Positions 1 to 63,993 are shown, counted from the first letter of the whole stretch. The stretch: 63,993 nt of DNA, filler included, from Globobulimina sp. (GCA_003354225.1; 8 parts of 8 records of this genome joined end to end with filler, not necessarily neighbours in it); one strand, 5' to 3'. The notes: a model not told the origin generated them from the letters alone. Numbers and translations: made by a program.

Positions 1-3000
1 TGCAATCGAAATAGAATAACGGCTCAAAAAAGACCTGGAAGTTCTGCATCGAGGCTTTGATGGTGATTCCCTGAATGCGCGTGGTCACAAAGCCGCCCAT
101 CAGCAACTTTTCGTCCTCCACGGCGTAGCTGGACAGCCACGAACAATCCCAGATCCTCAGATGACTGCTATGCCAATGTCCGTCATTGTTCAACACGATA
201 ATGATGCCGTCGTCGGTCGCGAAGTTGTTGGCCACCTCAATGCGGCTCGAAGTCGACGTGGGAGCACAGATTCTGATGTTGAACTCGGGCATAACTAATA
301 CCACCGACATGCCACAGAAAAATGGCCCTCGAATGCGGTTGTTTTCAGCGTTCCAAATCTCTTCGTCGGTCTCCCTTTGTTCCCAGCCGCGGTTTCCATA
401 TAATTCCACTGTTTCACGCAACGTTTTTGACCAGTTTGCGAACTCTCGATTGCGAGTTTTGGTCACAACGATGGATTCGAACGCCTTGGCTTTGCGGAAT
501 GTGGCCGAGAACGCGGTGCTTAAATCGCTCCAATCGCAGTATAATGTCACTGCAAATAAATGGCACACTGACAAGTATGAACCATGCCGGATGCCGTAAC
601 GCAAAAAGGCATTTTCTTCAGCTCGGATTTTTTTAATTGACTTTGACGACATGTAATTAGTACTTTTCTTCCACGAAGCCTTGAATTGATCGATGTTGAG
701 ATTACAAATCTTGTTATTGAATATTTCGTGTTTCATGCTTTTATATTTCAATGGAATGTATAATTCATGCACTTGATAGCCAGAGTGGCAGTTTTTATTT
801 TGAAAATACTCCTTTTCTGTGTCCAATTTATGTTTATAATACTCCCAATAATAGAATCTGTAGCCAATACTGAACGACGTATCCCGCACTTTCACGCATT
901 TCCTGCAATACACTACGCAGTCAACCATTTGTCTGCGATTTTGCTGCACAAATAGTGCTACATTGCAAACCACGGCATCATCCTCAATGTCTTCGAATAG
1001 TGCGTCCGTATCATACTCCTCAAAGTATAAAAAGTCGTACATTGTTTGAATAGTATGCCTGGCGATGTTTTCTTCAATCATATAATCCAACATTCCGCCA
1101 ATGAATGTGGCTAAATTTACAATTATTTGACACTTATTATACGCACTCAAATAATATACGTACCTGAATAATATGCCGTATTATTGATATTGAACTTGTT
1201 TTTATGCTGTACATGTTTTGCCTTTTTAACAGAAACGGCTTTCTTCAACATATCCGGATCATTTTTCCTGTTGTTGGCCACTGCCAATCCAATGTCGTGG
1301 AGATGATACGTATAACAATGAACAGAATCCATGATATCTTGGAAAAAAGTAAACTCTGCAATGTCCTCGACATCATTGCCTTTGGTCTCTATCCCGGATC
1401 GATGCTCTTTGTAATCACGGTCGCTGTGATACCGCTGCAACGACAAACAATCCTTAATCGAACAGGCAGCAAACTTGTGCATTAGACCTAGCTCTTTATT
1501 ATGATGCGTGATGACATGAATATGGTCATCCAGCAAAGTCTGATGTTTCTGCATAAAATACTGGACCAATTTTATTTGCTTGGTGAGCTTCCAATGCTTT
1601 TTGTTCATTGATTCATAAATCTCCAATGAATGCATCACTCTTTTACTGTATTCGCACTTTGTCAGTGATGTCTTGCCGCGACATTCCTGCGCATGCACTG
1701 CGAGTCCACGCCCTCGAATTCTTTGTTGGTTCAGTTGCAATTCAGGAAAACTTTCCGGCGCAACACTATAATTTGCGACCAAACGCGGCGAAAAATCACC
1801 GATTACGTTGTCATCATTGTTTTTAAATTCAGCGTCGTATTTATGTTCCTCCGACACACGGATTAATTGCTTATATTGCTTACTTTTATGGCGTTCAATG
1901 TCGTCGAACTTTTCATAGATTTGCACCATTCTTTGCAGTATAATTATTTCCGTAGCATTACCGTAAAACAATTGAGGTAAATCGAAACCTATTCCAATGA
2001 GAATCTGCCTCGCTGCTAATATATCAGTCGAGTATATTTTCATTGCGCCAATTTTCATGATTCTTCGTAACATAAATTCATAGTCAGCAGCAATCATAAA
2101 GTCCAGCGATTTTAACTTATTTAAAATTATAAATTGCTGGTGGAACATTTGTTGTTTCTGCATCGAAGCCACACAATTCCACCACAATCGGTTCAATTCA
2201 TTGTACATACTTTCTAATGTTCGCGTGGATAATGCCATTTTATTCACTTCCAACTGTCCTTTCTTAAATCGCTCAATCCATCCGAATCGCGCATAGAGCG
2301 AATTAATTCGGGTCAGTATTTGGATGGTTATGGATTGATTCCACATATGGTTCAAAGCCAAGGTCAGCCCCAATGCTTCCAACACTTTGATGGGTACCAA
2401 TTTGTCGTCAAATCCGACCACATTTCGCATCCGCACACTTAACTTGTTATAACTTCCGCGATTACACAACAAGTCAATGGCGCATAACGCATCCAGCTGC
2501 ATTATATTCACTGGCGCTGTAAACAATGGATCCGTATACATCAACGCTATGGTTCCCCGCCACAGCTTCTGTAAAATCGCCAATTTAGCCAATAATTCAA
2601 TTTTATAATCCAGGCATCGCAGTGCAATCTCGATTATATTCGTATGTCGATATTTCAATTGCAACTGTCTCGAGGTAGTGTTGCTGACATCTTCAAAACC
2701 GATTGCTTGCATAATCAGCATCGCTCCGGGAATGGCCATCAATCTGTCATGGGTCATGTCGTTGTTTAAGTCAATTGTTTTGTATTTATCCTCGATATCA
2801 TTTGCTTGGCGGCCGGCTTTCTTGACAGTGACCCGCAGTGTTTTTAATCTCTTTAATCTATATTCAGGATCATTGGCGTCCACACACCAATAAATAGCAT
2901 CTATTAATATGTCCCAATGCGCTCCGTCTAACAATTTAAAGTACATTTGTTGCGGTGGTTTGGTGGATAGCACCTTTATAAAGTCCTCGCTCCCGGCACA

Positions 3001-3993
3001 CGCATTTTGTGTGTAATCATACTCAGAATATTCAATTTCAACCGGTAACTGTGGTAATTCTGCACTCTGGTAATCAGACTCTGGTAATTCTGCAGGAAGC
3101 TGTCCCATTTTTTCATCCTCTCGATCTTCGTCAATGTCGTCGTCATATTTGTGTTCATATACTTGCGCAGAATTGGACGGTGTGGACGAATATGTATTTA
3201 ACCACACCTTTTGCTTAAAACGTTCAATTTTATTAAACATGTCATATATTTGACCGATATAATCCAATATAATCTTTTTATTTTTATCATTTTGCGCCAC
3301 TGCGACGGAGACATTAATTGATTTAAATCCAATGCTTTGCAGTGTTTTAATAGCCAAAGCTCGTCGAGATTTTATGTGCGTTATAGGAAGATCTAACAAT
3401 TTGGTCAAAATAAAGTAATAATCGTAATAATTAGTATCAAAATTTAATTGATAGAAAATGTCTTGTTTATTATACTCTTTTTCGTGCTTCATTAACGACA
3501 TACATTTCAGCCATAACTTGCTGAGCGACTTATACATTTTTAAAATTTCGATTTTGTTGCTGATGCTGGTCGATGCCACAATGATTATCCCCTCGTCGGC
3601 TTCCATCATAATTATTTCGCCATCGATTGCCATAAATCCTATCGCCTGAAAAAATTCTAAACACCCTGTAATTGCCATATATTTACAGAATGGTTGCTGG
3701 GTCAACGCAAATCGCCGGAATTGTGGCTGTGGTATCAACGAATCCAACGTTAATTGTTTTATTGTCTGTAGAAATTCTATTTTATTGTTACTAACCATAT
3801 TTTGTAGGATAAAATCGGTTATAATGGACCAACTTTTTTCTTTTAATAACATTGATGGATTATTTTCTCGAATCTGTCTGAATCTGCTTAGGCCATTTTC
3901 TTGGCGATCGAACATCTCTCGCGATGTCACGCTTCCTGCGGATGGAATAATGCTGATGTTCGCCACGTTTCCATTGTATGTTAACTGGGCCAT
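1..3993 (-). CDS. PUB-domain protein with C-terminal ADP-ribosyltransferase-like domain; exons 3993-1164 and 1110-1, 3' partial
   Basis: Exon 1 has two PUB-like motifs (QFRRFALTQQPF..ITGCLEFFQAIGF; KYKTIDLNN..IPGAMLIMQAIGF). A 53-nt intron GTACGT..TTTAG (1163-1111, phase 1) joins it to a stop-free frame running off the window edge, which the ORF track misses. That frame encodes PFFCGMS..APTSTS..VANNFA..GIII..WLSSYAVEDEKLLMGG. Confidence 0.75.
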
Positions 3994-4295
3994 AGGTTGT
4001 TGGCCTTATGATGGTCACATGGTTGGAAATAGTTTTTGATGAATAGAACAGTATAAGCAAGGTTTTGAATGGTTGAAAAACTGCTGTTGGGAAACACTTT
4101 TCTCTTGAAATTGTAAATAATACATATCCTTGCACTGTATGTAAATCTCCATAGGATTTTAAATTGTTTAAACAAGTATACACACAAACTTTTTTCAACA
4201 ACACACAAACTCAAAATAAACAGATCCGCTGCGAATATGATTTTTATTGATACGTCAACTGATTTTCAATATTGTTTTGATGTAATGTTATTTAC

Positions 4296-6784
4296 TTATT
4301 TACTCATTCTGGATACCGTATTCATAGATAGCTGTTTCTCTATTTTCTTTTTTGTATATAAATCAACATCACTTCTTTCCAGTGGATATCTTGTAAATTT
4401 ATATATTCTTAAACCATAAAACAATGTCCATACCACAGATAGAGCCATAATCATCGCAACTGCTTCAATCGTAACAAGAATCATTGTATCATCAACAACC
4501 AATTTGAATATAACAACGACCATAAACACAAATAATGAGAAAAAAGAACCAAAATACGCACACTTGGACTCTTTGAATAATTTATGAGATTTCCTATTTT
4601 TAAAAGAGAAAAAGCATAAAATCATAATTAATCCAAATATATACAAATAATTTCCTAATTGAACATATATGACAGGATCTGACTGATTGCAAACTGTTTC
4701 GATTCGAGTGTATTCTTCCAAATATATATCAGATACGCCTCCATTCGTTGCATGCAATATTGTGTACAATGAACAGATACAACATTCGATAATTACTGCA
4801 GTCAGCAAGTAAACCAACAATTTGCTATCCGGAATTTCAGTTTTTTTTAAATTTTGCGCATCTGAAAATATGAGAGCGACTCTATAGGTCTTGCATAATG
4901 GCGCCATGATAGTTAATATCGCACCCAATCCATAGCAATAATTGCGTACATTGCAACTGATGTCATTTAATGGGTGATTCAAATAACACATTGTTCCGAC
5001 ACATAATAATATTAAGCCCACGGAAAATAAAGTGGTCATTTTCGCACTCAAAGCTTTAACGGTTTTATATTTCTGATTGAGCCAAAGCCAGACCATGGAT
5101 AATAATAAGATGAGGATGCAAATGATCAATAATATCGAAAACAGAGCATAGAGAGGTGTCGAAAATTTAAATTGTTTGAATACAATTTGACAGCCATCGC
5201 CATTGAAACCTGCAAAACATTGACATTTTTGTTTGGAAATATCACACATTCCATTACCACCACATTGCTCAAAATAATATGTGCCATTTTTGGAATTATA
5301 AAAGGGACCAAGCAGTCCATCACAATGTGTTCGACAGTCATCGCCTGCCAAATATTTATTGGTGCAAATGCATTCTGGTTTAGATGACGAATTGGCGCAA
5401 TATCCACCAATGTTATTCACCACTGTCTCATTATAATAATATGCAAAGCCACAGCCACTAAATCCGCTGCAATCATAACGTATTATTTCCTGCTCAAAAG
5501 TGCTGACAAAATCGCTTTCCTTTAAAAACTGACAAGCGGCATCCAACCATTTCTCATGTGATGATATTTGAGTGTCATTAAATGTTTCGTCCAATACTTT
5601 TCTGTGAGAAAGTATACCATTTAAGTCCTCTGCCAACAGCGTAAAATCGTATAAAAACAAAAGGATTTCAGGTAATTGTCGAGCCAATAAAGGGTTTCCT
5701 AATTTGAACAAAGGGACTAAAGGCTCTCTGCATTGATGTCTCAGATAACAGGAAGCCTCGCGACTGTTATCTGTATTTCTGTGAATAAAAATGTGTTCAA
5801 ACCGCATATATTTCCCCGTCCGTTTGGAGACTGTGGCAAAATCTCGATGGGGAAAGTAAATATTTGCAATAAATGGCTGCTTATTTTCATACAAATCAAT
5901 TACAAATTCACTTAACACTGCTTCCGATAATAATGGACAAAATATCCAATCCAATCCGGGTTCTGAGTCATTATAAATCTCAAAATATTGCAATACATTT
6001 TGCGTATATGTCGACATGATGTAAGTCATGGAACTGCCAAATATTATGGGTTTGTCATAGGTCGGCAAAGAATAACTTTGATTCAAATAAGCTGCCAATG
6101 TGGCATTATCTGCGTATAATGTGTCATTTAAATATTTCACCCAATCTCGACCGCTGTGGCTGTTTATTGTATAGCCATCGATGAATTTTTGTCTTAACAC
6201 ATTATTATACTTCATTTGGCTCGGAATGCTTCCTTCGATCAACTCGTCGTAAACATCTGTGCAAAGAACATGGATATAAAGACACGGCAAAGTCAAACAA
6301 CATAGATAAAGAGATACAGATACAAACAATCGGGAACATATTGGCCCATTCCACCATAAATGCCACTGATTCCGCCATAAAGTACAGAGCCATCGTCATA
6401 ATATTCGTCTATTTCATGCAAACCAGTTGGCCATTGTTCTAACAATAAGTCATAATTATTGTCGGCCATCTCTTGCCAATAAAAGACAGGATACGTCGGA
6501 TACGAAGATAAATCATCCAATGTGAGTCCAGTTGATAGTTTGGGAAAGAATTCAACATTTAAACCGATTTTCTCTTTCAAATATAAATAACCAACATATT
6601 GCAATGCCCATTGTGAGTCCCAAAATCCTTGAATGAAGCGGATTGTTTGCAAGTGTTCCATCGTCTTGTTACTATTGTGAAATACTAAAGTTTTCCTTTG
6701 GGATTCTGGCCAACAATGAAATTCTTCACTCATCGCACCAAGAAAACTTACCACAAACAACAACAAAAAAGTGGTTGCCATCAT
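4296..6784 (-). CDS. Class C (GABA-B-like) 7TM receptor with solute-binding ectodomain and EGF-like repeats; exons 6784-6328 and 6256-4296
   Basis: Signal peptide; 71-nt intron GTTTGT..CACAG (6327-6257) restores the frame (YVPDYVYDEL). EGF-like Cys motifs (CQCFAGFNGDGC) and seven hydrophobic helices with class C motifs KTYRVALIF and FKESK. Confidence 0.8.
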
Positions 6785-7042
6785 TTAACTTAAACTAAAA
6801 GTTTTGGATTTATTTCTTAAAAAAATGGGAGGTTTCTTTACAAAAAATATCGAAGAAGAGAGAAAATAAGAATACTACAGCTGCGATGTTATGTTTTGAC
6901 GTTTTTTTAAAGTGAGCTCGAGCTAGTCATCTTTTAAGTTAATGACAACGTGAAAGAATTTTATTCATATTGTTTTTTTTCCTAATTTATATATCACCTT
7001 AAATTGACGCTATATATAAATCATTGTTATCGAAATTATCAA

Positions 7043-7756
7043 ATGGAGTTTAGTTCACTATCGATAGTTTTGAATGTATTATTTTATGTATCATTGTCTG
7101 CAGACTCATTGCCAGATTGCAGAGGCGTATTTGAAGAGGTGCAGTATAAACCGCTTTTAGTGTTTGATGTTTGCGTTGCTTCGTATTTCAATTATACACT
7201 AACATCCAGAATGTATAAATGTGACAATATAAATAACCGTGTTGTTGAAGTCGAATATGATGGAGAATTCTGTGACGATGAAAAAATAATATCTGTGGAA
7301 TCTCTTGGCATTTCAAGAACATATCCATTTGTAAACTGTGATTCGCCGCATATTTGTCACTATGCCAAAACCAGATCGCATGCCACTGAAATTAGTGATG
7401 ACTGTGTTGCCAAAACACATGAATGGTTTGAGAAACTCTATCCTGTCGATTGGTGTTATTCTTACAATTATGGCACATCCACAGAGATTACATGCAATAA
7501 AGATGTTATTACATCAACAACGTTGCTAAATAATGAAATAGTAATAGTCTCGGATGTTATCGCAAATTGTGACGTTGGCTCTTTTTTTCAGCAATATGTT
7601 GTTGTTCAGGATGGACAGTGTGAATTTGTCGAAGAATATGATAGCGATTATCCGTTTTATACTGAAATTGAGGAATGTTATCCAAGTAACTCTCTGCAAT
7701 TTGCTGTTGTAATGTCAATTGTATTTGTATTATTAGTAAATGTATTATTTATTTGA
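7043..7756 (+). CDS. Secreted cysteine-rich protein, probably GPI- or C-terminally anchored, with internal two-fold repeat
   Basis: N-terminal signal peptide, many Cys, repeated C..Y.Y..S....C pattern and a hydrophobic C-terminal tail. Confidence 0.6.
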   Translation: MEFSSLSIVLNVLFYVSLSADSLPDCRGVFEEVQYKPLLVFDVCVASYFNYTLTSRMYKCDNINNRVVEVEYDGEFCDDEKIISVESLGISRTYPFVNCDSPHICHYAKTRSHATEISDDCVAKTHEWFEKLYPVDWCYSYNYGTSTEITCNKDVITSTTLLNNEIVIVSDVIANCDVGSFFQQYVVVQDGQCEFVEEYDSDYPFYTEIEECYPSNSLQFAVVMSIVFVLLVNVLFI

Positions 7757-7970
7757 CCTCTCAAAACGTTTGGTTCTCAGCAATCGGATTCTGACATTCG
7801 TCAACAACAAAACTAATATTTCCTGATTTCATCTGTATTTTCTAATTTTTTTCTAAATATGCTGCCGCGAGCAACATTTGCGCGAACTTTCCCATCGTGC
7901 AGCTACTGATCGTTACTGATTTTGTACAAATAAATCGTTTCTATTTCAGCGGATCTTATAAAATATAAAA

Positions 7971-8070
7971 NNNNNNNNNNNNNNNNNNNNNNNNNNNNNN
8001 NNNNNNNNNNNNNNTTAATTAATTAANNNNNNNNNNNNNNNNNNNNNNNNNNNNNNNNNNNNNNNNNNNN
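7971..8070. other. Artificial contig linker
   Basis: 44 N + TTAATTAATTAA (stops in all six frames) + 44 N. Confidence 0.98.
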
Positions 8071-8379
8071 TAATGAGACCATTATTTATCTGCACAGTGG
8101 ATTTGGAGTTGGCCTCAACAATTCATCACGATATGCAACCCCACAGCACTAGTCTCCTGGACAACTTGCTTCAGCACTACGCCATTCATTCAATTAAATA
8201 TCATTCATTCGATAAAACTTGAAATTGTAAAATTATTTATTTTTTTAAAAACTCGAAAATATAATTATAAACGCAATACAAAAAAATACATCAATACAAT
8301 ATACTTCAATTAATACAAAAAATAATACGAAATGATAAAATTTTGTTAGTAACATAAAATTTGTAATACAATTCGATAA

Positions 8380-11300
8380 CTATTTTGACTGACAATTAGG
8401 ACCTTGTGGCTTGCCCTTGTTTGCACCACGTCCTCTACGTCCACGTTGTTGTCTATTGTTTGGTCGATTTTGTATTGCTACTCTTGGAGTGGCTGACATT
8501 TCTCCTCCATTAGCTTGTACTTCAATATTTGCTCCCATAGGTGGTTCTTTAATCACGATGGTTCCATCAGCTTTGACATATCCATACACTTGATAATTTG
8601 GACCCAAGTCTTTTCCATTGTAACTTCTACGATAATCTTGTACCAATGATAATGGTACATTCGGCCAAGCTTGAGCGTCGGTAATTGGTGTTCCTTTATT
8701 TTCAAAAAATCGCCTCTTACTTGCACCACGAGTAAGTTCTCGCATCACTTGTTCGGTAATGTTTTGGGTTGCTGGTTCTTCCTCTCTGTTGTATCGACTA
8801 CTGTATGGACATGGTTTGTATTCTGAACAGTCTTGACACATCCATTCTGCATTCGGATCTCTACAGAATTCCACAGCTGGCCATGATGCTGCTGTCATAG
8901 TTTCAGTTTCATCAGTTCCTTCTGCTTGTGCCCCATTCCTTCGTTGTTGAATCTGTCTTTCACCTTCTCTTTGTGCTCTTCTTTGAAATTCTCGTACTGC
9001 TGACATGGGGACATCTGGCCATGCTTGTTCGTCCGTGATTTGATATCCCTGATTTGCAAATGATTGTTTCCGGTTCATCCCCCGACGAATTTCTCGTATT
9101 TGTTCTGATGATAACAATGGTACCTCTTGTAACTCCGGTATTGAATCATCCGAGTCACTTGGTTGTTCAATTTGGCGTTCTGGACATAATTGACGCCAAT
9201 GACCAGGAATATTGCAAGTATGACAAACATAATTTTCACCTGGAATCGAATTTGTTACATGACGTTGATTATTTATTGCTTGGAATCCCGACGTTATGGA
9301 TAATGGAGTCATTGCTTGAGCCTCTTGAGCTGCACGATTAGCTTGACGTTGCGCATACCTTTGCATTTGACCTTCTCTCACCCTTCGTCTTTGTTCTTCT
9401 TCCCCAATTAACCCTCTTGGCCCTTGCAGATTATTACGTTCTTCTTCCTCTGCTGCTACTTCGGCAGCCAGACATTCAATTGCGCTACTGACTGTGTCTC
9501 CTGCTGCATTTGTCCATGCAATTGCTCCTTGTGGTCTTTCACCATCTTCATCATATCCAATACCATTCAATACTTGTCTTCTAATTGTTGCATCAGCCGT
9601 TATTGGTACTGGTTGTACTTCTCTTTCCACTGATGGTGTCGTCACATCGATAGTTGGTCTTTCTGCCGGTAAAATGCGTCGTCTAGTTGGTCGTTCCGCT
9701 TCTCGTACCGCTGGTGGTCTTTCTGGTTCATCACGAAAGAATCCTACTTCTGGTGCTAATCGTCTTCTATTACGATTCAACAATGTGTCAATATGAATAA
9801 CACGATTGCCAGCAATTGGTACCTCTGCTTCGGAGACTGCTTCTAACATTGTAAACAATGTTTGTTGATAATAATCTCGGGATGCTTGAGTGAAGAGTCT
9901 ATACTTCCCTGGTAATACCAAAGCAAGGGCAGTGAGTGATGCTACTGTTTCTTTCAATTGTTGGCGTCGTGCTTCATTTTGTTCAGCATCTGGATTACCT
10001 TCCGTTTGTGTACTTCCAACTTTTTGTTTCTGTTTCTTTTTCTCATGCCTGTTCTTAGCTCCATTCTTAATCCGGTCAATATTATTCAAATCCCTTGGTG
10101 ATAAATGGTCGGATTCATCTTCACTTTCTTCACCATCCTGCTGAAGTCCAGGCATCTCTGGCCATGCTGCTGCATAGCTGGCAGCTGTACATTTGGCACG
10201 TGATCGTCCTAATGGATGTGTTTGTCCAAAAACATTAATAGTTGAATTACGAAAATCAAAACTAACCTCGTGACGTTCCATAAAATCCACACCCAAAATG
10301 AGCAATGGCAATCGGGGATCATCCGGTACAACATGTACTGTTTGCTCAAATTTCTTGCCGCCGATAGAAAAAACCATAACCAATTTACCCAAAATTTTAA
10401 TAGAGCCGCCAAATCCAGCCATTTTATTATGATGACAAATACGCAATTCTGACATAGGAATGCGGGCAAATTTGCAAACTGACTCTTGTGCAATAGTGAG
10501 CCCAGAGCCCGTATCAGCTAGCGCTGCTAATTGACATACTGGTATGCGCTGCCGAAGCAAGTAGAGCGCCAACTCCATAGGTTGTAACACAATAACGGAC
10601 TTGGGGTCAACTTCCTCGTCGGGTACCATAGTCAACACTTTTGCATTCATAGTATCCTTGTCCAACCGATTTGGTCGAACTGCACGTAACTCTGGGACCG
10701 GGGAAACAAGCTTGTTAGATATCCAAGCATTTTTAACACACTCAACCTTAGGTGATACAGATCGATTACTTGAAACATTTAACTTGGGGGCAACTGGGAT
10801 GGGTACACCTTGGTTATTAATAACCTTACACCTTTGGTCCTTATGTAAGCCATTTTCACCTACTGTATGTACACTACTCGTTGCACTCGTGCTTTCGCCG
10901 GTCATTTTGGCATAGCACAACCCAAAATTATCTGTTGGTTGACTCCTATCATTAACTGTGTTAAGCACGCCCGGTTCTACTACTTTAGGTGTTTCAATAG
11001 GCTCTGTCTCGAGTCTAGACACCATTGCATTATAATTATTTACTTGTAATTGAGTCAATGCTAATACTTCCGCAATATGAATTCTCTCATACCTTTCGTC
11101 CTCCATTTGTTGTTTCATATCATAATACCTCCAAGTGTCATAATCGGCTTTCAGTTCAGGCTGCTCCATCGTTGGCGTCAAATCGGGTCCTTCTGTTGGC
11201 AAGTTGTCCCAATTTTCAATAGGATATGCTCTTCCTGTCTTCTTTGCCCATTGAGATAACAAATTCAAATATTTTTGTGGTCCTTCCCCTTTAATCATTT

Positions 11301-14289
11301 CCCCTTTTGCATTTTCACATTCTGCCAAATCCCATTGAATCTTTTTGATTTGTTCTTTTGGTTTGACTATTGGATTTTTCTCGCTTTCGGCCACTCCAAC
11401 AAAAGATTCAGCCCATGTAGAACGTCTTTTTGGCTGTTCTGATGAGCGTGGCTGTTCCATACTACGATTCCGATTTTCTGGGCAATCTGGACGCCAATGA
11501 CCGGTCTTGTGACATGTATGACATACATACCCGCGGCCTGGTGGACCTCGAGTGCAACTACTTCTGTTTACACCATACAATCGACCTCCGCCATTTCTAG
11601 CTCGTTCTCTTTCATTCTCTCTGGCCGCTTGTTGCGTTGAATCGGTTGTACCTACTGTAATACGCATAATTCGTTCTTTTTCAACAGCACAGATCTCTTT
11701 GTCATAAACATTAGGAAAGTATGTCATTGTTTGCATCCCTGTGTATCTGGCTGCATGTCCAAGGCTACCATCTAAACAATATGAAAGTACTGTATAAATA
11801 TCACCTTTACTGAGTGGTCTTAACCGTGCAACCAAATCTTGCGTTGAAACCGGATGTCCACCACGAGCATTGTCCCAAATGTATTTAACCATTCGTCTGG
11901 CTGGTTCTGATACAATGGTCTTCAAATCTTTCTCAGTTGTGATGACAAATGGTGCTTGCGAATCTTTCGTTACGGAAAATTTCTCCTTCCGTGGTGGTGC
12001 AACTGTCGCTGGTCCCACAGGAAACAGTGAATGTGGCTGTTCATAAGCAATTGATTCTTCTTCTACCGCGGCGCGAATGCCCACTGGTCGTCTCGATGCA
12101 CCTATACCAAGGTCTGGATTTGTTTGTACCGTATTTGTGATTCTTTTTGCCATTCTAGCCCAATTTGGTTTATCCATTCCTGACAAATATTGTTGTATGG
12201 TAGGGAGGTCCTCTCTGTTGACTTTTCGCAAGAATTCTCGACACATCCGTTCGTCTCTGTTGTACATAAATTCATTCATTGGATAAGCACTGTCAAAATA
12301 AACTCGAAAAATGTTAATAAATTCAAAAAGCGTCATACTACCTTGTTGAAGTCTGTCGTAAGCATCTGCTAACGCACCTCGATTATTTGACGCATTACCA
12401 TAACGATTTCTTAACGCTCGCAACACCGTATGAGGTCGAAAATTTTCCCCTATTTGTGAGTGCATTTGTTTGTATAATTCTCTTGGTGCCCCCCCCAAAA
12501 AGTGAAATAAATATTCCTCAAAATAATTACGATTGCCCTGCAATTTACAAACGATGCGTGCTTCATCGATCCAGGATTCCAAATTTTCATCCTGTAAGCC
12601 AGAAAAAATTAATTCGGGTGTCACAACACGATGATCGAATCGTGTACGTAATTTGTCAACAAAAACGGTTCGGTCGATAGTTCGGTCAGCTCGAGCCCCT
12701 GTTGGATGTGGGGTTGGTTTTCGCGGCGCACTTTCTCGAAATGTACTATGGGCAGTTCGACTGTCGCCCCTTATACCATCTCGATCGCTATGATAGGACA
12801 AATTTGGTTTTTCCCAGTTGTCACTAGCATTAATTTGACTTTTGGAGCGATCACGAAAATCATTTGAATTCCTTTCGGCTGGAATGTCATATTGCGAATA
12901 ACTTTGCGCCCCTTTTGCTCGATAATGCTTTTCTGGACCATTCTGACTCATATTATAACCATTTGGTGACAATTCACGTCTCGGACGTGACTTGGTTACT
13001 GGCATTGGTAATACTTGTGCCTGAGGACCCAAATTAATAGGTACCGACTGACTATGATGACTGTAATCCCGTGATTGGCGTTCTGCTGTAAATTTCTCAT
13101 GTAATGGGGGTATTTGTTTTTCGATCTGTATCGGTTGAGGTGACTTCCCCTGTAATTTACCTGAGTCATGTGCAGTTAAACCAACCGGTTGAACACCATG
13201 GAATGATCTGGATGAATGTTGAGTCTCATTTGAAAAATGTTGACCAATTAATAAACCCGTTTGAAATTGAGGCTTGCATAAATTTCCAGGAATAATATTC
13301 TTACCCAAATAATCTTGTGGCACTTGTGGTCTTGGGGGTTCACTCCTATAAGAAGTTTGCATTACTTGTACATCCGGGTCATTAACTAACGTCTGTACGA
13401 TATGCTCTGACGCTAATAATTTCCGTTTATACTCTGCATTTTCAATCGCAAGATGTTTCGCCTTAGTCTCTGCTACTTTCTTTTGATCGGCCAAACGTGT
13501 CTGATTTATTAATAAATCGCGTTGATTTTGCATTAAAAGACCATTTTCGGATTCGGCAACACTTTTGTCGCGGCGCATTTTAGTATTGTCTTCTGCGTGC
13601 GAAATCAATAAATCTTGATACATTGTATCTATGTCTTTTTCGTTCTTTTTTGCATTTAATAAATCCGTACGACCTTGCGCATTCAAGAGTTTTAACTGCT
13701 CGCATTCTTTCTGTAAACGATCGGCTTTCTTACGAGCTTGTAATTCGGTCGTCGAAATTACTGATTGTTCAGCCGGATTAGGTTCGACTGGCTGATTACG
13801 TGACGATGCACCTGAACGCGTTTGGGGACGAAATAAATTTGTTACAGCGCCTGCGAGACCATCTACAAAACCCAATTTAGTCGATGTTCCAGTTGGTCTA
13901 ATACTAGAGGGTCCGAAAACTGCAGATGTTTCGTCCGGATTTTCCTCCGGCCGACCTACACCTTCTAATAATACTTCGTCGGGTCTTTTACATGTACTAA
14001 ATTGCGTTTCAACGATTCCATCTCCTTTTGGCGTTTCACTACGCGATAATTGCAAAGTCTCTGATGTATCAAGTAAAAGTTCTTCTACACTATTAGGTCG
14101 ACTTGTTGACGGTAAATTTTCGCTCGCTGCGCGGAGTATTTCTGACGGCATATCCCTACGACTAGCAATTTTATCTTGACGTTTTGCCTTCGACGTTTCT
14201 GGCAATCCCGAAGCTAAACTTTCGGACGATCTCGATACATTCGAACGCGTACGGGGACGAGGTAAATGACTTTGAGGGGTCTCAGACAT
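8380..14289 (-). CDS. gag: Gag-aspartic protease polyprotein (~1969 aa from first ATG) with long C-terminal extension; no RT, RNase H or integrase
   Basis: Coiled coil, capsid-like region (LQQGSMTLFEFI), CCHC knuckle CHTCHKTGHWRPDC, protease ALADTGSG..LILGVDFM and a second knuckle CHTCNIPGHWRQLC. Confidence 0.85.
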   Translation of the reverse strand: MSETPQSHLPRPRTRSNVSRSSESLASGLPETSKAKRQDKIASRRDMPSEILRAASENLPSTSRPNSVEELLLDTSETLQLSRSETPKGDGIVETQFSTCKRPDEVLLEGVGRPEENPDETSAVFGPSSIRPTGTSTKLGFVDGLAGAVTNLFRPQTRSGASSRNQPVEPNPAEQSVISTTELQARKKADRLQKECEQLKLLNAQGRTDLLNAKKNEKDIDTMYQDLLISHAEDNTKMRRDKSVAESENGLLMQNQRDLLINQTRLADQKKVAETKAKHLAIENAEYKRKLLASEHIVQTLVNDPDVQVMQTSYRSEPPRPQVPQDYLGKNIIPGNLCKPQFQTGLLIGQHFSNETQHSSRSFHGVQPVGLTAHDSGKLQGKSPQPIQIEKQIPPLHEKFTAERQSRDYSHHSQSVPINLGPQAQVLPMPVTKSRPRRELSPNGYNMSQNGPEKHYRAKGAQSYSQYDIPAERNSNDFRDRSKSQINASDNWEKPNLSYHSDRDGIRGDSRTAHSTFRESAPRKPTPHPTGARADRTIDRTVFVDKLRTRFDHRVVTPELIFSGLQDENLESWIDEARIVCKLQGNRNYFEEYLFHFLGGAPRELYKQMHSQIGENFRPHTVLRALRNRYGNASNNRGALADAYDRLQQGSMTLFEFINIFRVYFDSAYPMNEFMYNRDERMCREFLRKVNREDLPTIQQYLSGMDKPNWARMAKRITNTVQTNPDLGIGASRRPVGIRAAVEEESIAYEQPHSLFPVGPATVAPPRKEKFSVTKDSQAPFVITTEKDLKTIVSEPARRMVKYIWDNARGGHPVSTQDLVARLRPLSKGDIYTVLSYCLDGSLGHAARYTGMQTMTYFPNVYDKEICAVEKERIMRITVGTTDSTQQAARENERERARNGGGRLYGVNRSSCTRGPPGRGYVCHTCHKTGHWRPDCPENRNRSMEQPRSSEQPKRRSTWAESFVGVAESEKNPIVKPKEQIKKIQWDLAECENAKGEMIKGEGPQKYLNLLSQWAKKTGRAYPIENWDNLPTEGPDLTPTMEQPELKADYDTWRYYDMKQQMEDERYERIHIAEVLALTQLQVNNYNAMVSRLETEPIETPKVVEPGVLNTVNDRSQPTDNFGLCYAKMTGESTSATSSVHTVGENGLHKDQRCKVINNQGVPIPVAPKLNVSSNRSVSPKVECVKNAWISNKLVSPVPELRAVRPNRLDKDTMNAKVLTMVPDEEVDPKSVIVLQPMELALYLLRQRIPVCQLAALADTGSGLTIAQESVCKFARIPMSELRICHHNKMAGFGGSIKILGKLVMVFSIGGKKFEQTVHVVPDDPRLPLLILGVDFMERHEVSFDFRNSTINVFGQTHPLGRSRAKCTAASYAAAWPEMPGLQQDGEESEDESDHLSPRDLNNIDRIKNGAKNRHEKKKQKQKVGSTQTEGNPDAEQNEARRQQLKETVASLTALALVLPGKYRLFTQASRDYYQQTLFTMLEAVSEAEVPIAGNRVIHIDTLLNRNRRRLAPEVGFFRDEPERPPAVREAERPTRRRILPAERPTIDVTTPSVEREVQPVPITADATIRRQVLNGIGYDEDGERPQGAIAWTNAAGDTVSSAIECLAAEVAAEEEERNNLQGPRGLIGEEEQRRRVREGQMQRYAQRQANRAAQEAQAMTPLSITSGFQAINNQRHVTNSIPGENYVCHTCNIPGHWRQLCPERQIEQPSDSDDSIPELQEVPLLSSEQIREIRRGMNRKQSFANQGYQITDEQAWPDVPMSAVREFQRRAQREGERQIQQRRNGAQAEGTDETETMTAASWPAVEFCRDPNAEWMCQDCSEYKPCPYSSRYNREEEPATQNITEQVMRELTRGASKRRFFENKGTPITDAQAWPNVPLSLVQDYRRSYNGKDLGPNYQVYGYVKADGTIVIKEPPMGANIEVQANGGEMSATPRVAIQNRPNNRQQRGRRGRGANKGKPQGPNCQSK

Positions 14290-14370
14290 CTCGAATTGGT
14301 TGGCAAATAGGTCTTCAAAAGAGGTACTCCTATCACGAAGCCCGTCGGTGACACAAAACAACACAAGGTA

Positions 14371-14380
14371 GCTGCCACCA
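14371..14380 (-). promoter_or_regulatory. Primer-binding site, tRNA-Leu-like
   Basis: TGGTGGCAGC lies 1 nt after the LTR-terminal ..GTTACA and is complementary to a ..GCUGCCACCA tRNA 3' end. Confidence 0.65.
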
Positions 14381-14381
14381 C

Positions 14382-15423
14382 TGTAACAGTACTATACGGA
14401 TGAGTGACGTTACCAACGGCAAAGGACTCCAGAACTCGGTTCACGGTCTTTACGCGTTGATAGATAACCCGCACAATACTGTTAGAATGATGAATAGCGA
14501 TCCTGCGAAGTCGAGAGCAAGATAAAGGATCGGCTCACTTAACCAATACTACACTAAATTGCATGATAAAATGTACCTTAGAACTCGATGAACTTTCTTT
14601 ATGAAAACACAAATTATTGTAGCAATAAGTAAATAATGAGCACTAAATGCCAGTCAATAACAATCGAGAGAATCGATCAAGAATGAGAAAATGTATCAAA
14701 CAATAATCGTAGGCTTACAGTTCGATAAGGCACTGCATAAAATGAGACAATAATATGCAAATATTATTTCTTCATAATGAAACGGCAAGATGACGCAGAG
14801 GAAGGCTGACGTCGCATCAAATAGCATCTATTTTGTCCGCGTTCTGAATTACTACCGTAGTCGTAATCGGGTTGTTTTGGTGTTTGTCCTGCTTATCAGC
14901 GGCTCTTTATTTGATTTCTCAGCAGGGACGCGTCGACAATACGCTGGGCGGTTTTATTGATTGTAAAATGTAATTCGAGGCACTTGATATTACATGCCTT
15001 CCTGCTCCTCCTGTTGTTTTGTAGACCTTGCCGTACCTTTGGCTGATGGAATAGTGCTTAACGAACTGAAAATAGAATTGCTTTAATCAAATTCATGGCA
15101 AAAATAAAAATAAACTTAACCTCCATATATGTTACCATTTATATATATGTCCTAAAGGGACAATAAAAGCCAAAGAATTGATAAGTTGGTAGCTTATTGA
15201 TACTAAATATTACCGAGTGATGATTTCTCTTCATTGACGTTGATCCAAATGCTCTTGGTTGTTTTGTGTCATTACTTACCCTAAGCTGACCACTTATTAA
15301 GCTTTTTAAACCATGCAAAGATTGGACAGCACAACATGCTACAAAAAATGCAACAAAACATAAAAACCCATTTATCTATTACTTGTTTATTTGATACTCT
15401 GCAAACTGGAATTGCTAATAACA
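14382..15423 (-). repeat. Long terminal repeat (single copy in this contig)
   Basis: Starts TGTTA right after the PPT and ends TTACA right before the PBS. On the - strand it has TATATAAA near 15140 and AATAAA near 14955 and 14910, in U3-R-U5 order. Confidence 0.7.
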
Positions 15424-15424
15424 G

Positions 15425-15440
15425 TTCCCTTCCCCCCTTC
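15425..15440 (-). promoter_or_regulatory. Polypurine tract
   Basis: GAAGGGGGGAAGGGAA (16 purines) followed by C and then TGT. Confidence 0.75.
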
Positions 15441-15558
15441 GAAAAATAGGGTACGGATTAGCTTTAGGAGCTTTATATACTGTACAATACAATACTATAA
15501 TACTAAAAAAAAATTAAAATATTACAAAATTCCTAATTCTAATAGTAATAGTAACTGA

Positions 15559-16031
15559 TCACTGGGTCTTCTTCTTTTTAGCCCAATTGATGGCTCGATA
15601 ACGATACCATTCTACGAGAAAACTTTGGTATACACCACGATTACCTGTTTTCTGATCGGTGTACCGTTTGACTTCTTCATTTTGTTCGATCAACATAGCA
15701 TTGAGTTGTCTTTTTGTCATTGGAAGTAATGATGTAAACCAATACTTACCACATCGTTTGCGATCGGCTTCACCTGATTCGCTTTTAAGGTAGATTTCCA
15801 TATACTTGGGGAGTTTCAATTTTGCAATTTGTTCCATCGTAAATGACTGCCAATTGAATTCCAAAGCATGCTTACCTGAAGCCATTGCTTCTTCAAATGA
15901 TTTTGGTGTTGTCACATTTGGTATAACTAAATCATATGTTTCCAGCCATTGAGTGGGGTCATATGCCAAATTTGGTACTTCAACTGGTTCGTCTTCATCG
16001 ATTTCCATGTCCACACTTTTGTTTGTTTCTA
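15559..16031 (-). CDS. C-terminal part of the last ORF of the LTR element, function unknown (5' partial)
   Basis: Frame is open to the contig edge and stops ~120 nt before the PPT. No convincing domain; only a faint chromodomain-like FLVEWYRY. Confidence 0.5.
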
Positions 16032-16131
16032 NNNNNNNNNNNNNNNNNNNNNNNNNNNNNNNNNNNNNNNNNNNNTTAATTAATTAANNNNNNNNNNNNN
16101 NNNNNNNNNNNNNNNNNNNNNNNNNNNNNNN
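16032..16131. other. Artificial contig linker
   Basis: 44 N + TTAATTAATTAA + 44 N. Confidence 0.98.
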
Positions 16132-16629
16132 ACCCAACTCCGTAATAGAATTAGATATCAATGGGAGGAATTGTGGCAAAGGAGAGGCACTCGACCAAAC
16201 CAGGATAGCTATGGCATGTTTAAAATGAACCCATCGCTCAATAATAAACTAAATAAAATAATCAAACATTATACGAAATATGGAATGGATTCCGGAGCAA
16301 TGATGAGATCAATATAGAGAACCTATTTTATCCCTACACCATCCGCCGACCTCCAGACATTACGGAACCGCTAGACTTAGTGACCCAAGTAGCAATTTGG
16401 AAAACTGTCCTTCAATATATCAAAGAAACAAAAAGATTCAGCTACCTCTATCAAGTGGACCTATTGAACCTATCGCCGATCATTTCCGATAAAGGAAACT
16501 ATAGTACTTTGTACTAGTTTAATATTTTTGTATTACCTTTGTTCATTGGCCTCACCCCCAAATAAAAGGGCCTATATCCTTGTTTGTGTGAAATCTTTAA
16601 TTGATTTCTTAGAGTTTTGAAAAAAAAAA
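16132..16629 (+). mobile_element. Decayed 3' end of a non-LTR retrotransposon
   Basis: One frame reads ..RYQWEELWQ.. and shifts near 16275 to ..IWKTVLQYIKETKRF.. (typical LINE ORF2 C-terminal motif, stop 16515-16517). This is followed by AATAAA at 16561 and an A10 tail at 16620-16629. Confidence 0.55.
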
Positions 16630-16656
16630 TGTTATATATAATAAATACAGACACAG

Positions 16657-18263
16657 TCAGTCTTTATCACCGACACAATGGTTGCACCAAAATACCATAT
16701 TTGGATCCCATGCATTTTTAACTGTTAACAAAGTTTGGTAATTATTCTTTCCCCAAAAAGATTCCTGCCAATCACATCCGGCACACTCTGCATTCTCTTC
16801 GTTTGAGTATATAGCACCATTTCCAAATGGTGTAAAACGTTTTTCGTCGAGCTCTGCCACACCAACTGCATGATTGTTATCATTGGGATCAATCCACGCC
16901 AAAGCATTGGCCATTATAAAAAACGCATCTCTCCATCCATTATTCAGTGCGGATTGCTCATGTTTCTGTACATCTCCTTGGACAATAATTGCTGTCATCA
17001 ATCGGGTTGGTATGGACGTGTCGTCGCTATTATTAGTCACAAACGATACCACTTCATTTGTAAATTGATGGCTTAGATTCCGTCTTGGTATTAAATCACT
17101 AAATATATAAATGTAACTAGCGCCTTGTGCTGGTTTTGCATTGCAATAAAAATCCCAGAATGTATTATACGATGTAACCTTAGCAGCGACCACTTGTGAT
17201 TCCGACCTATAATTTGCAATTGGTGCTATATTCGATTCTGCATCTTCCGCACTCCCAATATATGTGTATTCCATCGTAATACGAGGTTTCTATATAAAAT
17301 ATGTTTGCAGCATCATGTACGTCGCAAATGTACGTATTACCTCACCTCAACATATAGCACTCCGCCCCACTTGGAACTAAATGACGCATTGACATCGTTG
17401 ACATATTCAAATAAGTGATTTAAAACATCATTCGCAATGACTGGGCCATGGTTGAATGGATTGAAAGGATTTTGATAGAATGACCATATGCCATAAAACA
17501 CATTGAATGTGCTATTGGTTGGCATTGCATGTAACTTAAATGTGATATTTAATACAACTCCGAACGTCGAGCCTCCTGCTCCTTTCATGGCCCAATATAG
17601 AGCATCAATTTCAGGGTCAATGCCGGATGTATTATAAACATGAACTATATTCGAGTTTGCATCGACAAGGTAGAGTTCCAAAATGGAATCACAACCTAAA
17701 CCAAATGCTGCTGACAATGGACCATGACCGCCATTCAACGACCAACCACCTGGACCGACGTCGGGGTCTGCTCCACCAACTATAACGTTATTGGGTGTGG
17801 TGGAGTTTATTATTTCATATATTTTGCCCCATTTTAAGCCTGTTTCTACTGTTAAACTATCATTGGAATTGAATTTATAATGTTTCATTTGTGACATATT
17901 TATCATCAAACTGTGATTGCCAGAGTTGCGGCCAGTGTATGAATGTCCTGTGGATGATATAGTAATTTGCATATTGTGCTCTCTGGCAAATGTAACACCA
18001 GATTTTACATCAGATACGGAATTCACAATTAATATCCACGCAGGATATTGTACACACAATAAATCAAACCCTATTACTAATGAATCGTATGTACTGTGAT
18101 CTGTTTCTGCAGATATTAATGTTCCATTTATGGATTTATTCAAACTTGCTATTTCTGTACTAGTTGGCCAACAATTATCTGTTGGGGCGCAATAATTAGG
18201 TTTTGATCCGTTGGCATAGCCATTTAACCATACAACCATCAGAAACAAAACCAGAGAATCCAT
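16657..18263 (-). CDS. Secreted FAD-linked oxidoreductase, berberine bridge enzyme-like; exons 18263-17346 and 17289-16657
   Basis: Signal peptide, STGHSY FAD-linking motif, GGGHG-like GGHGPLS, BBE tail FWGKNNYQTLLTVKNAWDP and a 56-nt phase-0 intron GTGAGG..TATAG. Confidence 0.9.
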
Positions 18264-18470
18264 CTTAATTCCTTAATATTAAGAATAAAAACTTAAAAAT
18301 CCTCCACCCCAAAACTTTTTTTATGGTAAGTCAAATACTGTAATCAAGTCGTTCAGAAACTAATAATCGAGCAATGATCATTCCATTGACTTTTTAAAAT
18401 AGCAGTTTTTTTTTTCGCCAACGATTTAGCAGATGCCACAAGTTTTTTGATATTTTTTTTATTGTTGAAA

Positions 18471-21400
18471 ATGAAAGGTTCAGCTTTTTTTTTTGAAAGG
18501 TCTGAGCAAAAAAATAACCGACCTGCTTCTATTGATAAAATATGTCAATCCAATCATGTCACTTTACATAATTCTGATCAAGAGGCTAATTCAATACATT
18601 CGCATCAAAATGATATTGATGATGACATTGACAATGATATAAATGATTCTTCTGATCACGATCAATTGCCATTATTTCCAAACATTAACTCCAATGACAG
18701 TGACAATCACAATCTCAATGCCAATGACATTAAGCCACACAAAAAACGTACAAAGAAGAAAATGGACGAAGAAGAAGATTGGATTCCACCTGAAAACCAA
18801 GAAAACGATATCGATTCCGATCAATTTAATTTCATAGCAATACCAAAAAAGAAAAAGAAAAAAAAGAAATCAAACAATACCAAAACAAAGAAAAAGAAAA
18901 AACTGAAAAAAAGTGGCACAAAAAGAAAACGAAGCATCATATTCAAATACGAGAATTTATTCCAACTGACAAAAAAACGGAGAACAAATAGTTTGAATGA
19001 CGGTAAACGCCCACAATACAATGACGAGATTAACACAGAAAAACACAGACATCTCACCATAATACGCAAAGCGCCGACATTACAAACCATTGCTGCTGAA
19101 ATTCTCGGCAATGACAAGAAAGTATTCGACCACTACCATAAATATTTACGAGTTCATTTATATTATATTTGAATCTGTTTATTAAATATCAAACTCATGT
19201 AACCTAAAAGGACGATATTGGCAGTAATTGGCAGGACAGCATCGAAGTGGGTGATGTATTGCAATTTAATTATAGCAGCACGTACAAAATGCGTTTAACC
19301 ACCGCTATGACCAAGAAAATCAACAAAAACACCCACAAAAACAAAAAAAAAAGCAAAAACTTAGTCACGTATGATATGCCCAAATGGATTCCCATCCAAA
19401 TAACATGCAAAGCCTATTCAGCCACCATTGAATACATTGGCAAAGCCACCAAATATAAAAAAGACGAAGCAAAAACTGCTACAAATCATAACACAAAACC
19501 GCTACAAGAAACAATCCGCATCGGTGTCACCCGAAATACTTCGAAATCCGCCAGAATCCGACCCATCAATGACGGCAAAAACAGTGAATATTATTTGAAA
19601 GAAGGTCATATCATCGAAATATTTGACTGTAAGGCCTTGCAATGGATTCCCTGCAAAATCATCACTATATTAACTTACTTGGAGTTCGAATACAAATCCT
19701 ATCGCAAAGAGACCATCTCCGATTCCTGTTACATGGATGAAGCAAATATCCGGCTGCCCGCCGCCTGTATCCCTTATAACAAGATCACCGAACATGACAT
19801 TGGTCGCAGTGTCCGAGTGTATTGGAGCCATATCGGTGGCGGGGAGTGGTATGAAGGCACCATACAATCCGTAGACATTGGCAATAAAATATTAGTGCTA
19901 TTTTACAGAGACAAATATATGGAAGAATTGCGCTGGAATATCTGTACCACGTTGTTTTATTTCCCCATCAAACACTTAAATGATATCACTTCGTGGATTT
20001 ATTTACGGCCAAACTGTGGTTATTGCGGCTGTTTAATGGAGGAACGCATGGCCACCAAATGCAAATATCAGAATGTAGTTTGCTGGAAATGCGATAATAT
20101 TTTCGTAGAAAAGGATTCAATTTGGATCTGTCCCTTTGAAAAACGCGTTAAATTCCATCCGCGAAAATATTTCATTGGCTCCAATTGTGTGCACCAAGCG
20201 GCACAGAAACAGTTTGCCAACGATGTGGATGGCATAAATTGCAATCAATTTAAACTGCGAAATACAAATTTAATCGTTGGCCACAGAAACGATGTCACCA
20301 AAATGGCGGAGCTGTACAGGATCCCCATTGGTGCGCCACTGCCGCACTTACAATTAATTGATGTGAATGTAAACGAGAATAAGCCGATTATTGTCAATAA
20401 GGAAACACTTGAAACCAATAAGTATTTGCAAGGATTTATCCATAAATTGTATCATTCGGTGTTATATCAACCGTATGACGAACAGGAATATTTTTTACTG
20501 TGTCAGCGATATTTGCAGTGCAATTTTATCCCTTTGGCTCGAAATAGAAAGTCGCCCTTAAACGACACGGATATTATCACCGCCGCAAAATATTCATTTT
20601 GCACAAAATTACAAAAAGTGATCAATATTTTCTTACAAAATAAGAATCGCAACTCGTTGTTTTATATTTTGAAAGCAATCGAATTGCGATATTTTTATAT
20701 TGCAAATGCATGGAATGGTCGCCCAAAAAGTAAAGGTTTGACGGATGATTTGGCGATGCAGTACCAATGGAATATAAATATGAAACATAATCTGATCCCA
20801 TCCGTGTTAAATGATAAAAACGATGAAATCATCAATGAAATTGCAGAGAATAATAATATCTCCACAAAACAACCAAAATTCATCCACTATACGGATAACA
20901 TTGTGTTGTCTGGCTCGATTTCTGTCGTACATAATAATCCGAATAATATTAATATAAACGAGGATGATGTCCATTCCATCGCATCTTCCAATGACAGCAC
21001 AAATCTCTATTCCAACGAGATAAAGTCCGCGAGAATGGGCGCTTTTTGTGTGCCGCAGTTTGACATTTGCATTTTTGTGCGTGACAGTAGTCTTCGAAAA
21101 ACCAAAAAAAACAAAAACATTAATACTAAAGACAGCTCGCCAGCCTCCTATCAGCTATATAAAACTGCCGAAGCCATCGTAATCACTCGAGAGTCTCTAC
21201 ATATCTCCGAACGGGAACATGAATGGAGAAATAACCGCGAAATCTCCAGATATAATCCATGGATTCGTGGGGATGTCTGCAAGATTTACGTGGATCAATC
21301 TGCCATTTGGTTACAGGCGAAAATAGTGAAAATCTATGAAACTGAGTGCAAAGTAGATATCTATTCCAACGAATTACGATATCCAAAACATCGAAGCTAT

Positions 21401-23752
21401 GGTGGTTTATCGCAGTATATAATGCCGCAAATAAAATCCGCGGTGACCAGCACCGATTTGAATGATATTGCTTTGATTGACCGCTTGAACCATGGCACAC
21501 CGATCAAATTATGGGGTCCTCCCTGGCGGCAAGGCCGTGTGCTATGGAAATGGAACGAGAATGATTTAGTTTGCATTCAGTTAAACCAACAGCGACTGCA
21601 ATACGCACAAACGTACCATGTGAATGACCCGAAGTGGAAAATTGAGATTATTGCAGACAAAGCGCACGATATCGTGGACATACGGCCGCCTTTACAATTT
21701 ATTATGGCCAAATCGAAGTATTTAGCCATTCCAAATCATATTATCAATGCTGGCATATTGATACTATCGGAGGGAGAGTCTGAGTATGAATTGGAAGAGG
21801 ACGCAAAGGAAGAAAATCAAAACAATGCGGAGGATGGTGGGGAGATGGTGGAGATATTAGATTTGGCGAATGCTGATAGCACCAAACATAAACGACAGAC
21901 ATTGAATAAAATTAAGATCATTAAATTAGAAAAAAGTAAATTAAAACGAGTCTGCGCCAAACGGAGAAAGAAAAGGAAGGTAAAAAAGAAAAAAAAACAA
22001 GGGATTGAGGTGCGTGGTGTTGAGGAAGGCAGTATTTTTTATACGAATGATAGGATTGGTCTTAAATGGAAGTTAAATCGGTGTGTGATTTACGATGAAG
22101 AGGAGGAGAATGATAACATTTTGACTGAGAAGGCGTTTAATATTTATTTGGAATGTAAGAATTTTCAATGTAACATGCACGGCAAAGTTGAGTTGGAAAT
22201 TGATAAGATTTTGTTAGCAGCGCAAGTGCCGTTGATTGCTAATTCGGATTTGGAGTATGAGTGGAATGGGGAATTACCGATTTCATTCTTAAATTATGAG
22301 GAGAATGACGAGGATAATAATGGCACAAAGTTAGAACAGGCGATCTGTTACATTCGTGTTGTTTATATCAGTAATAATTATTATTGTTATCGGTTGAATG
22401 GTACATCGAATGTGTTTGAACTGCGGAATGAAGAGACGCAAATAATAGATATCCGGCAGAATAAAAATGAAAATGAAGAGAAAGAGAGTGACATTGAAGG
22501 GAAAGAAATTGAATTTGAAGATGATACCGAATTGAATGCAAATGAGCAAATACATAAAAATGACAATGGCGCGTTTTGTATTTGTGGTGCGATACAAGAT
22601 AATATCGAGGAGCCTGTGGATGGTCCCATTGATTTTGGGAAAGATGAGAGTAATATGGATGGTGTACATAATATACGTGATGTGAATGAGAAGAATGAGA
22701 CAAAGAAAGTGATTGAATGGATCCAATGTGATTTTTGTTATTGTTGGCAGCATATTGAATGTTTAAACATTGATAAGAACAAAGTGGATAACAACACGCA
22801 ATATAAATGTGTATGGTGCACTGATAACGATGATGGGCAACAATTGCAATATTTCAATAATTCAAAATCGGTAAAAATGCTTAAATTCATTAAATATCTA
22901 TTTGCTGCGTCAAAATATCGAGGGAAACGGTACGGATTTTGGTATGGAAAAAAAGAAAAGTTTGATGAGGATGAAAAATATGAAAATGTAAAATATTTAC
23001 AAAATTTATGTATTGCTCGTGGTGTTGATTCGAATTCAAGTGATATAAATGTATTACAATCAAATTTGACATATTGTTCGCGATTTGCGCGAACACCGTT
23101 AGTTTTATCCAATTTTATGTGTTCTTTGTTTGGGATAAATTGTAATCAGAGTATAAGCACAAAGAATGACGATGAGATTGAGAATGAGGATGATGAGTCG
23201 TTGAATTGTGTGGATTTAATGGCTGGGAATGGAAATATTACACAATTTATTGCAAAATATCACAAGATATTGGCTGTAGAAAGAAAGGAAACACGATTGG
23301 AATCTGGAAAACATTTGGTTTCAAATGCAAACTGGGTTAAAATGGATGTATTTTCGAAAGAGTTTATTGTGCAATATGTGATTGATAAAAGTTATGACAT
23401 TGTTTATTGTAATCCAGATTTAAATAATATTATTCCAGCCATATATATCGGACTAGAAATGATAAAAAATAGTGAGTATAGGAAGAAATGTCTAATTTAT
23501 TTACTTCCGGTGGATGTATTTGAGAGCAATTCATATCAATGTCGGTTGTTTCGCATTTTAAATTGTCACATTGACAGAATGTATCAAGTTGGGAGATGGA
23601 ATTATTATGACCGAGAAACATCGCATCCCAAAAGTATATGTGATGGAGTATGGATTATTAAACCTGGCAAGAAATCATTTAAATATTCATTCAGATGTTA
23701 TGATGTTAGAACAAACCTGAAATTAAGCTCAAAATCGCTTAAAACTGACTAA
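18471..23752 (+). CDS. Nuclear multidomain protein (~1730 aa): Tudor/Agenet-like repeats, Cys/His zinc finger, PHD finger and C-terminal SAM-dependent amino-methyltransferase; exons 18471-19121 and 19211-23752
   Basis: An 89-nt phase-0 intron GTATTC..AAAAG joins the two ORFs. Lys-rich NLS-like tracts; IGRSVRVYW..WYEGTIQS (Tudor); FCICG..WIQCDFCYCWQHIEC..YKCVWC (PHD); VDLMAGNG (motif I) and YDIVYCNPDL (motif IV). Confidence 0.8.
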
Positions 23753-24083
23753 ACATTTATACCTCTCAAAACTGAGGATCTTCAAACCAAAAAATAACAG
23801 CAACAACACAATCTTATCCTAGATGCCTTGTAATGTGTTCCTATGGGATCCAGGATTGCCCCATTCACATATTTGTTGTTGTTGATTATTTTTTGTTGTT
23901 TGAATGGCCTCGATATTACTTTGTACATATTTATTATACATAACATTAATTATTAACATGTGATAGGGGGCAACAGAGGCATTGCTGTTCGATGATACAG
24001 ATGCAACATGCCATATGCAATATGGGTCCTGGCGAAAGAGGCAGGGTAGCATATTCAAATTTCGGTAAAAAAATTTCTTAGTG

Positions 24084-24183
24084 NNNNNNNNNNNNNNNNN
24101 NNNNNNNNNNNNNNNNNNNNNNNNNNNTTAATTAATTAANNNNNNNNNNNNNNNNNNNNNNNNNNNNNNNNNNNNNNNNNNNN
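24084..24183. other. Artificial contig linker
   Basis: 44 N + TTAATTAATTAA + 44 N. Confidence 0.98.
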
Positions 24184-24288
24184 ATCGAAACGGGATAAAA
24201 AAACATCCCGAGTTTTTTTATCAAGAATTTTATGATTTCATTTTCTACTAAGTAGGCCTGCAGTTAAAAGTTTGTTCACATTTATATA

Positions 24289-25956
24289 ATGTCACTTGTT
24301 TTCAATACAACAGTTCAACATATTGCATTATCTGATGAACTAATAACAACGCAACAAGATACCAACGATGAGCCAGAACCTATCACCAAACAAGTGCATC
24401 AGAGTCAGACACAACACAGTCAACACTGGTCATCTTTCATATGCTATATTATCCCTGTTGCTTTGGTGAAGATAACAGGATCAATTGTTAGCAGTTCATT
24501 ACAATTAGCCATTCCATTATACGCCATATCTAAATACCCATCGCATTCCAATACAATTGCTGGAATTATTATTACTTCGCAAGGATTTGGTGTCCTAACT
24601 TCATCCATATTCGTTGGAAGATTTATATCTTTAACATCCGATGAATTCTGTATCTTATTTAGTATTATGCTACGTACATTGTCTATAATTTCCGTCTTGA
24701 TTTACGATCACAACTTAATTGTTTGGATTGTATCATCCGTATTCTTTGGATTATCCATAGGCTCATTGTCAATATCAATCAACCATATTTTAGCCAAATA
24801 TATCAAAACCAAACAGCGAGGAAGAGTGTCATCAACGATTGCTGGCTTCAGTCGTTTGGGGCGAGCTATTGGACCGTTATATGTTGGCTACATCACCGAA
24901 CTCCGAATATCATTATTAATCTCTTGCACTATCTCATTTTTATCGTTTTTCATTGTTTGCTGCATAATGTTGCCACCAAATATAGCCATTAATACGATAA
25001 ACAGCCAAGATACAGATGGCTCATTCATTTATTTTAAACAGGGTTGGAAACAAACAAAATGGAAGAAATTAAGTGTTAAAAATTGGATGCATTCGGCAGA
25101 CAAAAAGAACGAGAAACATAAACATGTTGAGATGGGAATGTGTTATGTTTGGCTGAAATACGGAAAATTAATGTTATTGTATGGCATATTTGGATTTGGA
25201 TTGCGATGGGTTCGTCAAACGAGGAAAATGATCCTAACCTTTCGCGGAGACGATTTATCATTGTCCAATGGCAAGATTGGTACTATAAATTCAGCGAGTT
25301 TTATTTTGGATAGTTTTATGTTTCTCATTGCTGGATATGTTATGGATAAATATGGTCGGAAAGCCACTGCAATTCCTGGTTTGTTCTTGTTTGTTGTAGC
25401 ATTGAGGTATATTCTTATTATATACATTGATTGTTTTCTGTGCAATGCATAATAATATACCTTATAAAGTACCATCCATTTTGTGACTAATTTTGTTGAA
25501 TTATTATGGATTGCGATCTTATTTGGCTTAGCCGATGGTATCACTGTTGGATTGATGATGGTAAGCACTGCGGATTTAGCACCGGCTGAATGTAAAAGTG
25601 AGTTTATTTCAGCATTTAAAATATTTACTAATTTGCCGCGAGTGCTGACACCTGTTATTGTTGGATATTTATGTAATGAGGTCTCCATATTTGCTGCTTC
25701 AGTTTTAAGTGCAGCAATTGGCGCCATTGCATTATTTTGGATTGTATTTGTTTTGGAAGATCCAGCCAAAGTTTCACTCAATAACAATAATGCCAATATT
25801 GCTGAGAATTGTAACAGTGATATTAAAATGCATCCGATGGAGCAAAATAATAATAATGGTCAAGATGTACAAGATGATAATACAACAGTTTTGGAATCGC
25901 CTCAGATTAACATGTTGGATCAACGATTGATGAGAGTACATGGATCTGTGATTTAA
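24289..25956 (+). CDS. Major facilitator superfamily transporter; exons 24289-25406 and 25470-25956
   Basis: About 12 TM helices, motif A GYVMDKYGRK, QRGRV..G..IGP and a 63-nt phase-2 intron GTATAT..TAAAG. Confidence 0.88.
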
Positions 25957-26310
25957 CCAGGTCCGATAACCGGGCCGATGACCTGGCAACATGGAATTGA
26001 TGATATGACCTAGTAATAATATATAACCTGGTCATCTTACCTGGTATATGAAAATGATAGATGTTACCTGGTCATCTGACCTAGTTAGATTACCAGGTTA
26101 ATTAGACTGGATAATATATTTTTGTATTGTATATACTTTTTTGTTTTGTTTTGTGTGTGTTTTGTTTTATTCACAATGTGCTAATTCCTTGATCCAATCA
26201 CGCATTGACTAAGCTGAAGTGAGACGTGATGCACTAAAATACAAAAGTTTTTTAAAGTCGAAAGCATTGCAGTGTCAAGGCATTATTGTCAAAGTATGTT
26301 ATTAATTTAA

Positions 26311-27969
26311 TCAATGGATTGCAGCATCATCGTCAACATCATTCCCATCATTTTTGTTTACATTGGAATCGAATATCTCAATTATTTTAAGTATTTTATC
26401 TCTGCTTTGATGCGGATAACACTCAGCGATCATCTTATAAAATCTTGGATTTTCAGGTATTTTTTTATTATCAATAATACATTGATCATAATATTCTTCT
26501 ATTTTTTGTTTGAATCCATTTTTCATATCAGTGCCCAAAAAATCTTTCTTTTCATCACGATATGATTGCTCCAATGCCAATGCAGTCGATACATTCCACG
26601 CTGCTAATTCACAAAATACCTTTCGTTTCTTTAAGGAACCTTTGGAACCTTTTTTTAATATCTTTTCATAGACATATGATCCACCTCTCTTTGGATTCCA
26701 TCCAGATACATTTTTCTTTCTTTCAAATAACTCAGAATGTACCAAATACACAACATCAACACAAATAATAAATAACCTTAATTAAAAAAGTAAACAATTT
26801 TTTACAAATATATTTCTACAGATATCATACATCCCATATCGAGCGGTTATTTTGCCTCCAGATATTACAATCTCTTTATCCGTATCATCCAATGTGAATT
26901 TATCCAATTCACCACATGTTGGTGCAATATCTAATATTGTTCGTTTTGAATTTGTTGTTGTTGGTAATTGTTTGAATTTATTTTTTTTAACAATAGTTGT
27001 AATTGTTTGATCTGGCACAACACCATTTGGATTCCGTGATGAATGCTGTTCATACCAGACAGCCACATTATGCGTTACCAACCTAAAGAATTGCCGATAT
27101 CCACTTTGCTGCATTGCCAGTGCTTCGTGCGGTGTTCTATCAGTCAACCAAAATAATTTATTTTTCCCCATCTCATACCTTCCATATCTGGAAACACTTT
27201 TTCTTAAATGTTCAATATCACCCAAATGCCCAATAACATCCCTATCATTATGCATTGTCACTTTACAATTCCAAACAGCACACGAATTATCCACATTTGA
27301 TGCCAAATATAAACCATCAACAGGCTTATCTTCATAATGTCCCCTCCCCCACGGATGCCACGATCCCACCGAAGGGTTATATGGCGGATGGAATATTTGT
27401 TGACAATTTCCAGCACCAACAACATGGGACACGTTTTCTTGTTGACCAATATCGATATTTCCAGGACATTCGACGTGTAAACCAGGCCTTCTTTGCGTTC
27501 TTCCTTTCTCAACAAAGGATTCTTGCACTGTTAAATAACAAATTTTATTTAATTGCGTGGAATCTGCTCTTAAGCAATCAAGAATTATTGGAAAATATGA
27601 TTTGAGATTGCTTGGAAGTTTTGATTTTCTAAATGTTTTACTCATAATAAATGGCATCATATTTATGTTTAGAAATTTTGGTTTTGGAAATTTAATATTT
27701 TCCCAACTTTCAGATATTTGTTCGACTGCTGTGACCTCTAAAACATACGTTTCCCAATAATGTTTATTGAAATCTAATGCAAATTCCCATATTGCTTTTA
27801 CAATAAATCGCATTCCTCGCAAACTCGATAATATATTATCATCGTCGTACACTCCCATCAATAGAATACGAGCTATTGTTTCAAGGCGGGTTGTAGCGAC
27901 TAGGTAGCCGTTTTTAGGAGTATATAACTGCTGTGTTTTTTTCTCGTCTGTCTGTTGTTGTGTTGCCAT
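26311..27969 (-). CDS. Double-stranded beta-helix (2OG-Fe(II) oxygenase-like) protein; intron near 26830-26777, acceptor uncertain
   Basis: QRRPGLHVE (HxE), TDRTPHEAL (distal H) and YRQFFRLV (R). Two same-strand ORFs are separated by intron-like sequence. Confidence 0.55.
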
Positions 27970-28221
27970 TATTTGTACGAAAAACCTCAAGTATTAAACT
28001 TGAATTTAATAATTAAAAGTTAATTGTTTGTTGTAATTTCTTCAACAGAAACATACACAAAACAAAATTAACAGGAAACAAAACACAAAACCGACACAAA
28101 ATAACTAATTAAAAGTACTTAATCATTATCTATGCTGTTTCATTTGCATACGATATGCAAATATAGCACACAGATAACAAATTACATCTAATACGATATT
28201 ATATGAAATATGAATTCAAAA

Positions 28222-29241
28222 TTACAAAAAATATGAATGTTTTGCAATCTCTTTGATACTTATTCGATATTCTTCTGTGGTGAATATTTTTGCCATTAAA
28301 TCAAGTATGTCTTCGTCCACATATTCAATTCGCTTACTTTTCGTTAATAATGCAATAAATTGTCCATTTATAATTTTTTTAAAACACGGATCATAAATAA
28401 CAGGCATTTGATATGGTGATAAACCAACAATTATCATAAAAAAACAGACACCAAAACTCCAGACATCTGCTTTTTTTGCATTGAATGCATATTTATTATG
28501 AAAAATTTCAGGTGCGAAATATAACGTTTTCCCACAATATTTGTTACAACAAAAACTAATTTCGTTGCTCGCACATTGTGTTGATGTAAATATCTCTGCC
28601 AATCCAAAATCAATCAGCTTGATTTCAAACTGCTGAGTAATTCTCATTTTGCCATCGATACCGTCAGGAACCAATATCAATGCATTATTAATTACAAAAT
28701 TATCCAAAGATAGGTCCAAATGGCAACAGTCCATGCTATCATGCAACCATTCTAATAAATTTATAATTTGTTTCATAGCGTTTTTGCAGAATGTATGCCA
28801 TTCTTTGATTGACAGCAAATGTTTTTGTATCAATTCATGGCATTTTACTACAAAGTCAAAAAGACATTTGCCACCATCTTCCATTACTAGATAGTAATTG
28901 TATTTGTCATAAAAAAAATCTTCGTATTTTACTAGTGATGATGGCGGATTATTTGCAGTTAAATAATGTAAAATTGATGTTTCATTGATAATGTTTTCAG
29001 CAATTTTGATTTTTTTACCGGATGTATTAATAGTAATTGATTTTTTATGTAGGGATTTTTTTGCAATTTTAATTATATACTTTTTATCTCCCTTTGCAAC
29101 CCTCCAAATGCACCCTTGTAATGTTTGGGCAATCCTTTTTAATGGAATATATCCTTTGCTTTTAATATGTTCTTCAACGGAGCATACAATCTGAATAATA
29201 CAAGTTTGTAATATCAACCTGTTCAAAATAAATGGCAACAA
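28222..29241 (-). CDS. Ser/Thr protein kinase (CAMK-like, atypical Gly loop); 5' end uncertain
   Basis: IIK, HLDLSLDN, IDFGLAE, YFAPE and DVWSFG motifs. No ATG at the frame start, so an upstream exon is likely. Confidence 0.85.
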   Translation of the reverse strand: MLPFILNRLILQTCIIQIVCSVEEHIKSKGYIPLKRIAQTLQGCIWRVAKGDKKYIIKIAKKSLHKKSITINTSGKKIKIAENIINETSILHYLTANNPPSSLVKYEDFFYDKYNYYLVMEDGGKCLFDFVVKCHELIQKHLLSIKEWHTFCKNAMKQIINLLEWLHDSMDCCHLDLSLDNFVINNALILVPDGIDGKMRITQQFEIKLIDFGLAEIFTSTQCASNEISFCCNKYCGKTLYFAPEIFHNKYAFNAKKADVWSFGVCFFMIIVGLSPYQMPVIYDPCFKKIINGQFIALLTKSKRIEYVDEDILDLMAKIFTTEEYRISIKEIAKHSYFL

Positions 29242-29411
29242 TAAATCAATAATGGCTTAACAGTGGGTTTAAAATATAGTTGCATTGGAAACCAGCTGGC
29301 GGACTGTGTCTAACTAAGATTAAAAACAGTTTAAATGTAACATTTTGTTCTTGCAAAAAGTCCGTTCAATTAAAGGCGTTGCACATAGTCAATTGGGAAC
29401 AGCCAATTTTA

Positions 29412-30740
29412 TTACTCTCCACTTTGCAGCAATGATTGTCTAATTATATCACATCTTGTTTTGATACGTTTTATCCGGCTGTAATATTTATTCCACAGCT
29501 CAAAATTCCATTTTTCTAACAGAATATGCTTGCAATGTTCCTGCGTCATATTTGAATAAGAATCATTATTATATGTTTCATTAACAAATTGCTGTTCGAA
29601 TTGTTTGACGTACCAATGATCCTCGTTCATATTTGTTTTGTTCAATTTTGAGTCAAATTCGACCAACTTCCATGGCTTTGGTCCCATTGAAAAATGCCAT
29701 GATATGGCCTTTCCATATTCTCTCAGTTGCAGATAATTGCATTCATACACAATTTGATTGTAAAATGGAGGCAATAATTTAACATTTGATATATTTGATA
29801 TTCTATTCATTCTTTTTGCTTTTGGACCAAAAAACAGATACTCATAAAATGTCAGCTCCGATGTATCATAAAGTTCTCTCCATAATGCAATATCGCTGCT
29901 GTTTATGCTATATTTCTGTATTTCTAATATCCTGTTAAAAATAGTTTTGTTTGGTTTTATCAAAGTAATGCCACCGTTCAATAGCAATTTATTTTTTCTC
30001 TGTCCAGTTTTGCCGGTCATGGTAGAAATTATAAAATCAAAATCATCACTAACATTAAACAAATGTTGTATTGACTTCACATAAAAAACATCAGTATCTA
30101 ACATCAATATTGACTTATAATCTTTAAATTGTTTCTCTTCATCAAACAATAATAATTTATTGAATGCCATTGTCCAGCCATGAGGATAACGGCCAACATA
30201 GATATTCTTTTTATATTCGTCTGGAATTTTGATTAAGTCATTTTTGATTAAATATTTAATATCAAAATTATTGTCATTCAAAGTTATATTGTCATCGATA
30301 TTACTTTCAATTATTAAATGCTTCAGTTGCGTTACAAACAGTTTATATTTATTTTCATGTATTAATTCCGCGTAATATTTGGGTTTATCAGACCAGAATA
30401 TATGCATTGGATATGCGTATGTGTGGTTAGCAAATGAATCCAGTTTAAATAAATTCAATGTCAGTAGTACTGCCCACATAAAACTCTCACAAGTTGAGCA
30501 CACAGAACCGTATACTGAATGTTTTGCTGCAATCGAACTGTACACAGACTCTAATATTGATTTGTTTTGCAGCTCATAAACGACAGAGTTGACAGTTATT
30601 AGTTCAATTGCCATTGGTTTGTCATTTACAGGATCAATGATCACACCATTGATAGTATGCATCGTCATAACCACTATGATGAACATAAATATAATCAAAA
30701 TCACTATCAACCTTTTATAATCTCTAGAGGCGACAGACAT
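29412..30740 (-). CDS. Type II membrane glycosyltransferase, family 8-like
   Basis: N-terminal TM, FNKL, DxD (LDTD), NGG and HFSMGPKPW. The usual DQ motif reads SE. Confidence 0.75.
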   Translation of the reverse strand: MSVASRDYKRLIVILIIFMFIIVVMTMHTINGVIIDPVNDKPMAIELITVNSVVYELQNKSILESVYSSIAAKHSVYGSVCSTCESFMWAVLLTLNLFKLDSFANHTYAYPMHIFWSDKPKYYAELIHENKYKLFVTQLKHLIIESNIDDNITLNDNNFDIKYLIKNDLIKIPDEYKKNIYVGRYPHGWTMAFNKLLLFDEEKQFKDYKSILMLDTDVFYVKSIQHLFNVSDDFDFIISTMTGKTGQRKNKLLLNGGITLIKPNKTIFNRILEIQKYSINSSDIALWRELYDTSELTFYEYLFFGPKAKRMNRISNISNVKLLPPFYNQIVYECNYLQLREYGKAISWHFSMGPKPWKLVEFDSKLNKTNMNEDHWYVKQFEQQFVNETYNNDSYSNMTQEHCKHILLEKWNFELWNKYYSRIKRIKTRCDIIRQSLLQSGE

Positions 30741-30797
30741 GGAAATCAAACTGAAGCTGGAACTAAGGAGAAGTGACTGGCGAAACTCAAGGAAAAT

Positions 30798-31767
30798 TCA
30801 TTTGTGGTACAAAAACTGTGAATGAGAGTTAATATTATATCCTGTTAAAATATTCCATTTTGTCACCGATGCCATTTGTATTTGCATGTGGGGGGAATTA
30901 TAAAATGATACTGCAGGAATAACCTTATTCGGTAAATCTTTGTATACAATTCCAATATATTTCTGATTGTAATATAAGCAAACATTGTTATTATTTTTTC
31001 TAAAATCAAAAACCAAAGTAATTGTATCGCCTGCTTTTTTCACAATTTTTTGAGTGTATACTTTTGTTTCAAAATTATTCACATCGCCACCATATGAATA
31101 TATATAATCATAAATAGAAATTGAAAATTGCATATCCCTATTATCTTGACCCAGATATTTATGTCTCCAACATTTGATTGATTGCTGTGTTGGATATAAA
31201 ACAAAACCCATATGAAACGAATACTGATTCGATTTCAACTTTGATTGGATTTTAAGGCAGTTGTGTACTTAGTGTCGTATTTGAGTTTGAGAAAATAATA
31301 AAATGCTGACATTCGTTGACAAAGCAGCCAAAAACTGTCTGCCTTGGTCAATCATATGTATACAGTGATATGAATAAAAGTGTTGAATGAATCTGATGAA
31401 TAGTCATAGATTCATTTGGATAAACCCGAAAACACAAGAACACCGATCTTAAGTACACAACTACCTCAATTTCCCATTCAATTTTTTTGTAACCATCATC
31501 TGGCGATAATATATTGTTAGAAACTAATAACGCAGTCTGATAACGCTTGTGTACTGCACATGCGCAATATTCAACAAATTGGTTTTCTTTTGAAAATGTG
31601 AACTCAGATAACGAGCACAGTTCAGAATTAAATTCAAATCTAAATTGATACAAATAGACCATTGTATAAATATCTTGTGGTACCAATATATCCCGGATTT
31701 GTCTGATGTATCCACTCAGCATCAAATGCATTTTGCTTGTTTTCATCTCTGGAGTTGACTTTGCCAT
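30798..31767 (-). CDS. SPRY/B30.2-like protein with N-terminal L.GY.R..P.DI module (two ORFs; spliced or disrupted)
   Basis: HLMLSGYIRQ..VPQDIYTMVYLY, IEWEIEV, GDTITLVFDF and PAVSF; same architecture as 59002-59676. Exon junction not resolved. Confidence 0.55.
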
Positions 31768-31912
31768 GATTTTGACGTTTTATTTAGCCAAGACAAAAAA
31801 ACTTACTTTCTCTCACTTTGTGTTGTTCAAACAAGCAAATGCAAACAAATCAATGTACGTGTCATTATAATCAGGTAAAGCGTGAAGTTGGCAAAGCATA
31901 TTTACATAAAAA

Positions 31913-32127
31913 TCAGAAAAATCCAAAACAATTACAACTTTTTGGTGCAACAACTTGTGTTTTATTAACATCTCCATCTGTTGTAATAGTGGAAGAACTC
32001 GATGGTTTTCGCGCAATCTCTGTGCGATCGCTTTCATTCTTTTGATTGCTTGGCTCCTCCTCAATAATTGGTGCATGCCATTCGTTTTCTTGTTCCTCCT
32101 CTGTTTCATAAATGTCGTGTTCTTCAT
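31913..32127 (-). CDS. C-terminus of an unknown acidic protein (5' partial)
   Basis: A frame open from the contig edge reads EEHDIYETEEEQENEW..APKSCNCFGFF*, which is more protein-like than the listed 31813-32127 ORF. Confidence 0.45.
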
Positions 32128-32227
32128 NNNNNNNNNNNNNNNNNNNNNNNNNNNNNNNNNNNNNNNNNNNNTTAATTAATTAANNNNNNNNNNNNNNNNN
32201 NNNNNNNNNNNNNNNNNNNNNNNNNNN
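32128..32227. other. Artificial contig linker
   Basis: 44 N + TTAATTAATTAA + 44 N. Confidence 0.98.
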
Positions 32228-34343
32228 TTATATTGCTGCAAAAAACAAACAAATATTATACAAGTTGCAACCGATCGATTATCCGTCGTCTATAGATTTT
32301 AGAGCATTGCATATTTTGTGTGCACAGATTGAATCGCAACAAAATGATATTACATATTTATCATCATTATTAACGACCATTTTTGGTTCGCCATCGTGTT
32401 TAAATCAATCGTTTATGACAAATATAAATTGTTATCGACATCAATATGGAACCGGCATTGATTTCGATGCCATGGATAAATTATATCATCGCATACTTGA
32501 TATATCACCAATTTTAACCAATCGTTTAGTAAAATCATTGTTGACTTTGGCTCGAAGGGCTTTGAAATACATTGAAGATGTGGATGAAGCCGTCAATTTA
32601 CGTTTTTATTTTTTAATATTAGCATACCCTGACATTACAAATCCGGGATTCAACCATCAAATTATGAAGCAATTGAATGATTTGATTCGGAGAATAAAAA
32701 GAAGCAAACCATTAATTTTCAAGCAGTTGACAGAATGGATAGCATCGTGGTCGTTGAACACACGCAGTTATTTATTGAGGTATATACAAAATTAAATAAT
32801 GCAAACTGTACATATCTAATATGACAATATACAAATTGCATTATTTAATTGCTGTACATGTACTACGTTCAGTAAATTGGAAGAATGTATGATTATGTAT
32901 TTAGAGATAAAAAATAAGCCCGATCACTACATTGCATTTATTTGCGATCCAATTCAAATGATCTACGAAGCAAATGAGCGGCTTGAACAACATGAAAAGA
33001 TCCCGTATCATAAATTTTATAATCGGACATTAACAAGAAATGGTTATTTAGACTTTAAAACAGATTACGCGCAATGGATCCAATCCTCTCACAATACTTA
33101 TAATACCTTCTCCTTTTGCGATTATCCATTTTTGTTGGACCCCGTGGCCAAAAGAAACGTATTGAAAATCGAAAAGGATGCGAGCAAACTGGCGCATTCC
33201 CGGCCAAATCTGCAACAAATGTTCCAAATGGGCGGCATGATGGGATTGGGCCGACCTTTTATGTACAATCCATTTTTCGTGTTAGCCGTACGTCGCAATT
33301 ATGTGTTACAGGATACTTTATCATGGATTGTGTCCACCGCACAAAATGAGCCTAATAACTTTTATAAAGAATTGAAAATAATATTTGACAACGAAGAAGG
33401 AGTGGATCAGGGCGGTGTAAGGAAGGAGTTTTTTCAGTTAATTATCAGAGAATGCTTTGATATAAAATATGGAACGTTTGTCTATAATGAAGAGACGCGC
33501 TGTTATTGGTTCAATAAGAACGCATTGGAGCAGCCGCAGGAATTTATGTTTTTAGGTATCATTATTGGCTTAGCCATCTATAACGGAGTCTTGTTAGATA
33601 TTCATTTCCCGCCCGTTGTTTATAAAAAAATGTGTGGTGAGTTGCCGCTAAATATGCACGATTTGAAAGGATTTGATCCGACGATTTATAAATCAATGCA
33701 ACAGGTCGTGGAATATAAAGGAGATATTTCCGAGTTATGTTTAAATTTTAGTGTTGATTCTATGAACTGGGATAAGTTGGAGACACATAATTTGATTGAG
33801 AATGGGCAACAAATCGATGTTAACAATGAGAATAAACAAAAATATGTCGAATTGTTAAGCAATTATTATTTAAATGATTCGATTAAAGTACAATTTGATG
33901 CATTTTTGCGTGGATTTAAAAGAGTTTTGTACGGGAAGGCATTTGATATGATTTCAGTCGGCGAAGAATTGGAATTATTGATTTGTGGCAATCAAAATTT
34001 AGATTTTGATGCGTTGGAAGTGTCATGCAAATATGAAGGTGGATATAACAATGAACACAAAGTAATTCGATGGTTTTGGGACATATTACATTCATTTAAT
34101 GATAATGAGAAGAAACAGTTTTTAAGATTTTTCAGTGGATCAGATCGAGCACCACTTCGTGGATTGGGTAAATTGGGAATGTTGATTCAAAAAGCGACTG
34201 GAGATAATTATAACGGTCAGCAATTACCCACTGCTCATACTTGTTTTAATGCATTGCTGTTACCGTCATATTACACAAAGAAGTTAATGCGAGAAAAAAT
34301 ATTAGCTGCCATTCAATACAGTGAAGGGTTTGGACTTAAATAA
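32228..34343 (+). CDS. HECT E3 ubiquitin ligase (HERC/UBE3A-like), 5' partial; intron 32780-32872
   Basis: FSFCDYPFLL, EEGVDQGGVRKEFF, catalytic LPTAHTCFN, C-terminal EGFGLK and a 93-nt phase-2 intron GTATAT..TTCAG. Confidence 0.93.
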
Positions 34344-34562
34344 ATAAATAACGAGTTCACGTTATACAGATTTCATTCTTTCAAACATTTGTCGATCCCA
34401 AAATATTTTTACTTCAAATATTTTCTCGAAAAAAAAACATTCGAGTGTTGACATCTAACCTTGTTAACAACCAAAAGACAAACAAACGTACCTCGAACAA
34501 AGAGACAAACAAACCATCTTAGCATTCATTTTACAGAAACCTCGTGAATTTTCTGATACATA

Positions 34563-37500
34563 ATGAAAACGATGCGTACATATATATATTTTGCATTTTT
34601 TGCGCATGTGATTAACGCGAGTGCTATTTGGTATTATCCAAACCAACTATCCGCAGATTGGACAGGCATAACATATGATGTAATACCTGTAGATTCTGTC
34701 TGTCCGGGCTCCACAAATAATGCTTGCTGGGATATAAACACCCTCGGCTCCATAGAACGCATAGTAGACACAATCGGCTATACCGATGTCACATTGACCT
34801 GGTCTATGTCCACTGGCACCGATTTAAATGGTGCTGGCAAATCATGTGATATTGATTACTGGAATGGAATCGATTACACCAATATCCACACCATCACCGC
34901 CAAAAATACAGACCAAACTGGCATATATAATATGTGGACCGTTGACGATACAACTGATTTAAGAATACGATTGTCCAACACTGCCGGTGGTTATTCCTGT
35001 TATTTTAATGATTTACGATTATGGGGTACTACGGCAGCACCGACCAAAAACCCATCCAGTTCTCCTACAACAAGCGACCCGACCACAGCCACACCGACTG
35101 CGTCCCCTACCACTTCCTCACCGACCTCCGGCCCAACCAAATTCCCATCGGAGTCACCCACTGCGCCGTCCTCATCACCGACTGCCGCGCCAACCTCAAT
35201 AACTACAGATCCGACCGAAACCCCCTCGTCTAATCCTACGCAAACACCAACTGAAATTTGGTCCGATGACCTTTCAAGTGATGCTCTATGGATTGGCACT
35301 CATTCTGGTTTGAATGGTGGTACCCTACGATTTAATGGTGGCGATAATGTTTATCGTACCACGGACGTATCTGATTTTTATTTTATTTATGTGGTAAGTT
35401 CCATTACGAAATGGGGTTTGACGCTTGAGCCCGGCGAATTGATTCATTTACAATATCAAATCGATGGATTACTTACTGGCTGGATTGATGTTGAAACATT
35501 TGATGTTAATCAATTGGATATAAGCAATCACAGAACCTATTTACCAGTCGATGCGGATTTCAATGGCGGATTAAGGTATGGCAGTGCCTTACATTTATTT
35601 GTGTTTTATTATAGTATATTATAAGTATTTGTACATTTATTAAATAATATGAGGTTTGAGGAACGAGTATAATGTGTGTTTCTGTTGAGAAACAACAACA
35701 ATTCTAAGGCTTTTTTGTAATTTGAGACTATTTATAATTATAAGTCTAATTTTTTACATGAGTCATCATAATGGCATTCGCTACATCCATACATATACAC
35801 ATCGCCTTGTATTATTTCATCGCAACCATCACATTCAAATATAGGATCTGACGGTGCGCTTTGTTTTGTTAATAAGTGTTTCTTTGTGCATTTTTTCTTT
35901 TTCTCCTTTTTTTTTATCCCTTTTTTTCTTATTTTTCAATGTCGGTACCAATTGCTGTACCTTTCCATAATTATTTGTGTTGGGATTCTCTTCGTTGTTT
36001 TTATATTCAATCGCCGGTAGCCGAGGTTGATAGCGAATATTCTTAAGTTCTCTGCTTAACCAATGCTTTTCATTCGCGGCTACACAAATTTTATCCATAT
36101 TATCATCAAATACATCTAAATCAATATCAGATACTTCTCCAAAATGACTTCTTCCTCAGTTTGAGGTGGCATCGCATTTTGCAACAACATATAATCCATT
36201 GTCCACAACACATTGCATAATTGTGGCAATTTTAACCACTCTCGGCTTTCATCTGCATATTTAACAAAATAGATATCATTGTCTTTGTGTGTGATAATTT
36301 TAATAATATTGTCAAAGAATTGCGTAACATCAAAAACGATACAAAAAAAAAAACGACCTTCGTGGATAATACCGATTGCATCATTTTTTTTGTTTTTCAT
36401 ATTGTTTGTTTACGTAAATCCATATTAAATGTAATATATTACCAAAAGTATTCGATATTGGAATGATGGAAACGATGCAAGCTCAGATAGATGTTATATT
36501 GATTTTGTTTCATTAAATGGCATATTTGTGTCATCTGCGCCAACTACGGCATTACCAACAGCAAATACACAAAATCCAACGGGATCCCCAACAACCAATC
36601 CATCAACGACCCCCACATTAAATCCAAGCACATCACCCACCAAACAACCAACTACATCTCCAACGCAATTAACTCCAAATCCTACATTAAATCCCAGCCA
36701 AAGTCCCACATCATTGACCATATCACCTTCAGATTCTCCCAGCAAGACACCAAGCTCGCAACCGACACCCGCGCCCATCTCCCAACCACAATATTGGTCT
36801 CCCCCAACGGGTACCGGCGGAGTCACGACCTGGTCTGCCGCAGTGACGTATTGTGCCAATAACAATGCACAATTAGCAACATTTCGAACCATTGCAGATG
36901 TGCAGGCGATGAAAGATGCCTGTAATGATGCCGCGCCTTCCTCTGGATACTGTTTTGGCGGATGGGATGATCCAAATCTTGATTCCTTATTTACATTTGT
37001 GGATGGTACACAGATGGATGATTTAAGCATTACCATTCCATGGGCTTCAGGTCAGCCAGGATCAAGTAGCACCTCTTCTAATTGTGGCTGTTTTAAACAG
37101 ACAAGTACCAGTGCAGTGGTAGAAATTTTTGATTGCACATGTTCTGTGAGCACTGTTGGATTTGTGTGCGAAACAACAAGTACGCAGGCACCCACATCGG
37201 GTACATCGTCACCTACAAAGACTCCAAGCACACCACCCACCGGGCAACCTTCTGGCAGTCCGACTGCAATGACAGATAATCCAACAACGAGCAATCCGAC
37301 AACGACCCCCACATTAAATCCAAGCACACCACCCACCAAACAACCAACTGCATCTCCAACACAATTAACATCTGATCCCACATTAACTCCCAGCAAAACC
37401 CCAACCGGAATCACATCGAATCCCACACCATCACCAACCAGTGAGGGTTTGATCCGTTTAGTTGGTGGTTCTGCAGCGAATAATGGCAGAGTTGAAATAC

Positions 37501-40162
37501 TCCATAATGCGGAATGGGGCACAGTGTGTGACGATATATATGATGCTCAACTGCAGGTAAACTTTGCGACTGTTGTTTGCAGGCAATTAGGTTATATATC
37601 CGGTACTTTTCACTTAAGTGCTTTTTATGGACAGGGTACAGGTACAATATGGATGGATGATGTCGCATGTACCGGTGCAGAAACACGGCTTGCTGATTGC
37701 GCGTTCGATGGATGGGGTATTCATAATTGCGGACACGGTGAAGATGCTGGCGTTAATTGTGTTGGCACTACATCACCCACAGCATACACAACATCACCAA
37801 CAAAAACCCCAAGTGCAACACCCACAGCATATACAATATCACCTACAAAGACTCCAAGCACATCACCCACCAAACAGCCAACTACATCTCCAACGCAATT
37901 AACTCCAAATCCTACATTAAATCCCAGCAAAACACCCACATCATTGACCAAGTCACCTTCAGATTCTCCCAGCAAAGCTCCTACCACACCGCCACCGACA
38001 AAGCAGTCTGTATGGCTTGATACGACTATGGAGGCGGGCAACAGTCAGAATGGTAATATGTTTGATTTATGTGCAATACAAGAAGACATTGAGATAGTCT
38101 CATTTGACGTACATTGCAATGGTGGGACGGGAACAGCCGCGACTATCGAAGTGTATGTAGCGACTGCACTTGGTACCAGATTTAGTAGTATCGAGAATAC
38201 GGCCAGTTTGTGGACATTGGTGCATCAAGAAACAGTGACCAGTGCGGGTAGCTCCTTTTTGACAGTCTACTCACCATTTAATGTGCCTTCGCCAGTAATA
38301 CCTGTGATGATTATGAATGGTAATTGCAGAGGCTTTTACGTAACGAGAAGTGACAGTGGTTCCCTCTCGTATACTAATGGTGATTCGGGTACAGAAGGGA
38401 GTGTTTATGCTTCCAATGCAGATCTACAGTATCTGACAGGAACTGGCAGAGAGTATGCGTTTGGAAGTGAATATAGCCCCCGTATCTGGAATGGACGCAT
38501 ACATTACCGGAGTGGTTCTGATAAGTTAAGTGGTGACAGTGACAGTGTACTGTACATCTAAATGCATATTTATCATACATATCACAGCCCGACAGCAGAG
38601 CCATCGCGTCCGCCCAGTGCACAGCCAACTGTCCCATCACGTGCACCATCCGCGGCACCCACCACGCCTCCAACGAATGCAGCATCGCGTGCACCAACTC
38701 GTGTTACTGATCAACCATCCAATGCCCCTTCTTTCAGCCCTACGGACGCACCATCCAATGCGCCTACGCAACCACCAACTGATGCGCCATCTGGTACACC
38801 TACCAAAGCACCCTCCAATGCGCCTACACAGCCACCAACCAACGCGCCATCTGGCACACCTACCAAAGCACCCTCCAATGCGCCTACGCAACCACCAACC
38901 GATGCCCCTTCTTCAACCCCTACAAAAGCACCTTCTTCCTCACCGACCCAACCTCCAACCAATGCGCCATCTGGCACACCAACGGACGCACCATCAAATG
39001 CACCGACCCAACCACCAACCGATGCGCCCACTACTTTTCCAACAAATGATCCAACCATTGATCCAACGTTAGATCCAACCCGTGATCCAACCGCAGAGCC
39101 AACGGGTCAAACTGTATGTTTTTATGTGTGTTTTTTATATATGGTATGACAATAATAATTCTTAGGCTTCGCCAACACCGGCACCCACCGATTATCCAAC
39201 ATATGATCCAACCTTCGATCCCACGACAGAGCCCACCCTCAATCCAACCAATAATCCAACACAGCCCACTTCAATTCCCACCATCAATCCAACAATTAAT
39301 CCAACCATCAATCCAACCACGCATCCAACCGAAATGCCCAGTGTTTCCCCAACGCAGCAACCCAGTGCAGGCACATTGACGCCAACCTCCCCGCCGACGT
39401 CCTCTCCGAGTCGTGTGCCAACCCAACCCACTACCTTCCCGACAGTGACACTCTGTGGCAAAGTCACCGATCCTTCGTCGCAGTATTGCAACATTCTCGA
39501 TGTGTATTCGCCATATAAATACCAACCATATACCTGGACTCGCTATATTGCTAATTATGGGGACGGCATTGGTCCAGAATCAACGTACATTTATATCCGA
39601 GCCACCAATATATGTTATGCGCCATATATAAGCATCACCTATGCACCTTACAATACCCTGAGATTGAATATATTCAACCATTACGATCAATTTATTGGAC
39701 AATGTTCCAGCAATACAGAATGTACGTATGCCCAACAAGATTGTATGCGGAACGTTGATTTGGGCATTGATGCCTTACAAAGTGGAGATATGTACATTGT
39801 AAGCATGGCAGGCACTGATTTGGCAAATAATTGTGGTGACAGCCATACTGTGGATGCAGTTGTTTATGTTACTTGTGATTCGATTCCAACGCCGGAACCA
39901 ACGCCGATGCCGACAGATGTAACCAATGCGCCTACCTCCGCCGCGCCGACCGCAGTTACCAAGAATCCCACGCCATCGCCGACGGATTTCACTATTGATG
40001 GTACGGCGTTGTTTGATATATTTATTGTATCCCATTGGAGAAATGACGAGAAATCCTTTTCATTGATATTAGTAACGTTTACCAGTCACTATGTGGGTTT
40101 AGGTTTTAGTGCAATGTTGGAATATCCATTAGGTTTTCCTTTTGCAGATATAAATTCTATAA
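34563..40162 (+). CDS. Large secreted mucin-like protein: beta-sandwich modules, C-type lectin and SRCR domains separated by Pro/Thr/Ser repeats; introns 35576-36448, 38525-38587 and 39114-39165; 3' partial
   Basis: Signal peptide; CTLD ([16 protein letters not shown]); SRCR ([36 protein letters not shown]). All three predicted GT-AG introns restore the reading frame. Confidence 0.8.
35746..36400 (-). pseudogene. Disrupted Tudor + ZZ-like zinc finger gene fragment nested antisense in an 873-nt intron
   Basis: [16 protein letters not shown] (Tudor-like), an in-frame stop, a Lys-rich tract, then frameshifted [17 protein letters not shown]. Confidence 0.5.
38748..39030 (+). repeat. Coding tandem repeat, 60-nt unit ([11 protein letters not shown][D/N]APSGTPTK), about 4.5 copies
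   Basis: Consecutive 60-nt lines from 38761 to 39020 are near-identical. Confidence 0.85.
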
Positions 40163-40262
40163 NNNNNNNNNNNNNNNNNNNNNNNNNNNNNNNNNNNNNN
40201 NNNNNNTTAATTAATTAANNNNNNNNNNNNNNNNNNNNNNNNNNNNNNNNNNNNNNNNNNNN
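40163..40262. other. Artificial contig linker
   Basis: 44 N + TTAATTAATTAA + 44 N. Confidence 0.98.
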
Positions 40263-42477
40263 TTATATTTGCTGCAAATTTTTTGAGGTATTTCGTAGAC
40301 TTTTTTATTATTTTGTCGTGTATTTTTAATAGTTCTTTATTAGGGCCGCCAGTTCTTAGTATTAGGTGTTTATCAATGGTGGCGGTCTCACATTTGGTGT
40401 TGTTTAGGGTGAATACGACCGGTCTATGGTCCATAAACACGGGATGAGTATCGACATGCATTGATTTGATGGTGTTCAATTTATCGGTGATTACATAATC
40501 TATGATGGAGCCACCACTATTTTGGACTCCTTTGGCCAAACAAGTGAGGAATTTGGGGGCAAATTGTGGGTTGGCTATTTTTAGGTTGGTTTTATCAAGC
40601 ATTGCTTTCATATAACGGTAGTGTCCATTCGTGTTATGGTCCATTGTTAGTGATCCCATTCTGGCATTGAAGTCTCCGATGACGTACATATTTTGGCACT
40701 GCGATTTGTAACTGTTTATATCGTCAGTGAGGGAGTTATAGAATTTGAGGCTGCGATCACTTAATTTCGGTTTATATGTTCGCGTATAGTTTATAGCAAT
40801 GTAGGTCGGTTTGGTTTGGTTTCTGATTTTGACGGAGATCCATGCTGTGTTATGGCCTCTTGTTTTTTTTATTAGTTTTATTTTATTTTTCAAGTTGTAT
40901 CTATAATATATTAGGATGCCCCCAACATTTTGCAGGTTATTTGTGGCTATCGGGGCTTTGTGGGCCATCAATTTATAACCAGGAAGTCGCCAATTTGGTC
41001 GATTTCTTGTTCTGGTGTCAATTAGGAGTATTATGTCAAGTTTGTGGTGAGTTATGAGCTGCTGCATGTATGGGTGCATTTGATTTATTTTAGTTTTAGC
41101 GTTTCCATTAATATTCATAAAGCCGATTTTCATGTTTTTTAATTTGATTTGTGTCGATGTTATTGGTTCAATGTTTGGTGCATATATCTGCATAAAAGGA
41201 TATTTTAGGATTATGTCAGGAATGTCATCATCGGATTGCATTGCATTGTTAATGTGTGCCTGCATTACTTTACTTATCAAATAGTTTTTATAATTTCGAA
41301 GTTGTGTGTTTTTAGTGTGGTATTTGTTTATCGAATGTTTATAGATTTGATTTAATGAGATAACTGCATTGTTTTTTTGATTATTTATCCAGTTGTCGCG
41401 ATTTGCGGAGTGTATCTCCATATTTAATCTGTTGTGTGTGCCCTGCCAATGATCCCTAATATCACTTACTTTTTTATTTATCGGGGCAAACCATTTTATG
41501 TGATAATTATTGTTCGCAACTGCTTGTTTTAAAATTACGTCGTTTTCAACATAATTGTTTTTGAGTATGAAGTCATACAAAGCCAAAACTTTCGCTGGAC
41601 TCTTATTGAAAGCATGGAGTTGTTTGTAAACGGTTAGCTCAGAGGTTTCATTGAGATATGGGATCTTTTTAAACCGAACAGTTATATGTGACGGAAAGTG
41701 GTTCACTATGAAGGATTTGATCGGATGATAGCGATGTTGGGGCATACGCACAGTGATCCATCTCAATGATTTATCCATTATGATTTTAATATATCGATAG
41801 ATTTTACGTATTCGATGTTGGTAACGCTCAATGAATCGATAAAGGGACTGTGTGTGTTTATGATCTTTAGTGCTGATCATGTATCCCGTTACACACTCAG
41901 TTTGAATGACATTTGTGTAATGGTTGAAATAGTTATGAATGGAGTAAGTTGTCTTGATTCCGACGTGGAATCTGTTATTTTGCAGCGAGTCTAGTTTAGA
42001 GCGGAATTGCTTTTGCTTACTACTGTTATGTATATGTTTTATTTTGTGAGTGGTTGAAGCAAGAACTGATTTTGTATGTAATTTAAAATAAGGAGAATGG
42101 TTCAGTGCATTGGTAGTGACAATGTTCACTTTATGCAAATCAATGAACGCATTGGCGAGAAAAGAAGAATTAGAATGAAGTAAAAATAAGAAAAAAGTAG
42201 TATATAAAGGTAATAATGTAAGAAAAAAAGAGTTGGTTTTAGGTAGAAATAGGGAAAAAAAGAGGTTTATGGTTAGTGTTTGTAAGAAAAGAGAGGGATT
42301 GGCAGCGTATATAAATAAAGAAAAAAGAGAGCTAATGGTGGTATGGATGTATTTAATTTGAAACAAACATAGGAATAATAATAAAAAATAAAGGTAGGAA
42401 TGCATGGATTTCGGGCGCAAATTGGAATGTTTTATGACGATCGGGCTGTTACAGCCATTTTTGATGCGAACAAACAT
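40263..42477 (-). CDS. LINE ORF2 N-terminal part with APE-type endonuclease (3' partial)
   Basis: GFMNING, DIILLIDT, GGILIYY, IGDFNARMG, SIIDYVI and MDHRPV motifs. Confidence 0.85.
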
Positions 42478-42482
42478 AGGAA

Positions 42483-45400
42483 TTATGGCTCAGAGACGAA
42501 GTCATATTTATCATTATTGTCATTGTTATTGTTGGTGTTGTCGCGGTTATCACTAATTATCTCATCATCCGCGTTCACTACGTCGTCGTCATCATGTTCT
42601 TCTTCGTCATTCTCGCTGTCATCGTTCGAGTCATTATCATTTTGAATGGCGTATTTTTTAATGACTTTGGTGCGAATGCATAGGGTGACGCCTTCATTTT
42701 GTTTAATAAGCAATGATTCCAATGCATTTTCATCCAAAATCAGGTCATTTTGGGCGGAGATCGTCAATACTTTATGGAATAAAAGATTGCCGATGTCGTT
42801 ATTTTGAAATTTTGCCGCGATTTCGTTATGGAATGTCAATCCTAACTGATCCATCGTATTCATCTCGCTCCACACGATCGGCGTACCATTGATTGTCAGG
42901 TCTTTAATGCGAGAAACAGCGAAGGAGTGATAGTAAGTGATTAATGTATGTTCACTGGGCGCATTTCCTAAGCCGGGAATACCTTTAAATCCATCTTCTA
43001 ATTGAGGTCGTATCATTGGGCAACCTTTGCATTTTGACGTTAAATGGCCGCATTTTGATTGGATTGTCGCTTTGTGCAATTTATTGAGGGTCATAGTGAT
43101 TACATTCGCTGTTTTGCCATCTCGGGCCATATCTGATTCAATTTTTGATTTTAATTCTTCCAATTTCGCGTCGAAAGAAATATGATGGATCATAAACGCA
43201 TTTGTTTGCTAATTGTATGTGCATTGCAGACATAGCGATGATGTCTTCATGGTATGTCTCCGTAATATGTACCTCTGTGCCACCTACGATGAATGAGTTT
43301 GATGCCAAGGCTTTGTTCGCATAAAAGTAATTATTATCATGTAAGTCCGCCGCAGGAACACCAGTTAAAAGATAGCGCGGCGTGTTTTTAAATTGGAATT
43401 TGAAGGTGTTGGCATATGAATGCATTTGATATGGATGTGCATAATTTATGACATGTATATCTGGCTCGATTGGCGCAACACGGCTTAGCACATAGTCAAC
43501 TTCCTTGCGATTCAAATATGGCGACAAATGATACAAATCCAAGATGTTGCCACGTAAAAGCGAGTGCTTTGTGGAACAATACCATGCTTTGGCGGTCATG
43601 GCGTTACATTTCATTAATGTCAGTTTTAAGCACCGCGGGTCTGTGATATGGAAGCCTAAGACATCCCAAATGTATCCTAAATCAATGGTGTGTGCCTGGT
43701 AACGATTAAGTGTATCCATGTTATCTAATACGGTTAAGTTGAATATACGTTTTAATTTCTTACGGCATCCAAAATAAACTCCTGTTTTCTTGACAGGAAA
43801 CGCCAACGAATTGCATCCACGCGCATGTCCATAATAGTCGCCATCATGATATTCTGCAACATTGTCGGCTATGGTCACTGATAATGGATAATTGTTGAAT
43901 TTCACATTGTACACTAAAGGTAGCGGCTCATTGATAATGCTGTTGATGTACCCTTGCAACTGCTGGTCAGTCGCAACGTAATTGAAACCGGATCCGGTTT
44001 TCTTGACTCTGCCATGCAATGCGCTGATATACGTCAGGATTCCTTGGGTATCGCCATCTATTCGCTCTAATGAATTATAAAATGATTTATCAGCATAATA
44101 ATAGGAATAAGACGAGGAAGCAAATAGGACTGTTAATGGTGACACTGTGGGTAATAATTCTGCTCTGGTTTTGATGATGTTTGCTTCTTTTAAGGCAGCA
44201 ACAAAATCCTCTTCTTTATGGATCCAGATCCGGTCCGAGATGCGATTATTCATAAAGACTTTGCCGAATACAATGCGAACATGGAAATTCACGCCAATCT
44301 CATCGTGGTATTTGGCTGCATTGGCAATCCATTTGCGAGTGCGGTTAATCTGGCCGTCATAGTATTTACGTACCATTTTATCTGAACGGGACTCTTCGAC
44401 GTAAGCTTTGGTTTTGGTAATGGTTCTGCGGCGATTAAATCTAATGTGCCGTTGATTGAAATCGATTTTTAAATCATCATACTCACTGAAAGATGTTACA
44501 GTGTCTGGCACCGTCTCTGAGGTGCATTTAATTTTAATGGTACCGGCTGAGGCAGGGACATTTTCTATGCCTTTAATATAGGATAAATTCTGGATATCAG
44601 CGCCTGGATTTTGGATGGAGAATAATTTGGTGGTTTTGAGCTGCGGTTTGCCAATATCTAAAAGGGTGGATTCAATATAGTTTCTTTTTAATGGATTCGG
44701 CCGTATATTGCAGGTATCAATAATGCGATTTAATTCTGGCGATTTGGGGAACGGTATCTGTGAGAAATCATCCATTTGCTCATCATCTTCAAACGGGAAA
44801 TCTTCGGCAACTGTGTTATATTTCGTATATTTATTTTCGTTTACGTATACATTTCCAGGTATTTGCTTATGTATATTTACCTTTTTTGTCATCAGCCATA
44901 GAAAAATGTATGGTTTGATTAGATTATGAGGGTATGAGAGGAATGAGGAAGTTGAGAGTGTGGCAAAGAGTGAGTTTGAAAGATGTTTGGTGAAAAACAG
45001 TTTGAAGCACTGAAAGCTTTCTTTTTTGTTAATAATAGTGCGGGAATGCGGCTCTATATAGTATACAAAATAAGGTGTGCTTTTTCCTATATTTATGGAG
45101 GGGTAATTTATCACAATCAATATGCTGCATTTCAACGGATTTAACGTGTTTAAAATAAATGCAGCTGAAATGCATGACATTTCCAAACAAAATGTCATGT
45201 TTTTCAGCTGCAATAACTCATAATCGTATAATAAACACTCATAATCACATAATAATTGATTTGTTATAGACATAAGTCGAATGTATATACATTTCGTAAG
45301 TCGAGTGAATGTACATTTTTTATCATTTTTTAGTGGTTTCTCATAATGAGTGATATCAAAATTGATATTGTTAGTTAGTGGAATGTTGTGATGACAATAA

Positions 45401-45849
45401 TAATAAAAAAACACATAAAAGATACAACACAAAGACGAAAGAAAGATACAAGTATTATTTTCAAACTCATCGGAATGTTTATGAACGATGTTAAGAAATG
45501 TTGTTGATATCGGATATTTACTGATGGGTATGATTTGGTGATTGATTAGCTCGTTCAAAGCGAGTTCTGTATGATGCAATACAGTGTTTGTTGGTTTGTT
45601 GGTGGTGAATTTATCATTCGTTTGAGATATGCATTGGTTTGAACGGAAGAAGTTTATTAGAAAGGAATTTGTCATATTTTGATTGGTTTTTGTATGATAT
45701 GTTATTTTCCGTCGTGGTGTAGACTTTCCAAGTGATTGTTGTTTTGTTTGTGTAGCTCTTCCTTCGTTTTTGGTCCAACCAATGTGTTGAGTTGTTTCAC
45801 AGTGAACGAGACTAATTCTTGCATCGTAATGACACTGTAAATTTCGCAA
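42483..45849 (-). CDS. Putative LINE ORF1 in two overlapping frames (45849-43138 and 43208-42483)
   Basis: 903-aa and 236-aa ORFs lie directly upstream of ORF2 and can be joined by a 64-nt GT-AG intron (43272-43209) or a frameshift. No recognisable domain; true start unclear (ATG 44892 possible). Confidence 0.55.
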
Positions 45850-45968
45850 GGGTTTAGGTTTAGGTATTGTTACAGAAGGGAGGAAGTGAGGAAAGTTTTT
45901 TTCAAGATTTTAATTCAAAGCGAGGTGTTTGTCACATGTTGACATTACGAAAAACAGCAACCAATCAC

Positions 45969-47297
45969 TCAATCAATATCATCCATTATATCATCACCAT
46001 CTTCTTGTTGGTGAATATTAATGCTTTCATCCTCTCTCTTTTGCATTGAATGAATGCCATCAATCAATTCTTGACATTTATTTTTGAAGACATTAATAGT
46101 TTCCTTAAATAAATCAATCACATTTCGATATTGCCCAATACTCTCAATTGAAAAAATAAAATGATTTCTCTTTTTCCTCAATTTAATAAACGGTAAATAT
46201 GTTTTATTATCGTCCTTATCCACAATACATTTACCAAACAATTTATTCACTTTTTCGTCCATAATACACGCTCGACACAAACTGCACTCTCTTTCCCGAG
46301 CTACAAAAATCTTACAATCTTCGATATCAAACACATTCTTCGGACATAACTGTTTTAAATACATAGCATCCTCTCGGACCACTTTATAATTCTCATTCCA
46401 ATGCAATTCAATATGCGGCAATAACTTATAATAGGCAGTGCCGACTGGACTAAACTTCGCGTGATCTCTGCCAATGCCTCTGATGGCTCTCATGGATATT
46501 TCTATACATTGTCCAGGTCGTAATTTCGCGATAATTATATCATCAAAAACCATTTTAATGGGCGGATGATTGTGTTTCTTCAACAACTCCATCTGTCCCG
46601 GTTGTGCTATCCATTCGATATCACGCGATCTCACTGGTTTGCAACGCAAGTAATGGTGCAAGGATTTGCTATAATTGATATTATAAAAACACTTAAAAAC
46701 AAACCTATGGAATTGATGTATCTTTTATGTGGCGGATCCTTTTCATTCGCCTGCGGATTTGCTTTGCACTCAACATATAATTTAAAAATTAATGTGTTTG
46801 CAGGGTCCTGTCCTTTTTCATATCGATTGTTGGGATCTGAGGCATCAATGAAGTCAAACAAACGCGGATCCGCTGCAATGGGAATGAGACCCAATCGATG
46901 GCATAATACTTCATCTTGGAGAATAGAGTTATTTTGCAAGACACAGCAGTCTTCAATGGCCATTGTAGACACTTCGGATAATAATATGCGACGGAACGCA
47001 TTTGCTATCGAGGTGTCAATGCCAATCATGTCAAATGTCATTGAATTGTTTTCAATGTCAATGTCTGTGATCTCAATTGATAAATCACGCACTAGTTTTT
47101 GTATGGACCACGAGTTATCAATACCTAGTCCTATAAATGCATCTGGGTCGCTTATCCCTGACGTCTGTGTACGTTTATTTGATTGTAATATTCATAATAG
47201 AAACACTTTTGGGTGTACGTACGTGTTCGGGTGCTTCTTTTTCAATGAATACATTATCTCTGATTTCTTTCAAGTGTTCTGGTAGTTCACTTGCCAT
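45969..47297 (-). CDS. RPC40: RNA polymerase I/III subunit AC40; exons 47297-47223, 47164-46705 and 46633-45969
   Basis: IANAFRRILLSEV, DEVLCHRLGLIPI, IAKLRPGQ, GIGRDHAKFSPV and HFIFSIESIG; 58-nt and 71-nt GT-AG introns restore the frame. Confidence 0.95.
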
Positions 47298-47357
47298 TGT
47301 TTGCTGTGAATATGTTTTTTTTTACTTGAAAGTTTTTTTTTGTAGAGTCGAAAATAT

Positions 47358-48178
47358 ATGCCAGCAATGATGTGGTCTAAACCGAACACAAAATCAAGAA
47401 AACCGACGCAAAAACATAAGAGTAACCATAATAAGAAGCATATTGATTTTGATGGGAAAGCAACAATATTTGATTTGCACTCGAAGGATAAAGCCAAAAT
47501 TGGAGATTTAATACGCAAAGTTGTAGAACTTGACAAAGAAAACAAATGCAGCCAAGAAAAAGCAAAAGAAAAGCAGCTAAAATTAAAAAAGCAAGTCACT
47601 GCTCTCAAGTCACAGAATAATGAAATAATTAAACAACATTCAAAACTACGATCAAAGTTCCATAAATCACTCAAATTGTTACAAAATTATCAAAATAAAT
47701 TGAATACAAACAATGCATCCAAATCTGTACAACTGCAACAAAGCAAAAATAAATTGGAACTCATTCAACAAAAAGAAATCCAAAAAGAAATTAATGATTT
47801 AAAACAACTAATTCTTGATTTGCATAATACACAACAACGCACACAACAAAAACAAAGAGAAAAGGAAAAGGAAAACAACTCTCGCCATTCGATGATATAT
47901 TGTCATACCAATGAAATCAACAATTTATCACCAATTCAAACACCCAAATCATACCAAAAAGCACCAGCACCATATCCATATCCAACATATCCAACGGAGA
48001 AACATAAAAAAACAAAAAGGGAAAATAAAATGGATAAAATGGATAAAAGTCGTTTGGATCAATTATTGCGAATTCAATCAGGAAATTTCAAATCCAATAA
48101 TCGGAAAAATGGCAATAAGAATGAGAAGAACAATATGCATTCATCGGCGTCATTGACTCATTTGAATAGAAACAAACA
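47358..48178 (+). CDS. Coiled-coil protein with hinderin (KIAA1328)-like N-terminal motif, 3' partial
   Basis: DLHSKDKAKIGDLIRKV..LLQNYQ resembles the DL..EDK..IA.LI motif; heptad-rich. Confidence 0.55.
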
Positions 48179-48278
48179 NNNNNNNNNNNNNNNNNNNNNN
48201 NNNNNNNNNNNNNNNNNNNNNNTTAATTAATTAANNNNNNNNNNNNNNNNNNNNNNNNNNNNNNNNNNNNNNNNNNNN
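48179..48278. other. Artificial contig linker
   Basis: 44 N + TTAATTAATTAA + 44 N. Confidence 0.98.
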
Positions 48279-48391
48279 TTACATTGTTATTGGTTGACAA
48301 AGAAAGAGAAACCAATAACAAAATATACAAACTTGATATAACTAATAACATACATCAACATACAAATAACTAACATAATATAATAAAATAT
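48279..48391 (-). repeat. Split direct repeat B2 (copy of B1 at 48719-48831)
   Basis: 113 nt with one mismatch to 48719-48831. Confidence 0.92.
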
Positions 48392-48452
48392 TTAAAACTA
48401 TAAAATATTTAAAACTATAAAATATAAATAAAAAAGGAAGAGGGAGGGCGGG

Positions 48453-48765
48453 AAACGAAAAAACTTTTAACTGATTCTAAAAAACTTGAAGAAGACTTAA
48501 AAATAAACAAACAAATATAGAATAAGATAATATAATTAATTATGAATCTCTCCCATAAAACCCTTGTTCCACGAATACAACATTGTGTTTTAGATCGAAA
48601 TAAAATTAATATGGAGTGAGATCACAGAGGAAATGAATAAGCGAATAAATCGAATGATGGGAACTTGTGTGTAATGGTAACTCGTTATCGGTTGGGAAAA
48701 TTTCATTGAAATTTAATATTACATTGTTATTGGTTGACAAAGAAAGAGAAACCAATAACAAAATA
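48453..48765 (-). repeat. Split direct repeat A2 (copy of A1 at 55880-56191)
   Basis: About 312 nt with roughly 10 differences counted by eye. It shares 47 nt with repeat B. Confidence 0.92.
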
Positions 48766-48848
48766 TACAAACTTGATATAACTAATAACATACATCAACA
48801 TACAAATAACTAACATACTATAATAAAATATCCCTTCCGTGTAATACA

Positions 48849-50176
48849 TTAATTGTTTAATAATCCTAATTTTGTTTTAGAGTTATACTTATTCATAAAA
48901 TAATTCTCTTCTTCTTCATCAAAATCAAATTTGTCAATAACATCAAATTTGTCAATATACTTTGAATTAAAATAAATATGACATAACTTATTCATTTCCC
49001 CTTCCGTGTGATTTACATAAATATAAAATGAGTCTTTTAAAAACCATCTGCCGACCCATGCAATTAAACCTTTATCTACACCACATCGAGTTAATTGTGA
49101 TGCAAATCCTTTGCGTAAACCATGGGGTTTACCTAAACGAGAAGCTTGAAAAAAGCCGACATATTTAATCAATTTCTGATATATAATTCGAAATTTGTCA
49201 GTGGTCATCGGTACTTTTTTATGTTGCAATAAAAATGATTTCTTATTCCAAATATAACATTTTGGAAATTTCTTGGATAAACTGGATAAAGTGTGATATA
49301 AATCAAATAACATTAAAGCTGGATCAATATTATGATTTGATCTGCCAATCAGTACAAAGGCTGAATGTCCTGTATTGCGCATCTTGCTATTTTGAATATT
49401 AATTTGTATGCTATGAAGAGTCTGTGAATTAAGTGAAATATTATCAGGAATAATGGTAATCTCTCCTGATATTGATATACTTTTATGAAAAATTGTAATA
49501 TCACATTTGCGAATACCATATGAGTTATTTTTCTTGTCAATCGGATGTAGGACCTCACCAATGCGCATACCTGTGACTGCCATAATATTTACGCCCGTTA
49601 ATGCCATTCTTATCGGCATACAAATTTTGTAAAATAATATCTCTTCCTTCACAATAAGAAAGAATTTTGATTTTTGTCTAAAAATAATTGAATTATGATT
49701 GGATTTGCAATATAATAAATCATTTGTTACTTTATTATTAAATCTGATTAAATGTTGTTTAGTAAATGGTAATGCTGCATTATTCGGATTTGATTTATTC
49801 TGTTTCTTGCAATGACTGATAATGCTCATTAAAGCAGGATTTTCTGACCAAGATGTTGGAGTTAATGCTAATTTATTATAATGATCAATTGCTGCTAATT
49901 TGTATCTAATCGTATTGTAACAATTTGGTTTTGTCAAAATCATCGCCCAATGAACTATACAAATAATAAGATTGATATCTGGAGTGGGAAACGTTAGTAT
50001 TTCGGACTTAGAAAATCCTAAATTCGTCAATGTGTTACAATAAATATAAAAATTAGATTCATATGTTTCTGATGTGGATAATTTAATGCCTCTCTTTAAT
50101 GTTTTGTTGTAACCAATGGCATGAAGAGGTAGACGGTCCCATATTTGATGTGTATATATATGATTTTTGCAACGAC
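48849..50176 (-). CDS. Tyrosine recombinase (frame open to ~50234 without ATG; candidate splice acceptor 50178-50177)
   Basis: Catalytic R-HxxR-W-Y set: GMRIGEV, HGLRKG, VGRW and FYIYV. The N-terminal STSETY motif lies upstream of the listed TTG start. Confidence 0.9.
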
Positions 50177-50255
50177 CTATAATGATATAAAAAGCAATAA
50201 ATTGTGATTTAAAAAATGTACAAATGATATAAAATTACATGTGATATGAGTTGAA

Positions 50256-52141
50256 TTATAATAATGACAAATCTGGATATATAAACGGTGTTGGTTTGCT
50301 ATCAATTTTTATGCGTGATTCATGACAAAATTGTACAAAATCTTGTATTCCAAAACGAGATAATGCATCTGATAAAGTATTATCCTTTGATTTAATATAT
50401 ACAATTTTTGCTTTTATTTTATGTTCAAAGCAAAACCAACACGTCCAACGTACACAATCCATTAAGAAAATGTCGTTTGTGTTTTTGCTGATAAATATAC
50501 CTTCACATGTTTTATTATCGCATCTTATGATTAATGAACAACTTTCAATGAAGAATGATTTAAATGTATTTAATGCTGCCACAATGGCTAAAGCTTCAAA
50601 ATGTGCTATATGCTGTTCTTGTGAATGAATTGTAATCTTATTATCATCCAAGAATTTATGATAGAAATTTAAATATGTACTGGGGACCTGATCGAATGCC
50701 CATTTACCTTCAAAAAATGCACCAATACCTGGCTGCCATTTAGGTTTTTCACCATTGGTTGCTCCATCCGTATATAGTAAGAATTCTTTTTTGTTGCGAG
50801 TTCCAATTACATCGTAGACACTGACTCTGTCACATTTATAAGCGTATAATACCCAGAATTTCGCATCTTTGATATCATTGTCATCAAAGTTAAGTAAATG
50901 TGATTCCTCACCATATTCACGTTTATGTAAAGTTAGTTTCATGCGAAATCGACGTAGGAAGGCAGTACCAGGCCACATTAAGGCTGCCATCCATGTTAAT
51001 GATCCTAATAAGGATTCAAATCTATCACTCATAAGCCTGTGATAACAAATAATGATTATTAATAATAGTAATACCTTCTTCTTTTTAATCGGTCCAGGTC
51101 CCACTGTCATGTCTGAAGAATCATATATTAGGCCACAGATTTCCATGATCCATGACAATAACTTCCTTTTTTCAACCTTCTCAATGTAGCCGCATGAATG
51201 TAAGAATTGAAAGAAAAGATTCATTATATTTGTTTCTCTGCGTCTATTTGACGTTAAATCCGATTTAATAAAACCAACATGGTCATCAATATAAACTGCG
51301 TTGATAATTAATTCATTGGATAATAGAAATGATTTAATCCATACTTGGAAGGCTGCAATAATAGTTTCACCGAATTCTTGTGTGTGTTTCGATGCTGATT
51401 TTGATCCGTAAATATCTCTCGTGTCACAAAATTGAACATTGAAGAATTTGTAACCCATAAAGTGCCAGTCTTCCTTTGCAATGCCTAACTGACGAAAAGC
51501 ATCACTTCCATCTGTCTTGAACATCAAACAGAATTTGCCTGCTCTAATCATGAAATTGCAGAATGATTTGCATAAAGGAACATTCATTTTGTAATCAATT
51601 GGATGTGTTAATTCATTGATGTTATATGTCCAATACGAGGAATATGACGCATGACGACATATTCTGGCTTTACTATATCGCTGCGTCCACAGTGTTAATG
51701 GACCTCCAGTGATTTTATCGACAGCTACGATCTGTATAAAATTCTCAATTAAGGAATTATGTCCCAATAAGATGCCTGCTGGACCTACTTGTCCTGCTTC
51801 AACAGCACCAGCAAAGTTGGCACCTATCTCTATCTTTTCTAAAATTGTAAAGTCTTTCATGATTTTGACCTGTTTATTCATTGGTAAACCATCGGGATTA
51901 ATGCCTAACTTCCATCCATGTTTTACATTGTGTATGATTTGATATACTAAGTTCTTCAAAGTGCGATTGCTGCGTGGGATGTGATTGTATAATTGATTGA
52001 AACTGTGAAGAATGAATTCTTTGCATGGCGATTGTAAATATTTAGGCAATTGATATCGAAATTGATTTAGAGCTAATTGGAGACGTTTACGTACTATGTC
52101 CCATAAAAATAAATTCCAGATTGTCGGATTAGTACTCAATT
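50256..52141 (-). CDS. Reverse transcriptase - RNase H (DIRS-type)
   Basis: RT motifs KTDGSDAFRQ, YGSKSA and VYIDD; RNase H motifs LYTDGA, IAHFEALAI, IRCDN and NTLSDALSR. Confidence 0.93.
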
Positions 52142-52978
52142 CTTTACAATCACATGTAATTTATATCAGTATATGCAAATTGTGAATCAATGAGAGATAA
52201 ATGAATGTAAAATATAAACACGTTAGATATACACAAAAAGTTCTTGTTTTTTCAATGTTACTGGTTACACATTGATGGATAAAGAACGATACCCAAATTC
52301 GTGATGATTCATTATTATAATAAAACGATTATTGTAATAACAATGGAGCAGGAATCATACCCCAAGTATTAAATGGTATACAGATAATACCAAATCTGTT
52401 TTAATGTTAATGCATGAATCTAAAAGTAAATATAGTAAAATAATGATAAAAATAACGATATTTGCATGAGACATCATATGTGTACGGAAACATATGTGTC
52501 TTTGTAATAAATTGTGTGATATCTATATAGGATCATTGTGTGGTAATAGTGACTTTGTGACTGTCACGAATGATGATATTGAGAGTTATAATCCTTATAT
52601 GTATCATAAATCAATATAAAGCACCATAAAATACTCGTTCTTCTGATAAAAATACAGGTGCGCTCTCAAAAACATTTGAGTGACTCTAAAAATTTTTTGC
52701 TTGACGTGTAAGTTTCGGCGATCAAGAATGAGAAATATAAAATTTAAACTAATTGACAAATATTATTGTAATATAATACACAATGTTAAATACATCAATT
52801 TATAATACGAGGATATGTGATAGAAATATACAAATTCATTCAATGCATCATATAATAATGTATTGAGTAATCAAAATCAAGCATAGATTTATCAAAATAA
52901 AGTATAGGATATAAACATAAGGGATATTAAAATAAATGTAAATATATGTGAATAAAATTAAATCTGTGATGTTAATGT

Positions 52979-55807
52979 CTATCGACCACCATATCCATGA
53001 ACGTTTCCACGACTCAAACTCTTGCAATTCTCACTTGTGTGTTCATTGACGACATAGCAATGTCTACACATGTGATGGTAATCGCATTTTGCATGGTCAT
53101 TGGCAAAATAACAATTACCTCTTTCATTATGTCTACAAATATGTAGACTTAACTCAGGACCACCATATAAACGCCCATTCTCATTTTTGTATACGGCTAA
53201 TTTCTTTGCGTTGGCAGGTCGACCACGAAGACCTAAGGGAATGTGCGCATCATTGGCTTTCCCTCTCTTTGGAATCGGAGCTGAACTGAAATCTCGGCGA
53301 TAAGTATTGCGTCTTTGTTGTAACTGTGGTCTTTGCGAAATCGGTGGTTGTAATTGATGCGGTCTTTGAGCATAATGTTGTTGTGTTTGAGGTGGATTTG
53401 GGTTAAATCCATTGTTCTGAAATGCACATTGTAGTCTCGGCTGATTACGATAATTCTGAGTATTTTGTTGGTGGTTGTTTCGATAACGAGATCCTCGATA
53501 TCTTCCACCATTGTAGCCACCTCGAAATGTGTTGTTTCTTTGATTGTTACGCCTCCGATTATACGTATTTACTCTGTTTGCGTTGTAGTTGTTGTTATCA
53601 GTGTTGGAGGAAGTGTTGCCATCATAGTTGGCCCTTTTGTTGGCGACGTTTGCTTTGCTGATTTTGTTTACTGCGTTGTTGAAAGTTCGCGTTTCAACGG
53701 TGTTCTCATGTTCTTTTGCCATGATTTCCATTTTCCACGTATTGTAAAGGAATTTGCTGTTCATTGCCATCAATACGACGCTGCCACTTTCACGAAATGC
53801 TTTCCTTCTTTGTAATAATAAATAATTGATCGCTTTCATGCCACTCTCTCCACGTAAATAATGCCGTAAATTGTTGTCAATGAAACGACTGAATTCCTTC
53901 CATTGAATCGCTTGAATGTATAAATAAATGCTAATTTTGATGGATTTGATCGTTGTGCCCCGTTTCTTGTGTTCATCAGAGAGTGTATTGATGGCATCGC
54001 CTATCATTCGAACGAATTTGTACGGAGCATCTTCTTGTTTCAGAAACGATTTAATGCACGAATCGATGTTAAAATGTGATACGCTCCAATTTAATTCGCC
54101 ACATAATGCGAGATATCTCAATAAACTCATTACGTCACTGCCTCCCTCAGTGCATAAGTCAAAAAATGCAATCCTTGCAAATATTTTCTTGGCATTTGAT
54201 ACATTTCCCGTCGATTCTTTGTCTAAATCTGCCATTTCTTTCTTGTATTTCTCATACAAAATCATATCTGAATACGTATAATGATTAATAAATGTAATGA
54301 TGTGATGAATAAAAATGAATAATGAGATGTAACATATTTGCTGAGTCATTATGATAACACAAAATACTGCAAACTCACAGTATGTACAAACCAGTGACGC
54401 AGTCAAACGATGACTGAAAGAGAGACAGAAAAAGCACAACGAGCACAACAACGTAAACATACTGTTCATGAGATATTTTTGAATGTCTTTCTCCATTACT
54501 TTGCCGCCACTGTATTTCTTGACAATTTCTTCTGAATGAATTTGATCAATTTGGTCTTCAATACCTGGATGAAAGAAATCTAAACCAGGCGCTAAGGCCG
54601 CTTTATTCGACGAATTGACTGCATTTCGGACTTCATTCTCAATGTTACTCACATTGTTAACCAATGTGGTCGAATGATGCTCTGCCGCTTTGTCCACATT
54701 TGCTTCATAATCTTTTTTCTTTTGCGCACGTATTTTGGCCTCCAATTCTTGTTTTTGTTTCTTACGATTTAATCTTTGTAAAACACTCAGTGAAGAATTG
54801 GAATTGTCATCGTCGTGTTCGACGTCACCTAAATCTGATAATTGCCTTTGCCATGCTACGATATCTACGGAATTCTCCTTCATTTCAGTGTCAGTGTCGA
54901 CACCTTCATCGTGTTCAGCGCGCGAAGACTCTGTATCTTTCTTATTCGAATCTGATGTGTCATTATCTTTCATGTCCGCAATTAATTTGTTCGGATCTAA
55001 GATCGCCTCTTTATATGCATCAAAAGTGTCGGCTGCGTTAATATTTTCTTGTAATTTCTGGATCCAATCTTCTAAGCCTTTCCAGTTAATTTCAAATGTA
55101 TTGATTTTATATTGAACTTTGGATTTATGTAAACCAAAATCAATCCCTTCATACATCTCGAGAGCCGGAGTGTTGTTAATGGTAATCTTTCGATCACCAT
55201 TTGTTAGCCATTGATTCCATGATTTAATGGCAATGCGTGCTACAAATGATGCTAACTCAATGAATTCCGCAGTCCCCGATGGATTTGGATGAGATGCGGA
55301 TCCTTTTAATGTTTTTAATAATGTGTCAATGAGATTTAATGTGGGATAATCGAGAGTTTCTTCCAAGAAAATCTCTAATTTCGCGTCAAAAACGTTGAGA
55401 ACGTTTGCTTTAATCATTTCAATCATGCCCCAACATTTTATTTGTCCCATTTCAGGAACGACTCGGCCATTCGCATCGGATTGACCCCATAAAGGATCTT
55501 CCGGATCATCCACGATTAATGTTCCTTGCACGCATTTTCGTAATGTCCTGTAATCCGTGGGAACACCTCCTGTGACTATTTTGTATGCAATTTTCTCAAT
55601 TTGCTCCTCTCTCTTCTTAAATTCGTTGAATTTAATGAGTAATTCAATGTCATCATAGAATTCCAAGAGCGCATCATAAATAGATGTATTTGGTTCTGCT
55701 TGTGCTGGAGCATGAGGTAAACGAATAGATGCAACGATACTATTCGCAATGACTCTTTTCATATTGGTGCTGCGAAGAGCATTCCCAATATTGATTGATA
55801 CCGACAT
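52979..55807 (-). CDS. gag: Gag-like ORF1 with C-terminal Cys/His finger; contains a predicted in-frame 195-nt intron (54462-54268)
   Basis: Coiled coil, N/R/Q-rich tract and terminal CRHNERGNC..C..HHMCRHC..H....C finger typical of DIRS/Ngaro ORF1. Confidence 0.85.
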   Translation of the reverse strand: MSVSINIGNALRSTNMKRVIANSIVASIRLPHAPAQAEPNTSIYDALLEFYDDIELLIKFNEFKKREEQIEKIAYKIVTGGVPTDYRTLRKCVQGTLIVDDPEDPLWGQSDANGRVVPEMGQIKCWGMIEMIKANVLNVFDAKLEIFLEETLDYPTLNLIDTLLKTLKGSASHPNPSGTAEFIELASFVARIAIKSWNQWLTNGDRKITINNTPALEMYEGIDFGLHKSKVQYKINTFEINWKGLEDWIQKLQENINAADTFDAYKEAILDPNKLIADMKDNDTSDSNKKDTESSRAEHDEGVDTDTEMKENSVDIVAWQRQLSDLGDVEHDDDNSNSSLSVLQRLNRKKQKQELEAKIRAQKKKDYEANVDKAAEHHSTTLVNNVSNIENEVRNAVNSSNKAALAPGLDFFHPGIEDQIDQIHSEEIVKKYSGGKVMEKDIQKYLMNSMFTLLCSLCFFCLSFSHRLTASLVCTYCEFAVFCVIIMTQQICYISLFIFIHHIITFINHYTYSDMILYEKYKKEMADLDKESTGNVSNAKKIFARIAFFDLCTEGGSDVMSLLRYLALCGELNWSVSHFNIDSCIKSFLKQEDAPYKFVRMIGDAINTLSDEHKKRGTTIKSIKISIYLYIQAIQWKEFSRFIDNNLRHYLRGESGMKAINYLLLQRRKAFRESGSVVLMAMNSKFLYNTWKMEIMAKEHENTVETRTFNNAVNKISKANVANKRANYDGNTSSNTDNNNYNANRVNTYNRRRNNQRNNTFRGGYNGGRYRGSRYRNNHQQNTQNYRNQPRLQCAFQNNGFNPNPPQTQQHYAQRPHQLQPPISQRPQLQQRRNTYRRDFSSAPIPKRGKANDAHIPLGLRGRPANAKKLAVYKNENGRLYGGPELSLHICRHNERGNCYFANDHAKCDYHHMCRHCYVVNEHTSENCKSLSRGNVHGYGGR

Positions 55808-55879
55808 CACTTGATGTAAACTTGTTTCTTGTTTTGTTTGTTTCTTGTTTTGTTTTGTTTGTTTGCTTACTTATTGAAA

Positions 55880-56191
55880 AAACGAAAAACTTTTAACTGA
55901 TTCTAAAAAACTTGAAAAAGACTTAAATATAAACAAACAAATATATAATAATATAATATGATTAATTATGAATCTCTCCCATAAAACCCTTGTTCCACGA
56001 ATACAACATTGTGTTTTAGATCGAAATAAAATTAATATGAAGTGAGATCACTGAGGAAATGAATAAGCGAATAAATCTAATGATGGGAACTCGTGTGTAA
56101 TGGTAACTCGTTATCGGTTGGGAAAATTTCATTGAAATTTAATATTACATTGTTATTGGTTGACAAAGAAAGAGAAACCAATAACAAAATA
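55880..56191 (-). repeat. Split direct repeat A1 (5' terminal repeat)
   Basis: Matches 48453-48765. Confidence 0.92.
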
Positions 56192-56291
56192 NNNNNNNNN
56201 NNNNNNNNNNNNNNNNNNNNNNNNNNNNNNNNNNNTTAATTAATTAANNNNNNNNNNNNNNNNNNNNNNNNNNNNNNNNNNNNNNNNNNNN
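56192..56291. other. Artificial contig linker
   Basis: 44 N + TTAATTAATTAA + 44 N. Confidence 0.98.
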
Positions 56292-56866
56292 AGAAGAAAT
56301 AATAAATATGTTTCTGACATACCAGATGTAAGTGATCTTGTGATGGTTGGAATAGATAAAGCTACTACAGACATTATCGCAACGTAGAACATATTGCTCT
56401 TATTGTGAATTTGAATTCGGAGGTTTGCGAGATGGTAAATGCGGTTATGCGCACGAAACACCAGTTAGTGCATGCAGCTGCAATGGGAAAAGCGAATTTT
56501 TTGAGCTTCCCATGGGTTTTGCTTCCCATGGAGCTAGTTGGATTTATTTGGAAAAAAAAGAAGAAAAGGAAAAAAAGTTCCTTTAAACTTCTTTATATTT
56601 TTACATAAAGTACTTCACTATGTTCTGTGTTTGTCTTGGGTTTGTTCTGTGTTTGCTATTTCATGCTGGAAACACAAATAGTGTTGGAATATACCAAACA
56701 TCAACAACAACATAGAAAGCATTGCCAACAACAACATAATCGATGACAACCATGTCAATTGCCTGCTATAAGTATTGTTGCCATTATATTTAAGGTTTAC
56801 TAAAGTAACTAAACTCTTTTTCATCAAAACACTCATCTTTCAAACACTCTAACAAAGCAAACAAAT

Positions 56867-58237
56867 ATGTTGATATACCCAAATCCAGACCAATATCAAA
56901 TGAGTCATGATCATAATGAGAAAACTCTAAATAATAGTTCCAATACAACCAGCTATAAATATGTGACAATCAAACTGATTGGTTCGGGCACATTTGGTGA
57001 GATTTGGAATGTGATTGAAAAATATGATGTGAATAAATGCCACCAAAAACAGAGTCAATACGCAATAAAAATGATTAAAAATGAAATTAACATAAATTGT
57101 AATATAAATCGTAGAAAGAAATATGAACAAATATTTGTGAATGAAGGTAAACGAGTTTTACATTTAAATAAGATTCCAACTGTAGAAGTTGGCAAACATT
57201 TCATTATTAAATGTAAAGAATTATTGTATTGTACAAGTGCGAATAATCCGATATTGCATTTATTGCCATTGCCATTGATTGGACCATGTCTTGTGATGGA
57301 ATTATGCGGTTATTCATTATCACAATATATGAGGTTTCATGAATGTACAAATACAAAAATGTCTTTATCGACAATTCGCTGCATTTCAGTCCAGATATTG
57401 TTTGCAATGTCTTTCCTTCATGGAATTGGTGAATGTATACATTCGGATTTAAAACCAGATAATATCTTAATTAATTATGGGGATTGTTACAATGTGCAAA
57501 CAAATGAGAAAATATTATCAAAAAGTCCACAGATAAAAATCGTAGACTTTGGCAATGCCATTGATATTAATAGGCATAAAAAATTAAAATCATTCCAACT
57601 CCAATCATTATGGTATCGATCACCTGAAGTTTTACTGGGAAATTCTGAAGAAATTTCGCCATTAATTGATATGTGGAGTATTGGCTGTATTTTATTTGAA
57701 TTAAGTTCGTTGAATAAATTGAATAAAAGAAAACGTTTGTTTACAGCGAATAAACTTAATCCAGCACATGTTGTGTATAAAATAAGTGCGGAATTATGTA
57801 GATTTCCACATTATGTCTATAATCCACATAAATCATTCCATTATGATCATTATATCAATGATATTCAAATTAGCAATGAATCATCATATCTTAAATTAAA
57901 AAATGAGCGAAAATTACAATTAATTAATAATTTACAATCGAAAATTAACATTAATAAAGAATTTAGGTATTTGATTGATTTATTATCAGCTTTGTTAGAT
58001 TTAAATCCATTCACAAGATATACGTCTGAAGATGCCATAAGACATAAGTTTATTGTTTATAATTATACAAACAAAAATAATGAGTGTATACAAAATAAAA
58101 TCCATCCCATTATCAAATCATGTGACGATAAGCAAAGACAAAACAAAATTAATATGCAAATAAAATTAAATGAATCTGTTGTAACTAGCAACATAAGCAA
58201 ATCATTTCCGATCATCACTGCAAAACAACATTTATAA
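56867..58237 (+). CDS. CMGC protein kinase, DYRK/HIPK-like
   Basis: GSGTFG, YAIK, HSDLKPDNIL, IVDFG, QSLWYRSPEV and DMWSIGC motifs. Confidence 0.9.
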   Translation: MLIYPNPDQYQMSHDHNEKTLNNSSNTTSYKYVTIKLIGSGTFGEIWNVIEKYDVNKCHQKQSQYAIKMIKNEININCNINRRKKYEQIFVNEGKRVLHLNKIPTVEVGKHFIIKCKELLYCTSANNPILHLLPLPLIGPCLVMELCGYSLSQYMRFHECTNTKMSLSTIRCISVQILFAMSFLHGIGECIHSDLKPDNILINYGDCYNVQTNEKILSKSPQIKIVDFGNAIDINRHKKLKSFQLQSLWYRSPEVLLGNSEEISPLIDMWSIGCILFELSSLNKLNKRKRLFTANKLNPAHVVYKISAELCRFPHYVYNPHKSFHYDHYINDIQISNESSYLKLKNERKLQLINNLQSKININKEFRYLIDLLSALLDLNPFTRYTSEDAIRHKFIVYNYTNKNNECIQNKIHPIIKSCDDKQRQNKINMQIKLNESVVTSNISKSFPIITAKQHL

Positions 58238-58578
58238 ATGTTCAAAATGTACAATGTATTAAATAAAATAATTAACATATTTTTGCCGTGTTTTAATCTG
58301 TTTTATTGTTTGTGTGCATTTGTTTATGTGCATTTGCGTTGAAAACCAAACACATTATAAAACAATATAAAATAATATCAAACATTGTAAAACTATGATC
58401 ATGACAAATTAATCAGGATTTATACAAGAAAATGCACCAAAATGACTACAACAAATAACTCAATTATTTGCAATGTTTGATACTGATGCATGAAAAGTGT
58501 TCGTTCAGTGCGATGTGGTGAGTATATATACTTGTTGGTTATCAAAATGTTCACAAGAAATGAGATAATCTCAGCAGC

Positions 58579-58650
58579 GGGTCAGTGGTCTAGTGGTATG
58601 ATTCTCGTTTCGGGTGCGAGAGGCCGCGAGTTCGATTCTCGCCTGACCCC
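58579..58650 (+). tRNA. tRNA-Pro (anticodon CGG)
   Basis: Acceptor stem GGGTCAG/CTGACCC, D-arm TGGTCTAGTGGTATGA, anticodon arm CTCGT-TTCGGGT-GCGAG and T-loop TTCGATT; 72 nt with no encoded CCA. Confidence 0.95.
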
Positions 58651-59001
58651 CTTCATAATTTATGTTTTGTACGTTCAAATGTATATAGGGTGAACTTTTG
58701 ATATAATTATTATTGCACATCCAACAATATGGCCGGATTGCACCATATTTGGTTCAGTTATACTTTTTAGACAGAAACTGTTTGCTATAACTTTGTCTTA
58801 GGTTTGCAAAAGGGGGTGGGTATAATTCTATAATTTTTCGGAAAAGAGAGATAATGGCACAAGGTATACATACAGTTCACCACACAAAACAATAGTAAAT
58901 TTATTTTATTTTTAAACGAATTAGATATTCAATTTAGTGTTTCGTTCGTCTGCCAAGTTTTTTCACTTGGAAAGTCAAGTAAAGTGTGTTTTGTTTGAAA
59001 G

Positions 59002-59676
59002 ATGTCAGCGATAACAACTAGATGCGAGTTGGAGGAGTTGTTAGTGTATGGCTTTATTCATTTGTACTGCACATCGTGTGTTGTGCCAGATGCACTCAAA
59101 CAATTATGTTTTTCAATGTATTTTATTGCATTTGATACTTGGGATCTACAAAAATCACATAGTGATTTTAGCATCGATGAGAATACAAATGTATTAACAA
59201 CAATAAACCATTTAGTATTTAGCGGTTCATGGATAAACGCATTTGGATCTTTTATAATAAAAAAAGGTGAAACACAAACATGGAACATAAGAATAATGAA
59301 TAGCGCTGATGGCAGAGCGGTTATGTTCGGTATCATTGATGTCAAAGATGTGTCACATATATCTAAAGATAATTTTTTTTGTGATCCTACAACTTTTTAC
59401 AAACATTCGTCATATGCATATTACGGATATAATGGAGATAAATTTCACTCTGAAAATGGAAGAAGTAAATATGGGGCAAAGTGGAATAAGAACGATATAA
59501 TAACAATGGAATTGGATATGACTGAAACTCATAATAAGAAGCATGGTGTATTATCATTTGAAAAAAACAATGAGAGTCAAGGAATACTTGCAAATAACAT
59601 TGATCTAAATAGGCAGTATTGTATGGCTGTAGCAGTCATTTATAATGAAGTAATCGAACTGGTGCATAATAATTAA
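59002..59676 (+). CDS. SPRY/B30.2-like protein with N-terminal LV.G...P..L..LC module
   Basis: ELLVYGFIH..VPDALKQLCFSMY, TWNIRI, VMFGII, DIITMELDM and LSFEKNNESQG. Confidence 0.7.
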   Translation: MSAITTRCELEELLVYGFIHLYCTSCVVPDALKQLCFSMYFIAFDTWDLQKSHSDFSIDENTNVLTTINHLVFSGSWINAFGSFIIKKGETQTWNIRIMNSADGRAVMFGIIDVKDVSHISKDNFFCDPTTFYKHSSYAYYGYNGDKFHSENGRSKYGAKWNKNDIITMELDMTETHNKKHGVLSFEKNNESQGILANNIDLNRQYCMAVAVIYNEVIELVHNN

Positions 59677-59687
59677 GACACTACTTT

Positions 59688-61078
59688 TTAAAAACATTTT
59701 CGATGTACAATCTGCGCACCAATTTCATCATATTCATCTTTAAACACCCACGATTTTCCAAATGAGCACATCGACGCTAAAAGAGAACCGCCGATCCAAA
59801 CACTATACTTCCGATCTGCGGGGACACGCACTTTAACCTTTGGCCAAATCGGTAGATGTTTGCAAATCACATTCACCACATCTTTATATAACATGTTGCT
59901 ACAATTATGCCTCAAATATCCATCCACCAGAATATCATCTTTACTCTTCATTATTTTATAGATTTCATTCTCTAATCGCTTACCAAATCCACCAAACATA
60001 GTATTGCCACCACTTAACACAATATTACTGCATAAAACACTAAAATCTGTCTCGCATTTCGTCATTGAGCTATACAATAATTTATGTATTCCATCAGCTT
60101 CCTCTCCAAGTCCAACCATCCACGGTTTAAATAATATTTCCGTGCATCGAAAGCGTTCGCTGCTCATAGTTATAACATGCCCGTCTGGCAAAACGTACAT
60201 TTTATCAATCTGACTATGATCAGCCTCATATTGTTCCAGTTCATATTCATAATCCTCTGCTATAAAACCATATTTTTCTTTAATATCTTGATAAGTTAAA
60301 CTATATATGATTGCATCAATATGTTTATCTGTTGATCCACTCGCAATATTTGCATGTCCTCACATCACAGTGTCTCAACTTATAATATCTTCTTTCATTC
60401 ATTATCGTTCTATCATTGTCACCAATATTCTTTCGCAGATAATTTGTTACATCATAGCCACCAATGTTCAATGTGGAAATTGCGTATTTTAAAGCATGTC
60501 CTTCATAAATTGGAACACAAAAAGTTGAGCACCCGCTCTCTAATACAATTCCATTGCGTCTTCCAGCGGCGAATAAGGATAAAAGAGAAGTCATTGATAG
60601 ATACATTCCCGGAACATTAAATTGTTCAAACATAATTTCTGCAGTTTTTTCTCTGTTTGGTCTTGGGTTTAATGGCGACTCTGTTAACAATACATAAAGT
60701 TCTTCAGGTTGGCAGTGTAATTCCTTGGTGTTTGGAGAAATGTGTATACAACGTATTTGAAATAAAATATAAAAATACGTTATAAAGTGTATGGTGCCAT
60801 ATTTTTTCCATATCATTCCAATCCATGACAATCCCATTTTTTATAGGCCACTTGTTGAGCAAAACACCTCTTTTAGATTGTGCTTCATCGCCAACATAGG
60901 CATCTTTTTGGGCCATACCAACCATAGTATCTTTATGCCGAGCTCTACCAACAATTGATGGAAACACTGCCCGCGGTGCATCATCCCCTCCATATCCTGC
61001 TTTTATCATACAACTTCCATTATCAATCACTAATTGGTGTGACCAGTCTTCAGAATACCAGCAATCAGAATCTGTCAT
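59688..61078 (-). CDS. Divergent actin / actin-related protein; introns 60778-60724 and probably 60379-60301
   Basis: [66 protein letters not shown] and IVHRKCF. Confidence 0.9.
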
Positions 61079-61121
61079 GATCAGATGTGTTTTAGTAAAT
61101 AAACAAAAACGTTTTTTCAAC

Positions 61122-63829
61122 ATGTCATCGTTTTTAAACCTTCTAATCATTGCATACATTAAATGTATATCATACGCTTATCAACGAGATATTAATTACG
61201 CAATGAAATTCTTTGCGAATGATACTGACAGATTTCGAACAAAACCAGACGAATTGTTATCATTTGGAAACGAACTAATGCATAATTTTACGGAGAACAA
61301 ATCAGGTATCATGTTTAGCGGAGTATTTACAAATAATATGGTCTTACAAAGAGAACCCCATTATGCTGCTGTATATGGAACATGCGACACATCAAATATT
61401 ACAATAACTCTATCTATTAAAAACGAAGTAAACCACACAATTACAAATCATTCAACAATAACAATGCCAAACGGTGATTGGAAAATAGTATTACCTCAAA
61501 ACTACCCAAACGGTGGCAATTATACACTAACTGTACATTGCAATGAATGCGTTACAACTCCCAGAACATCAACAATATACAATATAACTTTTGGTGATGT
61601 TTACGTATGCTCCGGTCAATCAAACATGAATTTAGAAGTTGATTTTACATTTAATGCGCAGTCTACATACAATAATATCAGTGAATTAAACAAATATTTG
61701 AACATTCGATTTTACACTAAACGAGCATATGGTATGTCTGATAATATTCCACCATTTGTAATTCCATACGAAACAGATGTAAGTAATGGTAAATATGAAT
61801 GGCACACAGCCAATATTAACAATATTGAAAGAGTCAGATTGTTTTCAGCAACATGTTGGTACACTGCACAATCATTGATTGACAAATATAATATGAGTCA
61901 GATTAACTTTGGTTTAATATTAAGCGCCGTGGATGGCTCACAAATTGAAGCGTGGATCATGAACAATAGCATCAATGCTGTTTGTGATGAAAGAAAATGT
62001 GATTGTCCCGGAACAAACTGTGGTGCATTATATAATGGAATGATTGCTCCATTTATTAATATGAGTATAAAGGCCATCCTCTGGTATCAGGGTGAAAATA
62101 ATATTCGTCAACAGGAGATAGATACTGCTCACATTGCAGATTCATCATATTCATGTTTGCAGAAATTGTTAATAAATCAATATCGAGCACATTGGAATGA
62201 TTCGTATTTACCATTTGGTATTGTTCAGATAGCTGCTGGATGTTCCGAAGGTTTCTGGCAACAAATGCCATATTTTAGGCATTCGCAAACTGGCAATTAT
62301 GGTATTGTGCCAAATAAAGAAATGTTGAATGTGTTTATGGCACAAGCTTATGATACTGGTTTGTTAAATATTGTATATAATAGTTTTTGATTTGTTGCAT
62401 TTTCAATGTTTATTTGAAGGTGATCCATGGAACAGATATGCTAATGACAGAGACTTATATCCAGCACCGTATGATTGGAACACTACCAAATGGTTTTTAG
62501 GCAGTTTTCATCCTCGCTCCAAGCTATATGTCGGACGCAGACTGGCCATGAATATAAATAAGTTTGTTTACCACAATGATGGAATATGGAATGGGCCGTT
62601 GATCAAAAGTTGCAAATTGGATGTCTCCAAAGCTATAATTACAGTTAACTTTCATAGCAATATGTTGTATGATGAAGAGATTGTTATACAACCATTGGAT
62701 TTATGGTACAACCAATCATTGGTAGAAAACGTTAAATATTGGTCTGCAATAAAATTATTGTTTGATGGAACATGGATTGGTTTGGATGGCATGGATGTAC
62801 TAACTATTGGCGACAACGGCTACCGCATAATTGTGAATATCTCAAATATTATGCATAATACAAGTGATATGTTGGGTATTAATGGTATAAGTTATGCATG
62901 GTCTGATTATCCGTGTTGTGGTGATTTGGATCGTACGCAGCACCCATGTCCGATGAATATGTGTCCGATAATTACATCGAAATCAAGGTTACCAGCCATA
63001 CCGTTCCAAGCTAGAATTGAGGATGGGAAATGCCAATGTTTTGCGCCACAAAAATGTTAAATATATGTTTATGTTTTTATCTTGAACTATTTGTTTAAAT
63101 GTTTATTTTGAAGGTGATGGCTCAGAATATGTGTTGCCTGGAATGTACATTGACTTTGCTCCAAACACAAACACGTCCACAACGCTGGTTGTTGCAACAG
63201 GAAATGCTGAACTGCCGACATTTATTTGTGTGCTGATGACGGGTTATGTTATTCATTCAAATATAAATGACGCTGCAGGTCAATATGAAAGGATTGACGG
63301 AGATCTATTGTATTGGCGGAGAATGGATGTTGAGCCGAATAAAAATATATTTTATGATACAGCCTCAGGTTTTTGGCATATTGGATCAATGGAAGATATG
63401 GAGCATAATTTAGTTTGTGAAGTGCAAAATGTTTCATCTCCAATGGGATGTGATAAATGGATTGGATATAATTCAAATGAGGTGTATCATGTCAGTGATA
63501 TGGTTGTGAGTGATGGTAAATGCATAGATATTGATGTTAAAACTTTGGATGAGCAGAATGAGGAAAAATCAGATAATATTTTTGATGATAAGATTAAAGT
63601 GACATTGTTGACTATTTTGGGCGAATGTTTCTGTGTATTTATGTTATGGATTTATTGCAAAAGGAAAAGTGTAGAGAGTGGTAAAAGACGTGGACAGCTG
63701 CAGGATCTAACAAGCGATCAAAATAATGAAATTGATATACAGCAACTGAATCCAATGGAGATTAACCAAGTTTTGGATCATGGGCCGATGATCATGAGCG
63801 AGGAAAACCAACTGGTACACAGTGACTAA
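61122..63829 (+). CDS. Sialate O-acetylesterase (SGNH/SASA) with C-terminal TM anchor; introns 62359-62419 and 63056-63113
   Basis: Signal peptide, [29 protein letters not shown] and FHPRSK. Both phase-1 GT-AG introns restore the frame. TM segment [20 protein letters not shown]. Confidence 0.87.
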
Positions 63830-63993
63830 TTAATCATTTTTGTTAGTTATATATATATAGAAGTGACTGTAAAGAAGGCGGTTTAAAGATTTTCTAGCTT
63901 GCAGTCAACAGTCATCGAGAAGGTCGAACAGTACTCGAACACAAACAAAAGCTGGCCACAGAGGATCATTGGTACATAGATATTATATCAGAG

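Follow-up and report, generated by a model that had tools for sequence, protein, structure and literature searches.

How the downstream ORFs of elements of the DIRS order are expressed is poorly understood, the solutions known so far being overlapping frames and frameshifts. In the available sections of the literature, Ngaro elements are described as having split direct repeats in the layout A1-[ORFs]-B1-A2-B2, a gene order of gag, reverse transcriptase/RNase H (RT/RH) and tyrosine recombinase (YR), and no methyltransferase, protease or DDE integrase (PMC7192593, PMC3783388, PMC13465315, PMC8547959). These sections report YR ORFs that are frameshifted or in the same frame and do not mention splicing, and the terms intron and splicing are absent from the available part of PMC3783388. 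In DIRS1- and PAT-type elements, the YR is reached through long overlapping pol/YR frames, according to the same part of that source (PMC3783388). The element that we describe here is like DIRS1- and PAT-type elements in gene order and enzymes; however, its frames do not overlap, and acceptor-like sites are found instead.

In other retroelements, RNA splicing is well known. In avian leukosis/sarcoma viruses, the gag AUG and a few codons are spliced onto env, and foamy virus pol is also expressed from a spliced subgenomic mRNA. The LTR retrotransposon copia makes a spliced gag-only RNA, and Ogre has an intron between ORFs. Penelope-like elements, whose RT class and integration enzyme differ, retain spliceosomal introns in their genomic copies. 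We know of no spliced LTR retrotransposon in which RT and the enzyme for integration are produced as alternative fusions to a Gag N-terminal exon. Spliced RNAs are also described for BARE (a gag-only RNA) and for Cer1 of C. elegans in the available parts of two reports (PMC3735527, PMC10309623).

A divergent Ngaro-like element with spacer-separated ORFs

We analyzed a stretch of 63,993 nucleotides from Globobulimina sp. (GCA_003354225.1), made of parts of eight records joined end to end with filler (the window). We found that positions 48279-56191 on the minus strand hold an intact Ngaro-like YR retrotransposon flanked by assembly gaps. The gaps begin at 56192 and 48278 and both element ends meet them, so that the true termini and the target site are hidden. 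The repeats follow the split direct layout A1-[gag, RT/RH, YR]-B1-A2-B2:

55885..56184, minus strand: direct repeat A1, the 5' end of the element, 97% identical to A2 (48459-48758)
48459..48758, minus strand: direct repeat A2, 97% identical to A1
48719..48831, minus strand: direct repeat B1, 99% identical to B2 (48279-48391)
48279..48391, minus strand: direct repeat B2, 99% identical to B1

The element encodes RT, RNase H and YR, and a Pfam search found no methyltransferase, integrase or protease family in it. Of the 11 sequences in the RT alignment, 10 have an RT/RH frame that stops right past RNase H, the exception (P0006) continuing into YR sequence. The lack of a methyltransferase domain separates Ngaro from DIRS1 and PAT, and the element is Ngaro-like by layout and domain content. 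Its lineage is divergent and also occurs on AT-rich metagenome contigs. Like Ngaro elements, it has split repeats, the same gene order and no methyltransferase, protease or DDE integrase. In contrast to Ngaro elements, the RT of this lineage is so divergent that Pfam RVT_1 misses all 11 clade members, the ORFs do not overlap but have spacers between them, no start ATG is present for RT or YR, and gag has a probable intron in the window element and four in a relative (L006).

gag is interrupted by a probable retained intron

The gag region reads as two exons on either side of a 195-nt segment (here and below, a slash marks a splice boundary):

54463..55807, minus strand: gag exon 1, an open frame with its ATG at 55807, 448 codons plus 1 base; orphan N-terminal domain
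54268..54462, minus strand: probable retained spliceosomal intron, GTATGT...TTCAG, 195 nt, phase 1, a multiple of three, stop-free
52979..54267, minus strand: gag exon 2, which has a C-terminal Cys/His motif and an Asn/Arg-rich region and ends with the stop at 52979-52981

Exon 1 has no relative among 1.84 billion representative proteins and matched no Pfam family; the Cys/His end of exon 2 is weakly similar to the gag end of L003 (E 0.053). The original prediction described the 195-nt segment as T-rich, a multiple of three, stop-free in the gag frame and in phase 1, and we confirmed all of these properties on the minus strand. T content is 45.6% in the segment compared to 24-25% in the flanking exons, the donor A/GTATGT (G 54462) is in phase 1, and the acceptor ATTCAG/ (G 54268) is preceded by a 73-nt AG-free zone that ranks 11th of 348 AG-free gaps. 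Read depth over the segment is about that of its flanks, and the segment is present at normal depth across genomic copies. Related elements have introns in gag as well. In L009, a phase-1 intron (AAG/GTAAGT...CTTAAG/) lies ahead of the C-terminal domain at a position that matches the window's intron, and in L006, four GT..ACAG introns, all in phase 1, restore one 693-codon gag from five fragments in four frames:

354-409, 653-704, 1098-1482 and 2020-2080 of L006: gag introns; donors GTATGT (three) and GTTAAGT, acceptors all ACAG/

With its GT..AG ends, its composition break and the AG-free zone before its acceptor, the 195-nt segment is probably a spliceosomal intron that the element has retained.

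The RT/RH and YR frames begin at acceptor-like sites in phase 1

Downstream of gag, we found two long open frames, each beginning close to an acceptor-like site:

52144..52978, minus strand: AT-rich non-coding spacer between gag and RT, with stops in all frames; expected to be intronic in an RT mRNA
52142..52143, minus strand: AAAG/, candidate acceptor for the RT/RH exon, in phase 1; no AG precedes it in the frame
50256..52141, minus strand: RT/RH exon, with no ATG before frame codon 94; stop at 50256-50258
50177..50178, minus strand: TATAG/, candidate acceptor for the YR exon, in phase 1; no AG precedes it in the frame
48849..50176, minus strand: tyrosine recombinase exon, by a Phage_integrase match and the YR alignment; stop at 48849-48851

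The RT/RH frame runs from 52160 to 50256 and the YR frame from 50234 to 48849, and both lie clear of gag. Read from the start of each frame, the first AG is met in GTAAAG/ (G 52142) for RT and in TTATAG/ (G 50177) for YR, and each leaves its exon in phase 1. These coordinates and phases bear out the original prediction, as does its claim that neither frame has an ATG ahead of its conserved N-terminal region: in the RT alignment the first in-frame ATG (codon 94) lies past the conserved N-terminal region and the NGW motif, and in the YR alignment the first ATG comes after the conserved W..LP and S.E.Y region. The conserved RT N-terminal region is upstream of the first ATG in L001 and L002 too. 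A 101-nt AG-free gap ends at the RT acceptor and a 96-nt gap at the YR acceptor (4th and 5th longest of 348); the pyrimidine tract of the RT acceptor is poor (0.44). The gag-RT spacer (836 nt) is indel-rich or unalignable in diverged copies.

The window RT has ten relatives at 29-48% identity. Pfam gives no RVT_1 match for it and an RT_RNaseH match below the cut-off (E 0.0014), and a PDB profile match (8r0s_A, E 8e-4) is confined to the RNase H part. The ORF is homologous to those of L006, which passes the RVT_1 cut-off (31.7 bits), and L007, and the YIDD and AFRQL motifs are invariant in the RT alignment. In the YR ORF, the Phage_integrase match (E 3.1e-5) reaches 24.2 bits as compared to a Pfam cut-off of 27.1, and the HGLR motif and C-terminal Tyr region are readable. 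The window RT and YR lie in the same frame with two TAA stops between them, a shared frame that the original prediction did not mention.

The relatives that we compared are elements on metagenome contigs and belong to two clades. At homologous positions in the alignments, RT carries a phase-1 YAG in 8 of 8 elements (window, L001-L003, L005-L007 and L009) and YR in 8 of 8 (window, L002-L004 and L006-L009), the phase-1 AG having been chosen by homology, not blindly, for L004 YR, L005 RT and L007 RT. The acceptor position is kept within one codon among elements that are only 23-40% identical. Usually there is a stop codon just upstream and a long AG-free tract before the site, and usually there is no conserved ATG at the frame starts in either clade. 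In L006, the RT and YR frames begin TACACAG/ and TATACAG/, so that ACAG is found at 6 of 6 sites. Thus acceptor and phase are conserved across related elements, whose gag introns are likewise all in phase 1, and the pattern of apparently ATG-less RT/RH and YR exons that begin at putative phase-1 3' splice sites, compatible in phase with the gag donor, extends to two clades. L003 has ATGs (MTM) at the very start of its RT frame and both L002 and L003 have ATGs near the YR start, so internal initiation is possible there.

To weigh the phase agreement, we determined how often AG and GT fall in phase 1. The gag donor and all three acceptors of the window are in phase 1, and the joins make AAT, AAA and AGT codons and no stop. 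The chance that both downstream acceptors agree in phase had been put at about 1 in 9, which is too favourable: phase 1 is the commonest phase of AG in the element frames (451 of 905 cases, 50%) and of GT in gag (57 of 122, 47%), and since about half of each are in phase 1, the chance within the window is about 1 in 4. Phase agreement within the window alone is weak evidence. When the first AG of each stop-to-stop frame was taken as a blind rule, 12 of 13 frames were in phase 1 (P 0.0016 against the AG background of 0.50 that we measured). Over all loci, and with relatedness ignored, the rule gave 13 of 16 in the AT-rich clades (P ~0.011 at p = 0.5) and 15 of 20 when the GC-rich L010-L012 were included (P ~0.021 at p = 0.5).

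Candidate routes to RT and YR expression

We consider splicing of RT and YR onto a gag-derived exon to be the best reading, and one that we hold slightly more probable than all others combined. A full-length transcript would be alternatively spliced from one phase-1 gag donor, most simply the sole strong one, A/GTATGT at 54462, to three possible acceptors: the nearby TTCAG/ would give Gag, the distant and weaker AAAG/ would give GagN-RT/RH, and TATAG/ would give GagN-YR. Unspliced RNA would be the template for reverse transcription, and introns would persist in genomic copies for this reason. We infer from the sequence the occurrence of splicing, the choice of donor, the relative amounts of the products and any role of the shared N-terminal part, such as the particle targeting that was originally suggested. 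The element was sought in sequencing runs, where no RNA run contains it and it is present only in contigs of one run that looks like genomic DNA, and no processed copy of a spliced form is among the 15 of 26 joints listed.

Use of the 54462 donor for every one of the three acceptors is plausible but, in our judgment, falls somewhat short of an even chance. This donor scores best among those in phase 1 and alone is tied to a recognisable intron. Other phase-1 GTs in the window gag are at 53034, 53118, 54765, 54564 and 55740, and it is unlikely that RT and YR are spliced at the same acceptors from one of these donors. A GT at the gag end, either CAA/GTGAGA (G 53034), a decent donor 18 codons ahead of the gag stop, or GAG/GTAATT (53118), would give a near full-length, Gag-Pol-like Gag-RT, and a Gag-Pol-type fusion is the usual retroelement solution; the early ATA/GTATCG at 55740 would give 22 codons only, comparable to avian retrovirus env. 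These alternatives are in phase 1 with fair consensus, and L009 and L006 have a phase-1 GTATTT about 17-18 codons ahead of the gag stop. However, the gag-end GTs are at non-homologous positions, a conserved string of Cys-Ile-Cys codons gives rise to those of L006 and L009, and a good donor is missing from this part of L003. At the RT end, there is no conserved donor among the elements compared, and a phase-1 GT is absent from the last 41 RT codons in 5 of 10 elements, which argues that the YR exon is not fed from the RT end.

RT and YR might instead be made with no splicing at all, by non-AUG initiation, reinitiation, internal entry or RT-to-YR read-through from full-length or internal transcripts, the phase-1 AGs being a coincidence of codon usage. 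We regard this as improbable. It would fit with the phase-1 position of half of all AGs, with the ATGs at the L003 RT start and with the shared frame of RT and YR in 5 of the 8 elements in which both frames are seen (window, L002, L003, L004 and L009), a single TAA lying between them in L002. The proposed RT and YR introns (2321 and 4286 nt) are also very long for the host, 25-80 times the window's host introns (53-93 nt, as inferred from frame continuity). In contrast, the two in-frame stops between RT and YR in the window and the stops in all frames of the spacer before RT speak against it, as does an acceptor that is kept within one codon at such low identity with stops immediately upstream. 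In L006, moreover, the ACAG/ at these frames also marks the introns needed to restore gag.

It is quite unlikely that the 195-nt segment is a coding, Cys/Phe-rich hydrophobic Gag insert, possibly membrane-associated. Only 638 of 20,000 shuffles of the segment (3.2%) are stop-free, which with a 1-in-3 chance of being a multiple of three gives about 1% by chance; this combination is absent from the relatives' introns (lengths of 56, 52, 385 and 61 nt in L006; at the analogous place in L009, 420 nt containing stops). However, composition shifts sharply exactly at GTATGT and CAG, GTATGT is the donor of three ORF-restoring introns of L006, and in a diverged genomic copy the interior of the segment is unalignable while both edges align (joint 54282-54455). 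Spliced-leader trans-splicing of a polycistronic transcript, with the leader supplying the start codon, would account for acceptor-like sites directly before ATG-less frames but is very improbable, as nothing points to a spliced leader, the window's host genes have ordinary cis-introns, and a leader leaves unexplained the phase-1 rule shared with cis-introns inside gag.

Comparison with other spliced retroelements

Splicing onto a gag-derived exon, as proposed here, would resemble retroviral subgenomic mRNAs in that full-length RNA is both genome and precursor, a gag-region donor is joined to downstream acceptors and the upstream exon supplies the start codon. Unlike in retroviruses, the shared exon would be 448 codons long, RT rather than env would be made in this way, and a probable, constitutive-looking intron lies inside the window element's gag. 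Spliced LTR retrotransposons likewise retain splice sites and must export unspliced genomic RNA; however, their splicing takes out pol or brings two ORFs together, and the introns of Penelope-like elements are not used for choosing among ORFs.

We tentatively propose, at less than even confidence, a YR-retrotransposon lineage with retrovirus-style expression, in which introns and ORF starts are all in phase 1 and three proteins share a Gag N-terminal exon. If so, the reading frame would be kept whichever gag donor was joined to the gag, the RT/RH or the YR exon, and by choosing among alternative 3' splice sites the lineage would have arrived independently at the subgenomic-mRNA strategy of retroviruses, without LTRs or a DDE integrase. 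These elements would also make up a second clear class of retroelement in which spliceosomal introns are retained, with up to four in gag. The replicating RNA would have to escape the spliceosome at as many as six sites, the number in L006, which raises the question of how unspliced RNA is kept for replication and would imply dedicated export or packaging of intron-containing RNA in elements with no known accessory protein. For annotation, ORF- or ATG-based methods and Pfam RVT_1 miss or truncate genes of this lineage.

Motifs at the acceptors and in host introns

The TCACAATTT motif is present upstream of both the RT and YR acceptors:

52177..52185, minus strand: TCACAATTT, ahead of the RT acceptor by 35-43 nt
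50199..50207, minus strand: TCACAATTT, ahead of the YR acceptor by 22-30 nt

It is not enriched window-wide (4 matches as compared to 3.0 expected) and is notable for its placement only. AAG acceptors, which had been called common among the window's host introns, end 3 of the 7 that we inferred, in agreement with that description.

Element structure and family

We found a complete single element on the minus strand, flanked by two assembly gaps.

Features of the element (window coordinates)
About 48182-48278 and 56192-56290: assembly gaps, N runs with TTAATTAATTAA linker
55885-56184 and 48459-48758, minus: 300-nt direct repeat, 97% identical
48719-48831 and 48279-48391, minus: 113-nt direct repeat, 99% identical
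55870-52979, minus: gag stop-to-stop frame, ATG at 55807
52160-50256, minus: RT/RH stop-to-stop frame
50234-48849, minus: YR stop-to-stop frame

The repeats are arranged as A1-[ORFs]-B1-A2-B2, a layout described for Ngaro-type elements in PMC7192593, PMC13465315 and PMC8547959, and the element passes the structural tests for a Ngaro-like member of the DIRS order. Pfam matches were weak (RT_RNaseH, E 0.0014; Phage_integrase, E 3.1e-5), gag matched no Pfam family, Rfam gave 0 matches over the element, and the tandem repeats of the window included nothing relevant to it. When we searched sequencing runs for words sampled from the element, one DNA-like run (X1) contained 0.97 of them, two further runs of that sample (X2 and X3) contained almost none, and no RNA run was among those containing the element. 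Contigs of the DNA-like run represent a multi-copy family of mixed age (187 contig pieces, 26 with at least 99% identity and 115 below 90%); none of the predicted splice junctions is among the 15 listed of 26 joints in genomic contigs.

Ten relatives share 29–48% identity with the RT frame, which tblastn also links to more distant elements; among these, locus L006 passes the Pfam RVT_1 cut-off. Searching metagenome contigs with the alignment of RT sequences (alignment A1) yielded 12 loci: L001–L003 (34–40% identical) form one clade with the window element, L004–L009 (23–27% identical) form a second AT-rich clade, and L010–L012 are GC-rich and more distant. Genome-contig and viral-contig scans with the same alignment found no relatives. 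Wherever it is visible, the layout is shared: gag with a Cys/His-motif end, spacer, RT/RH, spacer and YR, with all RT frames of alignment A1 terminating at one conserved motif with a stop. The gag-RT spacer of L003 (L003:880-1060) holds three tandem copies of a ~58-nt unit, as judged by eye, and there is no such array in the window's spacer. RVT_1 misses the polymerase domain in all 11 members of alignment A1, the window frame (50259-52160) included, and only the RNase H part is recognized by Pfam, in 8 of the 11; domain-based transposon annotation would therefore overlook such elements. A protein of 809 aa with RT joined to YR (P0006) was rejected as a natural fusion on account of its internal deletions and a Cys/Leu-rich bridge of the kind expected when a gene model is extended across a spacer.

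Predicted splice sites in the window

The original prediction placed one donor in gag and three alternative acceptors, in gag, RT/RH and YR, and its coordinates and phases all proved correct when checked on the sequence. The gag donor (A|GTATGT, G at 54462) follows 448 codons and one base, and the gag acceptor (TTCAG|) lies at 54268; they enclose a 195-nt segment that is a multiple of 3 and lacks stops. The earliest AG has its G at 52142 in the RT frame and at 50177 in the YR frame, and an exon beginning after either one would be in phase 1. These sites end AG-free gaps of 101 and 96 nt, the fourth and fifth longest of 348 in the element. As predicted, neither frame has an early ATG: the first in-frame ATG of RT is codon 94, beyond the NGW motif (alignment A1), and that of YR is beyond the W..LP and S.E.Y region (alignment A2, the YR relatives), both well within conserved parts. 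In the window, L001 and L002 the conserved RT start has no ATG ahead of it; in L003, Met-Thr-Met stands at this start.

Two supporting arguments of the prediction needed correction. Chance agreement of both acceptors with the donor had been put at 1 in 9, which we revise to about 1 in 4 because phase 1 is the commonest phase both for AG in RT/YR frames (451 of 905) and for GT in gag (57 of 122). The motif TCACAATTT is indeed upstream of both acceptors, at 22–43 nt, but shows no enrichment across the window (4 matches compared to 3.0 expected). That AAG acceptors are common in host introns was borne out, with three of seven inferred introns of the window ending in AAG.

Inferred host introns in the window (from frame continuity)
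46634-46704
17290-17345
1111-1163
32780-32872
62359-62419
63056-63113
About 60725-60779

These introns are 53–93 nt long, of mixed phases and with varied donors (GTTTGT, GTGAGG, GTACGT, GTATAT, GTTAAA, GTATTT).

The 195-nt gag segment

The segment at 54462-54268 contains 45.6% T and 21.5% A, compared to about 25% T and 37% A in both gag flanks, and a 73-nt AG-free zone directly precedes the gag acceptor. Depth across the segment resembles that of the flanks, which rules out an insertion confined to the window copy. Only 638 of 20,000 shuffles were stop-free, and together with the 1-in-3 odds of a 3n length this makes the open segment about a 1% event, which counts against an intron. Either the segment is coding after all, or it is an intron whose openness would be selected so that unspliced RNA encodes full Gag or avoids premature termination. 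Against the coding alternative, the composition switch coincides exactly with GTATGT and CAG, and three of the introns required to restore the gag frame of L006 likewise have GTATGT as donor. Moreover, one diverged genomic copy aligns at both segment edges and skips 54283-54454, as a fast-evolving intron interior would.

A Gag with a hydrophobic insert, which the original prediction derived from unspliced RNA, is possible but unsupported, because the introns of relatives are not open. The Gag N-terminal 448 residues had 0 matches among 1.84 billion representative proteins, residues 400–942 had none at E ≤0.001 in a 5.8-billion-protein collection, and BLASTP of the window Gag against gag of L003, L006, L007 and L009 reached only E 0.053 at best; there is thus no alignment spanning the window's intron. 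An alignment-free AlphaFold model of Gag 1–330 was unusable (mean pLDDT 37).

Proposed gag introns in related elements

The strongest evidence for the splicing model comes from gag introns in relatives. In L006, gag (L006:1-2637) is broken into five fragments spread over four frames, and four inferred GT..AG introns unite them into one 693-codon frame ending at the natural stop.

Inferred gag introns of L006 (contig coordinates)
354-409, 56 nt
653-704, 52 nt
1098-1482, 385 nt
2020-2080, 61 nt

Three of the donors are GTATGT and one is GTTAAGT, all four acceptors are ACAG|, and all four introns are in phase 1 with none a multiple of 3. In its C-terminal half the joined gag can be aligned to that of L009, and the alignment (370 residues at 22% identity, E 1e-9) spans the last junction. 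The L006 RT frame starts with TACACAG| and YR with TATACAG|, each two codons past a stop, so that 6 of 6 sites have a common acceptor word and phase. Four introns kept in a retrotransposon gag are unusual in themselves.

In L009, a strong donor (AAG|GTAAGT, G at 2091) and an acceptor (CTTAAG|, G at 2510), both phase 1, lie just before the C-terminal gag domain, which is the position of the window's gag intron. Elements of the L006 and L009 type would need splicing to produce their gag at all. Separately, the L009 gag frame shifts within about 60 nt (L009:1916-1982); no small GT..AG intron solves this change (about 1916-1980), and the cause may be a frameshift site, decay of this copy or an indel in the contig.

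Conservation of the RT and YR acceptors

As a blind rule, we took the first AG of every stop-to-stop RT or YR frame and found phase 1 in 12 of 13 frames (P 0.0016 against a measured phase-1 background of 0.50). Frames added from the AT-rich loci (L008 YR passes; L004 YR and L005 RT fail) bring the two AT-rich clades to 13 of 16 (P about 0.011, uncorrected for relatedness), and the GC-rich loci (L010 RT and YR pass; L011 RT and L012 YR fail) bring the count to 15 of 20 (P about 0.021, also uncorrected for relatedness). At the homologous position, in a test that is homology-guided and hence not blind, a phase-1 YAG occurs in 8 of 8 RT and 8 of 8 YR frames from the two AT-rich clades, at sites no more than one codon apart. 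In the window and L001, exactly 33 codons separate the RT site from the conserved LP/PP motif that follows it. The proposed sites usually have an in-frame stop one to six codons ahead of them.

In L010, a GC-rich distant relative (L010:226-2957), the RT frame adjoins or overlaps that of YR. The word GATGAA(TGA)ACTCAG| stands ahead of both frames, with the first AG in phase 1 in each, making this a second case of one motif shared ahead of both frames.

A model for RT and YR expression

On balance, we lean towards RT and YR being expressed by splicing onto a gag-derived exon, with 54462 as a tentative candidate for the shared donor. The last gag donor, the sole one in the window, would select among the gag, RT/RH and YR acceptors, and the expected junction codons (AAT, AAA and AGT) would form no stop. 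On this model the RT/RH and YR proteins would exceed their ORFs by about 50 kDa and include peptides from the Gag N terminus. We infer that this last-gag-donor model, which equals the original prediction, is the simplest fit to all three well-resolved elements. Comparative evidence, new relative to that prediction, partly supports the proposed mechanism. The model would require 2.3-kb and 4.3-kb introns, far beyond the length of host introns, so these splices would be rare; rarity suits enzymes needed in small amounts, yet it is also a reason for doubt.

The same mechanism working from a donor other than 54462 seems unlikely. Other fair phase-1 donors are present in the window's gag, notably CAA|GTGAGA at 53034, from which 18 codons remain to the gag stop, and a donor near the gag end may conceivably serve RT, but candidates there are not at homologous positions, and those of L006 and L009 fall in a conserved Cys-Ile-Cys codon string. 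Read-through of stops from RT into YR is conceivable in some members. That YR is generally supplied from a donor at the RT end is excluded, as 5 of 10 RT frames have no phase-1 GT in their last 41 codons, and removal of the RT/YR stops by a short 3n intron was rejected for lack of a usable phase-1 donor.

RT and YR are in one reading frame in five of the eight elements with both frames seen (window, L002, L003, L004 and L009). L002 has a single TAA between them and the window has two stops.

RT-YR boundaries
Window, 50177-50258
L002, 2487-2592
L003, 3524-3605

The proposed splicing from gag onto RT and YR would resemble, in its mode of working, the production of subgenomic mRNAs by retroviruses. 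Avian retrovirus env, which uses the gag AUG, is the closest case. Among retrotransposons, the nearest parallels are copia, BARE, Ogre and Cer1, which also have spliced RNAs. A full-text literature search found no report of introns, or of RT/YR expression by splicing, in DIRS, Ngaro or PAT elements, although an earlier mention is possible given partial texts; the accessible parts of PMC3783388, PMC7192593, PMC13465315, PMC8547959, PMC3212892 and PMC6431247 make no mention of either.

Other features of the window

8380-14391, minus: probable gag-pro region of an unrelated LTR-type retroelement, an open frame of 2003 codons encoding CCHC zinc knuckles and ALADTGSG, a motif like that of aspartic proteases
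40207-45909, minus: open frames of 760, 241 and 923 codons adjoining an assembly gap, in a transposon-rich neighborhood; the 760-codon frame looks like a LINE-type element bearing endonuclease/RT
34557-40218, plus: repeat proteins rich in Pro, Thr and Ser, one stretch of which is scavenger-receptor-cysteine-rich-like; tandem repeats of 24/36 nt occupy 38705-39064
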